64,000 nt of DNA from a virus, in IMG/VR virus record IMGVR_UViG_3300021092_000008; one strand, given 5' to 3'. The notes beneath the pieces were generated by a model that was given only the letters and a program-made list of their open reading frames with translations, searched no databases and was not told the DNA's origin. The position numbers and the translations under genes are program-made. Below are positions 1 to 64,000 of the stretch, one piece after another (the first letter of the stretch is position 1; each line of letters begins with the position of its first letter).

Positions 1-41
1 ATCGATGATACGTGTTAAATAATCCTATCTGGAGATTACAT

Positions 42-359
42 ATGCTCTCTACACAATATCGTTTACGATTAGAAGAAATTTGTAGAAAGATTGTTTTACA
101 TGAATCAGTAAGTTTAGAAGATATGATCTGGGCAGAGAAGCTTGCAAAAGCAAATCGCTCTGCTGCTACAATCCTCCGTCAGGCAAGAAGAAAAGCAGAA
201 AACCCTGATATGGATGCGATGGACGATTTCATGAACCAACTTGATATTGGTGGATTGGGACATGAAAGATTTGGTCGTCGTGGTTTTGATAATCCAGATG
301 ATCTACATGATTGGTTCAAACGTGATGAAGATCAAACTGATTGGAGACAGAGGGATTGA
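42..359 (+). CDS. conserved cyanophage hypothetical protein
   Basis: ORF; ATG at 42 (MLSTQYRLRLEEIC...) preferred over upstream GTG. Confidence 0.7.
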   Translation: MLSTQYRLRLEEICRKIVLHESVSLEDMIWAEKLAKANRSAATILRQARRKAENPDMDAMDDFMNQLDIGGLGHERFGRRGFDNPDDLHDWFKRDEDQTDWRQRD

Positions 360-384
360 CAAGATCCTATAAACCGAGTAGGAT
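356..384 (+). promoter_or_regulatory. sigma70-type promoter
   Basis: TTGACA-17nt-TAGGAT upstream of ORF 411. Confidence 0.6.
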
Positions 385-410
385 AACTCTGTCGCAGTTT
401 CAAGGATGGT

Positions 411-614
411 ATGGCTTTAGGTAAACAGGTAGAAGATAGTTTGAAGGAAGCAGAGGCAAATTTGCGTAATGCACTTGCTTTCGCCGCTAGACAAGAACGA
501 CCGATTGTTTGTAGTCAAATTGCTAAAATGATTAGCGAGATTGACCATATTGGTTCATTTGATGGTATACTAGATAAACTTGAGGAAATGAATAATGACA
601 AAGAAAAGTTTTAA
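411..614 (+). CDS. hypothetical protein, paralog of 47088..47291
   Basis: shares LRNALAxAARQERPIVC...SFDGxLDKL with ORF 47088. Confidence 0.8.
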   Translation: MALGKQVEDSLKEAEANLRNALAFAARQERPIVCSQIAKMISEIDHIGSFDGILDKLEEMNNDKEKF

Positions 615-735
615 GCGTATCGATAGCAAGGGTCACGAGGAGATCTGGGAATGGGAGGAAACGCCTGAACTCAAGGCATTTATCAAAGGTCAGACAATCA
701 CAAAACTGTCCACACCCCCCGCTCGTCCTAAATAA
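595..735 (+). CDS. small hypothetical protein (46 aa)
   Basis: hand-translated MTKKSFKRIDSKGHEEIWEWEETPELKAF...; below the ORF-track length cutoff. Confidence 0.6.
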   Translation: MTKKSFKRIDSKGHEEIWEWEETPELKAFIKGQTITKLSTPPARPK

Positions 736-748
736 TTCATGCTATAAT
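691..748 (+). promoter_or_regulatory. early promoter with 8-6-8 palindrome
   Basis: CAGACAAT-N6-ACTGTCCA (691-712), then 30 nt, then TATAAT with upstream TG. Confidence 0.65.
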
Positions 749-771
749 TACTAGGTAATCAAGGCAAGACG

Positions 772-900
772 ATGACTACGTTTCCAAACTGGCAGCACCA
801 CAGCAATAAAGAGCAGAAGCGTAGTCTGAAACCACAGGCATTACGCCAAGCTAAAAAGCGTAAGCAAGCACTCAAAGCGAAACTATTAGTGCGAATATGA
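772..900 (+). CDS. small basic hypothetical protein (42 aa)
   Basis: MTTFPNWQHHSNKEQKRSLKPQALRQAKKRKQALKAKLL; directly downstream of early promoter. Confidence 0.65.
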   Translation: MTTFPNWQHHSNKEQKRSLKPQALRQAKKRKQALKAKLLVRI

Positions 901-907
901 ACCCCAT

Positions 908-979
908 GGGGGTGTAGCTTAATGGTTAGAGCGACCTGCTTATAACGGGTTAGTCTGGGTTCAACTCCCAGCATCCCTA
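908..979 (+). tRNA. tRNA-Ile(UAU)
   Basis: acceptor GGGGGTG/CATCCCT; anticodon arm ACCTG-CTTATAA-CGGGT; GTTCAA T-loop. Confidence 0.9.
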
Positions 980-982
980 TTT

Positions 983-1054
983 GGGAAATTAGCTTAGCGG
1001 TAGAGCACACGACTGATAATCGTGAGGTCGGTGGTTCAAATCCACCATTTCCCA
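983..1054 (+). tRNA. tRNA-Ile(GAU)
   Basis: acceptor GGGAAAT/ATTTCCC; anticodon arm CACGA-CTGATAA-TCGTG. Confidence 0.93.
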
Positions 1055-1056
1055 TC

Positions 1057-1129
1057 GCTCCTTTAGCTATCTGGTGAAAGCAATCGACTCATAATCGATG
1101 TGAGGTGGGTTCGATCCCCTCAAGGAGCA
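1057..1129 (+). tRNA. tRNA with CAU anticodon (Met; lysidine Ile2 not excluded)
   Basis: acceptor GCTCCTT/AAGGAGC; anticodon arm ATCGA-CTCATAA-TCGAT. Confidence 0.88.
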
Positions 1130-1130
1130 C

Positions 1131-1159
1131 TTGACAATCTGAGCAGCATCTGCTATGAT
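1131..1159 (+). promoter_or_regulatory. sigma70-type promoter for tRNA-Leu
   Basis: TTGACA-17nt-TATGAT with extended TGn. Confidence 0.7.
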
Positions 1160-1173
1160 TGTCCCATCACCAA

Positions 1174-1256
1174 GGGAGCATGGTGGAATCGGTAGACACA
1201 CCAGACTTAAAATCTGTTGGGCAGTGCCCGTGGGAGTTCAAGTCTCCCTGCTCCTA
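1174..1256 (+). tRNA. tRNA-Leu(UAA)
   Basis: acceptor GGGAGCA/TGCTCCT; loop CTTAAAA; long variable arm GGGC-AGT-GCCC. Confidence 0.92.
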
Positions 1257-1289
1257 TTTCCACTAAATACATTGTAGTGGAAATTTGTA

Positions 1290-1556
1290 ATGAAATACAC
1301 ACTCTCTCAAGCATATTGCTTTTATATGGGTGAAATAGTTCGTATGTATTTCATTCAAGGTGTTCCGTATACATTTGATGAACTTCCTCAAATTATACAA
1401 GATCACCCATCAGTCCAAACGGAAGCACTTCAACATCGTGATTATGATGATGAAGATCTGTATAAATGTTCTACCTATCTAATAATGGAAGAAATGCACC
1501 CTTTAATGTTTGAGATCCAGGTAGAAAATCCAGACCTGCTTCCAAAAGACGATTGA
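1290..1556 (+). CDS. conserved cyanophage hypothetical protein
   Basis: 88-aa ORF between tRNA genes; CTAAATA late-promoter-like site upstream. Confidence 0.75.
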   Translation: MKYTLSQAYCFYMGEIVRMYFIQGVPYTFDELPQIIQDHPSVQTEALQHRDYDDEDLYKCSTYLIMEEMHPLMFEIQVENPDLLPKDD

Positions 1557-1560
1557 TGTT

Positions 1561-1632
1561 GCCTAATTAGCTCAGTGGTAGAGCACTCGCCTTGTAAGCG
1601 AGCGGTCGTCAGTTCAAGTCTGACATTAGGCT
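1561..1632 (+). tRNA. tRNA-Thr(UGU)
   Basis: acceptor GCCTAAT/ATTAGGC; anticodon arm CTCGC-CTTGTAA-GCGAG. Confidence 0.93.
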
Positions 1633-1687
1633 TTGGATGGACTTCGGTTCTTCCATACGAGTCGGGACCATCATATCCGACTCATCT

Positions 1688-1770
1688 GTCGATGTGGCGG
1701 AATTGGTAGACGCGCTGGGTTTAGGTTCCAGTGTCTTTATGACGTGGAGGTTCAAGTCCTCTCATCGACA
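1688..1770 (+). tRNA. tRNA-Leu(UAG)
   Basis: acceptor GTCGATG/CATCGAC; loop TTTAGGT; long variable arm. Confidence 0.92.
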
Positions 1771-1857
1771 TTTTGAATTTTCAAATTCAAAACTTAGATA
1801 CATAAAAACAGGAAAAAAAATTCCGCCAAAAAATCACTAAAAAAGTCGAGGGTGAAA

Positions 1858-2019
1858 ATGTCGTTGCTTTCCCAACAAGACCGTAAAATGGTTGAAGACG
1901 CTTTACAATTTTATATTCTACATTTGAAATCTTATTCAAAACACGATGAAAATAGACTTAACCAATATTACACTCTTCTTAATTGGATTAAATTAGAGCA
2001 TTTTAAACATGAAAATTAA
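1858..2019 (+). CDS. small hypothetical protein (53 aa)
   Basis: GAGGG RBS; MSLLSQQDRKMVEDALQFY...LLNWIKLE. Confidence 0.65.
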   Translation: MSLLSQQDRKMVEDALQFYILHLKSYSKHDENRLNQYYTLLNWIKLEHFKHEN

Positions 2020-2626
2020 TCATGTAAATTTTGAATTTCCTGCTATAGTAATTGATGATTACTATGATGAAAAAGAATTAGATTTAATATGGGACGAGTT
2101 AAATTTTTTAACAAAGAAAAATGCTATGCATTTTGGGTCTCAAGTTGGATCTGGTGCGGCGGTAGATGAATTTGGAAATTCTTTAAAAAAAAGTAATTAT
2201 TCTATATTTGTGGATGAGATCTATACCGTTAGAGATGCTTCTAATATTTTAACAGTGAACAGAAAGATATTTGATTATTGGGATTCTATTGTTAAAGATA
2301 GCAATCATTGGTTTTACCAAAACTTTAAATGTGAGAGTGATTTTACATTACTCTCTTATTATGAAAATAAAGATTATTACAACTTTCACTCTGATGAATC
2401 GTGTATAACGTCTTTGACTTGGTTTTATAAAGAACCAAAAAAATTTAAAGGTGGAGATTTACATTTTTATAATAAAAACAAGATTAATGTGTTAAACAAT
2501 AGAATGGTAATATTTCCTTCTATGATTTCTCATAAAGTTGATCCTGTTGTTATGAAAAAAAAGGATTTAGATCAAAAACTTGGTAGATTCTGTATTACTC
2601 AATTTTTACACCCTAGCTCTAATTAA
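2009..2626 (+). CDS. 2OG-Fe(II) oxygenase (prolyl-4-hydroxylase-like)
   Basis: HxD (FHSD), FKGGDL, IFPS..H.V.PV, distal R. Confidence 0.85.
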   Translation: MKINHVNFEFPAIVIDDYYDEKELDLIWDELNFLTKKNAMHFGSQVGSGAAVDEFGNSLKKSNYSIFVDEIYTVRDASNILTVNRKIFDYWDSIVKDSNHWFYQNFKCESDFTLLSYYENKDYYNFHSDESCITSLTWFYKEPKKFKGGDLHFYNKNKINVLNNRMVIFPSMISHKVDPVVMKKKDLDQKLGRFCITQFLHPSSN

Positions 2627-2655
2627 TAAAAATTAACCTCTGGTACTGTGCTGAT

Positions 2656-3108
2656 ATGAAATTTGGAGAAATTATAGGACAATATTCTAATAAAAATCAA
2701 GCTTTTATGTATCCATTTGATTATGCTATGATCCGCTTGGTGTGGGATAGCATGGGATTTGGTAATAGAATTAGATCTCAAAGTTTCTATGAAATTGATC
2801 TGGTGGAAAAAGAAAATCCAGAACCTTATCGGGAATCATTTCATACCTTTGAACAGGTGAATGATAACGAGGTTTTATTTTATACCTACGACAGTAGTTG
2901 GAACGAGTTGTGTGTACATACCATTTGTTGGGATGGTGAGTTCTGGGTGTATCAACCCTGTGATACTTGTATTGTCAAAGATATCAAGATTATTAGTGAA
3001 ATCAAGTTCAACGATAAGAAATACTATGGTAGAGATGCTGGATATGATGCTGATGGTAATCTAGTATGGGGCAAAGAAACTGGTATGTTTGAATTTGATA
3101 AGTTATGA
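2656..3108 (+). CDS. cpeT: CpeT/CpcT-like phycobiliprotein lyase (auxiliary metabolic gene)
   Basis: G.YSN..QA...P..YA.I.L.W, PYR and D.GYD..G..VWG motifs. Confidence 0.8.
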   Translation: MKFGEIIGQYSNKNQAFMYPFDYAMIRLVWDSMGFGNRIRSQSFYEIDLVEKENPEPYRESFHTFEQVNDNEVLFYTYDSSWNELCVHTICWDGEFWVYQPCDTCIVKDIKIISEIKFNDKKYYGRDAGYDADGNLVWGKETGMFEFDKL

Positions 3109-3338
3109 ACGATGATAAAGTAGCACTTAAAGAGTTTTTACGTGGTGCTGGTTCTATTGGTATTATTGTGGGAGGAGTTATTCTAATTATTTTTCTACTC
3201 TATCAGTCACAGAATCCTCCAGTTGAATCACAATCTACCAAAGTGATTGGCACTTACAAAGAATGTGATATAATACAGTGGCATTACGGACCACTTGCTG
3301 AATACAAGTATTTTTTATATTGTCCTCCACCACGATGA
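3105..3338 (+). CDS. small membrane protein
   Basis: one hydrophobic segment; ATGA overlap with upstream gene. Confidence 0.7.
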   Translation: MNDDKVALKEFLRGAGSIGIIVGGVILIIFLLYQSQNPPVESQSTKVIGTYKECDIIQWHYGPLAEYKYFLYCPPPR

Positions 3339-3895
3339 ACGATGATATGCCCTGGGTCAATCTGACTCAAAAAGAAGTTGAAGAACTTCGTAGTAAAAAA
3401 CAAGAACTCACACAATACGGAAAGGAGAAAATCCGAGAACTTATGAACCACGAAGAAATGCTGGAAGAGGCAGCACGAAGAGAAAAAGAAAACAAAGTCC
3501 TAGACATCGCAAAGAACTTTATTGAGGAACATTCGGATGCAATGAAGGAACTTGCGAAGATTGAACATCAAGAACTCGCAACAGAACTTGCACTTGAACT
3601 TCGTTCTTGGGCTCAAAATGAAGAAATGATTGACCAATACTTTACTAAACATGGTATAATCTGTAATCAAGCCGCAGACCTTCTTGATATGTTCTCTTCA
3701 CTTTTATATTTTTCCAAAACTTCTTGCAAAATGACTTACAAAGTTAGATTTATCAACATCAAATATACAGATGTCTTTGAGAAAGATCAAGTATTAACAG
3801 TCAAGGAGATGATATCCTATGCTTGGCACGAAAACTTTACCTTTGAAGAAGTAGAAGGTGAATACCACACTATCTTTTTCGAGGATGTAGAATGA
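3335..3895 (+). CDS. hypothetical protein
   Basis: ORF with ATGA overlap at 3335. Confidence 0.7.
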   Translation: MNDDMPWVNLTQKEVEELRSKKQELTQYGKEKIRELMNHEEMLEEAARREKENKVLDIAKNFIEEHSDAMKELAKIEHQELATELALELRSWAQNEEMIDQYFTKHGIICNQAADLLDMFSSLLYFSKTSCKMTYKVRFINIKYTDVFEKDQVLTVKEMISYAWHENFTFEEVEGEYHTIFFEDVE

Positions 3896-3920
3896 TGTAT
3901 TGTAAGCAATCCTGACTCAT

Positions 3921-3992
3921 TGGAGTGTAGCTCAGTGGTAGAGCGGTCGGCTGTTAACCGATTGGTCGTAGGTTCGAATCCCACCACTCCAG
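3921..3992 (+). tRNA. tRNA-Asn(GUU)
   Basis: acceptor TGGAGTG/CACTCCA; anticodon arm GTCGG-CTGTTAA-CCGAT; GTTCGAA T-loop. Confidence 0.93.
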
Positions 3993-4035
3993 TTGGCGAT
4001 ACTGCCATCAAACCAAACCCCTTCCGTGTGACTTT

Positions 4036-4057
4036 AAACCCCCCTTAAGGGGGTTTT
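4036..4057 (+). terminator. intrinsic terminator
   Basis: AAACCCCCC-TTAA-GGGGGTTTT. Confidence 0.75.
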
Positions 4058-4063
4058 ATTGTT

Positions 4064-4071
4064 TATAAATA
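4064..4071 (+). promoter_or_regulatory. T4-type (gp55) late promoter
   Basis: TATAAATA 40 nt before the giant fibre gene. Confidence 0.8.
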
Positions 4072-4110
4072 TTCGTAAGAAGAACAACGTAAACCTAGGT
4101 TTGAGTAATT

Positions 4111-7100
4111 ATGGCTCTTACAAGACTTGATAATCTCTATTCAAGCAAAACAGGAAAGTATCTGTATGTATCACCAGATGATTTCAACGCTACTGATGAA
4201 CTTGATAATAGGGGTAATTCGCCCTTAAGACCGTTTAAAACAATTCAAAGGGCATTTATTGAAGTAGCTAGATACTCATATTTACCAGGAAAAGACAACG
4301 ATAGATTTGACCAGTTCAGCATCATGTTGATGCCTGGTGATCACTATATTGATAACAGACCTGGATTAGTTGATTATAATGAGGGCGGAAGACAACGTTA
4401 TTATGATTCTCAAAATTTAATTCTTGCTAATCGCCAAGAAATTATAGATCGTGCCGCTGCTGAAGTTGCTGTACAACATCCAGATTTTTATTTTCCTGGG
4501 GACAATCAAACAGATTCCAGTTCTAGATATGCGGATGCTTATCGTTTTATCCAAAAAAATAGAACAGTTATTGTAGATACAGCATTAGCTGAAGTTGCTG
4601 TACAACATCCAGATTTTTATTTTCCTGGTGATAGTCAAACAGATACTGGATCTAGATATGCTGATTCTTATCGTTTAATTAAACTAAACAAAACACAAAT
4701 TGTTAATACTGCCTGGGCAAATATGCTTGCTCAGTATCCATCTTCTGCTCCTACAGAAACAAAGTGTAAGAGAGATTTGGGCATCTTTGTTGATTCTATT
4801 TCTTTGGATGTATATACAAGAGGAAATAGATATTCTAAAGAATTTGCTCTTCAATATTTTAATAATGGAGTTCCAATTTCTAATGGTTTAGTTGGTGAAG
4901 AAGTACAGTCTGTCTATGCTTTTAACGAAGCAGCAGCATTAATGAAAACTGCTATTGTCAATGGATTAGCAGTAAACGATTTGACAATAACAGCTGATCC
5001 ACTTACTGGTTTAAATACAAGCCCTAACTCATGTGCTGATGTTAGAGCTGCTATTGATACATTAAATACCATTGTAACTACAGCTATTTCTACTGGTTCT
5101 ATCGCTGGATTACCAAATCCAGTTAATGATGGAGTATTTTCTTTGGTAGGTGAACCCAAATGTCGTAGAGACATTGGAATTTTTGTTGATGCTATTTCAC
5201 TAGATATTTTTCAGGGTGGTGGAAATAGATATACTCGTAAATTTATCAAAAATTATTTTAATGCTGCTGGAACATCTTGGGTAAATAACGGCTTGCAAGA
5301 TGAGCAAGAACAATCAAATACCGCTTTTGCTAAGGCAAGAGATATGATGATTCAGGCAATCAATAATCAATTATATTATAAAGATCTCACTATTACAGCA
5401 GATCCTGCAACTGGATCAAATACAAGTGTTAGTTCTTGTGCTGATGTCGCTGCTGCCATAACATCTTTAACGGCTATTGTTACAACAACAGTTACCGCTG
5501 GTAATTTAACTAATTTGGTAGCAGAAACAGTTCCAAATATTACTCCAGGAGAAACAAAGTGTAAGCGTGACATTGGATATATTGTTGATGCAGTTTCTTC
5601 CGATTTGGCTAATGGCGGAAATGCTAATATTATTGCTGCTACAAAATCATATTTTTCTAAATCTGGTGTTCCAATTGCAAACGGATTAGTAGACGAAGAA
5701 GATCAATCTATCACAGCATTTAACATGGCTCGTGATATGATGAAAAAAGCGGTAACAAATCAACTATCTACCAAAGATCTTACAATTTCTCCTGGACCAG
5801 CTGATTATGATTTGGGTGGGGTGGTTATCCCAAATCTACCTTCAGGAAATGCCGCTACTTGTATTGATGTACAAACAAACATTGATACACTAATTGCCAT
5901 TATTACAACAACAATTGATGCTGGTAATTTAAACAATCTTGCTGATATTCAAGTTACTGGAACAATTCCTGTATTTAACTACAGCAAAGCTTTAGAAGAA
6001 TGGCAAGATAATACTGTTTTAGATCTCAGCAATCCAGATAACGTACTTTACAAATTTAATGCTTCTACTGGTGGTGCTATCGTACCTAGAGGTTGTTCTC
6101 TTATTGGTTATGATCTTCGTAGAACTATTGTACGTCCTCTTTATGTTCCAGACCCTACAGATGGAACACAAGGAAGAACTTCCATTTTCAATCTAACTGG
6201 TGGATGCTATATTTGGCAATTTACTATTAAAGATGGAGATCTTTCAAGCAATTCTCCATTATTTGACGAAACTGATAATGTAGGTAAAGTTTACTTCCAG
6301 AAGGGTAATGTTTCTCAACTTGCTGTTCCTGAGTACTCACACCACAAAATCTGCATTATGGAGTATGCAGAAAACCAGGAATTAGACCTTTACTATCAAA
6401 AAGTTGCTAGAGCTTTTGCTTTATTCCAACCAACAATTGATGATGGTGATTTTGAACCATTACCACAAGAAAATAGAATTGTTGGACCTCTTTCTGATAC
6501 AAGAAGTATTGTTAATATCAAACTAGTTGCTAATACAAATACAGAAAAGACAACTGTACGTGTAACTACTAAAATTGCTCATGGATACTTTAAAGATCAA
6601 TATATTGCCATTATTGATAATGGATTGAATGATCTTTTAAATGGAACATTTAAAGTAACTGCTACTAACGTTGGAAATAATCCAAAAGTATTTGAATATG
6701 AAGTAAATTCAACGATAGCAATTCTTGGGTTAGATATTACACAAGATGGATATAGCACAGGAAGCACTCCAGCATTAAGTACAAACGCTCGTGGACAAGC
6801 AGAAATTGATTCTGTAGAATCTGCTTCTCCATATGTGTTTAACTGCTCAATTAGATCCACATGGGGTATTTGTGGTATGTGGGCGGATGGCGCCAAAGCA
6901 ACTGGTTTCCGCTCAATGGTTGTCGCTCAGTACACTGGGGTTTCTCTACAGAAAGATGACAGAGCGTTTATTCGTTATGATGAATTTACAAACACTTGGA
7001 ATCAGGCATCATTAACTGATGCTTTTGCTACTGTTCCTTATCACGCAAAAGGTGACGCTTATTGGAAAGATGATTGGAGAAACTTCCACATCCGTGCTTC

Positions 7101-10100
7101 TAATGATGCCTTCATCCAGTGTGTATCGGTATTCGCTGTAGGATTCCATGATCACTTCTTAATGGAATCTGGTGGTGATATGTCTATCACCAACTCCAAC
7201 TCAAACTTCGGTAATACGTCACTACATGCTGCTGGATTTAAAGGATTTGCTTTTAATCAAGATAAAGGCGGATACATTACAGATATTATTCCAGTAAAAG
7301 AAATTGATTCTAGTTCTTTCAATGAAAATACTTTAAAATATTATTCAATTGCTCTACAACCAACAAAATTAGAATCTAACAATACAAAGCTATATTATGG
7401 TGCTGATAATGCTTATGATCCATTCACTAAACCAACCACAACTATTGAAACATATAGATTAGGTGCTAAAAATGATGAGAAGATTTTTCTAAAGTTAAAA
7501 TCAACTAGTGGGTCTACAGACGAATATAATTGTACTTTATCACCATCAGGATTTAAGAGATATACCGTATCATTAGATACTTTAAATCCAGATGGAGTTT
7601 CTATTGATAGTGTAGCACAAGATGCTGCTAATAGAATTGAAGATAATAAAACGTTCATTCAACAGGAAGCATACGGATATATCATACAAAAATATCCAAA
7701 TCTTCTTACAAATACTAATATTACCATCTCTAAATGTCAAAGAGATATTGGTATCTTTGTTGATGCTGTTATTCAAGATTTAAGACTTGGTGGAAATATC
7801 AATACGATTCAAGCTGCTGAAGGATACTATGTTGGTGGACAACTTTCTTATATTACTAGTGAATTAAATGAAACCATTGAAGGACTTGATTATGTGAAGA
7901 ATCTTTGTATCTCAGCAATGAGAAACTTTGATTATCTAATTAGAAATTGTGCTACAACTACTGGGTCTCCAATTGTTGATATTGGTGATACTAGCGGTAT
8001 TGTAATTGGAATGAAAGTAACTCAGTATGCTTATAATACTACTAATTTTACTAATGGTAGATTGAATGCTAATGCTGTTCCTGTTACGGATTTCCCTGTT
8101 ATTCCTTCAAATGTTTATGTAAAAAGAATTTTAGATGCTACAAAAATTGAACTCGGTACACAAGGAAGCAAATTATCCACAGGAACAACTGTAGTTGCCA
8201 ACACCACTACTGCTAGTGGTGCGTATTTGTATTTTGAACTTCCTCAAACTGCTTCTTTAACAGATAGCAATAACAATTTACAAGGTGCTTGGGCAGCACA
8301 ATTTGCTACTAAAGATCCTACTATTCTCCAAGATACAAGTACTTGGACTGGAACTGAAAAAGGATATCCAGAATGTGTTGATATTGCTACCACTATTCAA
8401 GGATATTTTAGCAACGTTAATTTAATTTTAAATCAAGGATTATCTCCTTTAAATAGCACAGCAATTGATGCTTCTAATTTAATCAAGTCTAATAAACAGT
8501 TAATTGCTGAAGTTGCTGTTGATAGGATGTTAACATACTTCCCTGGATTTGTAATTCCTGGAGGTAATCAAGAGTGTATTGATGATGTTCTTAAAGTTAT
8601 TGATGCTCTAACATTTAACGTTAAGTATGGATCTAATAGTAAAATTTATGAAGCTGGATTACTTTATGCTACTCAACCTGCTTTACTAGCAGGCGAAAGA
8701 TCACAATCTACATACGTTTATCAGCAAGTAAGAGACATGGCTATTCAAGCCATGAGAAATGAAACCATTACAATTACTGGATCTACTTTAACTCAATATA
8801 AAGATTTAACTATTCTACAAGATCCATTAAACCCAGCATGTGCTGGTGTTGCTACTGCCATCAATAATTTGATGGCTATTCTTATTCAATCGATTGGAAC
8901 AGAAGACACTCCTGGTAATTTGAATGGTATTACAAAAACTACACCTGAGTTTACTAATATCACCAGAGTAGAATCTACATTAGATACTGCTAATCTTGCC
9001 ACAAGAGCTACTTTATTTACTGTTAATACTGGTGGTGGAACATCGAATCCCCATAACTTTGAAACTGGTACGCCTGTTAGACTTGTTCCTAGAGCAAAAG
9101 ATGGAACTTATCCAGATAAAAGAGTTATTAGACTTCCAAGAGGATTTGATACAAATACAATCTATTATGTAATTGCTCCTGGGCGTGGAACATACCCAGA
9201 AAATTATGCTGATGACGCTATATATCCAAATATTTTTGGACCTACCGCATCAACTAAACTGATGCTTGCTAGCACAAAAGAAAATGCTGCTGCTGGTATT
9301 TACATTTATTCTTCTGAAACTGATTCTGTTGATCAAAATGTTGAAATCGAATTACAGCAATATACTCTCGATGAAACTTATAATTTACACAAATACACCT
9401 GTAATTTTACCGCTGGGCAAACTGATGTAATTAAAACAGATATTCCTCATATCTTTGATACTCCTGGAAATATTAATCAAGTTCAGAAAATTTTCTTTAG
9501 AACATTTGGTGATCCAGCAGATTCTCAATTACCACAAATCACAGTTAACGGTGTAAGTTCTCCAGTATCAACAACTGAATATTACTATGTAAGATATGTT
9601 TCTTCTAAGACATTTAGCGTACATACAACAGCTGCTGAAGCTCTTGCTGGAACACCTAGAGTAACATTTACTTCTGGATTTGGTAAAGATTTCTATGTAT
9701 TTGCTGATAAAAGAGTAAGTCCAGTTAGATTTGATGTTACTGCTCAAGTTATTGAAACTTCTACTAATATAACCAGAACTGGTTTGTGGTACATAAATGT
9801 TAAAGACGAAACTACAGAACAATATAATATTTTAAAAAGATTACATGAACTAGGTGCTACAGTAAAAGACGAAAGAAGTAAGAATACTTTCTATAAGAGA
9901 CTTACTGATTCTAGAACAGCTGCTGATAGAATTTATAGATTACGTTATGTAATCCCAGAATATGCTGAAGGAGTTAGAGATCCTTTAAGAGGATTTGTTA
10001 TCAAAGCAAGAACTGACGAAACTAGAAAACTTCTACCACAGAAAATTATTCTTAAGAAAGTTGCTAGTGGTAGTCCAAACGTTGCTTATTTTGAAACTGA

Positions 10101-13100
10101 AATTCCAAACCCAACGGGAGGAACAATTACCCAGCAATTAGGATTAACTTCATCAGAATTAAATGCTAATTTTGATTACGATCCTTATAACTCAGGTCAG
10201 TCTAAAGTAATTACCAGTGATAAAACAGCAAGTAAAATTGGATTTACGATCCAATCTGCTAGAAAAGTAAATATTAGCGGCACGGATTTACTAGAACTTA
10301 CAGTATTTGATCACACAATTACTAATGATGCTCTTAAAAATGATAAATTTACTACAGTTGAGATTACCGCTCCACAGGGAGGAAGCTTCAGAATAAATGC
10401 TTCTACAACAACAGATCTAAGTAGAATCAATTGGAGCGGTTATTCAAGTGGTGGTGGATGGTTACAAGGATACTTTAATGTTCAGGAAACTGGTAAACAT
10501 TATTTAATTATCAAAAATATTGACGATAATAAAATTATTCCTTATAATTCTTTAATAACTACAAAATTCTCACAACCAGTATTAGATCAAAACGGAAATC
10601 CAACTTTTGATAGTAATAACAATCCAGTTTTAATTTATGCTAATCTTGCTGCTAAAGAAAACAGTGTAGGCAGTACTGATAATTCTTTAAGTAAATCTGC
10701 TAAAGCAGATTACCTTTATAGCAATAAAGATGCTAACGTATTAACTGTTACACCTGGCGATATTATCGAGGATGATGATAGCGTACAATATCGTGTTCTT
10801 TCTGTAGAAGATGCTGGAGAAATTGAAGATACATTCTATATTTTTGATATTAATGAGATTCAAAGAAGAATTCCAAATCAACAATCTGGAATTTACTATC
10901 TAACAGTAGTAAAAGGAAATATCAGTCCATATCCTACTGGTGCTGGAGTTGGGGAAAACTTTAGATATTATAAGTTCTCTCAACCAATTTCACAACTATA
11001 CCCATTAAATTATAAGAATGATCCATTGTGGTTCCAAATTAAACAAGATGGATCTAGAGATACTTCTATTATAGATACTCCTCCTACTGTTTGTGCCGCC
11101 AATAATTATGTACATGGTCTAGTAACAACAAACGATTACAAGAACAGTGAAACTAAAGAATCTGTATTAGATTTAATTGAAAATCCATCTTTATCTAGAT
11201 ATGATTATGTAACAAATGCAATCAAGGCACAGGAAGGTAACGCTGTATCTGGATCTGAAGATAGAAAAATTCCTATCTGTGGAGATTCACCATATCCAAC
11301 AGAAGGAAAACTTTATGTAGAACTTCGTAGACCATCGATTGCTCGTTCTGGTAACCACACGTTTGAATATCTTGGATTCGGTCCTGGTAACTACTCAACT
11401 GGTTTCCCACTACGCCAAGAAGTCGTTCTTTCTGATATTCAAGATTTTTATGCTCAATCGAAGAAAGAAGATGGTGGTATTGTATTCTATACTGGTCTAA
11501 ACTCTAATGGTGATCTCTATATTGGTAACCGTAAAATCAACGCCATTACGGGAGAAGAAACATATCTAGAAAGAGCTGTATTAGCAGATTCTGCTGATGA
11601 AACTGGCGATATTGGTGGTCTTGTAACCACTTTTGAACTTCCTGTAGTATTTGAAAAAGATATTACAGTTGATGGTAACGCTAATTTCAATAATCCAGTT
11701 ACTATTAATGTTGAAGCAAACGAACCAAACGCTCTTACTGTCGTATCTAATGTTTCTTCAATTGCTGGGGATGATATATCCTTAGATGGACAAGCATTTG
11801 ATCTAAGTTCAATACCTTCAGGTGGAGATATTGTCCTACATAAAAATCAAATTTGGGCTGGTGTTTACAATTTAAATCCTAGAGGCAATACTTTACTGAG
11901 TGGTCAAGATTACAGTATTAGAACTCATGTTGACCAAACAAATGGTAATACACCTTCCAACCACACCCCAAATCAAGAACTAAGTACATTAGGTCTTGCT
12001 ATACAGTTTGGAACAAGTGGACCTAAACCAGGCGATATACTTCTGAAAGGTAAAGAAATTGGATCTACTGGATCATTAGCGTGGGTATTTAGTAATTTCT
12101 ATAGCGATATCACAAGCAGTGTATTTACTGTAACTGCTTTAGGAAATAACTTAGTTAGATTTAATCTTCAAGCTGGAGTCAGTACAACTGATGCTGCTGT
12201 AAATATTGTAGTCGGTTCTACTTTAAGAATTGGCGGATTAACTGGAAGATTTACTAATGTAAATGGAATTAGAACAGTAACTGACAAAACTGCTAGCACA
12301 TTTACAGTAACAACTCCATTTGTTATTTCTACAAGTCCTAATGATCCTACTGTTATTACTGGATCTACAATTGAAATTTCTAGGAATTCTTGGAAAGAAG
12401 TTGGTGTTCTAGGAGCGGAAGCACTAAGAACAAATACTGACAATTATGGTGATTTTAGATTGGGGATTAATACTCTTGCTAGAGCATCCCACGGTACTGG
12501 TGGAGATCAAATTAATGGATTTGTTTCTGAGGCTGTAAAACCAAGAGCCAATCTTGATATTGTTGGTACTGCTTTTATTAGTGGTAAAACTTTAGCAACG
12601 AGTCCAAATAATTTTACTGCTAATCCAACTCTTGCTGCTAGAACATTCTTAACTCAAAATAATGCTTTCTTAGTTGGTGGTGATAGTTCAGCACCAAATA
12701 ATGCTTCCACGTTACGTGTGATGACCACAAATAATGGTAGATTTGGTATTAACACAACATTTAATGGAACTGTATCAACAGATTTAGATAGAACATTTGT
12801 TGTTATTGGTAATGCTAGAATTACTCAAGATGTTAGATTACAAGCAAATCTTGAAGTAAATGGCGGATCTTTAACAACTACTTCGACATTCTTTAATCTT
12901 ACTACAACACCAACTGATGTAAATGCTTTTGATGGTGCTAATAATCTTAATATTGCCAGCGTAACTACTGGTACACAAGTAGTGAATTTTGGTAATATTG
13001 CTTCTAATTCTACCTTTAACATTGGTGCCTTTAGTACTACTGGTGTATTAAACATCCATTCTTCAACAACAAGTTCTGTAATTTCCTTAGGAACTGCTAA

Positions 13101-15093
13101 TAATACAAATACAAACAGTACTAGTGTTGTAAGAATTGGTGGTGCTTATTCTAAGAATAGTGACAGCTTGATAAATGGTAGCATATTGAAAGTTTATAAC
13201 AGATATGCTCATTTTGATGGCGATGTTTCTTTTGGTAAAGGTTTAGCTACTGCTACTGGTATTGCTAGATTACAATCAAATGCTCAGCAAGTAGATTTCT
13301 TAACTATTACCACATCAAAAGTTAATCTTGCTACTGCTGCTTCTACTGTAAATATCGGTGCTCTAGGTGGCAATACAACAGTACAAAATTCATTAACTAT
13401 TCTTGCTAATACCACAATGAATGGAGACACCACATTATTGGGTGGTCTTAATTCTGGTTCATTCCAGTTAAGAAGAGGTTCTTTTAGTGTTCCAACACAA
13501 ACACATACTGCTGGCAACAACACAACAATTTTCAATATTGATCTCTATAAGAGACAGCCAATTAATAAAACAATTGATACTGAAGGAGCAGCTACATATG
13601 GAAATACTACATGGAAAGTATCTACTACTGATCCAGAAACTTATTTCTTACCCATAGGTGAAGTAGCAACTTCGTTAGAATATGAAGTTGGTGCTTACTT
13701 ATTAATTGACAGATCAGTAGCAGTTACTGGTCAAAATACTACAGTGTCTCCAGTTGGAGAACAATATAGTGAGCTTCTTGAAATTGTTGAAATTACAAAT
13801 ATTAATAATATTACGTCTCCTCCATCCTTAAGAATTACAGTTAAGAGAGCAAGAAACCAATTAACTTCTTCTGGTGGAATGGTTGTTGATAACAATGCTC
13901 CTAGCGGTTACAAGTTCTTAAGACATGATCACCCAGATAATGCTATTCTTGTTAGATATAACCTATCAAAAACTGTTAGTTTCCTGACAACAACTTTGAA
14001 TGCTCCTACACCAGGAACTCTACAAAATGCTACCACTGGAACGTTTAGCGGAACTGTTACTGTTGGTGATATCTTTAGACTTTCTGCTAATGCTGAAGGA
14101 TACTTAGGTGAATTAACTTTTGTTAATGGTGTAACGGAAACATCAGTACAAAAATTTGTTGTCAATGATGGTGGAACCCCAGCTACAGAATTGTTTGTTG
14201 TTGAATCTACTACTGGTAACACCAGCATCTATGGTAATACTACAGTATATAAAAATCTAACGCTTTCTGGATCAACTACAGCAAATACAGATAGACTTAT
14301 CATCACTGATGGTACTACAGTTAATAATTTTGTAGTTGATAGTGCTAATGGCAATACATCTATTGCTGGCAATTTGGGTGTCGGTGGAACTCTCTATGAT
14401 AAGTTTGTAGTTACTGGATCGTCAGGAAATACCTTGTTAAAAGGTGGCAATCTAACTATTACTGCTTCTGACGGAACAACTAATAGATTAACTCTACAAA
14501 ATTCTAGTGGTAATTTAACAATCAGCGGGACACTTACTGCTAGCGGAACTGGTGAAAATGTATTCGTTGGCGACATTAAATTAACTGGTGGTGATCTAAC
14601 AGTAAGTAAACTCGTCGGCAATGTCGAAACAAATATCTTTAAAATTAATAATACTGGATCTATTGACTATGCTAATCAGACTGGATTCTTTACTCCTTCT
14701 GGTGCTAGAAAGTGGATTTACGCTAGTGGAGGCGCCGAAATAATTGAGGTACAATCAAATATAAACTATTTTGTTGCTCCTTCTGCTAATACGGTCATCA
14801 AATTGCCATTAACTCCCACAACTGGTGACATGATAAGAATTGTTGATGTCGGTGGTTTACTGACTTATAATGTTTCACTCAAATTTAGATGCCCAACAGG
14901 AACTAGAATACAAGGCGACGGAACTAATTCTGGTGGTACGCCAGATCCAGGATCTACATATAATGGTGGCGAACTAATTATCCAAACACCTAATGCTGCT
15001 CTTGGATTAATTTTCATTGGTTCTACTAATTATGATGGAACAACCACAGGTGCTCCATCAACACAACAAGGTTGGTGGTTAATGGAAATCTAA
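4111..15093 (+). CDS. giant tail fibre/virion structural protein (3660 aa)
   Basis: cyanophage-type N-terminus (LYVSPDD..ATD..DNRGNS..RPFKTIQRA), beta-helix-like region, KCxRDxG helical repeats, Thr/Gly/Asn-rich shaft, C-terminal LP..P..GD.IRIVD..G domain. Confidence 0.85.
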   Translation: MALTRLDNLYSSKTGKYLYVSPDDFNATDELDNRGNSPLRPFKTIQRAFIEVARYSYLPGKDNDRFDQFSIMLMPGDHYIDNRPGLVDYNEGGRQRYYDSQNLILANRQEIIDRAAAEVAVQHPDFYFPGDNQTDSSSRYADAYRFIQKNRTVIVDTALAEVAVQHPDFYFPGDSQTDTGSRYADSYRLIKLNKTQIVNTAWANMLAQYPSSAPTETKCKRDLGIFVDSISLDVYTRGNRYSKEFALQYFNNGVPISNGLVGEEVQSVYAFNEAAALMKTAIVNGLAVNDLTITADPLTGLNTSPNSCADVRAAIDTLNTIVTTAISTGSIAGLPNPVNDGVFSLVGEPKCRRDIGIFVDAISLDIFQGGGNRYTRKFIKNYFNAAGTSWVNNGLQDEQEQSNTAFAKARDMMIQAINNQLYYKDLTITADPATGSNTSVSSCADVAAAITSLTAIVTTTVTAGNLTNLVAETVPNITPGETKCKRDIGYIVDAVSSDLANGGNANIIAATKSYFSKSGVPIANGLVDEEDQSITAFNMARDMMKKAVTNQLSTKDLTISPGPADYDLGGVVIPNLPSGNAATCIDVQTNIDTLIAIITTTIDAGNLNNLADIQVTGTIPVFNYSKALEEWQDNTVLDLSNPDNVLYKFNASTGGAIVPRGCSLIGYDLRRTIVRPLYVPDPTDGTQGRTSIFNLTGGCYIWQFTIKDGDLSSNSPLFDETDNVGKVYFQKGNVSQLAVPEYSHHKICIMEYAENQELDLYYQKVARAFALFQPTIDDGDFEPLPQENRIVGPLSDTRSIVNIKLVANTNTEKTTVRVTTKIAHGYFKDQYIAIIDNGLNDLLNGTFKVTATNVGNNPKVFEYEVNSTIAILGLDITQDGYSTGSTPALSTNARGQAEIDSVESASPYVFNCSIRSTWGICGMWADGAKATGFRSMVVAQYTGVSLQKDDRAFIRYDEFTNTWNQASLTDAFATVPYHAKGDAYWKDDWRNFHIRASNDAFIQCVSVFAVGFHDHFLMESGGDMSITNSNSNFGNTSLHAAGFKGFAFNQDKGGYITDIIPVKEIDSSSFNENTLKYYSIALQPTKLESNNTKLYYGADNAYDPFTKPTTTIETYRLGAKNDEKIFLKLKSTSGSTDEYNCTLSPSGFKRYTVSLDTLNPDGVSIDSVAQDAANRIEDNKTFIQQEAYGYIIQKYPNLLTNTNITISKCQRDIGIFVDAVIQDLRLGGNINTIQAAEGYYVGGQLSYITSELNETIEGLDYVKNLCISAMRNFDYLIRNCATTTGSPIVDIGDTSGIVIGMKVTQYAYNTTNFTNGRLNANAVPVTDFPVIPSNVYVKRILDATKIELGTQGSKLSTGTTVVANTTTASGAYLYFELPQTASLTDSNNNLQGAWAAQFATKDPTILQDTSTWTGTEKGYPECVDIATTIQGYFSNVNLILNQGLSPLNSTAIDASNLIKSNKQLIAEVAVDRMLTYFPGFVIPGGNQECIDDVLKVIDALTFNVKYGSNSKIYEAGLLYATQPALLAGERSQSTYVYQQVRDMAIQAMRNETITITGSTLTQYKDLTILQDPLNPACAGVATAINNLMAILIQSIGTEDTPGNLNGITKTTPEFTNITRVESTLDTANLATRATLFTVNTGGGTSNPHNFETGTPVRLVPRAKDGTYPDKRVIRLPRGFDTNTIYYVIAPGRGTYPENYADDAIYPNIFGPTASTKLMLASTKENAAAGIYIYSSETDSVDQNVEIELQQYTLDETYNLHKYTCNFTAGQTDVIKTDIPHIFDTPGNINQVQKIFFRTFGDPADSQLPQITVNGVSSPVSTTEYYYVRYVSSKTFSVHTTAAEALAGTPRVTFTSGFGKDFYVFADKRVSPVRFDVTAQVIETSTNITRTGLWYINVKDETTEQYNILKRLHELGATVKDERSKNTFYKRLTDSRTAADRIYRLRYVIPEYAEGVRDPLRGFVIKARTDETRKLLPQKIILKKVASGSPNVAYFETEIPNPTGGTITQQLGLTSSELNANFDYDPYNSGQSKVITSDKTASKIGFTIQSARKVNISGTDLLELTVFDHTITNDALKNDKFTTVEITAPQGGSFRINASTTTDLSRINWSGYSSGGGWLQGYFNVQETGKHYLIIKNIDDNKIIPYNSLITTKFSQPVLDQNGNPTFDSNNNPVLIYANLAAKENSVGSTDNSLSKSAKADYLYSNKDANVLTVTPGDIIEDDDSVQYRVLSVEDAGEIEDTFYIFDINEIQRRIPNQQSGIYYLTVVKGNISPYPTGAGVGENFRYYKFSQPISQLYPLNYKNDPLWFQIKQDGSRDTSIIDTPPTVCAANNYVHGLVTTNDYKNSETKESVLDLIENPSLSRYDYVTNAIKAQEGNAVSGSEDRKIPICGDSPYPTEGKLYVELRRPSIARSGNHTFEYLGFGPGNYSTGFPLRQEVVLSDIQDFYAQSKKEDGGIVFYTGLNSNGDLYIGNRKINAITGEETYLERAVLADSADETGDIGGLVTTFELPVVFEKDITVDGNANFNNPVTINVEANEPNALTVVSNVSSIAGDDISLDGQAFDLSSIPSGGDIVLHKNQIWAGVYNLNPRGNTLLSGQDYSIRTHVDQTNGNTPSNHTPNQELSTLGLAIQFGTSGPKPGDILLKGKEIGSTGSLAWVFSNFYSDITSSVFTVTALGNNLVRFNLQAGVSTTDAAVNIVVGSTLRIGGLTGRFTNVNGIRTVTDKTASTFTVTTPFVISTSPNDPTVITGSTIEISRNSWKEVGVLGAEALRTNTDNYGDFRLGINTLARASHGTGGDQINGFVSEAVKPRANLDIVGTAFISGKTLATSPNNFTANPTLAARTFLTQNNAFLVGGDSSAPNNASTLRVMTTNNGRFGINTTFNGTVSTDLDRTFVVIGNARITQDVRLQANLEVNGGSLTTTSTFFNLTTTPTDVNAFDGANNLNIASVTTGTQVVNFGNIASNSTFNIGAFSTTGVLNIHSSTTSSVISLGTANNTNTNSTSVVRIGGAYSKNSDSLINGSILKVYNRYAHFDGDVSFGKGLATATGIARLQSNAQQVDFLTITTSKVNLATAASTVNIGALGGNTTVQNSLTILANTTMNGDTTLLGGLNSGSFQLRRGSFSVPTQTHTAGNNTTIFNIDLYKRQPINKTIDTEGAATYGNTTWKVSTTDPETYFLPIGEVATSLEYEVGAYLLIDRSVAVTGQNTTVSPVGEQYSELLEIVEITNINNITSPPSLRITVKRARNQLTSSGGMVVDNNAPSGYKFLRHDHPDNAILVRYNLSKTVSFLTTTLNAPTPGTLQNATTGTFSGTVTVGDIFRLSANAEGYLGELTFVNGVTETSVQKFVVNDGGTPATELFVVESTTGNTSIYGNTTVYKNLTLSGSTTANTDRLIITDGTTVNNFVVDSANGNTSIAGNLGVGGTLYDKFVVTGSSGNTLLKGGNLTITASDGTTNRLTLQNSSGNLTISGTLTASGTGENVFVGDIKLTGGDLTVSKLVGNVETNIFKINNTGSIDYANQTGFFTPSGARKWIYASGGAEIIEVQSNINYFVAPSANTVIKLPLTPTTGDMIRIVDVGGLLTYNVSLKFRCPTGTRIQGDGTNSGGTPDPGSTYNGGELIIQTPNAALGLIFIGSTNYDGTTTGAPSTQQGWWLMEI
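4459..4676 (+). repeat. intragenic direct repeat in fibre gene
   Basis: GCTGAAGTTGCTGTACAACATCCAGATTTTTATTTTCCTGG at 4459 and 4588 (AEVAVQHPDFYFPGD twice). Confidence 0.85.
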
Positions 15094-15094
15094 T

Positions 15095-16729
15095 ATGGCA
15101 AGTTATAACACAGTACGTACTGCTGAAGCTCAACCCATAGGATCTTTAGTTCCTTGGGGTGGGTCATTAACTAGGATTCCGAAAGGTTGGCTTTTGTGTA
15201 ATGGAGCGGAATTAAATGCATATGAATTCCCGCTTCTAGCAAGAGTATTAAAAGACACATATGGTGGACTAGGTTTTGGAGGTACATTTCCAAATTATAC
15301 TGGTACATTTAAATTACCAACTGTAAACCAAAAATCACTAGCAGATATTTCTGTTGCATATTTTTCAAGTAATACACTATCACAACCAACAATTAATGTA
15401 GATACTCCAACCGCTGCTAGTGTAGTGGCATCATATGTTGGAACTGAAGGAGATTTGGGACCACCACAAACAGTTTATGCCACAACTGATTTGAATTTTA
15501 CTTATACCCCAGATCCAGATGGTATTATTAATACTTTTACTTTCACTGGAACTGCTCCAACTAGTACGACTACAACTTTATTTTCTAATGTCCCTGCTAC
15601 TACTACATCAGGAACTGGTACAGGAGCATTTTTTAATGTAGTAAAAAATACCAACCAAACATATACTGTCATTTTAAAACAAAAAGGATCTGGTTATGTC
15701 TCTGGAAATACTTTAACAATACCATTTAATTTGATTGGTGGTAATTCAACTGCTAATAATGTCACAATTACTGTTACATCTGTTGGCAATGGATTTTTTC
15801 AGGGAACTATTAAAAATACTGATGGAAATAAATTAAAATTTACTCCAGGTTTTGATATTACACCAATCTATATTGTTCCTAGGAAGTTAGGAAGGCAACA
15901 TATGCCTCAGCATCTTCACCCTGGATCATATTTAAGTATTAACAAAAATGATGTTTCTGATAATCCAGGACAAGGTGTTGGTGTTTTTGATAGTCCACAA
16001 ATTGTGATTGGTGAACTTGCCCATTGTTTGTTTCCAGCTGTAGGTATTTTCTGTGCCAGAGAAGTACAAGCTTGTGGTCAAGGTGGTCGCCTTGAGGGAT
16101 ATAATGTTTGGGGAAGTTCACAAACAGATGGAACAATTACAGTCAGTGCTCCATTTGAACCTGGGGTTGGTAGATATGCTCTAGCATCTATCGCTGGTAC
16201 ATTACCTGCTAGAACTCATACAGCTTTATTTACATCTAGTGGTGCCCATGGCGTTGGTAAAGGATGGTTTACTGATGCTAAAAAATTAAGAGATGGAAAT
16301 GGAAATGTCAGTTCTGCTGGTAATGCTTTGGAACAACTAAGGCTCGATGGAAAAATTCGTGAAGGAACTTATATTCCTTTTAGTGATGATAAGTCAGTAA
16401 ATTTCTATATAAACTATGATGATGGTTTAGCAGCTGGATTAGGTAGTGATAATACAGTAGCACCAACAACGGTCATGTTCAATAATGCTGCTACTAGTTT
16501 TACTAAAACAGTAAGAACAAATTTTACTGTTTTAGATGTTATTCAATGTCATGATCACCAAGGGAGTCTTAATGTTACATATGATAATGGTAATCTTTTT
16601 ATTCCAGATTCGATAGCTGCTAATGTTGTACCTAATGTAACTCCAGATAGTGTTCCTGGAGCATTTCAAATTATTTTTACTATACCTACAGCATCTTTAG
16701 CTATAACCAATTTAATTAGAGCATACTAA
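15095..16729 (+). CDS. tail-collar-domain fibre protein
   Basis: PIGSLVPWGG...IPKGWLLCNG...FPLLARVL collar domain; HxH motifs (HLH, HTA/HDH). Confidence 0.85.
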   Translation: MASYNTVRTAEAQPIGSLVPWGGSLTRIPKGWLLCNGAELNAYEFPLLARVLKDTYGGLGFGGTFPNYTGTFKLPTVNQKSLADISVAYFSSNTLSQPTINVDTPTAASVVASYVGTEGDLGPPQTVYATTDLNFTYTPDPDGIINTFTFTGTAPTSTTTTLFSNVPATTTSGTGTGAFFNVVKNTNQTYTVILKQKGSGYVSGNTLTIPFNLIGGNSTANNVTITVTSVGNGFFQGTIKNTDGNKLKFTPGFDITPIYIVPRKLGRQHMPQHLHPGSYLSINKNDVSDNPGQGVGVFDSPQIVIGELAHCLFPAVGIFCAREVQACGQGGRLEGYNVWGSSQTDGTITVSAPFEPGVGRYALASIAGTLPARTHTALFTSSGAHGVGKGWFTDAKKLRDGNGNVSSAGNALEQLRLDGKIREGTYIPFSDDKSVNFYINYDDGLAAGLGSDNTVAPTTVMFNNAATSFTKTVRTNFTVLDVIQCHDHQGSLNVTYDNGNLFIPDSIAANVVPNVTPDSVPGAFQIIFTIPTASLAITNLIRAY

Positions 16730-16730
16730 A

Positions 16731-17624
16731 ATGGCAAAATATTATTCAGTAGAAAAGGCAAAATTTGGTGGTACAACTGGAACTATTATTCCATTTATGA
16801 GACAACTTCCATCAACAAATTTTCCAGATCAAGGAAACTGGAAAAACTATGTTCCCGCTGGATTTTTGAGATGTGATGGAACTATTTACAAAGCTGATTT
16901 GTTTCCTATATTAGCTTCTGTAATAGGAATTGGAACCAGTTGTAGATTTGCTAAAGTGACTACTGGAGCAAACGCTATATCATCAGATTCTATTCAATTA
17001 CCAGATTTAGGATCAAAATTTATTAGATGCTCAAATGCTTCTGGTCAATATCTAAATCTAACAACAGCTCAAGATACTACACTATCAAAAGTTGGAGTAG
17101 AAACTGAAGTTAGTTCTCTAGTAGGAAGTTCAGCAACAATTACTTACGCTGGTACATTTAATCTTACTGGAGCCACTGATATAAACTTCAGTGGGAATCC
17201 TTTCTTTGTATCTGATAATGCTGGATATTCTCCATTAGATTTTTTAACAGAAGATAATTTTCAAGCTCATGGTCATAATGCTGATGTTGGAGTTTTTACA
17301 TATCTAGGAAAATGGAAAGATAGTAATTGGACCAGCAATGGTGGATCAGGATCTAATAGTGGAAAAACTGATGGATCTAACAATTTAGAGCAAATACAAG
17401 GAGCTAGTAATGCTGTTAACAATCCTAGTCATAACCACCAAGTACTTTTTCCCACTTCCACTCAATTAAAAGCAGCCACAACATTTAAATTTAAGTATAA
17501 TGATAATCAAACGATTTCTGCTGACGGATTAACTAGCACTATACAATTATCCACAGAGAATGTTAAAAAATTAGATAATGTTATTATGCCTTATGTTTTA
17601 GTAGAATATATTATTAAAATTTGA
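16731..17624 (+). CDS. tail-collar-domain short fibre/baseplate protein
   Basis: TGTIIPF...PAGFLRCDG...FPILASVIG...LPDL; HGH/HNH; C-terminal PY..VEYIIK. Confidence 0.85.
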   Translation: MAKYYSVEKAKFGGTTGTIIPFMRQLPSTNFPDQGNWKNYVPAGFLRCDGTIYKADLFPILASVIGIGTSCRFAKVTTGANAISSDSIQLPDLGSKFIRCSNASGQYLNLTTAQDTTLSKVGVETEVSSLVGSSATITYAGTFNLTGATDINFSGNPFFVSDNAGYSPLDFLTEDNFQAHGHNADVGVFTYLGKWKDSNWTSNGGSGSNSGKTDGSNNLEQIQGASNAVNNPSHNHQVLFPTSTQLKAATTFKFKYNDNQTISADGLTSTIQLSTENVKKLDNVIMPYVLVEYIIKI

Positions 17625-17625
17625 T

Positions 17626-18939
17626 ATGGGATTTAAAGCCGTACCTTATTCCACCGCAGTCTGTGGTACTAATTGTGAAGGATGTGGATCAATATCTTTA
17701 AGTGCCCCAAATAATGCTACATACTCAACAAAATTTACTTCAGTTGTTTTTGCTAGCTATGGAACTCCTAATGGATCTTGTGGATCTTTTACTTACGGTG
17801 GATGTCATGCTGGATCTTCTTTTGGGGTCGTTTCTAATGCTTTTATCGGCAAGACTTCGGGATCTGTAAATCCTGTTAATGGTACATTTGGTGACCCTTG
17901 TCTAGGAACTTATAAGAGACTTTTTATTCAGTTAACTGCTTCTGGCACACAGCAGGTATTTGTTCCAATTCCTGTAATAAATTCTTTTTCTGCTTCTCCA
18001 AATCCACAAATTAGCCCTAATGGCACACCTCAATATACAACTACTTTAACGTGGTCAACTACTAATGGCAGTGGTGGTAGTGCTACAATTACTAGTAGTG
18101 CTGGAGAAACGTGGAATGTTAGTTCTTTAGGTGGTAATTTAAATATTACAAATTTACCACAATCTTCGGTAGGTACTAATTCTCCTGCTACAAGAACATA
18201 TACTTTAGTTGTAAAAAATGAACTTAATGAATCCGTATCCACTACCATAACTGTTTCTTCATATAGCGATAATGTTCCGAATGATTATACTGTTCCATCT
18301 AAAATTGACCAGGAACCTAACACTACAATCATTTGGTCATTTGGACCAATAACAGGTATTGATATGGGAACTACATCAACTGTTAGTTCGGGAGTTGAAA
18401 TTTCTTTAAATGGAAATAATTGGACTAATTCTCTTTTAGTATCTTCTGGGCAATCGTTATTATTAAGAACAACCACTTTACCTTTTAACACAAGTCCTTT
18501 AGCATTAACAAATACAAAATCTTTGTATGTTGATATTGGACCACTAAGGAAGTATTTTTCTGTTATAACTAGAGCACCAAATATAGAAGAATTATTTGAT
18601 TTTGGCGATGCTATGACAGCATTTCCATTTCCTGATATTGATCAAGTAACTAATACTCCAACTCAATATATAACCAGTCCATCAACTATAGTTGTAGACA
18701 ATGTTGAATTATCTAATCCATATGGAACCGAGATGCTTACCGATAACAGCGAAACTCAAGTTAGAATTAAAACAGCTGGAACTTCTACGTTTGGAAGCTG
18801 GAAATATTTAAGACAAGGATTGCTAAAAATTCCTTTCGGATCTATCACAACCAGAACATCAATTATTACAAATAGTACTCCTACACTATTTTCTACCAGA
18901 TCTTCTGGAACATTGACAAGTTCTAATACTATTCCATAA
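17626..18939 (+). CDS. virion adhesin paralog 1 with N-terminal SUEL (Gal/rhamnose-binding) lectin domain
   Basis: CE...LS.P, FASYGTP.G.CG, GCHA, FGDPC.GTYKRL; shared stalk GPITGIDM...RAP..EE.FDFGD...FPDIDQVTNTPTQY. Confidence 0.8.
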   Translation: MGFKAVPYSTAVCGTNCEGCGSISLSAPNNATYSTKFTSVVFASYGTPNGSCGSFTYGGCHAGSSFGVVSNAFIGKTSGSVNPVNGTFGDPCLGTYKRLFIQLTASGTQQVFVPIPVINSFSASPNPQISPNGTPQYTTTLTWSTTNGSGGSATITSSAGETWNVSSLGGNLNITNLPQSSVGTNSPATRTYTLVVKNELNESVSTTITVSSYSDNVPNDYTVPSKIDQEPNTTIIWSFGPITGIDMGTTSTVSSGVEISLNGNNWTNSLLVSSGQSLLLRTTTLPFNTSPLALTNTKSLYVDIGPLRKYFSVITRAPNIEELFDFGDAMTAFPFPDIDQVTNTPTQYITSPSTIVVDNVELSNPYGTEMLTDNSETQVRIKTAGTSTFGSWKYLRQGLLKIPFGSITTRTSIITNSTPTLFSTRSSGTLTSSNTIP

Positions 18940-18942
18940 ATA
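18935..18942 (+). promoter_or_regulatory. late promoter
   Basis: CATAAATA overlapping the upstream stop codon. Confidence 0.6.
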
Positions 18943-18963
18943 ATAAAAAAATATTGTGCTGTA

Positions 18964-20625
18964 ATGGCTCAAGTTAATTTTGATACAACCTATAATAGTG
19001 CTGGTGCCAGCGTAAATGTAACAATACCAGTAAACGCTGTTAATATTCAATTAACAGTTCAAGGTGGTGAAGGTGGAAATGGAGGTACTGATGGTGGTCC
19101 CCCTGCGGGGAATGGGAAACCAGGGGGTGGTGCCAGAGTTGGTGTCTTTACTTTACCAGATTATACTACTAGAAATTTAAATCTTCTACCTGGCGGTGCA
19201 GGTCAAGCAAGACCTGCTCAATGTGGAGGATGTAGCTCGACAGGCGGCGCTAGTAATATTAATGCCAAGGGTGGCAATAGTGGTGTTACTGGCGGCACTG
19301 GAAGTTCTGGCGCTGGTGGTGGTGGAGGCGCTGCTAGTGTAGTTTTTGATTCCTTGTCGAATAGTTATATAATTGTTGCTGCTGGTGGAGGCGGTGGCGG
19401 TGGTGGCGGTATGGGATGTACTGCTGGATCGGGTGGGTCCGCTGGCGGCACTTTTACTGCAACAACTGGAACATTATCTATTGCTCCTGGTGGCGGTGGT
19501 GGTAATGCTGCGGCTGGTGATGGTGGATCTGGCGGCGGCGGTGGAGCTGGAACTAGTGGTGGCGGCGGAGGGCAAGGTGGTGGTGATTTTTGTAACCCTC
19601 GTTCAACTAGTGGCGGCGGCGGTGGCTCTAGTGGATATCGTAGTAATGTCACCACATTAACTTCTCAAAGTAATACTGCTGGTGCTGGTAATACAACAGG
19701 ATATATTAGGTTAAAGTATACTGCTATTACACCAGAATTAAATACTTTTTTTGCCAATCCAAATCCCCAAACTAGTGGCGTTGCTGGCGTTCCTAGTAAT
19801 ACCATTACTCTAACTTGGGATACAACAGATGCAACAAAAGTTCAAATATTAGAAGGATCTACTGGATCTACATTTGTATTATACGATAACTTAAATCCAG
19901 ACGGTAATGTTACTTTCAGTACAGGACTTCAATCTGTTGCTGGTTCCGTTTCTCCTGCTCAAAAAATTTATAGATTAAGACTTTTTGCTAATAGTTTTAG
20001 CGTGACAACAGCTCCAATAACAGTATCTGTATATAATGATAATTCACCTAGTAGTTTTAGTATACCATCTACAACCACAAGTGGAATTTCTTTAAGTAGT
20101 TTAGAATCAGGAGTTCAATATCAAGTTCAAGTTGGACCAATAACAGGAATTGATATGATAACAAAAGTAGAAAGTAGTTCTCCTGGTGTAGATTTTTCTA
20201 CTAATCAATCTAATTGGAGTAATCCAATTTATATAACAAATAGTCAACCAGTTTATTTTAGATTTACGTCATTACCTTTCAATACTAGTCAATCTGGACT
20301 TACAAATCAAAAAACAATTAATTATACAGTGGGAACTACTAGTGGTAGTTTTAATGTCACAACAAGAGCACCAAATATAAATGAAAAATTTGATTTTGGC
20401 AATAGTGAAGTAAATTATCCATATCCAGATATTGACCAAGTAACTAATACTCCAACTCAATATATAGTTAGTCCAACAACTGTGACAATCGGCAATGAAG
20501 TCGGACCTTCTGGAGATGCTGAAATACCAGTTGAAGTAAAAGTAAATAATCAAAATGTTGAAGTAAGAATAAAACCACAAGGGACTTCTACATTTGGAAG
20601 CTGGCAAAATGTGAGGAGTATATAA
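18964..20625 (+). CDS. virion adhesin paralog 2, polyglycine head
   Basis: Gly-rich runs (IIVAAGGGGGGGG) plus shared C-terminal stalk. Confidence 0.8.
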   Translation: MAQVNFDTTYNSAGASVNVTIPVNAVNIQLTVQGGEGGNGGTDGGPPAGNGKPGGGARVGVFTLPDYTTRNLNLLPGGAGQARPAQCGGCSSTGGASNINAKGGNSGVTGGTGSSGAGGGGGAASVVFDSLSNSYIIVAAGGGGGGGGGMGCTAGSGGSAGGTFTATTGTLSIAPGGGGGNAAAGDGGSGGGGGAGTSGGGGGQGGGDFCNPRSTSGGGGGSSGYRSNVTTLTSQSNTAGAGNTTGYIRLKYTAITPELNTFFANPNPQTSGVAGVPSNTITLTWDTTDATKVQILEGSTGSTFVLYDNLNPDGNVTFSTGLQSVAGSVSPAQKIYRLRLFANSFSVTTAPITVSVYNDNSPSSFSIPSTTTSGISLSSLESGVQYQVQVGPITGIDMITKVESSSPGVDFSTNQSNWSNPIYITNSQPVYFRFTSLPFNTSQSGLTNQKTINYTVGTTSGSFNVTTRAPNINEKFDFGNSEVNYPYPDIDQVTNTPTQYIVSPTTVTIGNEVGPSGDAEIPVEVKVNNQNVEVRIKPQGTSTFGSWQNVRSI

Positions 20626-22295
20626 TGGCTTCTACTGTTGTTACCAATACATATACTTCTAATACTAGTATTAACATACCATCTGATGCTGGAAATGTTA
20701 CTGTAGCAATTGTTGGTGCTAGAGGTGCTAGAGGAGGAAATGATGCTTCACAGCCAGGTGGTAATAGGGGAGATGGTAGAACAGGAACTTTTATTCTATC
20801 TAATTTTACTGCTAGAGATTTAACATTTAGTATTGGGGCTGCTCCAACCACAAATGGTCCATCTAATTGTGCTAATTGTAGAGGAATTTTTGGTATTGGT
20901 CTTGTAAATGGTGGATTTGGTGGACGCAGTGGGGGCAGTGGATCATCTGGTGGTGGCGGCGGCGGTGGTGGCGCCACTGGTGTCTATGACAGTGTTGCTA
21001 ATAAATGGATTATAGTCGCAGGTGGTGGCGGCGGTGGCGGTGGTGCTAGTCATCCTAGGTTGCCTGGGTTTGAAGGTAATGATGGTAGTAGTTGGAATAC
21101 TGGTTTGATTGATAGTCTTATTGGAGCTGGATTAAATGGTGTAACTCAGGGCGGCGATGGAGGCGGTGGAGGCGGTGGCGGCGGGGGCGCTGGCGGAGGC
21201 GCTGGTGGAAATTCTGGTAGAGACCATCCACCACCTGGGTTTAATACTGGTGGGAGGAATGCTGAAGGCGGGATGGGGGGAACTAGTAGATATGATTCGT
21301 CTTATGCTACACTTGTAAATGGATCTTCTAGTTTAAATACATCTGAGGCGAGTCCTAATGGATCTGTCGGGGTTTCGTATACATTATATACACCAGAAAT
21401 AGTAAGTTTTATTGCCAATCCAAATCCTCAAAATAGCGGTAATGCTGGAGTTCCACAAGATACTACTACTTTACAATGGAATTGTAAAGATGGAAATTTG
21501 TTGGAAATATATAAATTAGATCCTCTACCAAGTCTTATTTATACTGATAGTACTAGTAGTATCTTTGAGCAAACTACTGGAACTCTCAACGTTGACACTA
21601 ATCTCCAATCTGTTGCTGGTACTAATTCTCCAGCAACAATCACCTATACTTTAAAGTTTTATGCTGGAAATGTTTCGACAACACAAAATCTTACTATTTC
21701 AGTTAGAAATGACAACACACCAAATGATTTTAATTTACCGTCAACTACAACATCTGGCGTAAATATTAATAATTTAGAACCTAATACACAATACCAAATT
21801 CAATCCCCACCCATTACTGGAATTGATATGATAACATCAGTAGTAACAACTAGTGCTGGATTAGAAGTTTCTACTAATGGTTCAAATTGGTCTTCGGTGG
21901 CTTACATTAGTAATAGTCAAACTTTTTTCTTGAGATTTACTTCTCAACCATTTAATAGCGATCCTAATGGAGCAATTAATTCTAGAACATATAATTATAC
22001 TGTAGGAACATTATCTAAATCATTTACAATATCTACTAGAGCACCAGACGTTAGTGAAATATTTGATTTTGGTGACAGTTCAGTAAATTATCCATATCCA
22101 GATATTGATCAAATAACTAACACACCATCTCAATATATGACTAGTCCAACAGTAGTTGTTATGGGAGATTCTGGTACACCACCAGATGCTGAAATTCCTG
22201 TAGAGATAAAAGTAAATAATCCAAATGTTCAAATTAGAATAAAACCACAAGGAAGTGCTGTATTTGGCAATTGGCAGACACCTAGGAGCACATAA
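20625..22295 (+). CDS. virion adhesin paralog 3, polyglycine head
   Basis: Gly-rich head plus shared C-terminal stalk. Confidence 0.8.
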   Translation: MASTVVTNTYTSNTSINIPSDAGNVTVAIVGARGARGGNDASQPGGNRGDGRTGTFILSNFTARDLTFSIGAAPTTNGPSNCANCRGIFGIGLVNGGFGGRSGGSGSSGGGGGGGGATGVYDSVANKWIIVAGGGGGGGGASHPRLPGFEGNDGSSWNTGLIDSLIGAGLNGVTQGGDGGGGGGGGGGAGGGAGGNSGRDHPPPGFNTGGRNAEGGMGGTSRYDSSYATLVNGSSSLNTSEASPNGSVGVSYTLYTPEIVSFIANPNPQNSGNAGVPQDTTTLQWNCKDGNLLEIYKLDPLPSLIYTDSTSSIFEQTTGTLNVDTNLQSVAGTNSPATITYTLKFYAGNVSTTQNLTISVRNDNTPNDFNLPSTTTSGVNINNLEPNTQYQIQSPPITGIDMITSVVTTSAGLEVSTNGSNWSSVAYISNSQTFFLRFTSQPFNSDPNGAINSRTYNYTVGTLSKSFTISTRAPDVSEIFDFGDSSVNYPYPDIDQITNTPSQYMTSPTVVVMGDSGTPPDAEIPVEIKVNNPNVQIRIKPQGSAVFGNWQTPRST

Positions 22296-23754
22296 GGAGA
22301 TAAAATATGCCAACAAATGACTACACTAGTCCAGGAAATTATAGTTTTCAAACTCCATTTGCCACTAAAAATGTCACAGCTACTTGTATTGGCGGGGGCG
22401 GATCTGGTTATAAGGACGAGACCGCCGATGACAGGGGAGGAGGAGGCGGCGGCGGTGGATTTGCTAGATCCACTAGAACTGTTGGTGCTGGGATTACATT
22501 TTTAATTACTGTTGGAAGAGGGGGTCAGCGATTAGGAAATAATACCCGTACTGGTGGAGATGGTCAAGCTAGTATTTGCCGTGCAACTACGGGTATTCTG
22601 ATTGTAGTTGCCGACGGTGGTGAAGCTGGGTTTGATGATAATGGTGGCGGACAGGCTGGAGATGGAACTACTGGTGATATTCAAACATCTGGTCAAAATG
22701 GTGAAGATGACGATGATGGTGGTAAAGGTGGTGGAGCTGGAAATCAAAATGGAAATTCTGGTAGATGTAATTCACCTAGAGCTGGTGGTCGAGGAACTGC
22801 TTTAGATGGATCTGCTGCTGGTGGATCTTGTACTGGTGACCGAGATGGTGGTACATATGGCGGAGGTGGCGGGGGAAATAATAGTGGTTTTGGTGGAGTT
22901 GGTGCAGATGGAGCTGTTAGAATACAATGGGATTATTATGCTCCTGTAATTACGTCATTTACTGGTAGTACACAAACTAGTATTAGTGGAACTCCTAGCG
23001 ATACTGTTTCACTATCTTGGGCAACACAATATGCTAATAGTATTTCTATTAATAATGGTGTTGGATCTGTAATTGGAATTGGAAGCAGTGGCATCATTAA
23101 TATTGATAGTAATTTACAATCTGTTGCTGGAAGCAACAGCCCAGCATCTAAAACTTATACAATGACTGCTAGTGGTCCTGGAGGAACTGTTACTGCTAAT
23201 GCTACTGTTTTTGTTTTTAATGACAACACACCAAATGATTTTAATTTACCGTCAACTACAACATCTGGCGTAAATATTAATAATTTACAACCTAATACAC
23301 AATACCAAATTCAATCCCCATCCATTACTGGAATTGATATGTTAACATCTGTTATTTGCCCTGCTGGACTGGAGGTATCAACTAATCAATCTAATTGGGC
23401 TTCATTTATTTACATTACTAATGGTCAATCCATATTTTTTAGATTTACTTCTCAACCATTCAACACCGATCCTAATGGAGCAATTAATTCTAGAACATAT
23501 AATTATACTGTAGGAACATTATCTAAATCATTTTCGATATCTACTAGAGCACCTGATGTAGGAGAATTGTTTGATTTTGGTGACAGTTCAGTAAATTATC
23601 CATATCCAGATATTGATCAAATAACTAATACTCCAACTCAATATATAGTTAGTCCAACAACAGTTGTTATGGCAGATTCTGGTACACCACCAGATGCTGA
23701 AATTCCTGTAGAGATAAAAGTAAATAATCCAAATGTTCAAATTAGAATAAAACC
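21708..23754 (+). repeat. near-identical direct repeats between adhesin paralogs 3 and 4
   Basis: 21708-21830 vs 23219-23341 (2 mismatches seen); 21933-22246 vs 23441-23754 (highly similar). Confidence 0.9.
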
Positions 23755-23803
23755 TTCTGGAAATGCTACGTTTGGCAGTTGGCAAAGCGTTCGTCAAATT
23801 TAA
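22307..23803 (+). CDS. virion adhesin paralog 4, polyglycine head
   Basis: AGGAG RBS; CIGGGGSG...GGGGGGGF head plus shared stalk. Confidence 0.8.
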   Translation: MPTNDYTSPGNYSFQTPFATKNVTATCIGGGGSGYKDETADDRGGGGGGGGFARSTRTVGAGITFLITVGRGGQRLGNNTRTGGDGQASICRATTGILIVVADGGEAGFDDNGGGQAGDGTTGDIQTSGQNGEDDDDGGKGGGAGNQNGNSGRCNSPRAGGRGTALDGSAAGGSCTGDRDGGTYGGGGGGNNSGFGGVGADGAVRIQWDYYAPVITSFTGSTQTSISGTPSDTVSLSWATQYANSISINNGVGSVIGIGSSGIINIDSNLQSVAGSNSPASKTYTMTASGPGGTVTANATVFVFNDNTPNDFNLPSTTTSGVNINNLQPNTQYQIQSPSITGIDMLTSVICPAGLEVSTNQSNWASFIYITNGQSIFFRFTSQPFNTDPNGAINSRTYNYTVGTLSKSFSISTRAPDVGELFDFGDSSVNYPYPDIDQITNTPTQYIVSPTTVVMADSGTPPDAEIPVEIKVNNPNVQIRIKPSGNATFGSWQSVRQI

Positions 23804-23809
23804 TAAATA
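23802..23809 (+). promoter_or_regulatory. late promoter
   Basis: AATAAATA. Confidence 0.55.
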
Positions 23810-23821
23810 GTTCAAAAAATT

Positions 23822-24121
23822 ATGAATATTCAGACTATAAAATATACAAGTCATATAATTTTTTCCGCCATAAATTGCTGTGTAGATGTTTATACAACAG
23901 AAGAAACATTTTCTGTAGAAGATGATGTTGTTAAAACTCTTAATACGCTTACTGTAGGAAAAAAATATTCAAGACCTGGGAAAAGTTTAACAACAGATAT
24001 TAATGGTAATGTTGTTGAGGTAGAGATACCAGAACAAGATATTTCTGGTGAAGATGAATTCACTCAGAAAATGATTAGATTTTATTGGGATACTTATAAG
24101 GGAGATTTAAAATATGATTGA
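23822..24121 (+). CDS. hypothetical protein (possible fibre assembly factor)
   Basis: ORF within the fibre block. Confidence 0.65.
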   Translation: MNIQTIKYTSHIIFSAINCCVDVYTTEETFSVEDDVVKTLNTLTVGKKYSRPGKSLTTDINGNVVEVEIPEQDISGEDEFTQKMIRFYWDTYKGDLKYD

Positions 24122-24293
24122 TTTTATAGACGATAACAATTTATCAATTGATGATGATTACTATCAATCCGCTATTGTTAAGATGAAACACCTAAAAAAG
24201 AAAGAGCAGGCAGAAATTAAAGCTTCTGAACCAATTCAAGTTAGAATTAATGGCGGTGAATGGATCGATGTAAGGTCTATTGAAGAAGCATAA
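24114..24293 (+). CDS. 59-aa mini-protein carrying the adhesin C-terminal motif
   Basis: GGAG RBS; ends EIKASEPIQVRINGGEWIDVRSIEEA, similar to EVKVNNQNVEVRIKP...GSWQNVRSI. Confidence 0.65.
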   Translation: MIDFIDDNNLSIDDDYYQSAIVKMKHLKKKEQAEIKASEPIQVRINGGEWIDVRSIEEA

Positions 24294-24296
24294 ATA
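24289..24296 (+). promoter_or_regulatory. late promoter
   Basis: CATAAATA before ORF 24322. Confidence 0.6.
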
Positions 24297-24321
24297 TTAA
24301 AAAGTGTAGTGATTACTGTAA

Positions 24322-27300
24322 ATGCCATTTAGTAGTACGCCAGTATATGTTGGTGCTGGAGATCAAATAGAACTTAGATATCCTACGCCATCAACATGGA
24401 ATACGACTGTAAATATTCAGGTACAAATTGGTACTGGGGTTGATCCTACTGGGATTACGTTAGGAACTAGAGCGCCAGATTCTCAACCAACAACATTTAG
24501 TTTTACTGATAACTCAGGATCAATTAATGCTGCTGCTACTACTCCTGGTGAGTTTACTAGCACATTTCAAAAAAATACCACATATTATTCTAATCCTATC
24601 ACAGTAAGTGGGTTAGAATTAAGAGTACCTATTTCTTTTTCTACTTCTGGTTCTGGACCAAAAGGGACATATCCAAATCTCTCAAACGCTGGATTTTCTA
24701 TTAATGGTGGACCATATATCACAACTTCTACACAGTCTGTAGTCGTTACTGGTAATATTATTAATGGAAGCACAACTATCACTAATGTTTCTAATGCCGC
24801 TAGTTTAGTTGTCGGTAGATATATTTCTAGTACTAATATTTCTGGAGAAATTTTAAACATTAGTGGTACAAGTGTTACTGTAACGAATCCAGCAACTGCA
24901 ACATCATCTGGAGTATCACTAACTCAGTATTATACTGTCACTAATAATGATACTGTTAGATTAAGAATACGAACAGAAAATTGGTACACCACAAATAGCA
25001 ATGTAACACTAACTATTTCTGATAATTATTGGGGTGCTGGTAATGCTGTTTCCGACACATGGAGTATTACAACTAGGGAACAATTACAAGCAATAACAAC
25101 ATTAAATACTGGAAGCGGTACTGGTACATTTATCGATTATGTTGATGTTGATGCTACAGAATTTGGAACTTATAAAACAGCTAATATTTTAATATCAGGA
25201 ATTGATAATGATGTTGTTTTAAGAGCTACTTGTACAGGGGATGGTCAAATATCAAAAAATGGTACATCTTGGTCACAATCTCTAACTCAATTAAAGTTAG
25301 GAGACACATTATTTACTAGATTATTGGTTGGAAATGGATATACAACAAAAACCACAGGATCTTTTTCTGTTTTTGCTGTAGGTGGAGAAACTGCTACAAT
25401 TAATTCACAGAGTTATGAAAATAATAATGCTGGTACATATGGATCTGGATCTTTTGCTAGAACTCAAACAATAGGTTCAAAACAAGATGATTGGCAGGTA
25501 TGGACTGAGGTTGATAGATATCCTACTGGAGTAAACTTTGCTCCAATTTATATAAATACCGATTCTTTACCATTATCATCCGTAACTTCTGGTGGGTCTG
25601 GATATGTATTAAACAGTATATATACAACAACAAATACTACTACTCCATCTGCTACTGGATTAACAGTTAAAGTTGCACAAGTTTCTGTAACAGGTGCTAT
25701 TGAAGCGGTTCAAATTGTTGAGAGAGGAACTGGACCATATTCAATTGATGATATTTTAACAGTAAATGGTGGAACTGTTAATGGTCAAGTAAGATTAATA
25801 CAATACAGACTTGTAAATGTTTCTACAACATCAACTTTAAATAATGCTGAAGTTGGATTAACGTATTATTCTGATATTGCTATCAGTGGATTGGGTACAG
25901 AATATACAACTGGAGCATATAGTAATCTAGAAGAACCATTAATAACTAAAACACCTTCATATACTTTACCGTTCACAGTGCCTGCTGATCTTAGTGGTCA
26001 GCCTGTAAGTATTGGGTGTACTGTATCTCAAGGTGATGGATTAATCAGAAAAAATGGGACTGGTGTTTGGGGAACATCAGTAGTTGTTAAAAATGGTGAT
26101 ATAGTAACTATTAAACAAACTTCTTCTACAAGCTACAACACTACAAAAACTAGTACTATTAGATTACAAGGTCCTCCTAATGGAAATCCTACTGGTGCTA
26201 CAATTACCAACCCAACTGCTGGACCAAATCCACCTTCATTTGTAGATAAAGAAGCTACTATTACAATAAAAACTAGATCTGCTAGAACAAATCCATATCC
26301 TTTTAGAGCTCAACACGTTTATCAAACAGAGTTAGGTACACAATATGTGAGAACTGTTCCTATTAGTGGATTAGATTTGGATACAACTGCTACTATTGTA
26401 TCACAAACACCTGGATCTAATGCTCAAATTAGTGTAGATGGAATTAATTATTTTACAACTATTTCTATTGTACCTGCCAGTACAACTACTTTGTATATAA
26501 GAGCAACTTCTGCTACCGCTTTTGCTACTACTCAAACAATTGTATATCAGTGTGGAACTACACAAGATACTTTTAGAATAACCACGAAGAGGAATCAATA
26601 CACATACAATACATTTTCACCAGCAAATACTTTTTATGAATATGTAATACCACAATGGGCTGATACCATTGACTTTGTTTTAGTTGGAGGCGGTGGCGGT
26701 AATGGTGGAGATGATTATCCAAACAGTTTCGGTGGCAGGGGTGGAAATGGAAATGTGATGGTCGGATCTATAAATGTTGCTGCTATACCATGGACAGATC
26801 CTATCAACAAAGCAATTAAAATATTTGCTCCTCAAAGAGGTAATAATGGTGTAAATTTCTCTAAATCATCTGCTGGAGGAACTGGTGGTTTTGGATATGC
26901 TACTGGTGGTAATGGTGGCGCTACAGCATCTGGTGAATACTCTGGATCTGGTGGAGGTGGCGGCGGTGCCGCTGCTATAACACTTGCTGATGGAACTTTG
27001 ATTGCTTTAGCTGGCGGTGGTGCTGGTGGAGGTGGTGCTGGTGATGATACTGTTATTCAAAAATTAACACAAAATGGTAATTATGCTGGTAATGGTCCAA
27101 ATGCAATTGACAGTTTGGTTGGTTTAAATCTAACGGGGTCGGCAGGAACTAGTGCTAGTTTATCTGGTGGCGGCGGCGGAGGTGGCGGTGGTGGATTTGG
27201 CACGGGTGGATCCACTAATGCTTCTTTAGTTGATGAATTTGGTGGGACACTTGCTACGGTTGATTTAGACGCTAATGGTGGTATTGGCGGAGGATCTTAT

Positions 27301-30174
27301 TATAAATCTGCTTGGGTTACAGTTGGATCAACTCCAGATAATTTTGGAGCAGGTACTAATGAAGACGGTATTGCATATCTCGGATATCCCCCCCAAGATT
27401 TTACTCCAGATCCTTTTACTTTTACTCCCGTAACAAATGCTAGTCCAAATACTCAATATACTAGTGAAATTATACAAATAACTGGAATTACTGGAACTCT
27501 TCCTGTTTCTATTTCTAGTAATGGTTCCGCTCAACAAGTTAGAGTATGTACTACTGGACAAAGTAGTAGTTGTGGACCATTCGGATTTAGTGCTACCATA
27601 AAAAATAACGAGTATCTTCAAGTAAGAATGACAACTGGTGATCAATTTTTTACTGGATATACGATGACAATTACTGTAGGAACAGTAACTCAATTTTGGA
27701 CTATTGATACTGGATCTCCTCCAGATAATCTTCCAAATGACTTTTCAGTACCAAACTTAACAAATCAGGAACCTAATACAGCAGTAGACAGTAGTATTGT
27801 ACAAATTACTGGTATTAACAATCCTGTTACAATTACAGCTAGTAATGGTGCTCTAATTTCTATATGTAATGGCACTACTTGTGATGCTTTTGCTGCTTCT
27901 CCGAGAACTATTGCAAATGGTCAAGGATTTAAATTAAGAATTACTACGTCTTCATTATATTCCACCAGTGTAACTTCTCAAGTAGTAGTAGGTTCATCAC
28001 CAGCTGTCACTTGGACTGTATCAACAGGTGTTGTTCCTGATAACACACCAACTAGTTTCGCATTTATTAGCCTATCTAATCAAAATTTAAATACTACAGT
28101 TACTAGTAATTCTGCTACAATTCAGGCTATTGATAATACAATTCCTTTTTCAGTAACAAATAGTACTGGGCAGACTGGAACATTACCAACAATTGTAATT
28201 AATGATATCGATACTAATCTTTCATCTACAACTGTACAATTATTTGATGTTGTTAAATTAAGATATACTACATCTGGTATTGTTGGTGATTCAAAAACTT
28301 GGAATATAACAGCTGGAACTTTTACAACAACATGGACAGTAACAAATGCTGGTCAATTTGGAACATCACCAACTCCGTTTTTATTCCCAACTGTAATTGC
28401 TTCTGCCGTATCTACAAATACAAATAGCAATACAGTAACAATTGCTGGTTTAGGAACTTCTGTTGGAGCATATGCTACAAATGGTGCTAAGTTGAGTAAA
28501 AATGGAGCTGCTTTTAACACTTACACATCGACAACTCCTTTACTAGTAGCTAACGGAGATACTTTAAGAGTTCAGATATTATCTAGTGGAATAGCAGGAT
28601 TTTCTATAACAAGTGATGTTTTTGTTGGATCATATACAACAACATTTACAGTTGTCAGTCCAGCTCCAACACCCGATCCTATTTTAGGTCAATGGTATAG
28701 TGGGATAAATATGATCCAAAATGTTTCTGGTAATCAGATTAAATATGCTTCAAAATTTGATGGTTTACCTATCGGATCTATGATGCCTGTATTTAAAGAT
28801 GCTTCCCAAACAGATGGTTGGGGGAATTTAAATGGTAAAGCAGATTCTAGATTCCCTGGGTGGATTCTTTGTGATGGATCATATGTAAGTCCAACAGATT
28901 TCCCCGCTTTATACTCTATTCTTGGTACAACTTATGGTGCTTTAGGTGGTGGAGATTTTAGATTACCTGACATGAGAAATAAAAAACCAATGGGAACTGG
29001 TCCCGTTGATGGTAATGCTAGTTCTTCTCCTGCTTTAATTCCTGATTATGGACCAGCAAAAAATGCTACTAATAAATCTAATTTAATACCAGGGTCTCAT
29101 GGTGGATTGTGGTATATCGATCAAATAGCGGTTCCTAGTGCCCAAAGTGTTCCTCAGGTAAAAACTCCTGGTACAGGATTAACTGCAACAGAAAGTGATT
29201 ATTTCATCATTGGAACAATTTCCACAACTGGTTATACTAATGTCGTTGGTCAGATTGACTTTACTACAACTGGTCAAATATCTGCTAATGTATCTTTAAA
29301 AGCAACTAAATTATACGAAACTCCAACTCACACACACGTTATTTTATCAGGTCAACCAGACCCATCACTTGGAGGAAATGGATTTAAAGGTCTAGTGTAC
29401 TGGAGCTCTAATGGTGGTAGACAATCTCCAGCATCTTCGGGCATTGTGATTGGTAATCAACCTTCTGAATCAGTGGCTTCAGTTACAATTAACTTGTGGG
29501 GGTATATTATTAAACCGCCTGCTGGACACGTCCTATTAACTAGTTCTAATACAGTTCCAACTGCTCAGGATGCTAATTCTGATACAGTATGGTTACAAAA
29601 GGCAGAACCATGGGAACCATCTACTGGCGGATGTCTTACCATTAGCGGTCCTGGATATACAGGAAATCGTATTACCCAGGTGAGAACTACTGTACAATAT
29701 AAACAGCCAAATATTGGTAATATTGGAGACGCAAATTATGATGAAATCAATCAATTTATTAATCTAACATCAGAACCTTTCCCAACTAACGCTAGTGTTG
29801 TTAATAGCGGTGATAATTATAAAATGGTAGGAGCAGTTGATATTCCAACGAAGAATGTTAGTGTCGCTAGTTTTAATCCAGTTACAAAAAACAATCACAC
29901 TCATTATCTAAGTTTTTCTCCTATTGCCAACACAACTACAACGTTTAGCTATGGTAACGAAGATAATCACGGAACTGCTGCTGGTGGAGCGCCAACAAAT
30001 ACTTCTGTTACTATTATCAGAACTGCTGCTCAATTAGGATTAGAAGTACTACCAGGCAAATTTACTTTAAATGCCAATAAACAATTGATACCTACTCCAT
30101 CTTTATCGCCACAAAGTAAAGTTCCATTGATTACTCCATATATTTGGGTAAAATGGTTAATCAAAGCATATTAA
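24322..30174 (+). CDS. long tail fibre protein with internal polyglycine domain and C-terminal collar domain (1950 aa)
   Basis: repeated PD..P..F.F modules; Gly-rich segment; PIGSMMP...PGWILCDG...FPALYSILG...FRLPDMR; HTH metal-binding motifs. Confidence 0.85.
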   Translation: MPFSSTPVYVGAGDQIELRYPTPSTWNTTVNIQVQIGTGVDPTGITLGTRAPDSQPTTFSFTDNSGSINAAATTPGEFTSTFQKNTTYYSNPITVSGLELRVPISFSTSGSGPKGTYPNLSNAGFSINGGPYITTSTQSVVVTGNIINGSTTITNVSNAASLVVGRYISSTNISGEILNISGTSVTVTNPATATSSGVSLTQYYTVTNNDTVRLRIRTENWYTTNSNVTLTISDNYWGAGNAVSDTWSITTREQLQAITTLNTGSGTGTFIDYVDVDATEFGTYKTANILISGIDNDVVLRATCTGDGQISKNGTSWSQSLTQLKLGDTLFTRLLVGNGYTTKTTGSFSVFAVGGETATINSQSYENNNAGTYGSGSFARTQTIGSKQDDWQVWTEVDRYPTGVNFAPIYINTDSLPLSSVTSGGSGYVLNSIYTTTNTTTPSATGLTVKVAQVSVTGAIEAVQIVERGTGPYSIDDILTVNGGTVNGQVRLIQYRLVNVSTTSTLNNAEVGLTYYSDIAISGLGTEYTTGAYSNLEEPLITKTPSYTLPFTVPADLSGQPVSIGCTVSQGDGLIRKNGTGVWGTSVVVKNGDIVTIKQTSSTSYNTTKTSTIRLQGPPNGNPTGATITNPTAGPNPPSFVDKEATITIKTRSARTNPYPFRAQHVYQTELGTQYVRTVPISGLDLDTTATIVSQTPGSNAQISVDGINYFTTISIVPASTTTLYIRATSATAFATTQTIVYQCGTTQDTFRITTKRNQYTYNTFSPANTFYEYVIPQWADTIDFVLVGGGGGNGGDDYPNSFGGRGGNGNVMVGSINVAAIPWTDPINKAIKIFAPQRGNNGVNFSKSSAGGTGGFGYATGGNGGATASGEYSGSGGGGGGAAAITLADGTLIALAGGGAGGGGAGDDTVIQKLTQNGNYAGNGPNAIDSLVGLNLTGSAGTSASLSGGGGGGGGGGFGTGGSTNASLVDEFGGTLATVDLDANGGIGGGSYYKSAWVTVGSTPDNFGAGTNEDGIAYLGYPPQDFTPDPFTFTPVTNASPNTQYTSEIIQITGITGTLPVSISSNGSAQQVRVCTTGQSSSCGPFGFSATIKNNEYLQVRMTTGDQFFTGYTMTITVGTVTQFWTIDTGSPPDNLPNDFSVPNLTNQEPNTAVDSSIVQITGINNPVTITASNGALISICNGTTCDAFAASPRTIANGQGFKLRITTSSLYSTSVTSQVVVGSSPAVTWTVSTGVVPDNTPTSFAFISLSNQNLNTTVTSNSATIQAIDNTIPFSVTNSTGQTGTLPTIVINDIDTNLSSTTVQLFDVVKLRYTTSGIVGDSKTWNITAGTFTTTWTVTNAGQFGTSPTPFLFPTVIASAVSTNTNSNTVTIAGLGTSVGAYATNGAKLSKNGAAFNTYTSTTPLLVANGDTLRVQILSSGIAGFSITSDVFVGSYTTTFTVVSPAPTPDPILGQWYSGINMIQNVSGNQIKYASKFDGLPIGSMMPVFKDASQTDGWGNLNGKADSRFPGWILCDGSYVSPTDFPALYSILGTTYGALGGGDFRLPDMRNKKPMGTGPVDGNASSSPALIPDYGPAKNATNKSNLIPGSHGGLWYIDQIAVPSAQSVPQVKTPGTGLTATESDYFIIGTISTTGYTNVVGQIDFTTTGQISANVSLKATKLYETPTHTHVILSGQPDPSLGGNGFKGLVYWSSNGGRQSPASSGIVIGNQPSESVASVTINLWGYIIKPPAGHVLLTSSNTVPTAQDANSDTVWLQKAEPWEPSTGGCLTISGPGYTGNRITQVRTTVQYKQPNIGNIGDANYDEINQFINLTSEPFPTNASVVNSGDNYKMVGAVDIPTKNVSVASFNPVTKNNHTHYLSFSPIANTTTTFSYGNEDNHGTAAGGAPTNTSVTIIRTAAQLGLEVLPGKFTLNANKQLIPTPSLSPQSKVPLITPYIWVKWLIKAY

Positions 30175-30182
30175 AATAAATA
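30175..30182 (+). promoter_or_regulatory. late promoter
   Basis: AATAAATA. Confidence 0.55.
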
Positions 30183-30199
30183 ACAATAAAAGATTTAAA

Positions 30200-31141
30200 A
30201 TGTCAAAACCAGTTTTTAATCCAGATGATTTTGTTTTTCAAAAATTAGAATTGCCTGAGGATAATCCAACTTTAATAGAATATGACGCTAAAGCTAGATT
30301 AATTTACGTTAGAGTAAAGGATCCATCTACAAAAGAGTATGAGTATAATGCTGTCCATCTGTCAGAAGTCGTTAATAATAATTTGTTGACATATTTACCT
30401 GATGAATGGACGAATGAAAATGATAGAATATTGTTATTTGCTGTTCATGAAAATGGTAAATCTCTTTTGGAAAAAGAAAAATTAAAATATAATTTTGAAA
30501 CAAAAGAAACATATTGGGTTAGATACGAATATAAAAATTTTAGTCAGTCTGATGCCAAAGAAATTTTTGATGCCTTAAAAGCAGCAGTCTTTTTACAAAA
30601 TGCTAAGAATGAAAATGCTAGAAATAGTTCTCTAGTTTCTTTAGCTAAAAAAGATGTTTTTCTAGATCGTATGTACGTTCAAACTCTTCAAGAATCTGAA
30701 CGAATGCTTAGAGAAACTGATTGGAGAATTTTGGATGACGCCCCACAAAGGTTTGATGGTGAAAGAGAATTGTGGAAACAATGGAGGCAAAAAATTAGAA
30801 ATTCTCCAAAGAAACCAGAAGAATTTGAAACTGATTTAGATTTTCTTATCTATAAAGAAGAATTTAAATGGCCAATTAATCCAGAACAATACCATCAGAT
30901 GTACCCAAATAATGATGTTGAATATCTTTCAACATCAGAACAGTTTGTTTTTGCTGACACTTCAATGACTGAAGATAAAGTAAATATTTACGATGAGAAA
31001 CTGAACTTGGCTATCAAAACATTTAAATACAATGAAGAAAACGGTATACCAATCAATAAAGAAATGTATGATATTATCAGAAGATATTCTTTGTTAGAAA
31101 ATATTGATGATATCAAATTAAATGTAGGAGAAGATCAATGA
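30200..31141 (+). CDS. tail fibre assembly chaperone-domain protein
   Basis: L.ETDW..L.DAP...W..WRQ.IR..P motif. Confidence 0.75.
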   Translation: MSKPVFNPDDFVFQKLELPEDNPTLIEYDAKARLIYVRVKDPSTKEYEYNAVHLSEVVNNNLLTYLPDEWTNENDRILLFAVHENGKSLLEKEKLKYNFETKETYWVRYEYKNFSQSDAKEIFDALKAAVFLQNAKNENARNSSLVSLAKKDVFLDRMYVQTLQESERMLRETDWRILDDAPQRFDGERELWKQWRQKIRNSPKKPEEFETDLDFLIYKEEFKWPINPEQYHQMYPNNDVEYLSTSEQFVFADTSMTEDKVNIYDEKLNLAIKTFKYNEENGIPINKEMYDIIRRYSLLENIDDIKLNVGEDQ

Positions 31142-31518
31142 TAGCTAGGGATTTTGTAGAATTTATTATTGAATGGACTGAAGCATTAAATAAAACTTTA
31201 ATGGTTATCAGAACAACAGGACCAGATAGTGCTACTGATGTTGAAAAAGTAAATCACATTTATTCTGTTTATAAATCAAATTTTGAATCAGATCGAGTTG
31301 ATTTCTTTAATAAATTTTTGTATAATGAATTTACTTTCTTAGAATTTGATTCCGAAGAAGAAGCATATGACTTTGGAATTCAAAATTTTCCAATGAATAA
31401 AAATGGAGATATGGATTTCTTTGTTCAGTTTTTTATATTCAGTAATGGCAATTTAGCTTATGCTAACGATTCATTATCTGGATTGTCTGACAGAATACCA
31501 CCACCACGAACCAGTTGA
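31138..31518 (+). CDS. hypothetical protein
   Basis: AGGAG RBS; ATGA overlap. Confidence 0.75.
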   Translation: MIARDFVEFIIEWTEALNKTLMVIRTTGPDSATDVEKVNHIYSVYKSNFESDRVDFFNKFLYNEFTFLEFDSEEEAYDFGIQNFPMNKNGDMDFFVQFFIFSNGNLAYANDSLSGLSDRIPPPRTS

Positions 31519-31565
31519 ATAATTGGCATAAGGGTCTTGACAGACCCCTTTTTTTATGCCATACT
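31508..31565 (+). promoter_or_regulatory. early promoter with 8-6-8 palindrome; -35 box sits inside a terminator hairpin
   Basis: GAACCAGT-N6-ATTGGCAT; TTGACA(31537)-17-CATACT; GGGTCT-TGAC-AGACCC followed by a T-run. Confidence 0.75.
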
Positions 31566-31590
31566 ATCTGTATTGACATTTCACCTCGTT

Positions 31591-32829
31591 ATGTTGCTTC
31601 GTCCTCACCAACAGAGTGGTTGTGCTGCTATGGAGCAGTATAACATCGGTCAACTGCTCATGCCTACGGGCGCTGGCAAGACCCCTACAATGATTCATGA
31701 CTGTATTCGTGTGTTTGACACTGTAGACGCCGCTACGGTCGTTGTGGTCGCTCCTAGGATCCTTCTGGCAGAGCAACTGTCTGCTGAGTTTCTTGAGCAC
31801 ATTACTAACGCTTCTGTACTTCATATTCATAGTGGTGAAACTCACCACTTCAAGACTACTAACCCCAATGTAATCAGTCAATGGGTGGAGAGTCATAAGT
31901 CCCACAACAAACTTATTTTCACAACCTATAACTCTCTTATTCGGGTTCAGCAGTCTGGCATTGATGTCCACACTGTCTATTGTGACGAGGCACATAATTC
32001 TATCAAGAAGAATTTCTTTCCTGCTATAGAATATTTTTCTGGTGCTGCTGATCGTTGCTATTTCTTTACTGCCACTCCTAAGCATTCCAACACTATGTCT
32101 AAACCAGGCATGAATGATATTGATGTATACGGTAAGGTTATCTGTGATGTTCCTGCTACCGATATGGTCAAGCAAGGTTATATTCTTCCTCCTACCGTTG
32201 TTCCTTACGTTGTTGATTACGAACGTTTGAAAGGTGATCTTGCTGCTAGCAGCGATCATGTTACTCTCGTTAATATTATCGACGAACTGGATGAGGATGC
32301 TGCTTCTAAAATTCTGGTGGCAGTTCCTAGCAGCAAAGTGATGTGGAATCTGCTGTCTCAAACTACTATTCTCAATGACCTTGAAGATCGTGGTTATGAT
32401 GTGCTTCATATCACTAGCAAGTATGGTGCTTGGGTTAACAAAACCAAAGTCAACCGTGAGGTATTCTTTGATACGTTCAATGCTTGGGGCAAAGATCCCA
32501 ACCGTAAATTTGTAATTTTCCATTATAGCATTCTTGCTGAGGGTATCAACGTTCATGGTCTGACTCACACCATTCTGCTCCGTACTCTTGATGTCATCGA
32601 GATGGCACAGACTATCGGTAGGGTTATCCGTCTCAATAAAGACGATGCTGCTGACCTTTCTAGTGGTAGAATTGCTGTTGGTGACTATGCTATGTACCGT
32701 AAACCCACTGGTTTTGTGACTGTTCCTGTGTTCAAGAACTATGGTGATCGTACTATCAAACGTCTTCAGAACCTTGTCGATACTATTTTCGTTCAAGGCA
32801 AACCCGCTGTTTCTGTGGTCAACCGATGA
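31591..32829 (+). CDS. SF2 DEAH helicase (type III Res-like)
   Basis: LRPHQ, PTGAGKT, DEAH, TATP, EGI.V, QTIGRVIR; ATG at 31591 lies downstream of the promoter. Confidence 0.9.
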   Translation: MLLRPHQQSGCAAMEQYNIGQLLMPTGAGKTPTMIHDCIRVFDTVDAATVVVVAPRILLAEQLSAEFLEHITNASVLHIHSGETHHFKTTNPNVISQWVESHKSHNKLIFTTYNSLIRVQQSGIDVHTVYCDEAHNSIKKNFFPAIEYFSGAADRCYFFTATPKHSNTMSKPGMNDIDVYGKVICDVPATDMVKQGYILPPTVVPYVVDYERLKGDLAASSDHVTLVNIIDELDEDAASKILVAVPSSKVMWNLLSQTTILNDLEDRGYDVLHITSKYGAWVNKTKVNREVFFDTFNAWGKDPNRKFVIFHYSILAEGINVHGLTHTILLRTLDVIEMAQTIGRVIRLNKDDAADLSSGRIAVGDYAMYRKPTGFVTVPVFKNYGDRTIKRLQNLVDTIFVQGKPAVSVVNR

Positions 32830-33824
32830 CTAAACTTACTAAACTTACCCGTAAAATCGATTACAAAGACCAGTTGCTGACATACAAGCAACTGGAAGGT
32901 GTGGTTGCTCGTAAGCATATTCTTACTGGATCAGCTGCTGAGATTATCAACAATTCAAAAATCAACGATTTTGGATGGGAATCAGCAGCACTGGCATATT
33001 CTACCTTCACAACAGATGAGCGAGCAGATATTCGTAAATCTGGGCAGCAACTCGCTAAAGGTTACTACAATCCTACAACTGAGACAATTGATTCTCCTAA
33101 TGTTCAACCTACGAATGATAGGGGTATTCTTGTAACTCAAATGTATCTCAATCAGGATCGTTGCTGTGCTTACAGTGGTGATGGTCCTTACCATATTCTA
33201 GATTTTCAGGTAGAACATATTAATCCTAGTGGTGGCGACCACCCAGACAACATTGTACTTGTTCTCGCTAATGTAAATGAGAATAAAAAGCAATCTGTAG
33301 AGAGCTTCCTTGAACGTTGTGAACAGCGTTATAACATGGGAGAACTTGAATATGCCAAATGGTATAAGGATATGAAAGATGCTGTCAAACGTGGGCAGAA
33401 AAAGAAATCTGAAATTCTCTCCATGAATGAGGATGAGTTACGAACATACTGGTTGACACGTACAACACCAAAGTATGACAAATATGTGTGGCGTAATATT
33501 GGTATGTCATCTCTCAGTGAGTTTCGTATCCTGAAAAAAACAGGAGAGGAACGTAAAGGTGGTAGTCAAGGTAACTATGTGGACATTCTAAGCACTATTG
33601 CTGCTGAATATCTGTTTGGCGATCCTGATCTGGCACGAGAAATTTATAAATCTGCTAGGTTATTTCGTAGTACTTATTTGAATGGAAAGATTCAAAACGA
33701 TGTCTATGCTATTCTTACCACAGAAATCATAGAGTTGTCAAATCACATCTATCCAAGTTATAATAGAGACAAATTTATTGCTAACATCATCCGAAACAAT
33801 TATACATGGCAACATCTAAACTGA
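32826..33824 (+). CDS. HNH endonuclease
   Basis: Q..RCAYSG...VEHI.P.GG.....N.VL....VN..K. Confidence 0.75.
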   Translation: MTKLTKLTRKIDYKDQLLTYKQLEGVVARKHILTGSAAEIINNSKINDFGWESAALAYSTFTTDERADIRKSGQQLAKGYYNPTTETIDSPNVQPTNDRGILVTQMYLNQDRCCAYSGDGPYHILDFQVEHINPSGGDHPDNIVLVLANVNENKKQSVESFLERCEQRYNMGELEYAKWYKDMKDAVKRGQKKKSEILSMNEDELRTYWLTRTTPKYDKYVWRNIGMSSLSEFRILKKTGEERKGGSQGNYVDILSTIAAEYLFGDPDLAREIYKSARLFRSTYLNGKIQNDVYAILTTEIIELSNHIYPSYNRDKFIANIIRNNYTWQHLN

Positions 33825-34645
33825 CTAACCATTCCCTGTATCGTTACGCTGGTGGTAAGAACAGGATGAAAAAAGATTTGATTCAGATTATCAAGGATGT
33901 AAATCCTGGTTTGACCAAGATTGTAGCGCCATTTATGGGTGGAGGATCAACTGAGATTCTGATGGCAGCACAAGGTATCAAGGTGCAATCGTATGATATT
34001 TTTCGACCGCTAGCAGACTTCTGGGAGATCGTCACGGCAGGTGGCGGCGGGCGAATCGCTGATGAAGTGACCAAGCATTACCCATTAATTGATAGCAATC
34101 ACTATAAATCCTTCCTTCCGTTGTTGGATAGTGAGGATAAGTTCATCAGAGCGTGGGCATTTTACATTGCAATCAAGGGTTCGTACTCAGGTAAGATCGG
34201 ATGTTCTACCGTTAAGTCTAGAGCAGAGTTCAGACTTGTGGGAATTGATAAACTTAGGAATTTTTATAACCCGAACCTGTCGTTTGCCTACGGTAGTTGC
34301 TTCGACACGATTCCAAAGCACAAAAATGACTTCTTGTATCTGGATCCACCATATTACGAGACTGTTAGCCACTATTATGGTAAAGATGGTGCCCTTCACA
34401 AATCATTTGATCACGAAGCATTCTGTGATACTTTGAAGCAACACAAAGGTGGGTTCGTGATGTCTTATGACAACAGTGATGCTGTTCGTGAACTCTATCA
34501 AGGGTGGACAGAATTCAGGTATCTTACATTCCCTTATCAAATGTCGGGCACCAAACGTTACGATAAAACTGAATTGGTGATTGTCAAGCATCCAGAGCAC
34601 TCTATACAAAAACCACAAACTGTGCTAGAATCTTTCATGGTATAA
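33806..34645 (+). CDS. dam: D12-class N6-adenine DNA methyltransferase (Dam-like)
   Basis: RYAGGK, PFMGGGS, YLDPPY, MSY motifs. Confidence 0.9.
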   Translation: MATSKLTNHSLYRYAGGKNRMKKDLIQIIKDVNPGLTKIVAPFMGGGSTEILMAAQGIKVQSYDIFRPLADFWEIVTAGGGGRIADEVTKHYPLIDSNHYKSFLPLLDSEDKFIRAWAFYIAIKGSYSGKIGCSTVKSRAEFRLVGIDKLRNFYNPNLSFAYGSCFDTIPKHKNDFLYLDPPYYETVSHYYGKDGALHKSFDHEAFCDTLKQHKGGFVMSYDNSDAVRELYQGWTEFRYLTFPYQMSGTKRYDKTELVIVKHPEHSIQKPQTVLESFMV

Positions 34646-34677
34646 TTCTCATATATAACGTGTAACGGAAAATAATT

Positions 34678-34938
34678 ATGCTTAATATTTACTACTATAT
34701 TATCTTTACTATATTTGCTGTAATAGCATATATGATGATTGTAGATGAAAATGTAGTTAGATATATTGAGATTATGTTTCAACTCTTCGTTATCAACTTG
34801 AAAAGATTATATTATATGGTTGTTTTTCATCCAGATAATAAACTTACCACCTGGAGTATGAATTATAAATTCAATCGAATGACTCGTAAACTACAAAAAG
34901 AAATGGAACAAAATGACTCATCACGACCTATTGATTGA
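34678..34938 (+). CDS. membrane-anchored hypothetical protein
   Basis: N-terminal hydrophobic segment; TGGTATAAT upstream. Confidence 0.7.
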   Translation: MLNIYYYIIFTIFAVIAYMMIVDENVVRYIEIMFQLFVINLKRLYYMVVFHPDNKLTTWSMNYKFNRMTRKLQKEMEQNDSSRPID

Positions 34939-35141
34939 TGATTAACATGACGCATTACGATAAATTAATTGACACGCTCATTATGCATCTCTATGATGCA
35001 TGGGAGCACAAATATTGGGATGAGCAGCTAGCAAAAAGAAAAGCACATGAGATTCTAACAACTGTGGAAGCATTTCAACAAAACCGTGTCTTAACAACTA
35101 CAGACACATCTGTATATGCACAATGGAGGGCAAGTGACTAA
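34935..35141 (+). CDS. hypothetical protein
   Basis: ORF in tightly packed run. Confidence 0.6.
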   Translation: MMINMTHYDKLIDTLIMHLYDAWEHKYWDEQLAKRKAHEILTTVEAFQQNRVLTTTDTSVYAQWRASD

Positions 35142-35352
35142 TTCTAAATTTCCATATGAAACGTTTCCATATCGTTTAGATATTAAAAAAGAAAATAGAG
35201 TTTGCTGGTTTATTCACGAAGAACATTTAAATAAACTTATTGAACGAGAAAAATTAAATCCTAAAAATTATGAAGTATCCACGAATGGTGTGGCGTTGGT
35301 GGGCAAAGTCACTGGGTCAAAAAGCAAGCGACAACGACAACGAAGCAGATAA
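35134..35352 (+). CDS. hypothetical protein
   Basis: GGAGG RBS, GTG start; FPYETFPYRL...CWF. Confidence 0.6.
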   Translation: MTNSKFPYETFPYRLDIKKENRVCWFIHEEHLNKLIEREKLNPKNYEVSTNGVALVGKVTGSKSKRQRQRSR

Positions 35353-35599
35353 GGTTGCTATCATTCGCACTCTTATGTTTGCTACATATCTTGTCACAAA
35401 TGCTTTTATTATAGCAGGTGTGGTGAGACACTGGAATGACAATCAAATTAATGTTGAGGTAGAAGTCTATGAAAATTCAAACTATTCTGAAAAGTTACAC
35501 TCAGAAAGACGGCACAACTTGGGAGTGGATGGAAACACCAGAATTGAGGGCGTATATCGCTCAGGAGCAATCAAAAATCGCACTGGGGAATTTGAATGA
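35270..35599 (+). CDS. hypothetical membrane protein
   Basis: WRWWAKSLG...ADKVAIIRT plus one TM segment; start uncertain. Confidence 0.6.
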   Translation: MKYPRMVWRWWAKSLGQKASDNDNEADKVAIIRTLMFATYLVTNAFIIAGVVRHWNDNQINVEVEVYENSNYSEKLHSERRHNLGVDGNTRIEGVYRSGAIKNRTGEFE

Positions 35600-35644
35600 G
35601 CGCCCAAAACGAGTATCCTAAAATTATGGAATAGGAGAGAATAG

Positions 35645-36295
35645 TTGTATAAAGTATTTTATTCACCTATAAAACCACCAAATGCTGATGGACATGATAT
35701 TTTATCCGAAAGAGATTTAGAACCATCTGAACATCATCATTATCACAACTGTCCTGTTTGGAAACATAAACATAATAGAACGTTTGTGGCTGTATCACCA
35801 ATAGATTTTGAAATAAAAATAAATGGTGAATATTTAGATTATGAGATGAATCCTCTTTATGGCAAAATGATTACGGATGCTGATGAATTAGATTCACAGC
35901 ATCCTGTTTTACAATTATCATTTCCATTATATTATTTTTGGACCGAAGAAAAAAATCTTTGGGTTGAAATGTTAGATCATCCAATGACTTCTTATAACAA
36001 TAATATGATTGTTATTGGTGGATGGTGGAATCTTTTTAATCATCCGAGGTCAGTAAGCACAGCGGTCAAATATGTCAATAAAGATAATTCTATCATCATT
36101 AAAAAGGGAGATCCTTTATATAGAATCAGATTCTATGGAGAAGATCTAAATTCAGGAGTGAAATTACTTCATTCTAAAGATGTCCCTAAACATATTATAG
36201 ATCAACGTATCGTATCAAAACCATCAAATTCTAATAGATCAACGTTACACAGACGGTTATTTTCCAAGCAATGTCCTTTTAAGAATTTTTTATGA
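35645..36295 (+). CDS. hypothetical protein (CP...CPF type)
   Basis: AGGAG RBS, TTG start, 216 aa. Confidence 0.75.
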   Translation: MYKVFYSPIKPPNADGHDILSERDLEPSEHHHYHNCPVWKHKHNRTFVAVSPIDFEIKINGEYLDYEMNPLYGKMITDADELDSQHPVLQLSFPLYYFWTEEKNLWVEMLDHPMTSYNNNMIVIGGWWNLFNHPRSVSTAVKYVNKDNSIIIKKGDPLYRIRFYGEDLNSGVKLLHSKDVPKHIIDQRIVSKPSNSNRSTLHRRLFSKQCPFKNFL

Positions 36296-36645
36296 AAACT
36301 AAACTCAGCTGGTTTGAGTATTATATTGGTCATTGTTGGATGACTGGTTGGCAATCAATTCGTGGGTCGTTCCGTATCTGGGCAGACTTGATGACGGGAA
36401 ACTATAAGGACTATGCCCTGATGTGGTATGATGATCCTTATGAAGAATGTGTAGATTGGTTCTGGGGTTCTTTAGGTGATGATGATACCTTACCTAAAGA
36501 ATTCCTTGAGCATTTACTGGAAATGTGTGATAGAATAGATAAAGGTCAAGAAGAACTCATTCCTGCAGATGAAGATTTTTTTGATAGAATGAAAGACCTC
36601 CTAAAAGATGTAGAGCTAGAAAAATATGAAACTGATACAATTTAA
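36292..36645 (+). CDS. hypothetical protein
   Basis: ORF with ATGA overlap. Confidence 0.75.
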   Translation: MKTKLSWFEYYIGHCWMTGWQSIRGSFRIWADLMTGNYKDYALMWYDDPYEECVDWFWGSLGDDDTLPKEFLEHLLEMCDRIDKGQEELIPADEDFFDRMKDLLKDVELEKYETDTI

Positions 36646-36910
36646 ACACTGGTATGATTATGGGCATGAATGGTGTGTCCAAATTTTCAATACATCTAAG
36701 CATTATCCAAAAAATTTAAAATTATTATCATTACTACAGCTTTCTGTAGGATGGTGTGATTTTCCTTCTGGACCATATTTACAAATACATATGGGTCAGG
36801 GAAGATTGTTTGGTATGATATTTTTTGCCTATAAATTTACATTTGATATTGACATCTTAGCACCAACATGGCATAGAAGCTATGACTCTTTCTTTGAGGA
36901 TGAGAAATGA
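36626..36910 (+). CDS. hypothetical protein
   Basis: ORF in packed run. Confidence 0.65.
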   Translation: MKLIQFKHWYDYGHEWCVQIFNTSKHYPKNLKLLSLLQLSVGWCDFPSGPYLQIHMGQGRLFGMIFFAYKFTFDIDILAPTWHRSYDSFFEDEK

Positions 36911-37353
36911 CAGATAAAATAACATCTGTTTTTTACAGATACAAATTACAAGGAAGTAATTCATATGATTGTTTCTTTGTGCCAGGAGAACAAATTGATG
37001 ATTTGATTGGTGGTGTGGCATCTGAAATTATAAATGGAGAAGTTGTTTTTCACATTTATGATCTTTCCGATGAGACTATGTTAAATCATCCGTGGGTAAC
37101 ATGGTGGGATAAAAAAATTATTGAGAAAGAAGTTGTATTAACAAAACTCCCCACCAAAAAGGGTAACAAAATCAATTGGAAATCACGTAATCGTGGTGGT
37201 GGTGTCAAGCATAAAAATTTTGACAAAACTGATGCCAAGCTGTACTATAAAGAAACGGAAAGGGTAATCAATCCTAAAAGCAAACCACCTAAAAAAGTTG
37301 AAGAACCCCCCATGGGTATCATAAACATCATCAAAAAAGAGGAGGATTCCTAA
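36907..37353 (+). CDS. hypothetical protein
   Basis: ORF with ATGA overlap. Confidence 0.7.
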   Translation: MTDKITSVFYRYKLQGSNSYDCFFVPGEQIDDLIGGVASEIINGEVVFHIYDLSDETMLNHPWVTWWDKKIIEKEVVLTKLPTKKGNKINWKSRNRGGGVKHKNFDKTDAKLYYKETERVINPKSKPPKKVEEPPMGIINIIKKEEDS

Positions 37354-37583
37354 TGACTCAACTTATTAACCCTTCCGACCCACGCTTTTTTCGACAAACA
37401 TCTAACGAACCCTACCTTCGTCACGATTATAAATTAGTATCGAGCACTGGCGAATTTGTTATCTTTGATAATTATGAAGATGTACAGCGTAGATGGTTTG
37501 AGCGTAGTGGTCATTTTTTAAGTCACATTGAGGTTCTAGATCATAAAGAACCGAAGAAAAGTAAAAAAACAAAGGGGTTTTGA
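37353..37583 (+). CDS. hypothetical protein
   Basis: GAGGAG RBS; C-terminal KGF. Confidence 0.75.
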   Translation: MTQLINPSDPRFFRQTSNEPYLRHDYKLVSSTGEFVIFDNYEDVQRRWFERSGHFLSHIEVLDHKEPKKSKKTKGF

Positions 37584-37811
37584 ATGATTAAACTGACACC
37601 AACCTCCCTTAGAATTACGGGTAGTATTCTTCTTGTAATTGGCTATTTTATACTTCTTTATGGTGATATGAAAACTGGTTGCTGGTTTCGTTTAATCGGT
37701 GGATTAGTCATGGTTCCCTTCTCTATTCAAATCAAAACCTGGGATGTTCTAGTGCTACAAGCGTTTTTTTCTGTTATAGATATTTCAAAAATTATACAAT
37801 TATCATCATGA
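37584..37811 (+). CDS. small multi-TM membrane protein
   Basis: hydrophobic segments. Confidence 0.7.
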   Translation: MIKLTPTSLRITGSILLVIGYFILLYGDMKTGCWFRLIGGLVMVPFSIQIKTWDVLVLQAFFSVIDISKIIQLSS

Positions 37812-37817
37812 CTATCG

Positions 37818-37871
37818 ATAAGCAATGCTTATGAAACACCGCTTGACACCACCGTTGAGCGGTGCTATATT
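37818..37871 (+). promoter_or_regulatory. sigma70 promoter with upstream ATAAG-N5-CTTAT palindrome
   Basis: ATAAGCAATGCTTAT at 37818-37832; TTGACA(37843)-17-TATATT. Confidence 0.7.
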
Positions 37872-37891
37872 GTATTCAAATACATAAAACA

Positions 37892-38092
37892 ATGAGACGA
37901 GTCACTGTAAGACCTAAATCTAGCAAGGCGAAGAATCGTCTTGCTAACTCTATGGATGGTAATCCTATCTGTGTTGTTGAGCAGGACAAAGGAGATGGTA
38001 TGCTGTTTCTCGCTAGTGAGAACCAGAAATACTTCTTCTGGGTCAATGTAAGTGAAGATTGCCACTGGGAAACTGAATGGGAGGTTCTATGA
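37892..38092 (+). CDS. hypothetical protein
   Basis: MRRVTVRPKSSKAKNRLAN; first gene after promoter. Confidence 0.75.
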   Translation: MRRVTVRPKSSKAKNRLANSMDGNPICVVEQDKGDGMLFLASENQKYFFWVNVSEDCHWETEWEVL

Positions 38093-40010
38093 GCTACACT
38101 ATCACCAAACACATCCAAATTCAACACGAAGAAGATGATTGGAGTTTTGATTTTACTGCTGATGAGCATGGGACTGTGAGTGTAGAGGATGGTAATGGAC
38201 AAGGATTTGAAACCATTCACATTCCCAAAGATTGTATTCAACACTTTATTGACGTTCTGGAGCAATACAAATGAAACCTAAAATGTATCACATTCTCAGT
38301 CTTGCTGTAGAGCAAGGTGTACGTGATGGATGGCGTCGTGCTTATAAACATACTGATAACCCACACGAAGATAGTGTCCAAGAATATATTGAAGAAGCTG
38401 TAATGTCTTCCATTCACGATTATTTTGTATTTGATGAGGATGAATACCAATGAATAACACTATGTATTTTGATGATATGGAACTGATGCAACTTCAGTTC
38501 TGTATGGAACAAACAAAAAAACAAATGTCGATGGGTGGAGAAATCCGTCGCCACGCTTCTATTACACAAAAGATTGAAGAAGAAATGGAGCGTCGTAAGC
38601 AAGAAACTGGTGCTTATACTACAGAAGGTTTGCTTCGTCGTCTAGAAGAAGAAATGGAACGTCTTGCAAATGATTACCAATGAAAAAGTATAAAGAAGAG
38701 TATTTTTCAGTTCTTGATAAAAAGACTGGAAAAAAACTATTAGATTGTGGTGATGAACTTGATGCTTTAGCGATGGTTGCTATGGATTCACAGAACCGTA
38801 CCTATATTAGCAATCAGTTTCTGATGGGTCGAGTGGTGGATGTTCAGATGCCCAAAGTACTACCAACCAATGAGATTGTTGTGAATATGAACGGTGGAGT
38901 TGGTGGGTCTTGGGAAGTTCGTGAACCACAACCACTTCCACAAATCAAACTTCCAGAAAGACAAGCAGAACCTGTAAGAGTATAACTATGACTAACGAAC
39001 AAATTAAAAAACTAAAACTTATTGCTAAAGAAAATACTATTGAGGAACGACTTACTCGTATTGAAGATAAAGTTGATTTACTCATTACTCAACTCAAAAT
39101 AGAATTTTATAAGAAATAATCTAAGTCAAAATTCAACACAAACCATAGAATTTTTCATATAAGGTGGTAAAATGAATCTCTATATTATCAGCAATGTTCT
39201 TTGGGATGCTACTCGTGGAATGTGTGTAATTGCTGCCGAATCTATGTCTCATTGTGAAGAGATTTATGTTAAAAAGTTTGAGCATTATGAGATGTGGTCA
39301 GGTGGTGAGATTATTGACGCACAAACAGATTTTAAGGATGGAACATTTCAGGTGATTGAAAATATCAATCATCCCGCAGGTGTTATTAATTATGTTTTTG
39401 GAGGAGGTTGAAATGACTGACGAACAAATTGAGATGCTGCGGCGTCTCATTCAAGATGAGATTGAAGTTGCTGGTGTTGATGGTATGGAACACGGTGTAT
39501 GGGGCTGGATGGATAGTCAATTAGACAAACGATGGAAACAGTTTCAGGAGAGTTTCAATGATTGAATATATAGAGATACGTGGCCAAATTTAGGGTGGGC
39601 AAAGCGTATGAATATAAGAGCAGGCGATACAGTAAAGTTTGTAGGATGCTCACCAGAGCAGGTTAAATGGGGCAACAGCGATGATCCAACTGGTATTTTA
39701 ATTGTAGGTGACAAATACTATGTAGAGCATGTAGAAGTGCATTCACAGCACACTAAGATTGAATTACGTGGTATACTAAAACAAAAGTTTAACTCAGTAT
39801 GTTTTGAGGTAATCCGTGACAGACAAAGAACTTTATAATCCTGATGAATTTGTCCTAGATGACATCAAAATGTATCACTATGAAGTGATGGAGGAAGGTC
39901 GTCATGTATGGATGGCATTCTACTTGGAAAATGGTAGTGTAGGGCATTTGAATATTTTTCTAAATGATGGTAGAATTCAAACACGCTATGAAGAATGGAA
40001 TGAGGTTTAA
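38089..40010 (+). other. run of small hypothetical genes (38089-38274, 38271-38453, 38450-38683, 38680-38985, 38988-39119, 39172-39411, 39413-39565, 39608-39838, 39816-40010)
   Basis: consecutive + strand ORFs, many with ATGA overlaps. Confidence 0.65.
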
Positions 40011-40012
40011 TA

Positions 40013-40417
40013 ATGGGAATGTTTGATTATTTCCGCTCATCGTATGATTTGGGTGAGCAATTTACAAATACAGTGTGTCAAACCAAAGACATTGAAGAAT
40101 ATGGACTAGGTGGCACAATGACTGACTACTGGTTAGATCCCAGTGGTCAGTTGTGGTATCCAAGTTATCTTGGAACACATGACTTCTGTGAAATCACAGA
40201 GGATGATGACCGATATGATGAGAAGCGTAAGTTTCTCAATTATGAATGGATTTCTACTGGTGTTCATGGTAAGTATCAACCACATCTAATCACAAAGTAT
40301 ATTGAAATCTACCCTGCTGAATGGAAAGGAAAGTGGGAAGATTGGCCCCGTTGTCGATTACATTTCAGGTGTGGTATACTACAAGACTACATGGACATTA
40401 CTGGAAGATTTTTATGA
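40013..40417 (+). CDS. conserved phage hypothetical protein
   Basis: MGMFD...QTKD pattern; GAGG RBS. Confidence 0.75.
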   Translation: MGMFDYFRSSYDLGEQFTNTVCQTKDIEEYGLGGTMTDYWLDPSGQLWYPSYLGTHDFCEITEDDDRYDEKRKFLNYEWISTGVHGKYQPHLITKYIEIYPAEWKGKWEDWPRCRLHFRCGILQDYMDITGRFL

Positions 40418-40923
40418 ATATATTCGTTACATCTCCATGGCCAGCAGAATCAGCGATTGTACTGCCTGATAAACATATTGTCAAGATGCCACTAGAGTGT
40501 TGTCAGATGTTATCTATCATTGCTTCTAAATGGTATCACAATTACGGCAAAATCAATAAAGTAAATGGTGTTCCCTATCGTACAGAAAAGGGAGCCTTTC
40601 GTAACCATCCATGTACACAGTGGGCAGCATCAACTATTGACAATGCTTATTGGTTAATTAAGCATGGCATGAACTTATGTGATGAGTATGCCATTCGTTA
40701 CAATAAAATCCATTCTTGTTATAATACTTTACTTGAAGCATATTATTTGTTTCCCAAAGGTAGAATAACTAATGTTACACCATTCGCTAGAGCAATGCCA
40801 AATGAATATAAATTTGACACAAGCATTGACACTTTTACTGCTTACAAAATGTATATTTCGTCCAAACCTTGGGTTGCATCTAATTATCTTCGTATGCCAG
40901 AAAGGAAACCAGAATGGGTATGA
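40414..40923 (+). CDS. pyrimidine-dimer DNA glycosylase (DenV)-family-like protein
   Basis: MNIF....P..SA..L.DKH.VKM.LE..QML, HPCT.WA, EY..RY.K.H. Confidence 0.75.
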   Translation: MNIFVTSPWPAESAIVLPDKHIVKMPLECCQMLSIIASKWYHNYGKINKVNGVPYRTEKGAFRNHPCTQWAASTIDNAYWLIKHGMNLCDEYAIRYNKIHSCYNTLLEAYYLFPKGRITNVTPFARAMPNEYKFDTSIDTFTAYKMYISSKPWVASNYLRMPERKPEWV

Positions 40924-41489
40924 ATCAAGAGTTAATTGATAATAATTATATTATATTACCAAATTTTTTACATGCCGATCAAACAGTTAAATTGGCAAAT
41001 GAATTTAAAAGTTTTTGCCAAGAGAAAAATCTAATAGGAGATTGGTTGGTAAAAGATTCATCTAGTTATCGTAATTATCTACCATTTCTAGAAATTTTAT
41101 TAGATAAAACCCACGAAATATCTAGTATAGTCGGAGAACCTTTGTTGCCAACGTTTTCTTACTCTAGAATATATCATAATAAAAGTAATTTACCATTACA
41201 CAGAGATCAACAAAATTGTGAAATAGCAGTTACTATTAATCTTGATTGTGATTTGCTTTGGGATATATGGATTCGTACTCCAAAACCAGATAGTAAAAGT
41301 GTATCAATTACTATGAATAAAGGTGATGCTATGTTGTATTTGGGAACAGAAGCATTACATTGGAGAGAAGAATATCAAGGAACATATTATTGTGGATTAT
41401 TTCTCTGTTATGTTAGAACTAGAGGAAATCTGTATGTGCCTATTTACGATCAAATGTACACTCATGGACCAGGAGTATTTTATACATGA
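40920..41489 (+). CDS. 2OG-Fe(II) oxygenase
   Basis: YSRIY....L..H.D...CE...GDA..Y.G....HWR. Confidence 0.8.
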   Translation: MNQELIDNNYIILPNFLHADQTVKLANEFKSFCQEKNLIGDWLVKDSSSYRNYLPFLEILLDKTHEISSIVGEPLLPTFSYSRIYHNKSNLPLHRDQQNCEIAVTINLDCDLLWDIWIRTPKPDSKSVSITMNKGDAMLYLGTEALHWREEYQGTYYCGLFLCYVRTRGNLYVPIYDQMYTHGPGVFYT

Positions 41490-41695
41490 CAACTACACAT
41501 TCATATGATAAATGGGGATATGATGATCCAACACCATATGATATATTAGTTCAAAAAATTGAAGAGCTAGATAAAAGAATTAAATATTTGGAGCAAGAAA
41601 ACATAGAAACTACTAATGTGTTGTATGAGATCATGAATAGCCTTGACAACCATCGAGAAGACCTGTACAATATGAAGACTCAATTTGGAGATTGA
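41486..41695 (+). CDS. coiled-coil hypothetical protein
   Basis: heptad pattern; ATGA overlap. Confidence 0.65.
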   Translation: MTTTHSYDKWGYDDPTPYDILVQKIEELDKRIKYLEQENIETTNVLYEIMNSLDNHREDLYNMKTQFGD

Positions 41696-41697
41696 TC

Positions 41698-42234
41698 ATG
41701 GCGGTTAATTATCAAAAAGCATGGGATGCCATGAATGAACTTGAGATTTGTATCACTAAAGTTAATTCTGCTCGTGAAATTCTTGATGTAGCATCAGAAA
41801 CTCTTGCTACACATAAATTTGATAAAACAGAGCATTTGATTGATGCTGCTTATGAATTTCTTGGATTTTTTGTTGCTGAATTTGATTCTAAGTTCAGCAA
41901 AGCATGGCAGGCAACTGTAGTTGCTGCTCATGAAGATTACGAAGAACCTAAAACAATTAAGTATACTGATGAAGAACTTAATGCCATGTGTGATGCTGCT
42001 GAAGAAAAACACTCAGCATATTATTATGATTACACACGTAATGATCCAAACAAACCTAACCCTTTTACTGCTGATTTAACAATTGGTGGTGACGGTACAC
42101 TTGTTCTTCCTGATGAAGTAATGAGTAAATTGAATATCAATCTTGGTGATTACATTCAGTGGACACCACTGGATGATAATACAATTCGTTTAGATAAAGT
42201 TGACAACGTTTCTATTGTACAAAAAATAGAATGA
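41698..42234 (+). CDS. hypothetical protein with C-terminal AbrB/MazE-like DNA-binding domain
   Basis: G.L.LPDE....L....GD...W at C-terminus; TTGACA promoter and GGAG RBS upstream. Confidence 0.6.
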   Translation: MAVNYQKAWDAMNELEICITKVNSAREILDVASETLATHKFDKTEHLIDAAYEFLGFFVAEFDSKFSKAWQATVVAAHEDYEEPKTIKYTDEELNAMCDAAEEKHSAYYYDYTRNDPNKPNPFTADLTIGGDGTLVLPDEVMSKLNINLGDYIQWTPLDDNTIRLDKVDNVSIVQKIE

Positions 42235-42755
42235 TTGAAAATTATGCTATCGATATGTTTACTATACCACTTTTACATTTAAAAGTAAAAAACTGGAATA
42301 GTAAAAAAATACTCTTGCTTGATATGATGAGTAATGGTATGGATTATTTCACACAAAAAGATAGCATTGATCTTCATTTAAGTAATAATAAAATTCAATC
42401 AATATTAGAAGAAGAGCTTAATTTATTTGCTGATCATTTTGGATTTACTGAATATAGAATATTAATATCTTGGTTTGCTACAGCAAAACGTGGAGATTAT
42501 CATAGCGTACATAGTCATTCAAGTATAGGTTATAGTTCTGTGTGTTATGTCGATTATGATATAAATCATCACAAACCAACAGAATTTATTGCTCCTTTCA
42601 ATAATTTTTTGACAGGTAACAATCTGTTTTACATTCCAGAAGTTGAAGAAGGATCTATTATATTTTTTCCATCATCTATTTTACATTATGCTAATCCAAA
42701 TCAATCTGAAAAAGAAAGAAGTATATTAGCTTTTAATCTTGATGTTAAAAACTAG
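42231..42755 (+). CDS. 2OG-Fe(II) oxygenase (TIGR02466-like)
   Basis: SWF.....GDYH..HSH, FFPS...H...PN.S...R...AFN. Confidence 0.85.
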   Translation: MIENYAIDMFTIPLLHLKVKNWNSKKILLLDMMSNGMDYFTQKDSIDLHLSNNKIQSILEEELNLFADHFGFTEYRILISWFATAKRGDYHSVHSHSSIGYSSVCYVDYDINHHKPTEFIAPFNNFLTGNNLFYIPEVEEGSIIFFPSSILHYANPNQSEKERSILAFNLDVKN

Positions 42756-42763
42756 ACAGAATG

Positions 42764-42771
42764 AATAAATA
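42764..42771 (+). promoter_or_regulatory. late promoter
   Basis: AATAAATA 28 nt before ORF 42799. Confidence 0.6.
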
Positions 42772-42798
42772 GTGACACAGGTATTGTACACATAAAAG

Positions 42799-43215
42799 AT
42801 GGCAGTCTTAACATCAACATCAGTAACTGGTGTGTCAGATTTAAATATAGCTGGTAATTTTGATGGTTATCTTAGAGATTATACTGAAAAACTAAATAAT
42901 TTGGGTAATACTAGTGCTACAACAAATATTAATCTAGCACTTGGAACATTTGTTTCAGCAACATTAGCAACAAACACCACATTTACTTTTACTTTAGGAA
43001 CTAAAACTACTACTTCTGCTACTTCTTTTACTCTTATTCTTAGAAATGATGGTACTTCTGGTAGATCAGTTACCTGGCCAGGTACTGTAAGATGGCCAGG
43101 CGGAACCGTTCCTACAAGAACAACAACAGCTAATAGAGCTGATGTTTTTACTTTTTTTACTTTTGACGGTGGTGCTATTTGGTATGGTTCTTTATCATTA
43201 ATTAATTACGCTTGA
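42799..43215 (+). CDS. small tail-fibre-tip-like structural protein
   Basis: GRSVTWP..V.WPGGT.PT.T..AN..DVF.F.T.DGG..WYG motif seen at phage fibre C-termini. Confidence 0.7.
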   Translation: MAVLTSTSVTGVSDLNIAGNFDGYLRDYTEKLNNLGNTSATTNINLALGTFVSATLATNTTFTFTLGTKTTTSATSFTLILRNDGTSGRSVTWPGTVRWPGGTVPTRTTTANRADVFTFFTFDGGAIWYGSLSLINYA

Positions 43216-43218
43216 TTT

Positions 43219-43806
43219 ATGTCGGAAACTTATACTGATTTTATTGGAATGTACACTGATGTGTATGAGGATGGTTATTGCTCTCATATGATCAATGAAT
43301 TTGAGAGACTACATGACTCTAGAATAGTAAGAAATAGAAGGGAATCTGAAAATGCTAAACAAATAGAAAAGAATGACTTTCATATTTCAGTTAATGTAAA
43401 AGCAACATCTTTTACTGAATTTAATGAAAGATGTGTTAATCAAATATTTGCTGAAGGATTACAATGTTGTTTCGACATGTATTGTGATCAATATGACGTT
43501 CTTAGAACCATAGATATAGTTGGTTCTGATTTTAAAATGCAAAAAACTCCACCTGGGGGTGGTTACCATGTTTGGCACGCTGAACAAGGAAACAATGATA
43601 TGGCTAGTAGAGCTTTAGTTTATATGTTATATTTGAATGATATAAAACAAGCAGGAGAGACAGAATTTTTATATCAACAATTAAGAATTCCTCCTAAAGA
43701 AAATTGTATGGTTATATGGCCAGCATCATTTACTCATACTCATAGGGGCAACACAGTACATGGTAATACGTCTAAATATGTTATAACAGGCTGGTTTAAC
43801 GTATAG
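43219..43806 (+). CDS. 2OG-Fe(II) oxygenase (prolyl-4-hydroxylase-like)
   Basis: QKT.PGGGYH.WH.E, YLND...GETEF, WPA.FTH.HRG, KY..TGW. Confidence 0.88.
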   Translation: MSETYTDFIGMYTDVYEDGYCSHMINEFERLHDSRIVRNRRESENAKQIEKNDFHISVNVKATSFTEFNERCVNQIFAEGLQCCFDMYCDQYDVLRTIDIVGSDFKMQKTPPGGGYHVWHAEQGNNDMASRALVYMLYLNDIKQAGETEFLYQQLRIPPKENCMVIWPASFTHTHRGNTVHGNTSKYVITGWFNV

Positions 43807-43816
43807 GTATAGAGAT

Positions 43817-44869
43817 ATGGCTGTATCAAGAGCAGTATATAGAGGAGGAATAACACCAGGGGGCAGTCAGGTATTTAATTCTCCTGGTACTTGGGTTGCT
43901 CCGCCTAAAATTGTAAATGTCTCTGCTTCTGGTAGGGGCGCAGTTGGTCAGCCTGGCGGCACAGGTAATGGTGGCAACCCTGGATTCAGAGGGCAGAGGG
44001 GCAATGGTGGTGTTGGTACAGCAGGAAATGCCAGTCATGGTGGCGGTGGCGGCGGTGGTGGAAATGCTGTGCCATTTCCTGTTAGAGCAAACCCTGGAAA
44101 CAATGGGGGCGTCAGCGGTGGTGGCGGCGGGGCTCGAGGAAATCGCCCAGGGTTCCCTGGGCAAAGGGGCGGAAGTGGAAGTGCTGGTTCTGCTGGAACT
44201 AAAGGATCAGCCCCGCCTGGAAATAACGCCATCGCGCCAGGGGGAGGTGGTGGTGGTAACACAGGAGGGCAAGGACAGACGGGAGCAGCATCAATATTTG
44301 CTGGGTTAAATTTCCCTGGTGGTCCTGGCGGTAATGGTGGAAAAGGAAATAATGGAGCAGCTGGAAATCCTGGAAATCCTGGTACTGCTGGTACTGCTGG
44401 TAATGGTAATCCTGGTGGAAACGGTGGAGGTGGTGGCACTGGTGGTAGCAACAGTGGCGGATTAAGACCTGGCGGTGGTGGCGGACAGCAAGGTGGCAAT
44501 AATGGCCAGGCTGCTGCTGGTTCTGGAGGCGGCGGTGGCGGGTCTGGTGGAACTGGCGGCGCGCCAGGTAGAAATGGTGGTAATGGAGGATCTGGTGGTA
44601 ATGCTAACCCTCCAAATCGCCCAGGTAGCCGAAGAGGTGGCGGCGGCGGTGGCGGCGGCGGGCGTGGAAATCCTGGAAACCAAGGAGCTACTGGAGGACA
44701 GGGAAATAATGGTAATCCTGGAGCTGCTGGAAATCCTGTTGCTGGTAATCCTGGAAACCCAGCAAATACAACAATATACAATTCAATAACAGTTACCCCA
44801 GGGCAATCATATCCCGTAACTGTCAATAACCCTGGCGGATCTGTAACTGTTTCTTGGAATCCACAATAA
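43817..44869 (+). CDS. glycine-rich collagen-like/polyglycine-II fibre or adhesin protein
   Basis: Gly-X-Y runs (GNPGNPGTAGTAG), poly-G tracts, about 20 X-Pro-Gly, no Asp/Glu/Cys; globular ends F.SPGTW.AP and VTPGQSYPVTV. Confidence 0.8.
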   Translation: MAVSRAVYRGGITPGGSQVFNSPGTWVAPPKIVNVSASGRGAVGQPGGTGNGGNPGFRGQRGNGGVGTAGNASHGGGGGGGGNAVPFPVRANPGNNGGVSGGGGGARGNRPGFPGQRGGSGSAGSAGTKGSAPPGNNAIAPGGGGGGNTGGQGQTGAASIFAGLNFPGGPGGNGGKGNNGAAGNPGNPGTAGTAGNGNPGGNGGGGGTGGSNSGGLRPGGGGGQQGGNNGQAAAGSGGGGGGSGGTGGAPGRNGGNGGSGGNANPPNRPGSRRGGGGGGGGGRGNPGNQGATGGQGNNGNPGAAGNPVAGNPGNPANTTIYNSITVTPGQSYPVTVNNPGGSVTVSWNPQ

Positions 44870-44896
44870 ATAAATTTGAAGTTATAATTTCATACA

Positions 44897-45319
44897 ATGG
44901 CTAAAAGAGAAATTTCTGAAACAAGAAAAAAAATTCGAGAAATATATGAACAAAATGAACTAGATGGTCTTGAAGCAAATAAAACTAGAGCAAGAGCTTT
45001 TAGTGTTGGTACGTGTGGTGGTGGATTAATTGAAGTTACTTTACGAGGAGATATTGGATTTTTATGGTATCAATTAGATGCCGTAGAAACTGTTGAGATT
45101 ATACAACAGTTAGCTGCTGGTTGTGGTTTAGATATAGCTTTGAGACCTAAAAATGATTTTGCTACTTGGAGATCTTGGGACGAAACATTACCAGGAGCTA
45201 TTCATTGGGTTGGTGCAGCACCATGGCAAATGTCTGATGAGCAGAGAGAAGAAATAGCTGCTTTAAGAGCAAAAAATTTAAAATTGCTAAAACAACAAGA
45301 AGAACCAGCGGGCGAATAA
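44897..45319 (+). CDS. hypothetical protein
   Basis: ORF after AATAAATA (44865). Confidence 0.75.
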   Translation: MAKREISETRKKIREIYEQNELDGLEANKTRARAFSVGTCGGGLIEVTLRGDIGFLWYQLDAVETVEIIQQLAAGCGLDIALRPKNDFATWRSWDETLPGAIHWVGAAPWQMSDEQREEIAALRAKNLKLLKQQEEPAGE

Positions 45320-45365
45320 CCACAAATGTGGTATAATTGAGAATAAAACCTAATCATTGTTTACG

Positions 45366-46016
45366 ATGTCTTTTAAGTATTTTACAAATAAAAATTCTTT
45401 TGATTCTATAGTAGATCCTTTGGAAACAAATTGGGCTGACTATTGGTATCTTCAAACAGAAGAATATTATCATGTTGCTTGGTCTTATGATATTTTTACA
45501 GATGCTGAACTAGATGATATTGTAACCACTGGTAGAAGAATGACTAGAGAACGAGCAGAAACTGGTGATCAGGGGTCAGAATGTTTAGATATCAGACGTT
45601 CTCATATATCATGGATTAATATTAATGAACATACAAAAAAAATGTATTCTAAATTATCACAAGCAATATGTGACACAAATGAAAAATATTTTAAATATGA
45701 TTTGACAATGATGGAGAAACTACAGTTTACTGAATATTCGGCAGATGAACTTGGATGTTACCATCAGCATATAGATCCTTTGGTGTGGAATAACCCACAT
45801 AATAGAAAATTGAGTTTTGTATTACAACTGTCAGATCCAGATGATTATGAAGGTGGCGAGCTAAAATTATATACTTCAAAGGAACCACAGGTAATAACAA
45901 GACAAAAAGGATTAACAGTGTTTTTTCCTTCTTATACATTACATGAAGTTACTCCAGTTACTAAAGGAATTAGAAATACTTTAGTTGGATGGGTTCATGG
46001 TCCATCTTTTAAATGA
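45366..46016 (+). CDS. 2OG-Fe(II) oxygenase (PKHD-type)
   Basis: LQFTEY, H.D, RKLS..LQLS....YEGGEL, FPS..LHEVTPVTKG.R..LVGW..GP. Confidence 0.9.
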   Translation: MSFKYFTNKNSFDSIVDPLETNWADYWYLQTEEYYHVAWSYDIFTDAELDDIVTTGRRMTRERAETGDQGSECLDIRRSHISWININEHTKKMYSKLSQAICDTNEKYFKYDLTMMEKLQFTEYSADELGCYHQHIDPLVWNNPHNRKLSFVLQLSDPDDYEGGELKLYTSKEPQVITRQKGLTVFFPSYTLHEVTPVTKGIRNTLVGWVHGPSFK

Positions 46017-46023
46017 GGTTGTT

Positions 46024-46626
46024 ATGAGTTTTAAACAAGACGGTTATTTTGTCATTAGAGAATTTTTAAATCAAGATTTTGTTGAGTTTATCCAACAATA
46101 TTTCTTTTTAAGAATACAATCTGGTGAAAAAGTTGACTATGGATCTCCTCAAGCTGCTAAGGCATTTGAAATATATAGTGATCCTTTAGTTGAAACTATT
46201 TTGAATTCTTCGTGTGATTATTTTAGTGAAGTAACTGGAATTAATTTACTACCAACATATACTTACTCCAGATTATATCAAAAAGATGATGAATTAAAAT
46301 CACATATAGATAGAGAAGCATGTGAAGTCTCAGTTACATTAGCATTAGGACTTCCCGAAGGTGAAGAAATAAACCCAATTTGTTTTAGTAAAACTAAAGA
46401 TATGAAAAATGCTATTGAGATTATGTTAAATCCTGGTGATGTCTGCATATATAAAGGATGTGATCTGTGGCATTGGAGACCACCATTTACACAAAAATGG
46501 TATTTACAAGCATTTCTACATTATGTAAATGCTAATGGTCCACATAAAAATTGTAAATATGATGAAAGAACTAATTTAAACATGGCTCCTGCACGTACAG
46601 CACGATCAGGACTGCTTTCACTTTAA
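46024..46626 (+). CDS. 2OG-Fe(II) oxygenase
   Basis: PTY.YSRLY....L..H.DR..CE.S, GD...Y.G....HWR, Q.FLHYV. Confidence 0.85.
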   Translation: MSFKQDGYFVIREFLNQDFVEFIQQYFFLRIQSGEKVDYGSPQAAKAFEIYSDPLVETILNSSCDYFSEVTGINLLPTYTYSRLYQKDDELKSHIDREACEVSVTLALGLPEGEEINPICFSKTKDMKNAIEIMLNPGDVCIYKGCDLWHWRPPFTQKWYLQAFLHYVNANGPHKNCKYDERTNLNMAPARTARSGLLSL

Positions 46627-46643
46627 AAGTATAAAATAATTAT

Positions 46644-47051
46644 ATGGAAGAACAAATACAAGAACAAGAGCCTGAATTTAGATCTGTTGTTATCCTTGAT
46701 AAAAAGAATATGGTTGTTGGTATCATGCCATGGCCACTCGATCAGCCCAAACAACAATTACTAGATGAATACTATAGTGATCTATATTATGTTTTAGACT
46801 ATGAGAAGTTAGAAACTAAAACTGATGCTGCTCCTGGATGTTTTTGGGATGCTGAATTAAATGGTTTTGTAGAAAGAAGACCATTAAATGAACCAACATA
46901 TGTGTTTAATAAAAATACTTTACGATGGGAACCAGATCCAAATTTAGAATATGATATTGATGGGGATGGTACATTAGACAAATGGGATCCTGAGACCGCA
47001 ACATTTTATAGTGTATACACACCACCAGAACTTGACACTTCTGAAGAATAA
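46644..47051 (+). CDS. acidic hypothetical protein (possible fibre chaperone)
   Basis: V.LD..N.V, A.PG..WD.....F...P pattern. Confidence 0.6.
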   Translation: MEEQIQEQEPEFRSVVILDKKNMVVGIMPWPLDQPKQQLLDEYYSDLYYVLDYEKLETKTDAAPGCFWDAELNGFVERRPLNEPTYVFNKNTLRWEPDPNLEYDIDGDGTLDKWDPETATFYSVYTPPELDTSEE

Positions 47052-47060
47052 TGTTATATT
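47032..47060 (+). promoter_or_regulatory. sigma70 promoter
   Basis: TTGACA-17-TATATT with TGn. Confidence 0.7.
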
Positions 47061-47087
47061 GTGACAGTTATTAAATAAATTGAAAAA

Positions 47088-47291
47088 ATGGCATTGTCAC
47101 AATCTGTAGATCAATCACTCGATGAAGCAGCAGCATCACTTCGTAATGCTTTAGCGTATGCTGCTCGTCAAGAACGTCCGATTGTTTGTAATAGTATTTC
47201 AGAATTGTTGTGCCGTATCGAACAGATGAAATCATTTGATGGTCTCTTGGATAAGCTAGATGAGTTCAAAATCAATTTTGGTGATAAATAG
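47088..47291 (+). CDS. hypothetical protein, paralog of 411..614
   Basis: LRNALAYAARQERPIVC. Confidence 0.8.
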   Translation: MALSQSVDQSLDEAAASLRNALAYAARQERPIVCNSISELLCRIEQMKSFDGLLDKLDEFKINFGDK

Positions 47292-47364
47292 TTAAGATAT
47301 ATTACAGAAAATCACAGTTTTCAGTGAATACTGTTAGAATATCAACACAATATTGGAGCCAAGC

Positions 47365-47574
47365 ATGTCACAAACGAGATCTCAACAAACAGATCTTACC
47401 GAAGAAGAATGGAAAGAATTAGTCGCCCTTAAAAATCAAATAAATCAAAATCCAGCAGCAGTACATCCAGAAAAAATGGAGTTATTTACTGAATTGTTAG
47501 TTAGATCTTGGAATGCCAAATGTGATCCGCCTGATACTTCTACATGGAGAACTGGTCATCCGCTGGATGAATGA
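47365..47574 (+). CDS. small hypothetical protein
   Basis: GGAG RBS; EL.ALK..I..NPA.VHP..ME.FTELLVRS. Confidence 0.7.
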   Translation: MSQTRSQQTDLTEEEWKELVALKNQINQNPAAVHPEKMELFTELLVRSWNAKCDPPDTSTWRTGHPLDE

Positions 47575-47630
47575 AACAGTTTAACAACTGGCACACACTA
47601 CCGCCACATGGCGGTTTTTTAATCTATACT
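47573..47630 (+). promoter_or_regulatory. early promoter with 8-6-8 palindrome and embedded terminator
   Basis: GAAACAGT-N6-ACTGGCAC; ACCGCC-ACAT-GGCGGT followed by Ts; TATACT 30 nt after palindrome. Confidence 0.7.
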
Positions 47631-47652
47631 AAATGAGTTCAAGAGATTTCCT

Positions 47653-48306
47653 ATGAAACTTTACCCGCTTGGTCTTGACAACCCCTATGTGATCCGTGGT
47701 ATGATTGGATCAAGTCGGTGGGGGTTGTATCGTCGAGACCCATTTGAAAAGGTAGCAGAATTTGCTACTCAGTTCCAAGCATATGATGCTCGCCGTGCTA
47801 TTCTTAAATTTGAAGGTTACTCAGCATGAAAACTTCCACTGTTATTGAATTTGGTCCCTATTCACAATATAAACCAGTTAAACCACCAAAAACTCCACGA
47901 TACAGATATCCATATTTGGATATTAAACAAACTGGTCAAGATTATGGATTTTTTGTTGGTAGAAAGAAAAGACCTGAGATTCCAAAAACTATTAAAAATC
48001 GTGTTTGGGCAGTTCTTCCCGCCGAAAGAGAAGGACAAAAGGGGTATTACATTTATGTTAAAAATTTCACCAATGGGTTTAATCCTTTTGCAGAAAATAA
48101 TTATGACTGAAGATTCTGTACGTCTAAATGTCCATGAGATTGGTATTCTTCTCTCAGCACTACAACAAGTAGATCTGAGAGAGGAAGTTCAAATTGCCAG
48201 ACAATATGGCAGTGTGGCAGCACTGTATAACAAACTATACAGTGTTTGGGAACAGATGGACACTTCCCAAACTGTCCTACAGAACGACGTAGTGCCGTCC
48301 TTCTGA
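47653..48306 (+). other. three small early genes (47653-47829, 47826-48110, 48103-48306)
   Basis: overlapping ORFs after early promoter. Confidence 0.65.
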
Positions 48307-48315
48307 CCCTATAAT
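48257..48315 (+). promoter_or_regulatory. early promoter with 8-6-8 palindrome
   Basis: TGGACACT-N6-ACTGTCCT; TATAAT 31 nt later. Confidence 0.75.
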
Positions 48316-48339
48316 ATCAAAGTATTCAACAGAACTCCA

Positions 48340-48753
48340 ATGGCAACCCGCTCCCGTATCGGTATTCAACTCGCAGACGATTCTGTGCTCTCAGTGTATT
48401 GCCACTGGGATGGTTATCCTGCCTTCAATGGTGTCAAACTTCAACAACATTTCAACACTCGTGAGAAGGTTGCTGAGTTGATTGATGGTGGTGACATCAG
48501 TGCTCTCCACACCAACGTCGGTTGGGATAATGAGACGCTACCTGAAACTGGTCCTCTCTACTATTCTTCTCGTGGTGAGGAGAATCGTGGTCCTCGTCAT
48601 GACTGGCGCATCAGTGACTATCTCACTCAAGATGCAGAAGAGTATGCCTATCTCTTTACCACCGATGGAGAGTGGTTGTGCTACGATACTTGTAAGTGGC
48701 ACGATGTAACTTATCTTGAACTTCAAGAAATTCCTCAACAGGTAGCAGCATGA
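48340..48753 (+). CDS. conserved phage early protein
   Basis: MATRSRIG...SVYCHWDGYP...EYAYLF. Confidence 0.8.
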   Translation: MATRSRIGIQLADDSVLSVYCHWDGYPAFNGVKLQQHFNTREKVAELIDGGDISALHTNVGWDNETLPETGPLYYSSRGEENRGPRHDWRISDYLTQDAEEYAYLFTTDGEWLCYDTCKWHDVTYLELQEIPQQVAA

Positions 48754-50130
48754 AATACTATCTCTTCTTTACCATTCTCTTTGGTTTGATAATCGGGTGG
48801 CAAGCATTCCTTGTCACCAGAGATAATAAAATGTTTGAAGGTTACAAGAACCGTCAACAACAAATTTGTGAACAAGTCAAAGAATTCCACCCTGATTGCC
48901 ACATCGAATGATTAACGATATCCGTATTGACAAATCATGGCGTTCTACTGATCCTGATGATCTCAACATTGATGATCTAATGCTCATGGCATTTGAAGAA
49001 AAAGCAGCAGAACTTGAAATCACTGTAGATTATTATATGGCAGAGTTTATCTGATGAGATACAAAGATATTACAAAACTGAAGAATTGCCCAAAGTGTAA
49101 CACAAATTGGGTAGCAGGTGAAATTCCCGAAGAATATCGGGAAAATTATTCTGCTCCGTATTTTTACAGTCGTGTGATTGGTGTTGAATTTCTTGGTGAA
49201 GATCGTATCCATCATTGGATGTGCCCAGATTGTAAATACGAATTCCCACGAGGATAATAAATGCCTATTACAATTAGTAAAGCGGAAATTCTACGGAACT
49301 TTCCGCATACACCACCGACAGGATACTCTTATGATGTCGAAGATCACAATACTCGTACTGTTCGTATTATTATGTGGCATCATTACGTCTACGACTTCAA
49401 TCTCGGGAAACCAGTCAAAACCATCTGGGGTTTCTATAATCCGAAAAAGAAATTATATTATGCTCCGATCAACTATGATCGTGTAGGTGAACAAGTAGAT
49501 ATTAAAAATACTACTAAATATACAGCGATGCCATTGTTGGTATAATTTTATGACACCTGATCAATCAAATGCTCTATTGAAAGAATATGCTGACCTAATT
49601 AAAGATCTTCAAAATGAAAATGCTGATCTCTGTGATAAGGTACAGATGCTAGAGAATTATATTCAAGAGCTAGAGTTTCAATTTAACACATCACACGATA
49701 AATCTTATGACTGCTGATATAATCGTAGATTTCGATACACATCTTCATAACGGTAGAGTTTATCTAGTAGAACTAGAATTACCTTATCAAGATGAGAATG
49801 AAGAAGAATCATCTGTAATGAAAGTTGATTACTATGTCATCTCAAATAATTCCATTCAAGCAATGTATTTTGCTAATACTGACTATCCTGATGCTGTAGG
49901 AGTTTTTGTTCATGAAGATCCAATTACACCCGAACAATATGCTACCAGAGGGAACAGAGGTATATTATAGAGGCATGTTTGGTGTAGTCAAATTCACATG
50001 TGATGAATATATGACTGTATGTGTCCGCCATTTCCCTGATGATCCACGGCGAGATGTTTGTATGCTCGTCTATAAAAACCAATTAAATGAACTTGAACTT
50101 GTACGAGGTAACCATTCACACGAATCATGA
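48750..50130 (+). other. run of small hypothetical genes (48750-48911, 48908-49054, 49054-49257 with CxxC/CxxC zinc ribbon, 49261-49545, 49707-49970, 49939-50130)
   Basis: packed + strand ORFs. Confidence 0.6.
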
Positions 50131-50256
50131 TGTTAAACGATAAATTTGATAATATGAATAATTTTGTCCTTGATCAAGTTGATAATCTCATGGATTGCTA
50201 TGATAATCCTGTAGTCCGTGAGCGTATCCTACGTGAGGCGGAAGATCAATTGTTTG

Positions 50257-50314
50257 AGGACAGTTTTGAAACTGTCCCCTGGGACCTCCTAGAGGACTTC
50301 TAAACCTCTATACT
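50257..50314 (+). promoter_or_regulatory. early promoter with 8-6-8 palindrome
   Basis: AGGACAGT-N6-ACTGTCCC; TATACT 30 nt later. Confidence 0.75.
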
Positions 50315-50339
50315 AACTACATACCAAACAACCCCACCA

Positions 50340-50693
50340 ATGACTGCTACCTTCGCCCAGTTTCAAGCAGAACAAGACGCTCGTAACACCATCCATCTCA
50401 ACATCGTCAAGTACGGTATGATGTTGTGTGATGCTCTCCAACAGACTGCTCCCGATGGTTATTTCTTCGCCCTTGAGTCTTCTGGTCGTAAGTATCATAA
50501 AGTCTTCATGTATATCGATGGTCGTCGTGACAGCATCCATGCTTTCATTGACAAGAAGACTGGTGATGTGTTCAAACCTGCTAGCATCAAAGCTCCTGCT
50601 AAGCATGTTCGTTTCAATGTGCTCTCTATTCCTTCCCGTGAAGAGATGTTCCGTCGTGCTAACTGGGCGGGTGGTTATCTTTACCTTCGCTGA
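50340..50693 (+). CDS. conserved cyanophage early protein
   Basis: GRKYHKV...SIHAFIDKKTGDV.KPAS.KAPAK. Confidence 0.8.
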   Translation: MTATFAQFQAEQDARNTIHLNIVKYGMMLCDALQQTAPDGYFFALESSGRKYHKVFMYIDGRRDSIHAFIDKKTGDVFKPASIKAPAKHVRFNVLSIPSREEMFRRANWAGGYLYLR

Positions 50694-50732
50694 TTTCTGT
50701 GCTACAATCTTACTAAACACACAAGGAGAATC

Positions 50733-51650
50733 ATGTCCTACAACTTGATGTATGTTGTTATTCAAGATAAAGCACTCAGTATTGATGACTTCGGTCAACC
50801 TATTATCTGTAATCTTGTTCGTGATGAGCATGATTCTATGATTGAATGGGTTGATTGGGATTCTGCTGATGTCATTGATTGGTTAGATCTTTCCCCTACT
50901 ACAAATAAAATCTATCGTCAATGTATTGATCTCCTTCAAACTACAGAAACTAAAGCGTACTACGTCAAATGACTAAACTCTCTAACCTCACAGTGTCTCA
51001 TATTCAGACACTCATGGAATCATTTCCACAACTCCAACCAGGAACACATACACTCCGTGTATTCCCACATACTCAAATTTCAGAAGCAGAATTAGCACTG
51101 TTCTGGAAATATCATGGTAACTTCCCACAAGAATTTACACAAGCAATTATTAATATCTTACCTAATAATGCTGAATTTATTTCCTATGATCATCTCCTGA
51201 ATAATGTTACTGTTATTCAAAAATGATACCAGCAGCTCTTACTATTCTTCAACTCTGCTTCAATCAATATTATATCTGTGAATCACCAGATCCTCCTCCA
51301 ATTGCATACTATCAAGAAGGCTATGCCTGTTATATCAATGGCACCTTTCATCAATCCTGTCCTAAACCAGATTACTTGACAAAACCTACCACAAAATCCT
51401 ATAATAGGAACAACTACTAATGTACACCATGACCGAAGAGCAATCAGTATCAAAACAAGTGGATCATATCCTAGAAACTTATTTTGAACAGTTCTCTCAT
51501 CTCGTATCTAAAAATCGTAATGATGATGCTATTGCTATCGGTGATGAGGTACGTGAGTGGATGCGTAGTATTGAAACAGAAACTATTCTATACTTTAATA
51601 TTAAAGAACTACGCCAACAATATAGACAATTAAAAAAAGAAAATGGCTGA
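50733..51650 (+). other. four small hypothetical genes (50733-50972, 50969-51226, 51223-51420, 51420-51650)
   Basis: overlapping ORFs; AGGAG RBS at the first. Confidence 0.6.
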
Positions 51651-52263
51651 TCCAGCAGCATTATACAATACTAAATTACCAAAAGATATTACTGACCTTA
51701 TCTCTATTCATTGTCAGTCATATCATAATCAATTAGAAGCATCAACAATTAAATCTAGTGGTGTAGTACATTCAAAAAGAGATTCTCTTAATGCTTGGAT
51801 TCCAGATGAAGATTGGATAGCAGGTTTTCTTTGGTATTATATCCAAAAAGCAAATTTTGCTAATTGGAGATTTGATATTACATCTATTGATAATTCCTCC
51901 TTACAATATACAGTCTATAATCCTGGTCAATTCTATCATTGGCATACTGATTCAGGATTACGTCGATTGTATCAATCAGAAAGATATCCTACTTCTCAAT
52001 CAGTTCATCTAAAAGATTACGTTATGCCATTAGCAGAATATACTCGTAAATTATCTTTCTCTCTTCAACTATCAGACTCAGATGAATATACAGGAGGACA
52101 ATTACAACTCATTGCTAATGATGATCTAAACCTTAATATAGCACCAGTAGAAAGAGGTACATTAATTATCTTTGATTCTCATCTACGTCATCGTGTTACT
52201 AAAGTTAAATCAGGTCAACGTAAATCTTTAGTCGGTTGGGTAGTAGGTCCAAGATGGAAATAG
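51643..52263 (+). CDS. 2OG-Fe(II) oxygenase (PKHD-type)
   Basis: LQYT.Y, WHTD, RKLSFSLQLS, HRVT.V.SG.RKSLVGWVVGP. Confidence 0.9.
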   Translation: MADPAALYNTKLPKDITDLISIHCQSYHNQLEASTIKSSGVVHSKRDSLNAWIPDEDWIAGFLWYYIQKANFANWRFDITSIDNSSLQYTVYNPGQFYHWHTDSGLRRLYQSERYPTSQSVHLKDYVMPLAEYTRKLSFSLQLSDSDEYTGGQLQLIANDDLNLNIAPVERGTLIIFDSHLRHRVTKVKSGQRKSLVGWVVGPRWK

Positions 52264-52299
52264 TTTTCCACAATTTCCACAGTTTCCGCAATTTCCACA
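52264..52299 (+). repeat. four tandem 9-mers resembling DnaA boxes
   Basis: TTTTCCACA ATTTCCACA GTTTCCGCA ATTTCCACA head-to-tail, followed by an A/T-only tract. Confidence 0.8.
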
Positions 52300-52379
52300 G
52301 GTATTTAAAAATATATTAAAAAATATAGGTAGTGTGATCTATTGTACGGTAGAGTATGTAAATGGGCGGAGGTCTTGTT

Positions 52380-52408
52380 GTCTTAGCGCCCAACCCATCG
52401 AAAGTCAA
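52380..52408 (-). promoter_or_regulatory. leftward sigma70-like promoter
   Basis: minus strand TTGACT-17nt-TAAGAC. Confidence 0.5.
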
Positions 52409-52416
52409 GGAAGTAT

Positions 52417-52485
52417 ATGACAGTCCTCAAAGTGGCACAGAGACCCTCCGAGACCCTTGACAGATGCCTCTAAATGCCCTATACT
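52417..52485 (+). promoter_or_regulatory. early promoter with 8-6-8 palindrome
   Basis: ATGACAGT-N6-AGTGGCAC; TTGACA(52457)-17-TATACT; palindrome-to--10 spacing 41 nt. Confidence 0.75.
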
Positions 52486-52666
52486 GTATTTGTGATTGGT
52501 CATCACGAAATTAAATGGAAGCGAGATTGAGAGATTTCGAGGTTTTCCAAAATCTTCGAAATCTCAAAAATCTCAAAATCTCAAAAACTTAAAAAACTTA
52601 CTTTTTTAGTTTTTTAAGATTTTCAAAAAACTCAATTTTTAAATTTTAATGATTTTACTGAATTCA

Positions 52667-52921
52667 ATGATTACTAAAGAAGATCAAGGAGTAGTATATC
52701 AAGGATTTAATAGTACTGCTATTAAATCAGTTGGTATTATTGAGAATACTTGTACTGTAGTATTTAATTCTAGTGATAAAGAATATAATTACACAGTAAT
52801 TGATAATAATTTTGAAGAAAACCTTCAAAATACTATCAAAAATGGTGAAAGTGTTGGTAAATTTATCACTTCAGCAATCAAAAGTGAAAATATCCAACAA
52901 ATAAATACGATTGTACAGTAA
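52667..52921 (+). CDS. KTSC-like small protein
   Basis: STAI.SV......V.F....Y.Y....ESVGKFI. Confidence 0.6.
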   Translation: MITKEDQGVVYQGFNSTAIKSVGIIENTCTVVFNSSDKEYNYTVIDNNFEENLQNTIKNGESVGKFITSAIKSENIQQINTIVQ

Positions 52922-52953
52922 TTCTTAACAATTATCACTGTTTTATTCAAACA

Positions 52954-53118
52954 ATGACAAAAAACAACCGAAAGTATACCGAATCCTTCAAAGAAGTGAG
53001 CTTTGAAGATGAATATGAAGATTATGGTTATGAAGTTCAGAATGCCAAACGTTACTCAAGTCGAAGTAAACGTCAAGCAAAATTCAAAGACCACGATGAT
53101 ACATACGTAGACTATTGA
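52954..53118 (+). CDS. small charged hypothetical protein (54 aa)
   Basis: hand-translated ORF followed by terminator. Confidence 0.55.
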   Translation: MTKNNRKYTESFKEVSFEDEYEDYGYEVQNAKRYSSRSKRQAKFKDHDDTYVDY

Positions 53119-53132
53119 ATGTAAACTTTACC

Positions 53133-53155
53133 ACCCATCTTCGGATGGGTTTTTT
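53133..53155 (+). terminator. intrinsic terminator with UUCG loop
   Basis: ACCCATC-TTCG-GATGGGT-TTTTT. Confidence 0.85.
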
Positions 53156-53270
53156 CATAGCATCAAATATCCCCTCGGTGGTATCACCCTAGGACAGTTT
53201 AAGAAGTGGCACAGAAGACCTCCCAGGGGTGTCTGGTGGTGATATATTACATGAGTCGTCAGGAATTCCA

Positions 53271-53447
53271 ATGAAGGACATTCGAATCGAGGTTCAAACT
53301 TACGATGGTTGTATCACCATCTGGTACGAACGTTCTAAGTTAAAGAATGCCTGTGATGTTATCTCCAAACGTGTATACAATCAGCTGTGTGGTTTGAATA
53401 TTAAAGAGATCGACGTGAGCGTTATCGGTGATCCTGTGACAGTCTGA
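53271..53447 (+). CDS. small early protein
   Basis: ATG after promoter; stop codon inside next palindrome. Confidence 0.7.
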   Translation: MKDIRIEVQTYDGCITIWYERSKLKNACDVISKRVYNQLCGLNIKEIDVSVIGDPVTV

Positions 53448-53519
53448 CAAGTGTCCACAGGGCATTGACTTCGCCCCCAACCCATGCCATACTATGTACA
53501 TCACTGAGGGATTCACCCC

Positions 53520-53846
53520 ATGAGAAAGATCGAACGTCTGATGAACGCTGCCATCACCGAGCAACGTGACTGGAAACTTGATAACACTGAAGTTGTCACT
53601 ATTGATGGTGTCAGTTCTGTATTTCTTCACGGCAATTGTATTGCTGAGGTTGGTGATACTTTTGTCCGACTGTTTGATGGTGGTTGGCAATCCAATACCA
53701 CCAAATCTCGTCTCAATGCTATCCTTCGGGAGCATGGTCGTGATGGTGAGTGTGTGTTTCAAAAGCAGTGGCATTGGTTCATTAATCTGAACACTGACCG
53801 AGGTATTGAAACTGTGCCTTTCCGTTCTTCTATGAAACTTGCTTGA
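53520..53846 (+). CDS. conserved early protein
   Basis: MRKIE..M..AI...LHGN.IA...GW.S.TTKSRLNA. Confidence 0.8.
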   Translation: MRKIERLMNAAITEQRDWKLDNTEVVTIDGVSSVFLHGNCIAEVGDTFVRLFDGGWQSNTTKSRLNAILREHGRDGECVFQKQWHWFINLNTDRGIETVPFRSSMKLA

Positions 53847-53961
53847 GTATGTCACATTACTCAACTCCTTACATTCCCAGTTTTATTGAATATTCAAATT
53901 TTACAAAAATATGGATTTTTTGGATTTTCAAAATTTTAAAAACTATTAAATCTCAATAATT

Positions 53962-54078
53962 ATGACTTTTACTGATTATCTAATTGAAGAGATTAACGAT
54001 GAAGAATTCTATGAAGATATAGAATTCGATGATAGTAGTGCTAACTACTATGATATAGATTATACTACTCAAGAGTAG
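53962..54078 (+). CDS. very acidic microprotein (38 aa)
   Basis: 14 Asp/Glu, no Lys/Arg. Confidence 0.5.
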   Translation: MTFTDYLIEEINDEEFYEDIEFDDSSANYYDIDYTTQE

Positions 54079-54116
54079 TATATACAAACCCCACTGTTCT
54101 TTTGCTTTCTTTTACT

Positions 54117-54293
54117 ATGTCTACTTCACTGATGATTAAACTGCTGGATCGTACCGCTAATGGTAACGAACTGTTGAAAGTTCTTGATAGTTTTGTCGAG
54201 CAAGATCCTGTCGATCAGCATATGGAACTGATGACTGAAATGTATGACAAAATGAAGTCTAATCAGCCTACACTAGAAACCATCGATTTCTGA
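54117..54293 (+). CDS. small early protein
   Basis: ORF MSTSLMIKLLDRTANGNELL. Confidence 0.65.
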   Translation: MSTSLMIKLLDRTANGNELLKVLDSFVEQDPVDQHMELMTEMYDKMKSNQPTLETIDF

Positions 54294-54379
54294 TATTAAT
54301 GTGCCAGATCAACAAGTGTCCACTGATTCCCCCATTGGTCACTTGTTGATGCCATACTACATCTGTTCCAAACGAAATC

Positions 54380-55134
54380 ATGCCTGACTTCTACACATTC
54401 ACTGGTGACGGTATTACCATTCTTGGTTTGGTTGGTATTATCTCAACTGGTATCATTGTTGCCACAGCGTTCACTCGTTATTTCAATTCACCCCTGAGAA
54501 AGTGATGACGTACAACGAACTCCTGCAACAGTTGCAACAACTCAACGAAGATCAACTCAATTCTGATGTTGCCGTCTACGATGAAGGCACCGATGAGTAT
54601 TATCAACTCAAAGTTGAGTTAGTGTTTGCAACTGATGAATGTCAGGTGCTTGATGTAGACCACCCTATCATTCGTTTCTGATGCAATTCCAAGTTACTTC
54701 CATTGAGTATGATTTCACTGGATCTGAGGATGAGATTACAGATGCTGAGATGAATGACATCATCGACGATACAGTAGGACACATCTGGGAGGCAGATGAT
54801 GAAGATGATCTCATTGAAGAGATCACTTCGTGGACAGGTTGGTGCATCAAATCCATTGATTATCGTCACATTCTGAACTGAAACCATGACCAACAACGCT
54901 TACACTTGGACTGACAACTTCTCCGAACTTTGTGAGAAGTATGCTGAACATGTGATGGACAGCATGGACATGAAGACGATGGAACAATTCGTCTTCGATA
55001 CACTTTACGAGTGCTATTCTGCCTATGATGAAGAACAGTTGATCAATGAGATTCGTGAGTTGTATGGTGACGAAGTGCTGGAAGATTTTGGCATTGAACT
55101 TAAAGAAGGTCCAGATGATGTGACAGTTGACTAA
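54380..55134 (+). other. four small early genes (54380-54505 membrane, 54505-54681, 54681-54881, 54886-55134 acidic)
   Basis: coupled ORFs after promoter 54301. Confidence 0.7.
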
Positions 55135-55201
55135 GTGGTACACAGGGGGTTGAAATGCCCCCTGATCGATGCCATACTAACCACATCAACCACAAACACA
55201 G

Positions 55202-55482
55202 ATGTACTACAACCGCTACGACATGCTGACCGCCTTTACCACTGACGAGATGGCAGTGCTCTATGATCTGGTCTGCTCCCATCAGGGCTGCCAGATCCTC
55301 CCCGACTGGATGGATCAAAAGGTCTTCGACAGTGTACAGGAAAAAGTCAGCGACGCCTACCATGAGACCACATGAATCACTACCTTGCCGCCGCTCTCCT
55401 GATGATCGTCGCCATCGGTTTCCCCATGATGTGTGCCGCCTTGGGCATGAAGGTCAACACCCGCAACGGATGGTGGGACTGA
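55202..55482 (+). other. two small early genes (55202-55375, 55372-55482)
   Basis: hand-translated; ATGA coupling; GC-rich codons. Confidence 0.6.
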
Positions 55483-55544
55483 CCACCTGACTAAGTGGCA
55501 CATAGGGGGTTGAAATGCCCCCCGATCCATGCCATACTAACAGC

Positions 55545-55733
55545 ATGAACAACCTTAACCCCTCACTGATGGAACGCCGCTTCACCGTCTACGTTCCGTC
55601 TGACCCCTGGGAATCTATCGACTGCCAGACCTGGGCAGAGGCGCAGCGCCTGCTCGCCATCAAAGCAGACGAGTTCGTCTACGCTGAGATTCGGAAGGAT
55701 GGGGTGATCCTTGACGATCTCCAGATCCTGTGA
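55545..55733 (+). CDS. small early protein
   Basis: ATG right after CATACT promoter; stop codon inside next palindrome. Confidence 0.65.
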   Translation: MNNLNPSLMERRFTVYVPSDPWESIDCQTWAEAQRLLAIKADEFVYAEIRKDGVILDDLQIL

Positions 55734-55815
55734 CAGTGGAGGCACTGTCCACCAACTACCCCAAACCCCATCAGGGGCTGCCATACTAAGAGCATCAACC
55801 AAACGAACCAAACCT

Positions 55816-56013
55816 ATGTGGGATGAGATCCAAGACATGCCTGGCGAGATCTACGACGTGAACCCCTACGTCGCTCAGATCCTCTCCCAAGGCAAAGAGC
55901 CCAGCAAGGCACCCGCCCCCACGGCGACCTACCCTCGGGAAATCCACGGTCGAGTCTACCAGACCGAGGCAGAATACCGTGAGGACCTCCATGACTTTCT
56001 GAACGGTATGTGA
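55816..56013 (+). CDS. small early protein
   Basis: MWDEIQDMPGEIYD; A/C-rich leader. Confidence 0.7.
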   Translation: MWDEIQDMPGEIYDVNPYVAQILSQGKEPSKAPAPTATYPREIHGRVYQTEAEYREDLHDFLNGM

Positions 56014-56091
56014 CAGTGTAGGGGGTGTCCACAGATGCCCCCAAACCCCACCAGGGGCTGCCATACTATCAGCATCAACCAAACCAAACCA

Positions 56092-56265
56092 ATGAAGATC
56101 GAAGTTCGTTACCAGACCCCCTACAGCAGCCAGGAGTGGCGGTCACAGTGGTTCCCCACGCTGGCAGAGGCTGAGCGGATGGTGGACTTCTACCGCTCCT
56201 GTGGATCACCCGCCCATGTGGCACCTAGCAGTCTGGCACAGTTCGAGCACCTCGGGCGCTCCTGA
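56092..56265 (+). CDS. small early protein
   Basis: MKIEVRYQTPY...RMVDFYRSCGSPA. Confidence 0.7.
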   Translation: MKIEVRYQTPYSSQEWRSQWFPTLAEAERMVDFYRSCGSPAHVAPSSLAQFEHLGRS

Positions 56266-56303
56266 CCCTGTAGACTAACCACATCAACCAAACGACTCAA
56301 ACC

Positions 56304-56525
56304 ATGACGACCTACAACGGATGGGCAAACTGGGAGACCTGGAACGTCGCCCTGTGGATTCAGAACGATGAGCGGACCTACAACCTCGCTCAAAAGTTCA
56401 CCCGCTACAACGCTCTCATTCCCCACCTTGAGATGCTGTGGGGGCAGATGACCCCAGACGGTGCCCGTTGGATGGACGCTAAGATCGACACCGACGAACT
56501 GGACGAGATGCTGGACGATTTCTGA
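56304..56525 (+). CDS. small early protein
   Basis: YNGWANWETWNVALWI.ND...TPDG. Confidence 0.75.
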   Translation: MTTYNGWANWETWNVALWIQNDERTYNLAQKFTRYNALIPHLEMLWGQMTPDGARWMDAKIDTDELDEMLDDF

Positions 56526-56597
56526 ACTGTCCACAGGGGGGCGCCTTCCCCCCTCCCCCGCCTCTATACTAAACACATCAACCAAACGAACCAGACC

Positions 56598-56774
56598 ATG
56601 CTCAAGACTCTCGCCATCCTCGCCCTCGGCGCCGCCTTCTATGCCCCCATCGCTACCGTGGGTGCTGCTGCCATCGACTTCGCTGCTGACACCGTTCAGG
56701 CAGTCAACCAACAGACCGCCGCCCGCTGTGCCACCTACAACAGTGTCCTCCCTGGCGCCTGTGAGATGCCCTGA
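56598..56774 (+). CDS. small secreted/membrane early protein
   Basis: signal-like MLKTLAILALGAAFYAP; two Cys. Confidence 0.6.
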   Translation: MLKTLAILALGAAFYAPIATVGAAAIDFAADTVQAVNQQTAARCATYNSVLPGACEMP

Positions 56775-56812
56775 GCGTCTAGACTAACCACATCAACCAA
56801 ACGACTTCAACC

Positions 56813-56968
56813 ATGGCAACCACTTCCTTCGCTTACGGCAACTCCTACTCCCAGTCCGACCGCTTCTATGAGGACTGTGAGCACGACGACCTGATGGACG
56901 CCGACGATTACGATGCCCGCCGCTTCCAGCGTGACGGTTGGGAAAGCGCCTGCTGGGATGGTCGCTGA
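56813..56968 (+). CDS. small acidic early protein
   Basis: hand-translated ORF after repeated leader. Confidence 0.6.
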   Translation: MATTSFAYGNSYSQSDRFYEDCEHDDLMDADDYDARRFQRDGWESACWDGR

Positions 56969-57010
56969 CCCCCTGACCCTGTAGACTAACCACACACACA
57001 CAGACACCAC

Positions 57011-57211
57011 ATGAATTTCGCAACCGCCACCCCCGAGCAACTCACCGCCGCTGGGTTCAAGTTCAAGACCGTCCGCCCCCGCCGCCCACGTAAGGGTGAG
57101 TTGATCTGTGAGATGGTCAAGTTCAGCACCAAGCGAGGCAGTCAGCAGTGGCGAGATCGTGCTCACATCGCCTCTCCCAGCGCCTACGCTGTTGTGATGG
57201 GCAACGGTTGA
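57011..57211 (+). CDS. small basic early protein
   Basis: ORF after TAGACT and C/A-rich leader. Confidence 0.65.
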   Translation: MNFATATPEQLTAAGFKFKTVRPRRPRKGELICEMVKFSTKRGSQQWRDRAHIASPSAYAVVMGNG

Positions 57212-57220
57212 TCCTAGCAC

Positions 57221-57298
57221 ACCCCCAGGGGGGGCAGTGGTTTGCCCCCGCCCCCTAGGTGGGCGGCGCGCCGAGCGGGTCCCATATTTGACCCTCTC
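57221..57298. other. GC-rich multi-hairpin element at early/late boundary
   Basis: GGGGGCA/TGCCCCC, CCGCCC/GGGCGG and GGGTC/GACCC stems; GGCGCGCC palindrome. Confidence 0.6.
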
Positions 57299-57326
57299 TA
57301 ACCTACAAAAGTATCCAGACGACCGA

Positions 57327-57334
57327 AATAAATA
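57327..57334 (+). promoter_or_regulatory. late promoter
   Basis: AATAAATA. Confidence 0.6.
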
Positions 57335-57393
57335 ACGATAGGATCCCTAATCCAAAAAATTTCCGCCACAAAAAAATCACCCCAAAAGTCGCC

Positions 57394-57642
57394 ATGAAAC
57401 AGAAAGTAACTTATAAGACTTCAGATGGTACTCTAAAGGAACAATTCTTTGATAACTTCAATGAGTTTGCCGATAGCATGGAGTCCATTGCTGATCAATA
57501 TTATACTGGGTTAAACGCCCCTCAAGTCAATGTAGACACCATCTACGATGATGGTCTCATTAAAAAGGAGAATGTAACAAATGTGGAATTACGAGATGGA
57601 GGAGCGCCTGAACTCCTTAACGAGATTGGTCAACAGTTTTAA
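57394..57642 (+). CDS. hypothetical protein
   Basis: ORF. Confidence 0.65.
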   Translation: MKQKVTYKTSDGTLKEQFFDNFNEFADSMESIADQYYTGLNAPQVNVDTIYDDGLIKKENVTNVELRDGGAPELLNEIGQQF

Positions 57643-57784
57643 AGAAAAACTCGACCAAATACCAATGCCTTTTAAATTTATGTACAAACCACCTAATCGA
57701 GAAGAGCATATAAATCTTGTAGAATATTTAAACGAAATTGATAAACGATTAAAAGAGGTAGAAGATAAATGCCGCTCCTTGTAG
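57581..57784 (+). CDS. hypothetical protein
   Basis: AAGGAG upstream; coiled-coil-like. Confidence 0.6.
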   Translation: MWNYEMEERLNSLTRLVNSFKEKLDQIPMPFKFMYKPPNREEHINLVEYLNEIDKRLKEVEDKCRSL

Positions 57785-58143
57785 GTCCAACCACTCCAGA
57801 TACAACATCAATCAATGGACCGTGTACATATCCAGCAAAACCTGTAACGTCACCTTACCAATCACCAAATGTGTATATTAACAAAACACAGGTAAAGTTT
57901 ATACATGCAGCGTTACCACCAGATACTGTTAATGGAACACCAAACAATCCATTAATTCCCTGTGTGGTGCCTGTAGCAGGCAGGAAGGTAGTTACGACTG
58001 TTAATACGAATGTATACATCAATAAACTTTTACCAGCGGTACAAGGCGATGCTACAGAATTAACATCATTTCCAGGTACTAAGAGATTATTTGTTGCTCC
58101 TTTTCAGTACCCTACCGTAATTATTGCTAATCAAAAAAAATAG
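57769..58143 (+). CDS. PAAR-like spike protein (gp5.4-like)
   Basis: repeated NVYIN motifs, PAVQGD; position ahead of gp25. Confidence 0.55.
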   Translation: MPLLVGPTTPDTTSINGPCTYPAKPVTSPYQSPNVYINKTQVKFIHAALPPDTVNGTPNNPLIPCVVPVAGRKVVTTVNTNVYINKLLPAVQGDATELTSFPGTKRLFVAPFQYPTVIIANQKK

Positions 58144-58176
58144 TGGTATAATTAGAAAGTCTTAACGAGGTAAATA

Positions 58177-58320
58177 ATGGCAAAGCGTCCGTCATTCACA
58201 ACTAAGGTTGTTATCGAATCCAAACCCAAGTGTACTCGTCAGGGTATGGGGAAACATACGAAATATGCTGCTACGTCCCGTAATGGCGCTAGAAAGAGGT
58301 ATCGTGGGCAGGGTCGCTGA
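58177..58320 (+). CDS. small basic protein
   Basis: GAGG RBS; KPK.TRQG.GKHTKY..TSRN..RKRYRGQG. Confidence 0.75.
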   Translation: MAKRPSFTTKVVIESKPKCTRQGMGKHTKYAATSRNGARKRYRGQGR

Positions 58321-58732
58321 AGATATTAATGAATGGATAAATAACGTTACAAGACCACAGGAGGCGCTTGGAGGGTTTCCTGTATGTCCATATGCTGCTA
58401 AAGCGACTTATTGTATTAAAGAATGTACTTTGAGCGATGTCGGTCCTGTTGAAGGGGTTGATATCGCTATTTTTGTAGTTGGGGATTGTGAAGTTTGTCA
58501 GATGATGCAGCGTTGCTCTGAACTCAACATGATTTATAGAGACTATATATTTTTAGACGACCATAGCTCTGAACCATCCTACATTAATGGGGTTCAGACA
58601 AACTGTGCAAAGCATAACGTAATTATAGTTCAGCGACGTGATGACCTTTTGGATGCTAGAAGTCATTTAAGCAAAACAGAATATTATCAGTATTGGTCAA
58701 AAGAGATGTATAATAGAATAGTCAAGGGATAG
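58304..58732 (+). CDS. DUF1415-like hypothetical protein
   Basis: WI..V....LGGFPVCPYA; GTG start. Confidence 0.6.
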   Translation: MGRVAEDINEWINNVTRPQEALGGFPVCPYAAKATYCIKECTLSDVGPVEGVDIAIFVVGDCEVCQMMQRCSELNMIYRDYIFLDDHSSEPSYINGVQTNCAKHNVIIVQRRDDLLDARSHLSKTEYYQYWSKEMYNRIVKG

Positions 58733-58773
58733 TAACCCCTTTAAAAGTTCTGTTTACTTTACGGAGAAAACAG

Positions 58774-58953
58774 ATGGCAAAGTATCAAGTAGATCGTGAT
58801 GTTGAGTTTATGAAACAAAATTGGGGTACAAATCGGTTAATTACCGATTATGTGTTAGATTCAAAGGTCAACACACCTCCAACTGATAGGTATTCTAGAC
58901 CTTGTGGAGGTAGAGGCGGATTTGATGATTATGTGGAAAGATGGCATCAATGA
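58774..58953 (+). CDS. small hypothetical protein (59 aa)
   Basis: GGAG RBS; VDR...FM...WGT..LITDY. Confidence 0.65.
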   Translation: MAKYQVDRDVEFMKQNWGTNRLITDYVLDSKVNTPPTDRYSRPCGGRGGFDDYVERWHQ

Positions 58954-58954
58954 C

Positions 58955-58962
58955 CATAAATA
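58955..58962 (+). promoter_or_regulatory. late promoter
   Basis: CATAAATA before gp25. Confidence 0.7.
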
Positions 58963-58979
58963 AATAAAAAACTCCCATA

Positions 58980-59375
58980 ATGCCTGAGTTCCAGACTTTT
59001 AAAGATCTGAATATCACATTTAAGCCCCATCCTGTAACTGGTGATCTCACCATTAAAAAGGATGAGGCTGATATTAAGCAGGCAATTACAAATTTGTTAT
59101 TGACAATTAGGGGAGAAAGAGTTTTCAATCCAGATATAGGATCGGACTTATCTAGATTATTATTTGAACCATTAGATGCAGCAACAATAACATCAGTTCA
59201 AACTGAGATTGCTAGTACGATTAGTAATTTTGAACCTAGAGTACAAATTGACGAAATCACTGCAGATATTGATTATGATAATGATGGGTATAATATAGAT
59301 CTTATTATGAGTATTATTGGCAGAGAAGATGATCCCCCAATTCAAATACAATTTTTCTTAGAGAGAAGTCGATAA
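58980..59375 (+). CDS. gp25: baseplate wedge subunit gp25
   Basis: FKDL...F..HPVT.D...I.QA..NLLLT..GER.F.P..GS...LLFEP...FEPRV. Confidence 0.92.
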   Translation: MPEFQTFKDLNITFKPHPVTGDLTIKKDEADIKQAITNLLLTIRGERVFNPDIGSDLSRLLFEPLDAATITSVQTEIASTISNFEPRVQIDEITADIDYDNDGYNIDLIMSIIGREDDPPIQIQFFLERSR

Positions 59376-61175
59376 ATGCCATACACTCAGGTTTCTAATC
59401 TAGACTTTAATGATATTAAAGTAGCGTTAAAAGATTATTTAAAGACACAATCTGATTTTACTGGTTATGATTTTGAGGGTTCTGTATGGAACACTCTTCT
59501 TGATGTGTTGGCATATAACACATACTACACGGCATTCAATACCAACATGGTAGTGAATGAACTATTTTTAGATTCTGCCACATTAAGAGATAATGTTGTA
59601 GCAATTGCTAAGCAGTTAGGATACACACCAAAGTCTGCTATTGCTCCAGAAGCAAGAGTTAATTTCCAGATTAATTTTACAGGTACAATTCCAACTACAA
59701 TCACCTTAAAGAAAGGAACTGGATTTACAACCATTTATGATGGTGATTTATATGAGTATGTTACCGTTGATAATATAACCGCTCCAGTTGTAGCTGGGGT
59801 TGCCAATTTTACAAATGTTCCAATTTACGAAGGAACTATTGTCACAAATTCATATACTATTAACACATCACTAAAAAGTCAAAGATTTATTATTCAGAAT
59901 GTGGGATTAGATGTATCATCTATTCGTGTCAAAGTTTTCGATACAGTTTCTTCGACAGCATATAAAACTTTTGAATATTCAAATAATATCCTTGATGTCA
60001 ATTCACAATCACTTGTTTTCTTTGTAGAAGAAATTGAAGACGAGAATTATGAAATTTTCTTTGGTGATGGTGTAATTGGAAAGAAATTACTTAATGGTAA
60101 TTTTGTTGAGGTTACATATTTACTCACAAATGGTTCCGCCACAAATGGTTCTAGACAATTTACATTTGCTGGCGTGTTACAAGATATTGATGGACTAACT
60201 AATTATCCATTTACAGTGACAAATGTAACTACAGCATCGATTGCTTCTGGCGGAGAAGAAGTTGAAAGTATTTCTAAAATCAAATTTAATGCTCCAAAAT
60301 ATTTTGGTACACAAGATAGAGCAGTTACGGCACAAGATTATGCTGCTATTGTAAGAAATATATACCCATCTATTTCTGATATTATCACTTATGGCGGAGA
60401 AAACGAAGTACCACCAGAATATGGAAAAGTTAAAATTGTTATTAAACCAAAAAATACCGCTTCACTATCGGTTCTAACAAAAAGAGATCTTACAGAAAAA
60501 TTAAAATCTTACATGGTAGGATCTGTGATTCCAGAAATTGTAGACCCATCTATTCTTTATCTAGAATTAATCAGTGATATATCTTTCAGTAAATCAAGAA
60601 CAACTCTTTCTGCAGCAGAAATTAAGAAAAAAGTTATTCAAACTATAGAAAAATATCTTGCTCAATCTGAAGTAGAAAAATTCAATGGTAAATTTAGATT
60701 AAGTAAAATTATTGGAACGATTGATAATACTGACCAATCAATTAATTCTAATAATACTAGAGTCATAATGAGGAAGGATTTTTATCCTGCTCTCAATTCA
60801 ACATTTTATTATGAGTTATGCTATCAGAATGAATTTGATTATGATTGTGATAGTCCTGCTGTACAATCAACTGGATTTGTTGTTAGTGAGTATCCCAACT
60901 TCACTTGCTATGTTGAAGATATGGATGGTGTGATTGTCCTATATAGATTGGATTCTCTAACTGGCGAAAAGATTGTTTTGAATGATTCTTTAGGTAAAGT
61001 TGATTATATTAAAGGTGAGGTGATGATGTACAATTTAACTATCATTAAAGGGTCTTTTGATGACAATAGAATTGAATTGAGAGTTAGACCAAAAAATGGT
61101 GATATTAATGTTTTAAGAGAAGCTTATATTGATGTAGATATTGCTCAAAGTAAATTTACGGTATATCCAGAATAA
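59376..61175 (+). CDS. gp6: baseplate wedge subunit gp6
   Basis: LDF..IK..LK.YL....F..YDFEGS....LLDVLAYNTYY; Q.RAVT..DY. Confidence 0.93.
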   Translation: MPYTQVSNLDFNDIKVALKDYLKTQSDFTGYDFEGSVWNTLLDVLAYNTYYTAFNTNMVVNELFLDSATLRDNVVAIAKQLGYTPKSAIAPEARVNFQINFTGTIPTTITLKKGTGFTTIYDGDLYEYVTVDNITAPVVAGVANFTNVPIYEGTIVTNSYTINTSLKSQRFIIQNVGLDVSSIRVKVFDTVSSTAYKTFEYSNNILDVNSQSLVFFVEEIEDENYEIFFGDGVIGKKLLNGNFVEVTYLLTNGSATNGSRQFTFAGVLQDIDGLTNYPFTVTNVTTASIASGGEEVESISKIKFNAPKYFGTQDRAVTAQDYAAIVRNIYPSISDIITYGGENEVPPEYGKVKIVIKPKNTASLSVLTKRDLTEKLKSYMVGSVIPEIVDPSILYLELISDISFSKSRTTLSAAEIKKKVIQTIEKYLAQSEVEKFNGKFRLSKIIGTIDNTDQSINSNNTRVIMRKDFYPALNSTFYYELCYQNEFDYDCDSPAVQSTGFVVSEYPNFTCYVEDMDGVIVLYRLDSLTGEKIVLNDSLGKVDYIKGEVMMYNLTIIKGSFDDNRIELRVRPKNGDINVLREAYIDVDIAQSKFTVYPE

Positions 61176-61180
61176 ACTAG

Positions 61181-64000
61181 ATGTCTGCTAGAACAAGAAC
61201 AATCTCGACTCTAGTTGAGTCACAGTTACCATCATTTATAGCAAATGATTACACACAATTTTCTAAGATCGTAGAAAAATACTACGAGCAGTTAGAAATA
61301 AAAGGTCAGCCTTTAGATATTATAAACAATATCACTAAGTATCGTGATATTAATTCTTACGAGAACGACTTACTACAGCAAAATACTACTCTTCTATCCA
61401 GTATTGTAAGTACGGATACAACTATTAATGTTGTTTCAACCAAATCTTTTCCCGATAAGAATGGTTATATTCAAATTGCTGGAGAAATTTGTTTCTACAA
61501 AGAAAAAACTGATACTGCCTTTTTAGAAGTCTCTAGAGGTGTTAGTGGAAATACTACTTTAGGTGATCTGTATAGAGAATCAGAATTTGTAACTACACAA
61601 GCTGCTCCCCACTATCAAGGAGATGTAGTACATAACATTAGTAATTTATTTTTATATGCTTTAGTAAAAAGTTTTGAAAGTCAATATCTAGGAGCATTTC
61701 CAGAAAAATATTTAAAGCAAGAAGTAGATAAAAGAACTTTAATAAAGAATATTGGTAAATTTTATAAGTCTAAAGGCACAGAAAAATCTATAAAATTTAT
61801 TTTTAATTCAATTATATCTCATGATATAAACGAAAAGGTTTCTGTTTATAACCCAAAAGATTTTACTCTCAAGGGATCTACATCAGATTGGACTTCAGTA
61901 TACTCAATTAAAGTAAAAGTATTATCTGGGGATATTCAAAAATTAATTGGCAATAAGATTAATCAATTACTAGATGATTTTGATAAATCCATTTCATATG
62001 CTTCTGCTGTTGTAGATAATGTGATTTATGCTGGTAAATCTGACAATGATGATATATACGAATTAATTTTACAACCATTATCAGTAAATGGAAATTTCAA
62101 TGTATTTTCTAAAACTACATTAAGATCTAATCTAAGTGCTTCTTCTACAACTGGAGATAGAGTCGATGTATACTCAACAAGGGGTTGGGGCAAGCAAGGA
62201 AAATTATTAATTGGATCTGAAGTCATCACATTTACACAAAAAAATGTAAATCAATTTGTTATTAACAGTAGAATTAATCCACAAAATCATAATATTAATA
62301 AAGTAGTTTATAATTATTCGACGTTAGTTGGTACACATGATTCTGGTATTGTAAATTTAATTTCAGTTGGTATTGTATATAATTTACTACCAAAAGAAGG
62401 ATATCCATATTCTGAAACTGGAGATCAGTTACAAATTTCTGATCCTGGATTTACAACAAGAGATACTGTTATTTTTGATGCTCTACAAAATTCTATTAGG
62501 TGGAAAGTAAATGATACTGCTACGAAATTTATATCTGCTTACCCATCTATCAATTCTCAAGTCAATGATTTAATTTCTGATGTTTCTGCTGTTTATGAAG
62601 ATGATCAGTATTATTACATATGCTCATCTAGTTTTCCATCTTACACAAACATCTTAAGGAACGATTTAAATCTTGTTTTAGAAGATCAAAAATTATTAAA
62701 ATTAATTAGAAAACGTCCTATTATAACAACAGAAGTATATTCAACTGGAAATAGAGATGTTGGTATTCTTATTGATGGTACACCAGCGTTTGGATATAGA
62801 GATGAGGAGTTTATCAAATATGGAAAAATTGTCAATGTTAATCTAGATTTCAAGGGTAATGCTTATAAGGCAGCACCATTTGTTTTAGTAAATGGATTGC
62901 CAAATAAAGCAAGATCAGTTTTGTCTGGCGAAACAGTTGATTCTATCATTATTGATACCGAAGAAAATTTTACCAAAGATCCTGTAATTACTATTACTTC
63001 AGGTAGAAAAGCAAAATTATCTGCTGTTGTCACCAACGGAAAAATTACTAGTATTAATATTGATGATCCTGGTGAATATTATTCTTCTCCACCAATTATA
63101 AAAATATCTGACGATCTAGGTAAAGGAAACTTTGCCGAATATGAAGCTATATTATCTCCTGATGGCAAAATTGAATCTTGTAAGTCAATTAATAATGGAA
63201 GATTTTATACAAGAGAAAATACTAGGGTAACAGTTGAACCTGTTGGTACTGGAGCTCAAGCAACAGCTTTAATCAAAAAATGGGTTAAAAATAGATATAA
63301 AAAAATTTATGATTCTTTGGATGTTAACAATGGATACGCTTTTATAAATTATGATCCAACAAAAAATTATGGATATGGATCTATTGCTAATCCCAAATTA
63401 TTGAGATATAGAGTTAATGATAATATAACTGCTGGATTTGATCAAACAAATACTCTAGTACATTCACCTATTTTAGGATATGCTTATGACGGGAATCCAA
63501 TATATGGACCATACGGATATTCAAATCCAACTGATTCTGGATCATCTGTAACACGTTTATCTAGCGGATATCAATTAATTGCTAGTAGAGAAAATGGTCC
63601 TAGCATTACAGATTATGAAATGGGAACATTTATTGATGATTATGTTTGGTTTCCTAGTGTAAATTCTGGAAAAACAGAATTAGATCAAAATAATGGAAGA
63701 TTTTGTGTCACACCAGAATATCCAAAAGGTGTTTATGCTTACTTTATCACAATCGATTCACAAAATACTCCAGTTTTTCCTTATATTTTAGGTGATAATT
63801 TTTACTCATTACCTGTAGATTCTAACTACAATTCAAAGATTTTACAAGATGATTTACCATTAAATGTCAAGAGATTAAAAACAAATTATTTTGAGAGCAA
63901 TGGAGAAAATTTATATACTTTTATACAAGATGTAAAAAGTGGAAATATTTCTTCTGTTCTTATAGAAAATTCTATTCCAAATTTTTCCGTCAACAATTCT
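61181..64000 (+). CDS. gp7: baseplate wedge initiator gp7-like protein with YHYH domain (truncated by window end)
   Basis: MSARTRTISTLVESQLP.FI...YYE..E; LIKNI..FY..KGT..S; HSPILGYAYDGNPIYGPYGY, LD.NNGRFCVTPEYP.G.YAYF; follows gp6. Confidence 0.8.
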   Translation, partial: MSARTRTISTLVESQLPSFIANDYTQFSKIVEKYYEQLEIKGQPLDIINNITKYRDINSYENDLLQQNTTLLSSIVSTDTTINVVSTKSFPDKNGYIQIAGEICFYKEKTDTAFLEVSRGVSGNTTLGDLYRESEFVTTQAAPHYQGDVVHNISNLFLYALVKSFESQYLGAFPEKYLKQEVDKRTLIKNIGKFYKSKGTEKSIKFIFNSIISHDINEKVSVYNPKDFTLKGSTSDWTSVYSIKVKVLSGDIQKLIGNKINQLLDDFDKSISYASAVVDNVIYAGKSDNDDIYELILQPLSVNGNFNVFSKTTLRSNLSASSTTGDRVDVYSTRGWGKQGKLLIGSEVITFTQKNVNQFVINSRINPQNHNINKVVYNYSTLVGTHDSGIVNLISVGIVYNLLPKEGYPYSETGDQLQISDPGFTTRDTVIFDALQNSIRWKVNDTATKFISAYPSINSQVNDLISDVSAVYEDDQYYYICSSSFPSYTNILRNDLNLVLEDQKLLKLIRKRPIITTEVYSTGNRDVGILIDGTPAFGYRDEEFIKYGKIVNVNLDFKGNAYKAAPFVLVNGLPNKARSVLSGETVDSIIIDTEENFTKDPVITITSGRKAKLSAVVTNGKITSINIDDPGEYYSSPPIIKISDDLGKGNFAEYEAILSPDGKIESCKSINNGRFYTRENTRVTVEPVGTGAQATALIKKWVKNRYKKIYDSLDVNNGYAFINYDPTKNYGYGSIANPKLLRYRVNDNITAGFDQTNTLVHSPILGYAYDGNPIYGPYGYSNPTDSGSSVTRLSSGYQLIASRENGPSITDYEMGTFIDDYVWFPSVNSGKTELDQNNGRFCVTPEYPKGVYAYFITIDSQNTPVFPYILGDNFYSLPVDSNYNSKILQDDLPLNVKRLKTNYFESNGENLYTFIQDVKSGNISSVLIENSIPNFSVNNS

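Follow-up and report, generated by a model that had tools for sequence, protein, structure and literature searches.

The 64,000-nt stretch of DNA analysed here (the window), which belongs to a T4-like cyanomyovirus, carries a repeated imperfect palindrome, and the question is what this element does and what reads it. An initial annotation listed 14 copies and took them for sites of a dimeric activator and, possibly, also for the recombination sites of an integron-like cassette array. All 14 palindromes were present at the positions given. With a weight matrix built solely from sites of related phages, 12 of them (47573-56512) scored 16-30 bits, and the other two (691 and 31508) were weak (12-13 bits) with a -10 box exactly 30 nt past the 22-mer. 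Scanned with this matrix, the + strand of the window has 16 sites that score 12 bits or more. A -10-like hexamer lay 28-33 nt downstream in 15 of them and at 41 nt in the last one (52417), which bears out the spacing noted earlier for the listed copies (30-31 nt, and 41 nt at 52417). Each of ten mononucleotide-shuffled versions of the window yielded 0-1 sites, none of which had a -10 box. Also, the core ACAGT-N6-ASTG occurs exactly 10 times in the 64 kb, 8 of them within 47.5-56 kb. The window holds 16-18 dyads of 22-24 bp. Missing from the first list are two copies within ORFs (56218 and 56728), as well as a degenerate copy (56931) and a weak copy (59800).

All units lie on the + strand. The weak dyad at 691-712 (unit 691-748, 12.1 bits, 30-nt spacer, TATAAT at +30) stands upstream of a tRNA cluster (907-1771), and the weak unit at 31508-31565 (13.3 bits, CATACT at +30) contains a terminator-like hairpin of -12.5 kcal/mol with TTGACA in its loop and precedes an ORF with helicase domains (31537-32829). 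The candidate at 59800-59858 (11.4 bits, TATACT at 31 nt) is also outside the main region. There, the unit at 47573-47630 (24.9 bits, TATACT) has in its spacer an intrinsic terminator, found by a terminator scan as a hairpin (47600-47615) with a T run, and precedes ORF 47653-47829. The unit at 48257-48315 (TATAAT at 31 nt) heads an operon whose first ORF is 48340-48753 (phrog_1987), the upstream ORF ending at 48306 inside the spacer. At 50257-50314 (24.4 bits, TATACT), a perfect-core dyad sits in the 3′ end of ORF 50127-50303 (stop at 50301-50303) and before ORF 50340-50693 (phrog_818, T4-GC 68); orthologous units were found in 53 of 79 contigs. The 41-nt spacer of the unit at 52417-52485 (26.3 bits, -10 at +41) includes the 10-bp duplication described before, which is visible in the sequence, and this unit has a consensus TTGACA-17-TATACT promoter (11/12 in a sigma-70 scan).

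Further on, a dyad with TATATT at 30 nt (53191-53248, 30.1 bits) is followed by the unit at 53436-53493, recovered by both the weight-matrix and the sigma-70 scans, in which the dyad includes the stop of ORF 53229-53447 and TTGACT-17-CATACT leads to ORF 53520-53846 (phrog_554). The unit at 54301-54358 (22.4 bits, CATACT at 30 nt) precedes ORF 54380-54505, and that at 55120-55178 (26.8 bits, CATACT), which includes the stop of ORF 54886-55134 and a GC hairpin of -16.5 kcal/mol with TTGAAA in its loop, precedes ORF 55202-55375. Its paralogue at 55480-55538 (15.7 bits) has a damaged left arm. The dyad at 55730-55787 includes the stop of ORF 55545-55733 and precedes ORF 55816-56013 (phrog_649) with CATACT and without a -35 box; this cassette also has a paralogue, at 56010-56067, between unrelated genes. 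Then come a dyad inside ORF 56035-56265 (56218-56276, 12.2 bits, TAGACT at 31 nt) before ORF 56304-56525 (phrog_871), a dyad including the stop of that ORF (56512-56570, GC hairpin, TATACT) before ORF 56598-56774, and a dyad inside the latter (56728-56785, 14.3 bits, TAGACT at 30 nt) before ORF 56813-56968. The degenerate copy at 56931-56987, read by eye, has a good left arm and TAGACT at 29 nt, and precedes ORF 57011-57211. Its right arm is of the AGCGCC type, as in some host yfr2 promoters. Within 56261-57023, a 52-nt repeat made of the -10 box and a CA-rich leader is present in four copies (56261, 56555, 56770, 56972). Ten small proteins of the region were scanned; some have no family match, and the others fall into families of unknown function.

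The eight stop codons assigned to the dyad earlier (31518, 47574, 53447, 55134, 55482, 55733, 56013, 56525) were all correct. At six other copies (691, 48257, 50257, 56218, 56728, 56931) the upstream ORF extends across the dyad; its stop codon lies 35-47 nt on, within the spacer. Similarly, 46% of the upstream ORFs in relatives stop at -5 to +14 of the dyad start and 30% read through it. Stops fall within the dyad because its consensus itself carries TGA, as well as T-GA/T-AA, and tight gene packing would force the preceding gene to end within or beyond it. The 30-nt spacer would be free for other signals. About one third of the units carry a GC hairpin there, sometimes a full terminator, and these spacer hairpins are more stable than shuffles (mean -6.1 vs -4.0 kcal/mol, p = 4e-11), reaching -8.8 kcal/mol or lower in 10 of 16 window copies and twice carrying a T run. 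Such a hairpin would end or protect the upstream transcript. The remark that several copies have no recognisable -35 box also stands, only 4 of the 16 units passing a sigma-70 consensus scan.

The unit is widespread among cyanophages. About 60 of 80 related IMG/VR contigs have it, as do S-PM2 and Syn9, at equal spacing and without a conserved -35. The 80 contigs contain 395 sites; -10-like hexamers cluster 30 nt (100 cases) and 31 nt (59 cases) away and hardly occur at other distances. Other phages keep the 30-31 nt spacing at about 300 sites despite unrelated spacers. In the consensus of 280 distinct units, both arms and the -10 are rich in information, whereas the -35 region is flat; 76% of these units match TTGACA at no more than 3 of 6 positions, and an extended -10 is present in only 12.5%. 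The dyad itself is a 24-bp two-armed site, TGTGMCASTT-N4-AASTGKCACA, centred 41-42 bp upstream of the first -10 base. At one orthologous gene, with 42 distinct units, pairwise identity is 64% in the dyad vs 34% in the spacer and 27% in upstream DNA, the last two being near random. In Syn9, units occupy the small-gene region (44775-52997) and precede the helicase gene gp75, comparable to the window unit at 31508. About one quarter of the related contigs do not have the dyad, and other promoters serve the same gene there; the dyad is therefore not obligatory. The unit is probably the "novel early regulatory element" that Doron et al. reportedly described in 2016 from Syn9 and P-TIM40, and which is said to be abundant and conserved among cyanomyoviruses. 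Like the window dyad, that element belongs to T4-like cyanophages, stands before small genes of the hyperplastic region and differs from a sigma-70 -35/-10 promoter. The window genes behind the dyad are presumably early ones too, judging from their position, their size and the analogy with Syn9. In the literature searched, no protein reading the cyanophage early element was named.

The units also resemble PeSLs (Arbiol et al., 2010, PMC2839356; Comeau et al., 2014, PMC4122927), which are likewise repeated regulatory cassettes of about 80-100 nt located between small hyperplastic-region genes, combine a stem-loop with an early promoter and occur as duplicates beside unrelated genes. PeSLs, however, lack a sequence-specific dyad and have near-consensus -35/-10 boxes as well as a Shine-Dalgarno sequence, whereas the window units mostly do without a -35, place the hairpin inside the promoter, carry no Shine-Dalgarno sequence in their CA-rich leader and have, in addition, a conserved protein site. 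According to the "ORFanage" paper on S-PM2, PeSLs are sparse in this cyanophage. The direct repeats reported between neighbouring units are real (55128-55193 vs 55488-55553, 88% identity over 66 nt; 55708-55812 vs 55988-56092, 76% over 105 nt). As promoter cassettes are duplicated between unrelated genes, a PeSL-like homologous exchange is possible, in which the dyad-to-leader cassettes would be substrates for duplicating, deleting or swapping genes; we hold this only tentatively, and it is compatible with a promoter role. Besides these paralogous cassettes, the four 52-nt leaders and the PeSL precedent, several homology edges agree with it: the duplication boundary of the 55480 unit sits in the dyad centre, one orthologous gene has differing promoter types depending on the phage (homology of contig L001 with the window begins 3 nt before the ATG), and homology between contigs L062 and L068 stops exactly where a dyad cassette faces a hairpin/-35 cassette. 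But edges at gene ends are equally expected from selection for intact genes, and what looked like a homology edge, at the dyad preceding the phrog_818 gene, was a diverged homologous upstream ORF crossing the dyad. Also, when indel breakpoints between relatives were compared, a check proposed earlier, the three resolvable near-relative indels were promoterless genes at start/stop overlaps (ATGA/TGATG), with neither a dyad nor a cassette repeat at both ends, and the sole indel in this region of the S-RIM14 group (779 bp) is 1.2 kb from any dyad.

The two arms of the dyad vary independently. At the two variable positions, Watson-Crick pairs numbered 120 vs 130 expected and 107 vs 131 expected, and arm complementarity ranges from 3 to 9 of 10 positions with a mode of 5. 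Since the arms do not covary, the dyad is a protein site and not a hairpin. Activator-dependent promoters without a -35 include those with CRP class I sites and the T4 promoters with the MotA box at -30. The window units share with them a factor site that takes the place of the -35 and keeps phase with the -10; in the 52417 copy it is shifted by one helical turn. Nevertheless, the dyad matches neither CRP (TGTGA-N6-TCACA), NtcA (GTA-N8-TAC) nor the MotA box in sequence, and its centre, which would be near -53 given a transcription start about 7 nt after the -10, is not at the classical CRP position and is unusual for classical class I activators. Cyanophages do not have motA and asiA (PMC2984593).

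The identical site precedes yfr2 small-RNA genes of cyanobacteria. In Anabaena L164, a perfect dyad is followed at 30 nt by TATTCT, then by Cyano-1/Yfr2, and 11 of 19 non-picocyanobacterial Yfr2 upstream regions have a site of 14-31 bits between -62 and -65 (at -69 in one), so that the yfr2 site of these cyanobacteria is the phage-type dyad in the same register. It is otherwise rare in their genomes (3-5 sites per 5-8 Mb with up to 2 mismatches; control pattern 0-1). In picocyanobacteria, the half-site core GMCASTT lies at -55 to -61 in 16 of 29 Yfr2 promoters (about 1.2 expected anywhere), with the A/C and G/C wobble of the phage half-site. In those GC-rich picocyanobacteria whose -10 is clear, this box lies 51-55 nt from the start of the site, vs 53-54 nt in phage; in AT-rich Prochlorococcus the yfr2 -10 is ambiguous, and the published CGRE1 start (-55 to -57, Lambrecht et al., 2018) fits this register only if the 5′ end of the RNA is about 10 nt upstream of the Rfam model. 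CGRE1, the palindromic, positively acting element of yfr2 promoters, pulls down PMM1637 and is shifted in EMSA, and PMM1637, which has homologues in all cyanobacteria, activates a reporter (Lambrecht et al., 2018, PMC6191309). Like the phage units, these promoters have a 9-10 bp half-site with two wobble positions upstream of the -10 and no clear -35. Because the phage site shares sequence and register with the yfr2 sites of the hosts, PlmA (PMM1637 in Prochlorococcus MED4), a GntR-family regulator of all cyanobacteria, appears to be the best candidate activator of the phage units. The host-family yfr2 site consists of two tail-to-tail half-sites (CGRE1, 21-22 nt) or of one half-site with a AGCGCCCC-like element, whereas in the phage the half-sites face each other head to head across a 4-nt gap; for this phage form, binding by PlmA would therefore be an extrapolation.

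This different arrangement in picocyanobacteria is one argument for the same promoter class having another reader, either a virion or very early phage protein (an activator, or a repressor causing early shut-off) or a different host regulator. In the phage lineage, the inverted dyad of the phage type is strictly kept, whereas host-family genomes nearly lack it (4 of 61, and in at least one, G001, all sites are on a likely phage contig), and its use is lineage-specific among related contigs, as if it tracked a phage-encoded factor. However, the identical dyad and register before yfr2 of Nostocales and other cyanobacteria indicate that a cellular protein reads it, and the half-site with its wobble positions equals the PlmA-bound motif (PMC6191309). 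Also, a site at about -64 to -43 is clear of the core promoter and would be a poor spot for a simple repressor. We consider another reader rather unlikely.

That the palindrome is an attC-like site of an integron-like gene-cassette array, as first proposed, is very improbable. In its favour, the imperfect palindrome is found at the ends of many genes, as the stops in the window and in relatives illustrate, but the consensus accounts for these stops, the dyad is fixed relative to the -10 and not to gene ends, and many upstream ORFs read through it. Moreover, attC acts via a folded strand, whereas complementarity of the arms is unselected and even slightly avoided at one position; the identical site precedes host sRNA genes, which are not cassettes; and the resolvable indels are not bounded by a dyad on both sides. 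No integrase was seen among the part of the window ORFs scanned. A stem-loop (terminator, 3′-end protector of the upstream message or processing site) can hardly be envisaged either: many genes have the dyad at their 3′ end and PeSLs hold a stem-loop just upstream of the promoter, but specific bases and not pairing are conserved in the arms, and the separate spacer hairpin would serve such functions better.

Thus, of the two functions initially proposed, that of an integron-like recombination site is not supported, and that of a dimeric-activator site gains from the kept spacing, the unconserved -35, the independent arms and the likeness to host yfr2 sites, whose picocyanobacterial version PlmA binds and activates. 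We think it reasonably likely that the units are early-type promoters at which a dimeric protein, PlmA being the best candidate, recruits the host RNA polymerase. Each unit would serve small early-type genes through a -10 box, usually without a -35, and the dimeric DNA-binding protein, present at the start of infection, would occupy the dyad on one helix face. As the unit recurs in relatives, S-PM2 and Syn9, it therefore represents a promoter class of cyanomyoviruses.

The window originates from a T4-like cyanomyovirus. Within the phage collection, S-PM2 matched it best at the nucleotide level (82% over 350 nt), and no close sequenced relative suitable for breakpoint mapping was present there. 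Homologues of the ORF at 50340-50693 (phrog_818, 'T4-GC 68') were found in 321 cyanophage records, and the gene order mirrors that of Syn9, with tRNAs, fibre-like giant genes, a helicase, 2OG-Fe(II) oxygenases and a block of tiny genes. This block, which ends at the baseplate genes gp25/gp6, is the setting of the palindromic sites (dyads) considered here. All 14 copies reported in the initial annotation were present where they had been placed. When the window was scored with a matrix built solely from sites of other phages, 16 sites of at least 12 bits were obtained on the + strand, and 15 of them were followed by a -10-like hexamer 28-33 nt past the 22-mer; the exception noted at 52417, with its hexamer at 41 nt, was also confirmed. 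Ten shuffles of the window gave 0-1 sites each, none with a -10 box. Twelve copies were strong (16-30 bits), and the copies at 691 and 31508 were weak with correct spacing to the -10 box. Additional + strand copies were detected at 56218 and 56728 (both inside ORFs), at 56931 (degenerate) and at 59800 (weak). Only 4 of the 16 units passed a sigma-70 consensus scan, in agreement with the earlier remark that several copies have no recognisable -35 box, and the direct repeats shared by neighbouring units were found as described.

Several features of the window surround these sites. The weak dyads at 691 and 31508 are outliers: the first stands ahead of a cluster of six tRNA genes (907-1771) and the second ahead of the helicase gene (31537-32829). 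The stretch 55000-57300 has 54-59% G+C, against about 35% for the remaining window, and is made up of some ten single-gene units; every unit has a promoter to itself, and a CA-rich leader is common to them. These features suggest that the stretch was recently acquired from a GC-rich source or has adapted to one. Non-coding A/T-rich short tandem repeats occupy 52264-52650 and 53880-53960 (TTTCCACAA repeated 4 times, CAAAATCT repeated 5.6 times, and a 33-34 nt unit repeated twice). They begin right after the promoter at 52417/52480 and also lie upstream of ORF 53962; these stretches had no match in Rfam, and the Rfam scan of the whole window returned tRNAs and nothing else.

The dyad is abundant and conserved among T4-like cyanophages. 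The 80 related IMG/VR contigs gathered via the phrog_818 gene contained 395 dyad sites, and about 60 of these contigs had one or more sites scoring 16 bits or higher. The -10-like hexamers downstream peaked sharply at 30 nt (100 sites) and 31 nt (59 sites), with nearly none at other offsets. The dyad was also found in S-PM2 and in the S-RIM14 group. In Syn9, it occurs with a -10 box at 44775, 47205, 48559, 49079, 51001, 51212 and 52997 in the gp60-gp90 region and at 1133, 127493 and 148743 elsewhere, and one copy lies just before the helicase gene gp75, matching the copy at 31508 in the window. The consensus of 280 distinct units was TGTGMCASTT-N4-AASTGKCACA, followed by a -10 box of the TATAAT/TATACT type and by a start codon 21-27 nt past this box. 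The -35 region of the alignment carried zero information: 76% of the units matched TTGACA at 3 or fewer of 6 positions, an extended -10 was present in 12.5%, and there was no trade-off between the quality of the -35 region and that of the dyad (rho 0.12). Among 42 distinct units preceding the one orthologous gene, pairwise identity was 64% for the dyad, 34% for the spacer and 27% for the upstream DNA. As the dyad is kept while the spacer and the upstream DNA are near random, selection holds the site and its distance to the -10 box, and not the sequence between them.

About one quarter of the related contigs had no dyad, and the same gene was found there behind hairpin-embedded -35/-10 promoters or behind another repeated cassette. 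The latter, of about 30 nt, ends in AAAGTGTCCCTATAGTGT, a word resembling the right arm of the dyad and abutting a TATAGT box. It occurs in contig L045 (14 copies, among them 7385-7420, 7652-7687 and 8044-8075), in L064 (7 copies) and in L033, L025 and L027, all of them dyad-less, and it is absent from the window. The two kinds of cassette did not co-occur in the contigs examined, the second being found in dyad-less relatives; it may represent a second early-promoter class.

At the two variable positions (A/C and G/C), the arms varied independently, with Watson-Crick combinations in 120 of the 280 units against 130 expected, and in 107 against 131 expected. Specific bases are thus conserved and pairing is not, which fits a dimeric DNA-binding protein on two half-sites and speaks against functions that need a folded strand. 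On this analysis, the element is a two-armed protein site in fixed register with a -10 box.

A scan of 185,579 genomes with the strict dyad pattern returned several cyanobacteria among many other matches. One of them was Anabaena sp. CCY 9613, where TATTCT stands 30 nt after a perfect dyad and the gene of the Cyano-1 sRNA (Yfr2) comes next. Outside the picocyanobacteria, 11 of 19 Yfr2 upstream regions contained a site scoring 14-31 bits at -62 to -65 from the Rfam start, with one at -69. The distance from the start of the site to the -10 box was 54-55 nt in those promoters, against 53-54 nt in the phages. Elsewhere in those genomes the dyad is scarce: with up to 2 mismatches allowed, 3-5 sites were counted in 5-8 Mb, and a control pattern gave 0-1. 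The phage-type arrangement is that of the yfr2 promoters outside the picocyanobacteria.

Perfect or near-perfect dyads with a -10 box about 30 nt further on, and no Cyano-1 gene alongside, were observed in Mojavia pulchra (G004, contig C12: 83107, 85191 and 70169) and in genome G003 (contig C9: 134824 and 134918); these are candidates for further members of the PlmA regulon, perhaps unannotated sRNAs. In the genome scan, the strict pattern was also common in Acidobacteriota MAGs (Terracidiphilus, Bryobacterales, Pyrinomonadaceae, Blastocatellia; loci L085-L161), where a similar-looking site may belong to an unrelated regulon.

The host family, represented by 61 picocyanobacterial genomes, uses the same half-site in other arrangements. 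The half-site core GMCASTT was detected at -55 to -61 in 16 of 29 Yfr2 promoters, against about 1.2 expected, and its wobble positions are those of the phage arms. The host motif was derived here from these 29 promoters. They have either two tail-to-tail half-sites, forming a 21-nt palindrome that agrees with CGRE1 as published, or a single half-site with a AGCGCCCC-like element after it. In CGRE1 the half-sites stand tail to tail over 21-22 nt, whereas the phage arms stand head to head with a 4-nt gap. The phage-type dyad is nearly absent from the host family (4 of 61 genomes). In one of these four, a 'Synechococcus sp.' MAG (G001), all 8 dyad sites lie on a single contig (C1, locus L107) of 193,981 bp, a length as for a cyanomyovirus genome; this contig probably represents a phage that was binned together with the MAG. 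Four Synechococcus-type Yfr2 promoters (L222, L241, L205, L215) combine two sites made from the same half-site. One is a phage-type dyad, weak and located near -60; the other is a palindrome of tail-to-tail half-sites that falls between the positions of the -35 and -10 boxes and is reminiscent of the '-20' exception mentioned for MIT9313 yfr2a by Lambrecht et al.

The GntR-family regulator PMM1637 (PlmA) is pulled down by CGRE1, shifts it and activates it in a reporter assay; PlmA is present in all cyanobacteria, and Yfr2 is increased under high light and nitrogen starvation (Lambrecht et al. 2018, PMC6191309). PlmA also joins the PII-PipX complex. Since the same site stands before yfr2 genes, and given the binding and activation of CGRE1 and the universality of the protein, PlmA is our best candidate for the reader of the phage site. 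Being a host protein, it is there when infection begins, which is what an early promoter that lacks a -35 box requires. The activator proposed in the initial annotation is thus supported by the fixed register with the -10 box, the independence of the arms and the occurrence of the site before yfr2, with PlmA as the putative protein. The weak points of this assignment are that the arrangement of the arms differs in the host family and that the -10 box is ambiguous in AT-rich Prochlorococcus promoters. PlmA is the sole GntR-type regulator of the host, and in uninfected cells it drives the Yfr2 small RNAs when light is high or nitrogen is short. That it also activates early gene expression in T4-like cyanophages is a tentative proposal, whose chances we place a little under even. 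No paper in the searched literature connects PlmA, CGRE1 or yfr2 promoters to cyanophage promoters.

The units also resemble the PeSLs of other T4-like phages (PMC2839356, PMC4122927), in which a stem-loop stands beside an early promoter and is repeated in a hyperplastic region. The 30-nt spacer was more stable than its shuffles in the 280 units (mean -6.1 vs. -4.0 kcal/mol, p = 4e-11), it folded at -8.8 kcal/mol or below in 10 of the 16 window copies, and a T run after the spacer hairpin allows two window copies to be counted as intrinsic terminators. With this structure next to the promoter, the unit is a combined stop/start signal. However, PeSLs have near-consensus sigma-70 -35/-10 boxes with a 17-nt spacer, followed by a Shine-Dalgarno sequence; the dyad units differ in this respect, and the leaders of the dyad units are CA-rich. 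The unit thus amounts to the PeSL idea with an additional sequence-specific site. The promoter cassettes at 55-57 kb are paralogous and their flanking genes are unrelated, and one duplication edge falls in the centre of a dyad. Homologous deletion and exchange, as described for PeSLs, could take place between these cassette repeats.

The initial annotation had further suggested that the palindrome serves as a recombination site of an integron-like array. Such a site-specific role is very unlikely, because pairing of the arms is not selected and the same site stands before host sRNA genes. An attC-type site is recognised as a folded strand, so that its pairing is conserved while its sequence varies; here it is the sequence that is conserved, and pairing does not exceed what independent arms would give. 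Integron cassettes are promoterless, are bounded by the site and have an integrase nearby, but here each site goes together with a -10 box, sites lie inside ORFs, and no integrase was found among the scanned ORFs, which were part of those of the window. Comparison of the window with the 80 contigs by blastn gave homology limited to ORFs and ending at start or stop codons. Pairs among these contigs were mostly identical or too diverged, and six pairs yielded about 10 junctions. Some junctions coincided with the edge of a cassette, where a gene ends as well, others were distant, and no junction was flanked by cassette copies on both sides. Two insertions, one of 858 bp in L013 and one of 218 bp in L062, each consist of one promoterless gene coupled by an ATGA/TGATG overlap, and neither is bounded by dyad copies on both sides. 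When L062 was compared with L068, homology was seen to break exactly at a gene end, with a dyad cassette in one and a hairpin/-35 cassette in the other. Other indels were far from any dyad; L001 and L002 are mosaic without dyads, and the group of S-RIM14, S-ShM2 and S-SSM2 showed one indel in 20 kb. A homology edge at the dyad before phrog_818 was considered as a recombination signal and rejected, as the upstream ORF crosses the dyad and is homologous but diverged; in that lineage the dyad encodes part of a conserved acidic C-terminus.

The eight stop codons said to lie in or at the palindrome were correctly placed. In six further window copies, the upstream ORF crosses the palindrome and stops 35-47 nt later. 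In the relatives, 46% of the upstream ORFs stop at -5 to +14 of the dyad start, mainly at two offsets spelling TGA or T-GA/T-AA, another 30% stop later, within the spacer, and dyads are often inside ORFs. These stops are a by-product of genes packed against a promoter whose own sequence contains stop codons. Thus, the tidy cassette appearance reflects promoter geometry and tight packing, and not an integron-like recombination system.

The dyad as a hairpin was ruled out by the covariation test. Readings as a CRP, NtcA, LexA-type or MotA-box site failed on sequence and spacing: CRP and NtcA sites (TGTGA-N6-TCACA or GTA-N8-TAC) are centred at -41.5 or -61.5, whereas the phage dyad has its outer TGTG/CACA 16 nt apart and its centre about 41.5 bp ahead of the -10 box.

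Doron et al. reportedly described in 2016 an early-gene regulatory element in Syn9 and P-TIM40. The dyad precedes genes in the early region of Syn9, and most probably it is this element, the window copies being new members. None of the papers citing Doron et al. in the searched literature describes the motif. The structure itself has probably been published, and the points added here are the yfr2-type arrangement with its near absence from the host family, the lack of arm covariation, the promoterless genes in the resolved indels, the dyads inside ORFs and the second cassette class.

T4-like cyanophages rank with the most abundant viruses that infect the main primary producers of the ocean. 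To our knowledge, they do not have the T4 proteins that reprogramme RNA polymerase, the Alt/Mod/MotA/AsiA machinery being missing. The presence of the same site before cyanobacterial yfr2 genes names one concrete, purifiable host protein as a candidate, and the question of what starts early transcription in cyanomyoviruses becomes directly testable. If PlmA is the reader, T4-like cyanophages would have copied the yfr2 promoter, and PlmA would stand in for the T4 machinery that they lack. Early phage transcription would then require a regulator with links to light, redox and nitrogen status, and the start of infection would be coupled to the light and nitrogen state of the host, PlmA being tied to the PII-PipX energy/nitrogen sensor. 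This could explain why infection by cyanophages depends on light and follows a diel rhythm, and would suggest a way for hosts to become resistant.
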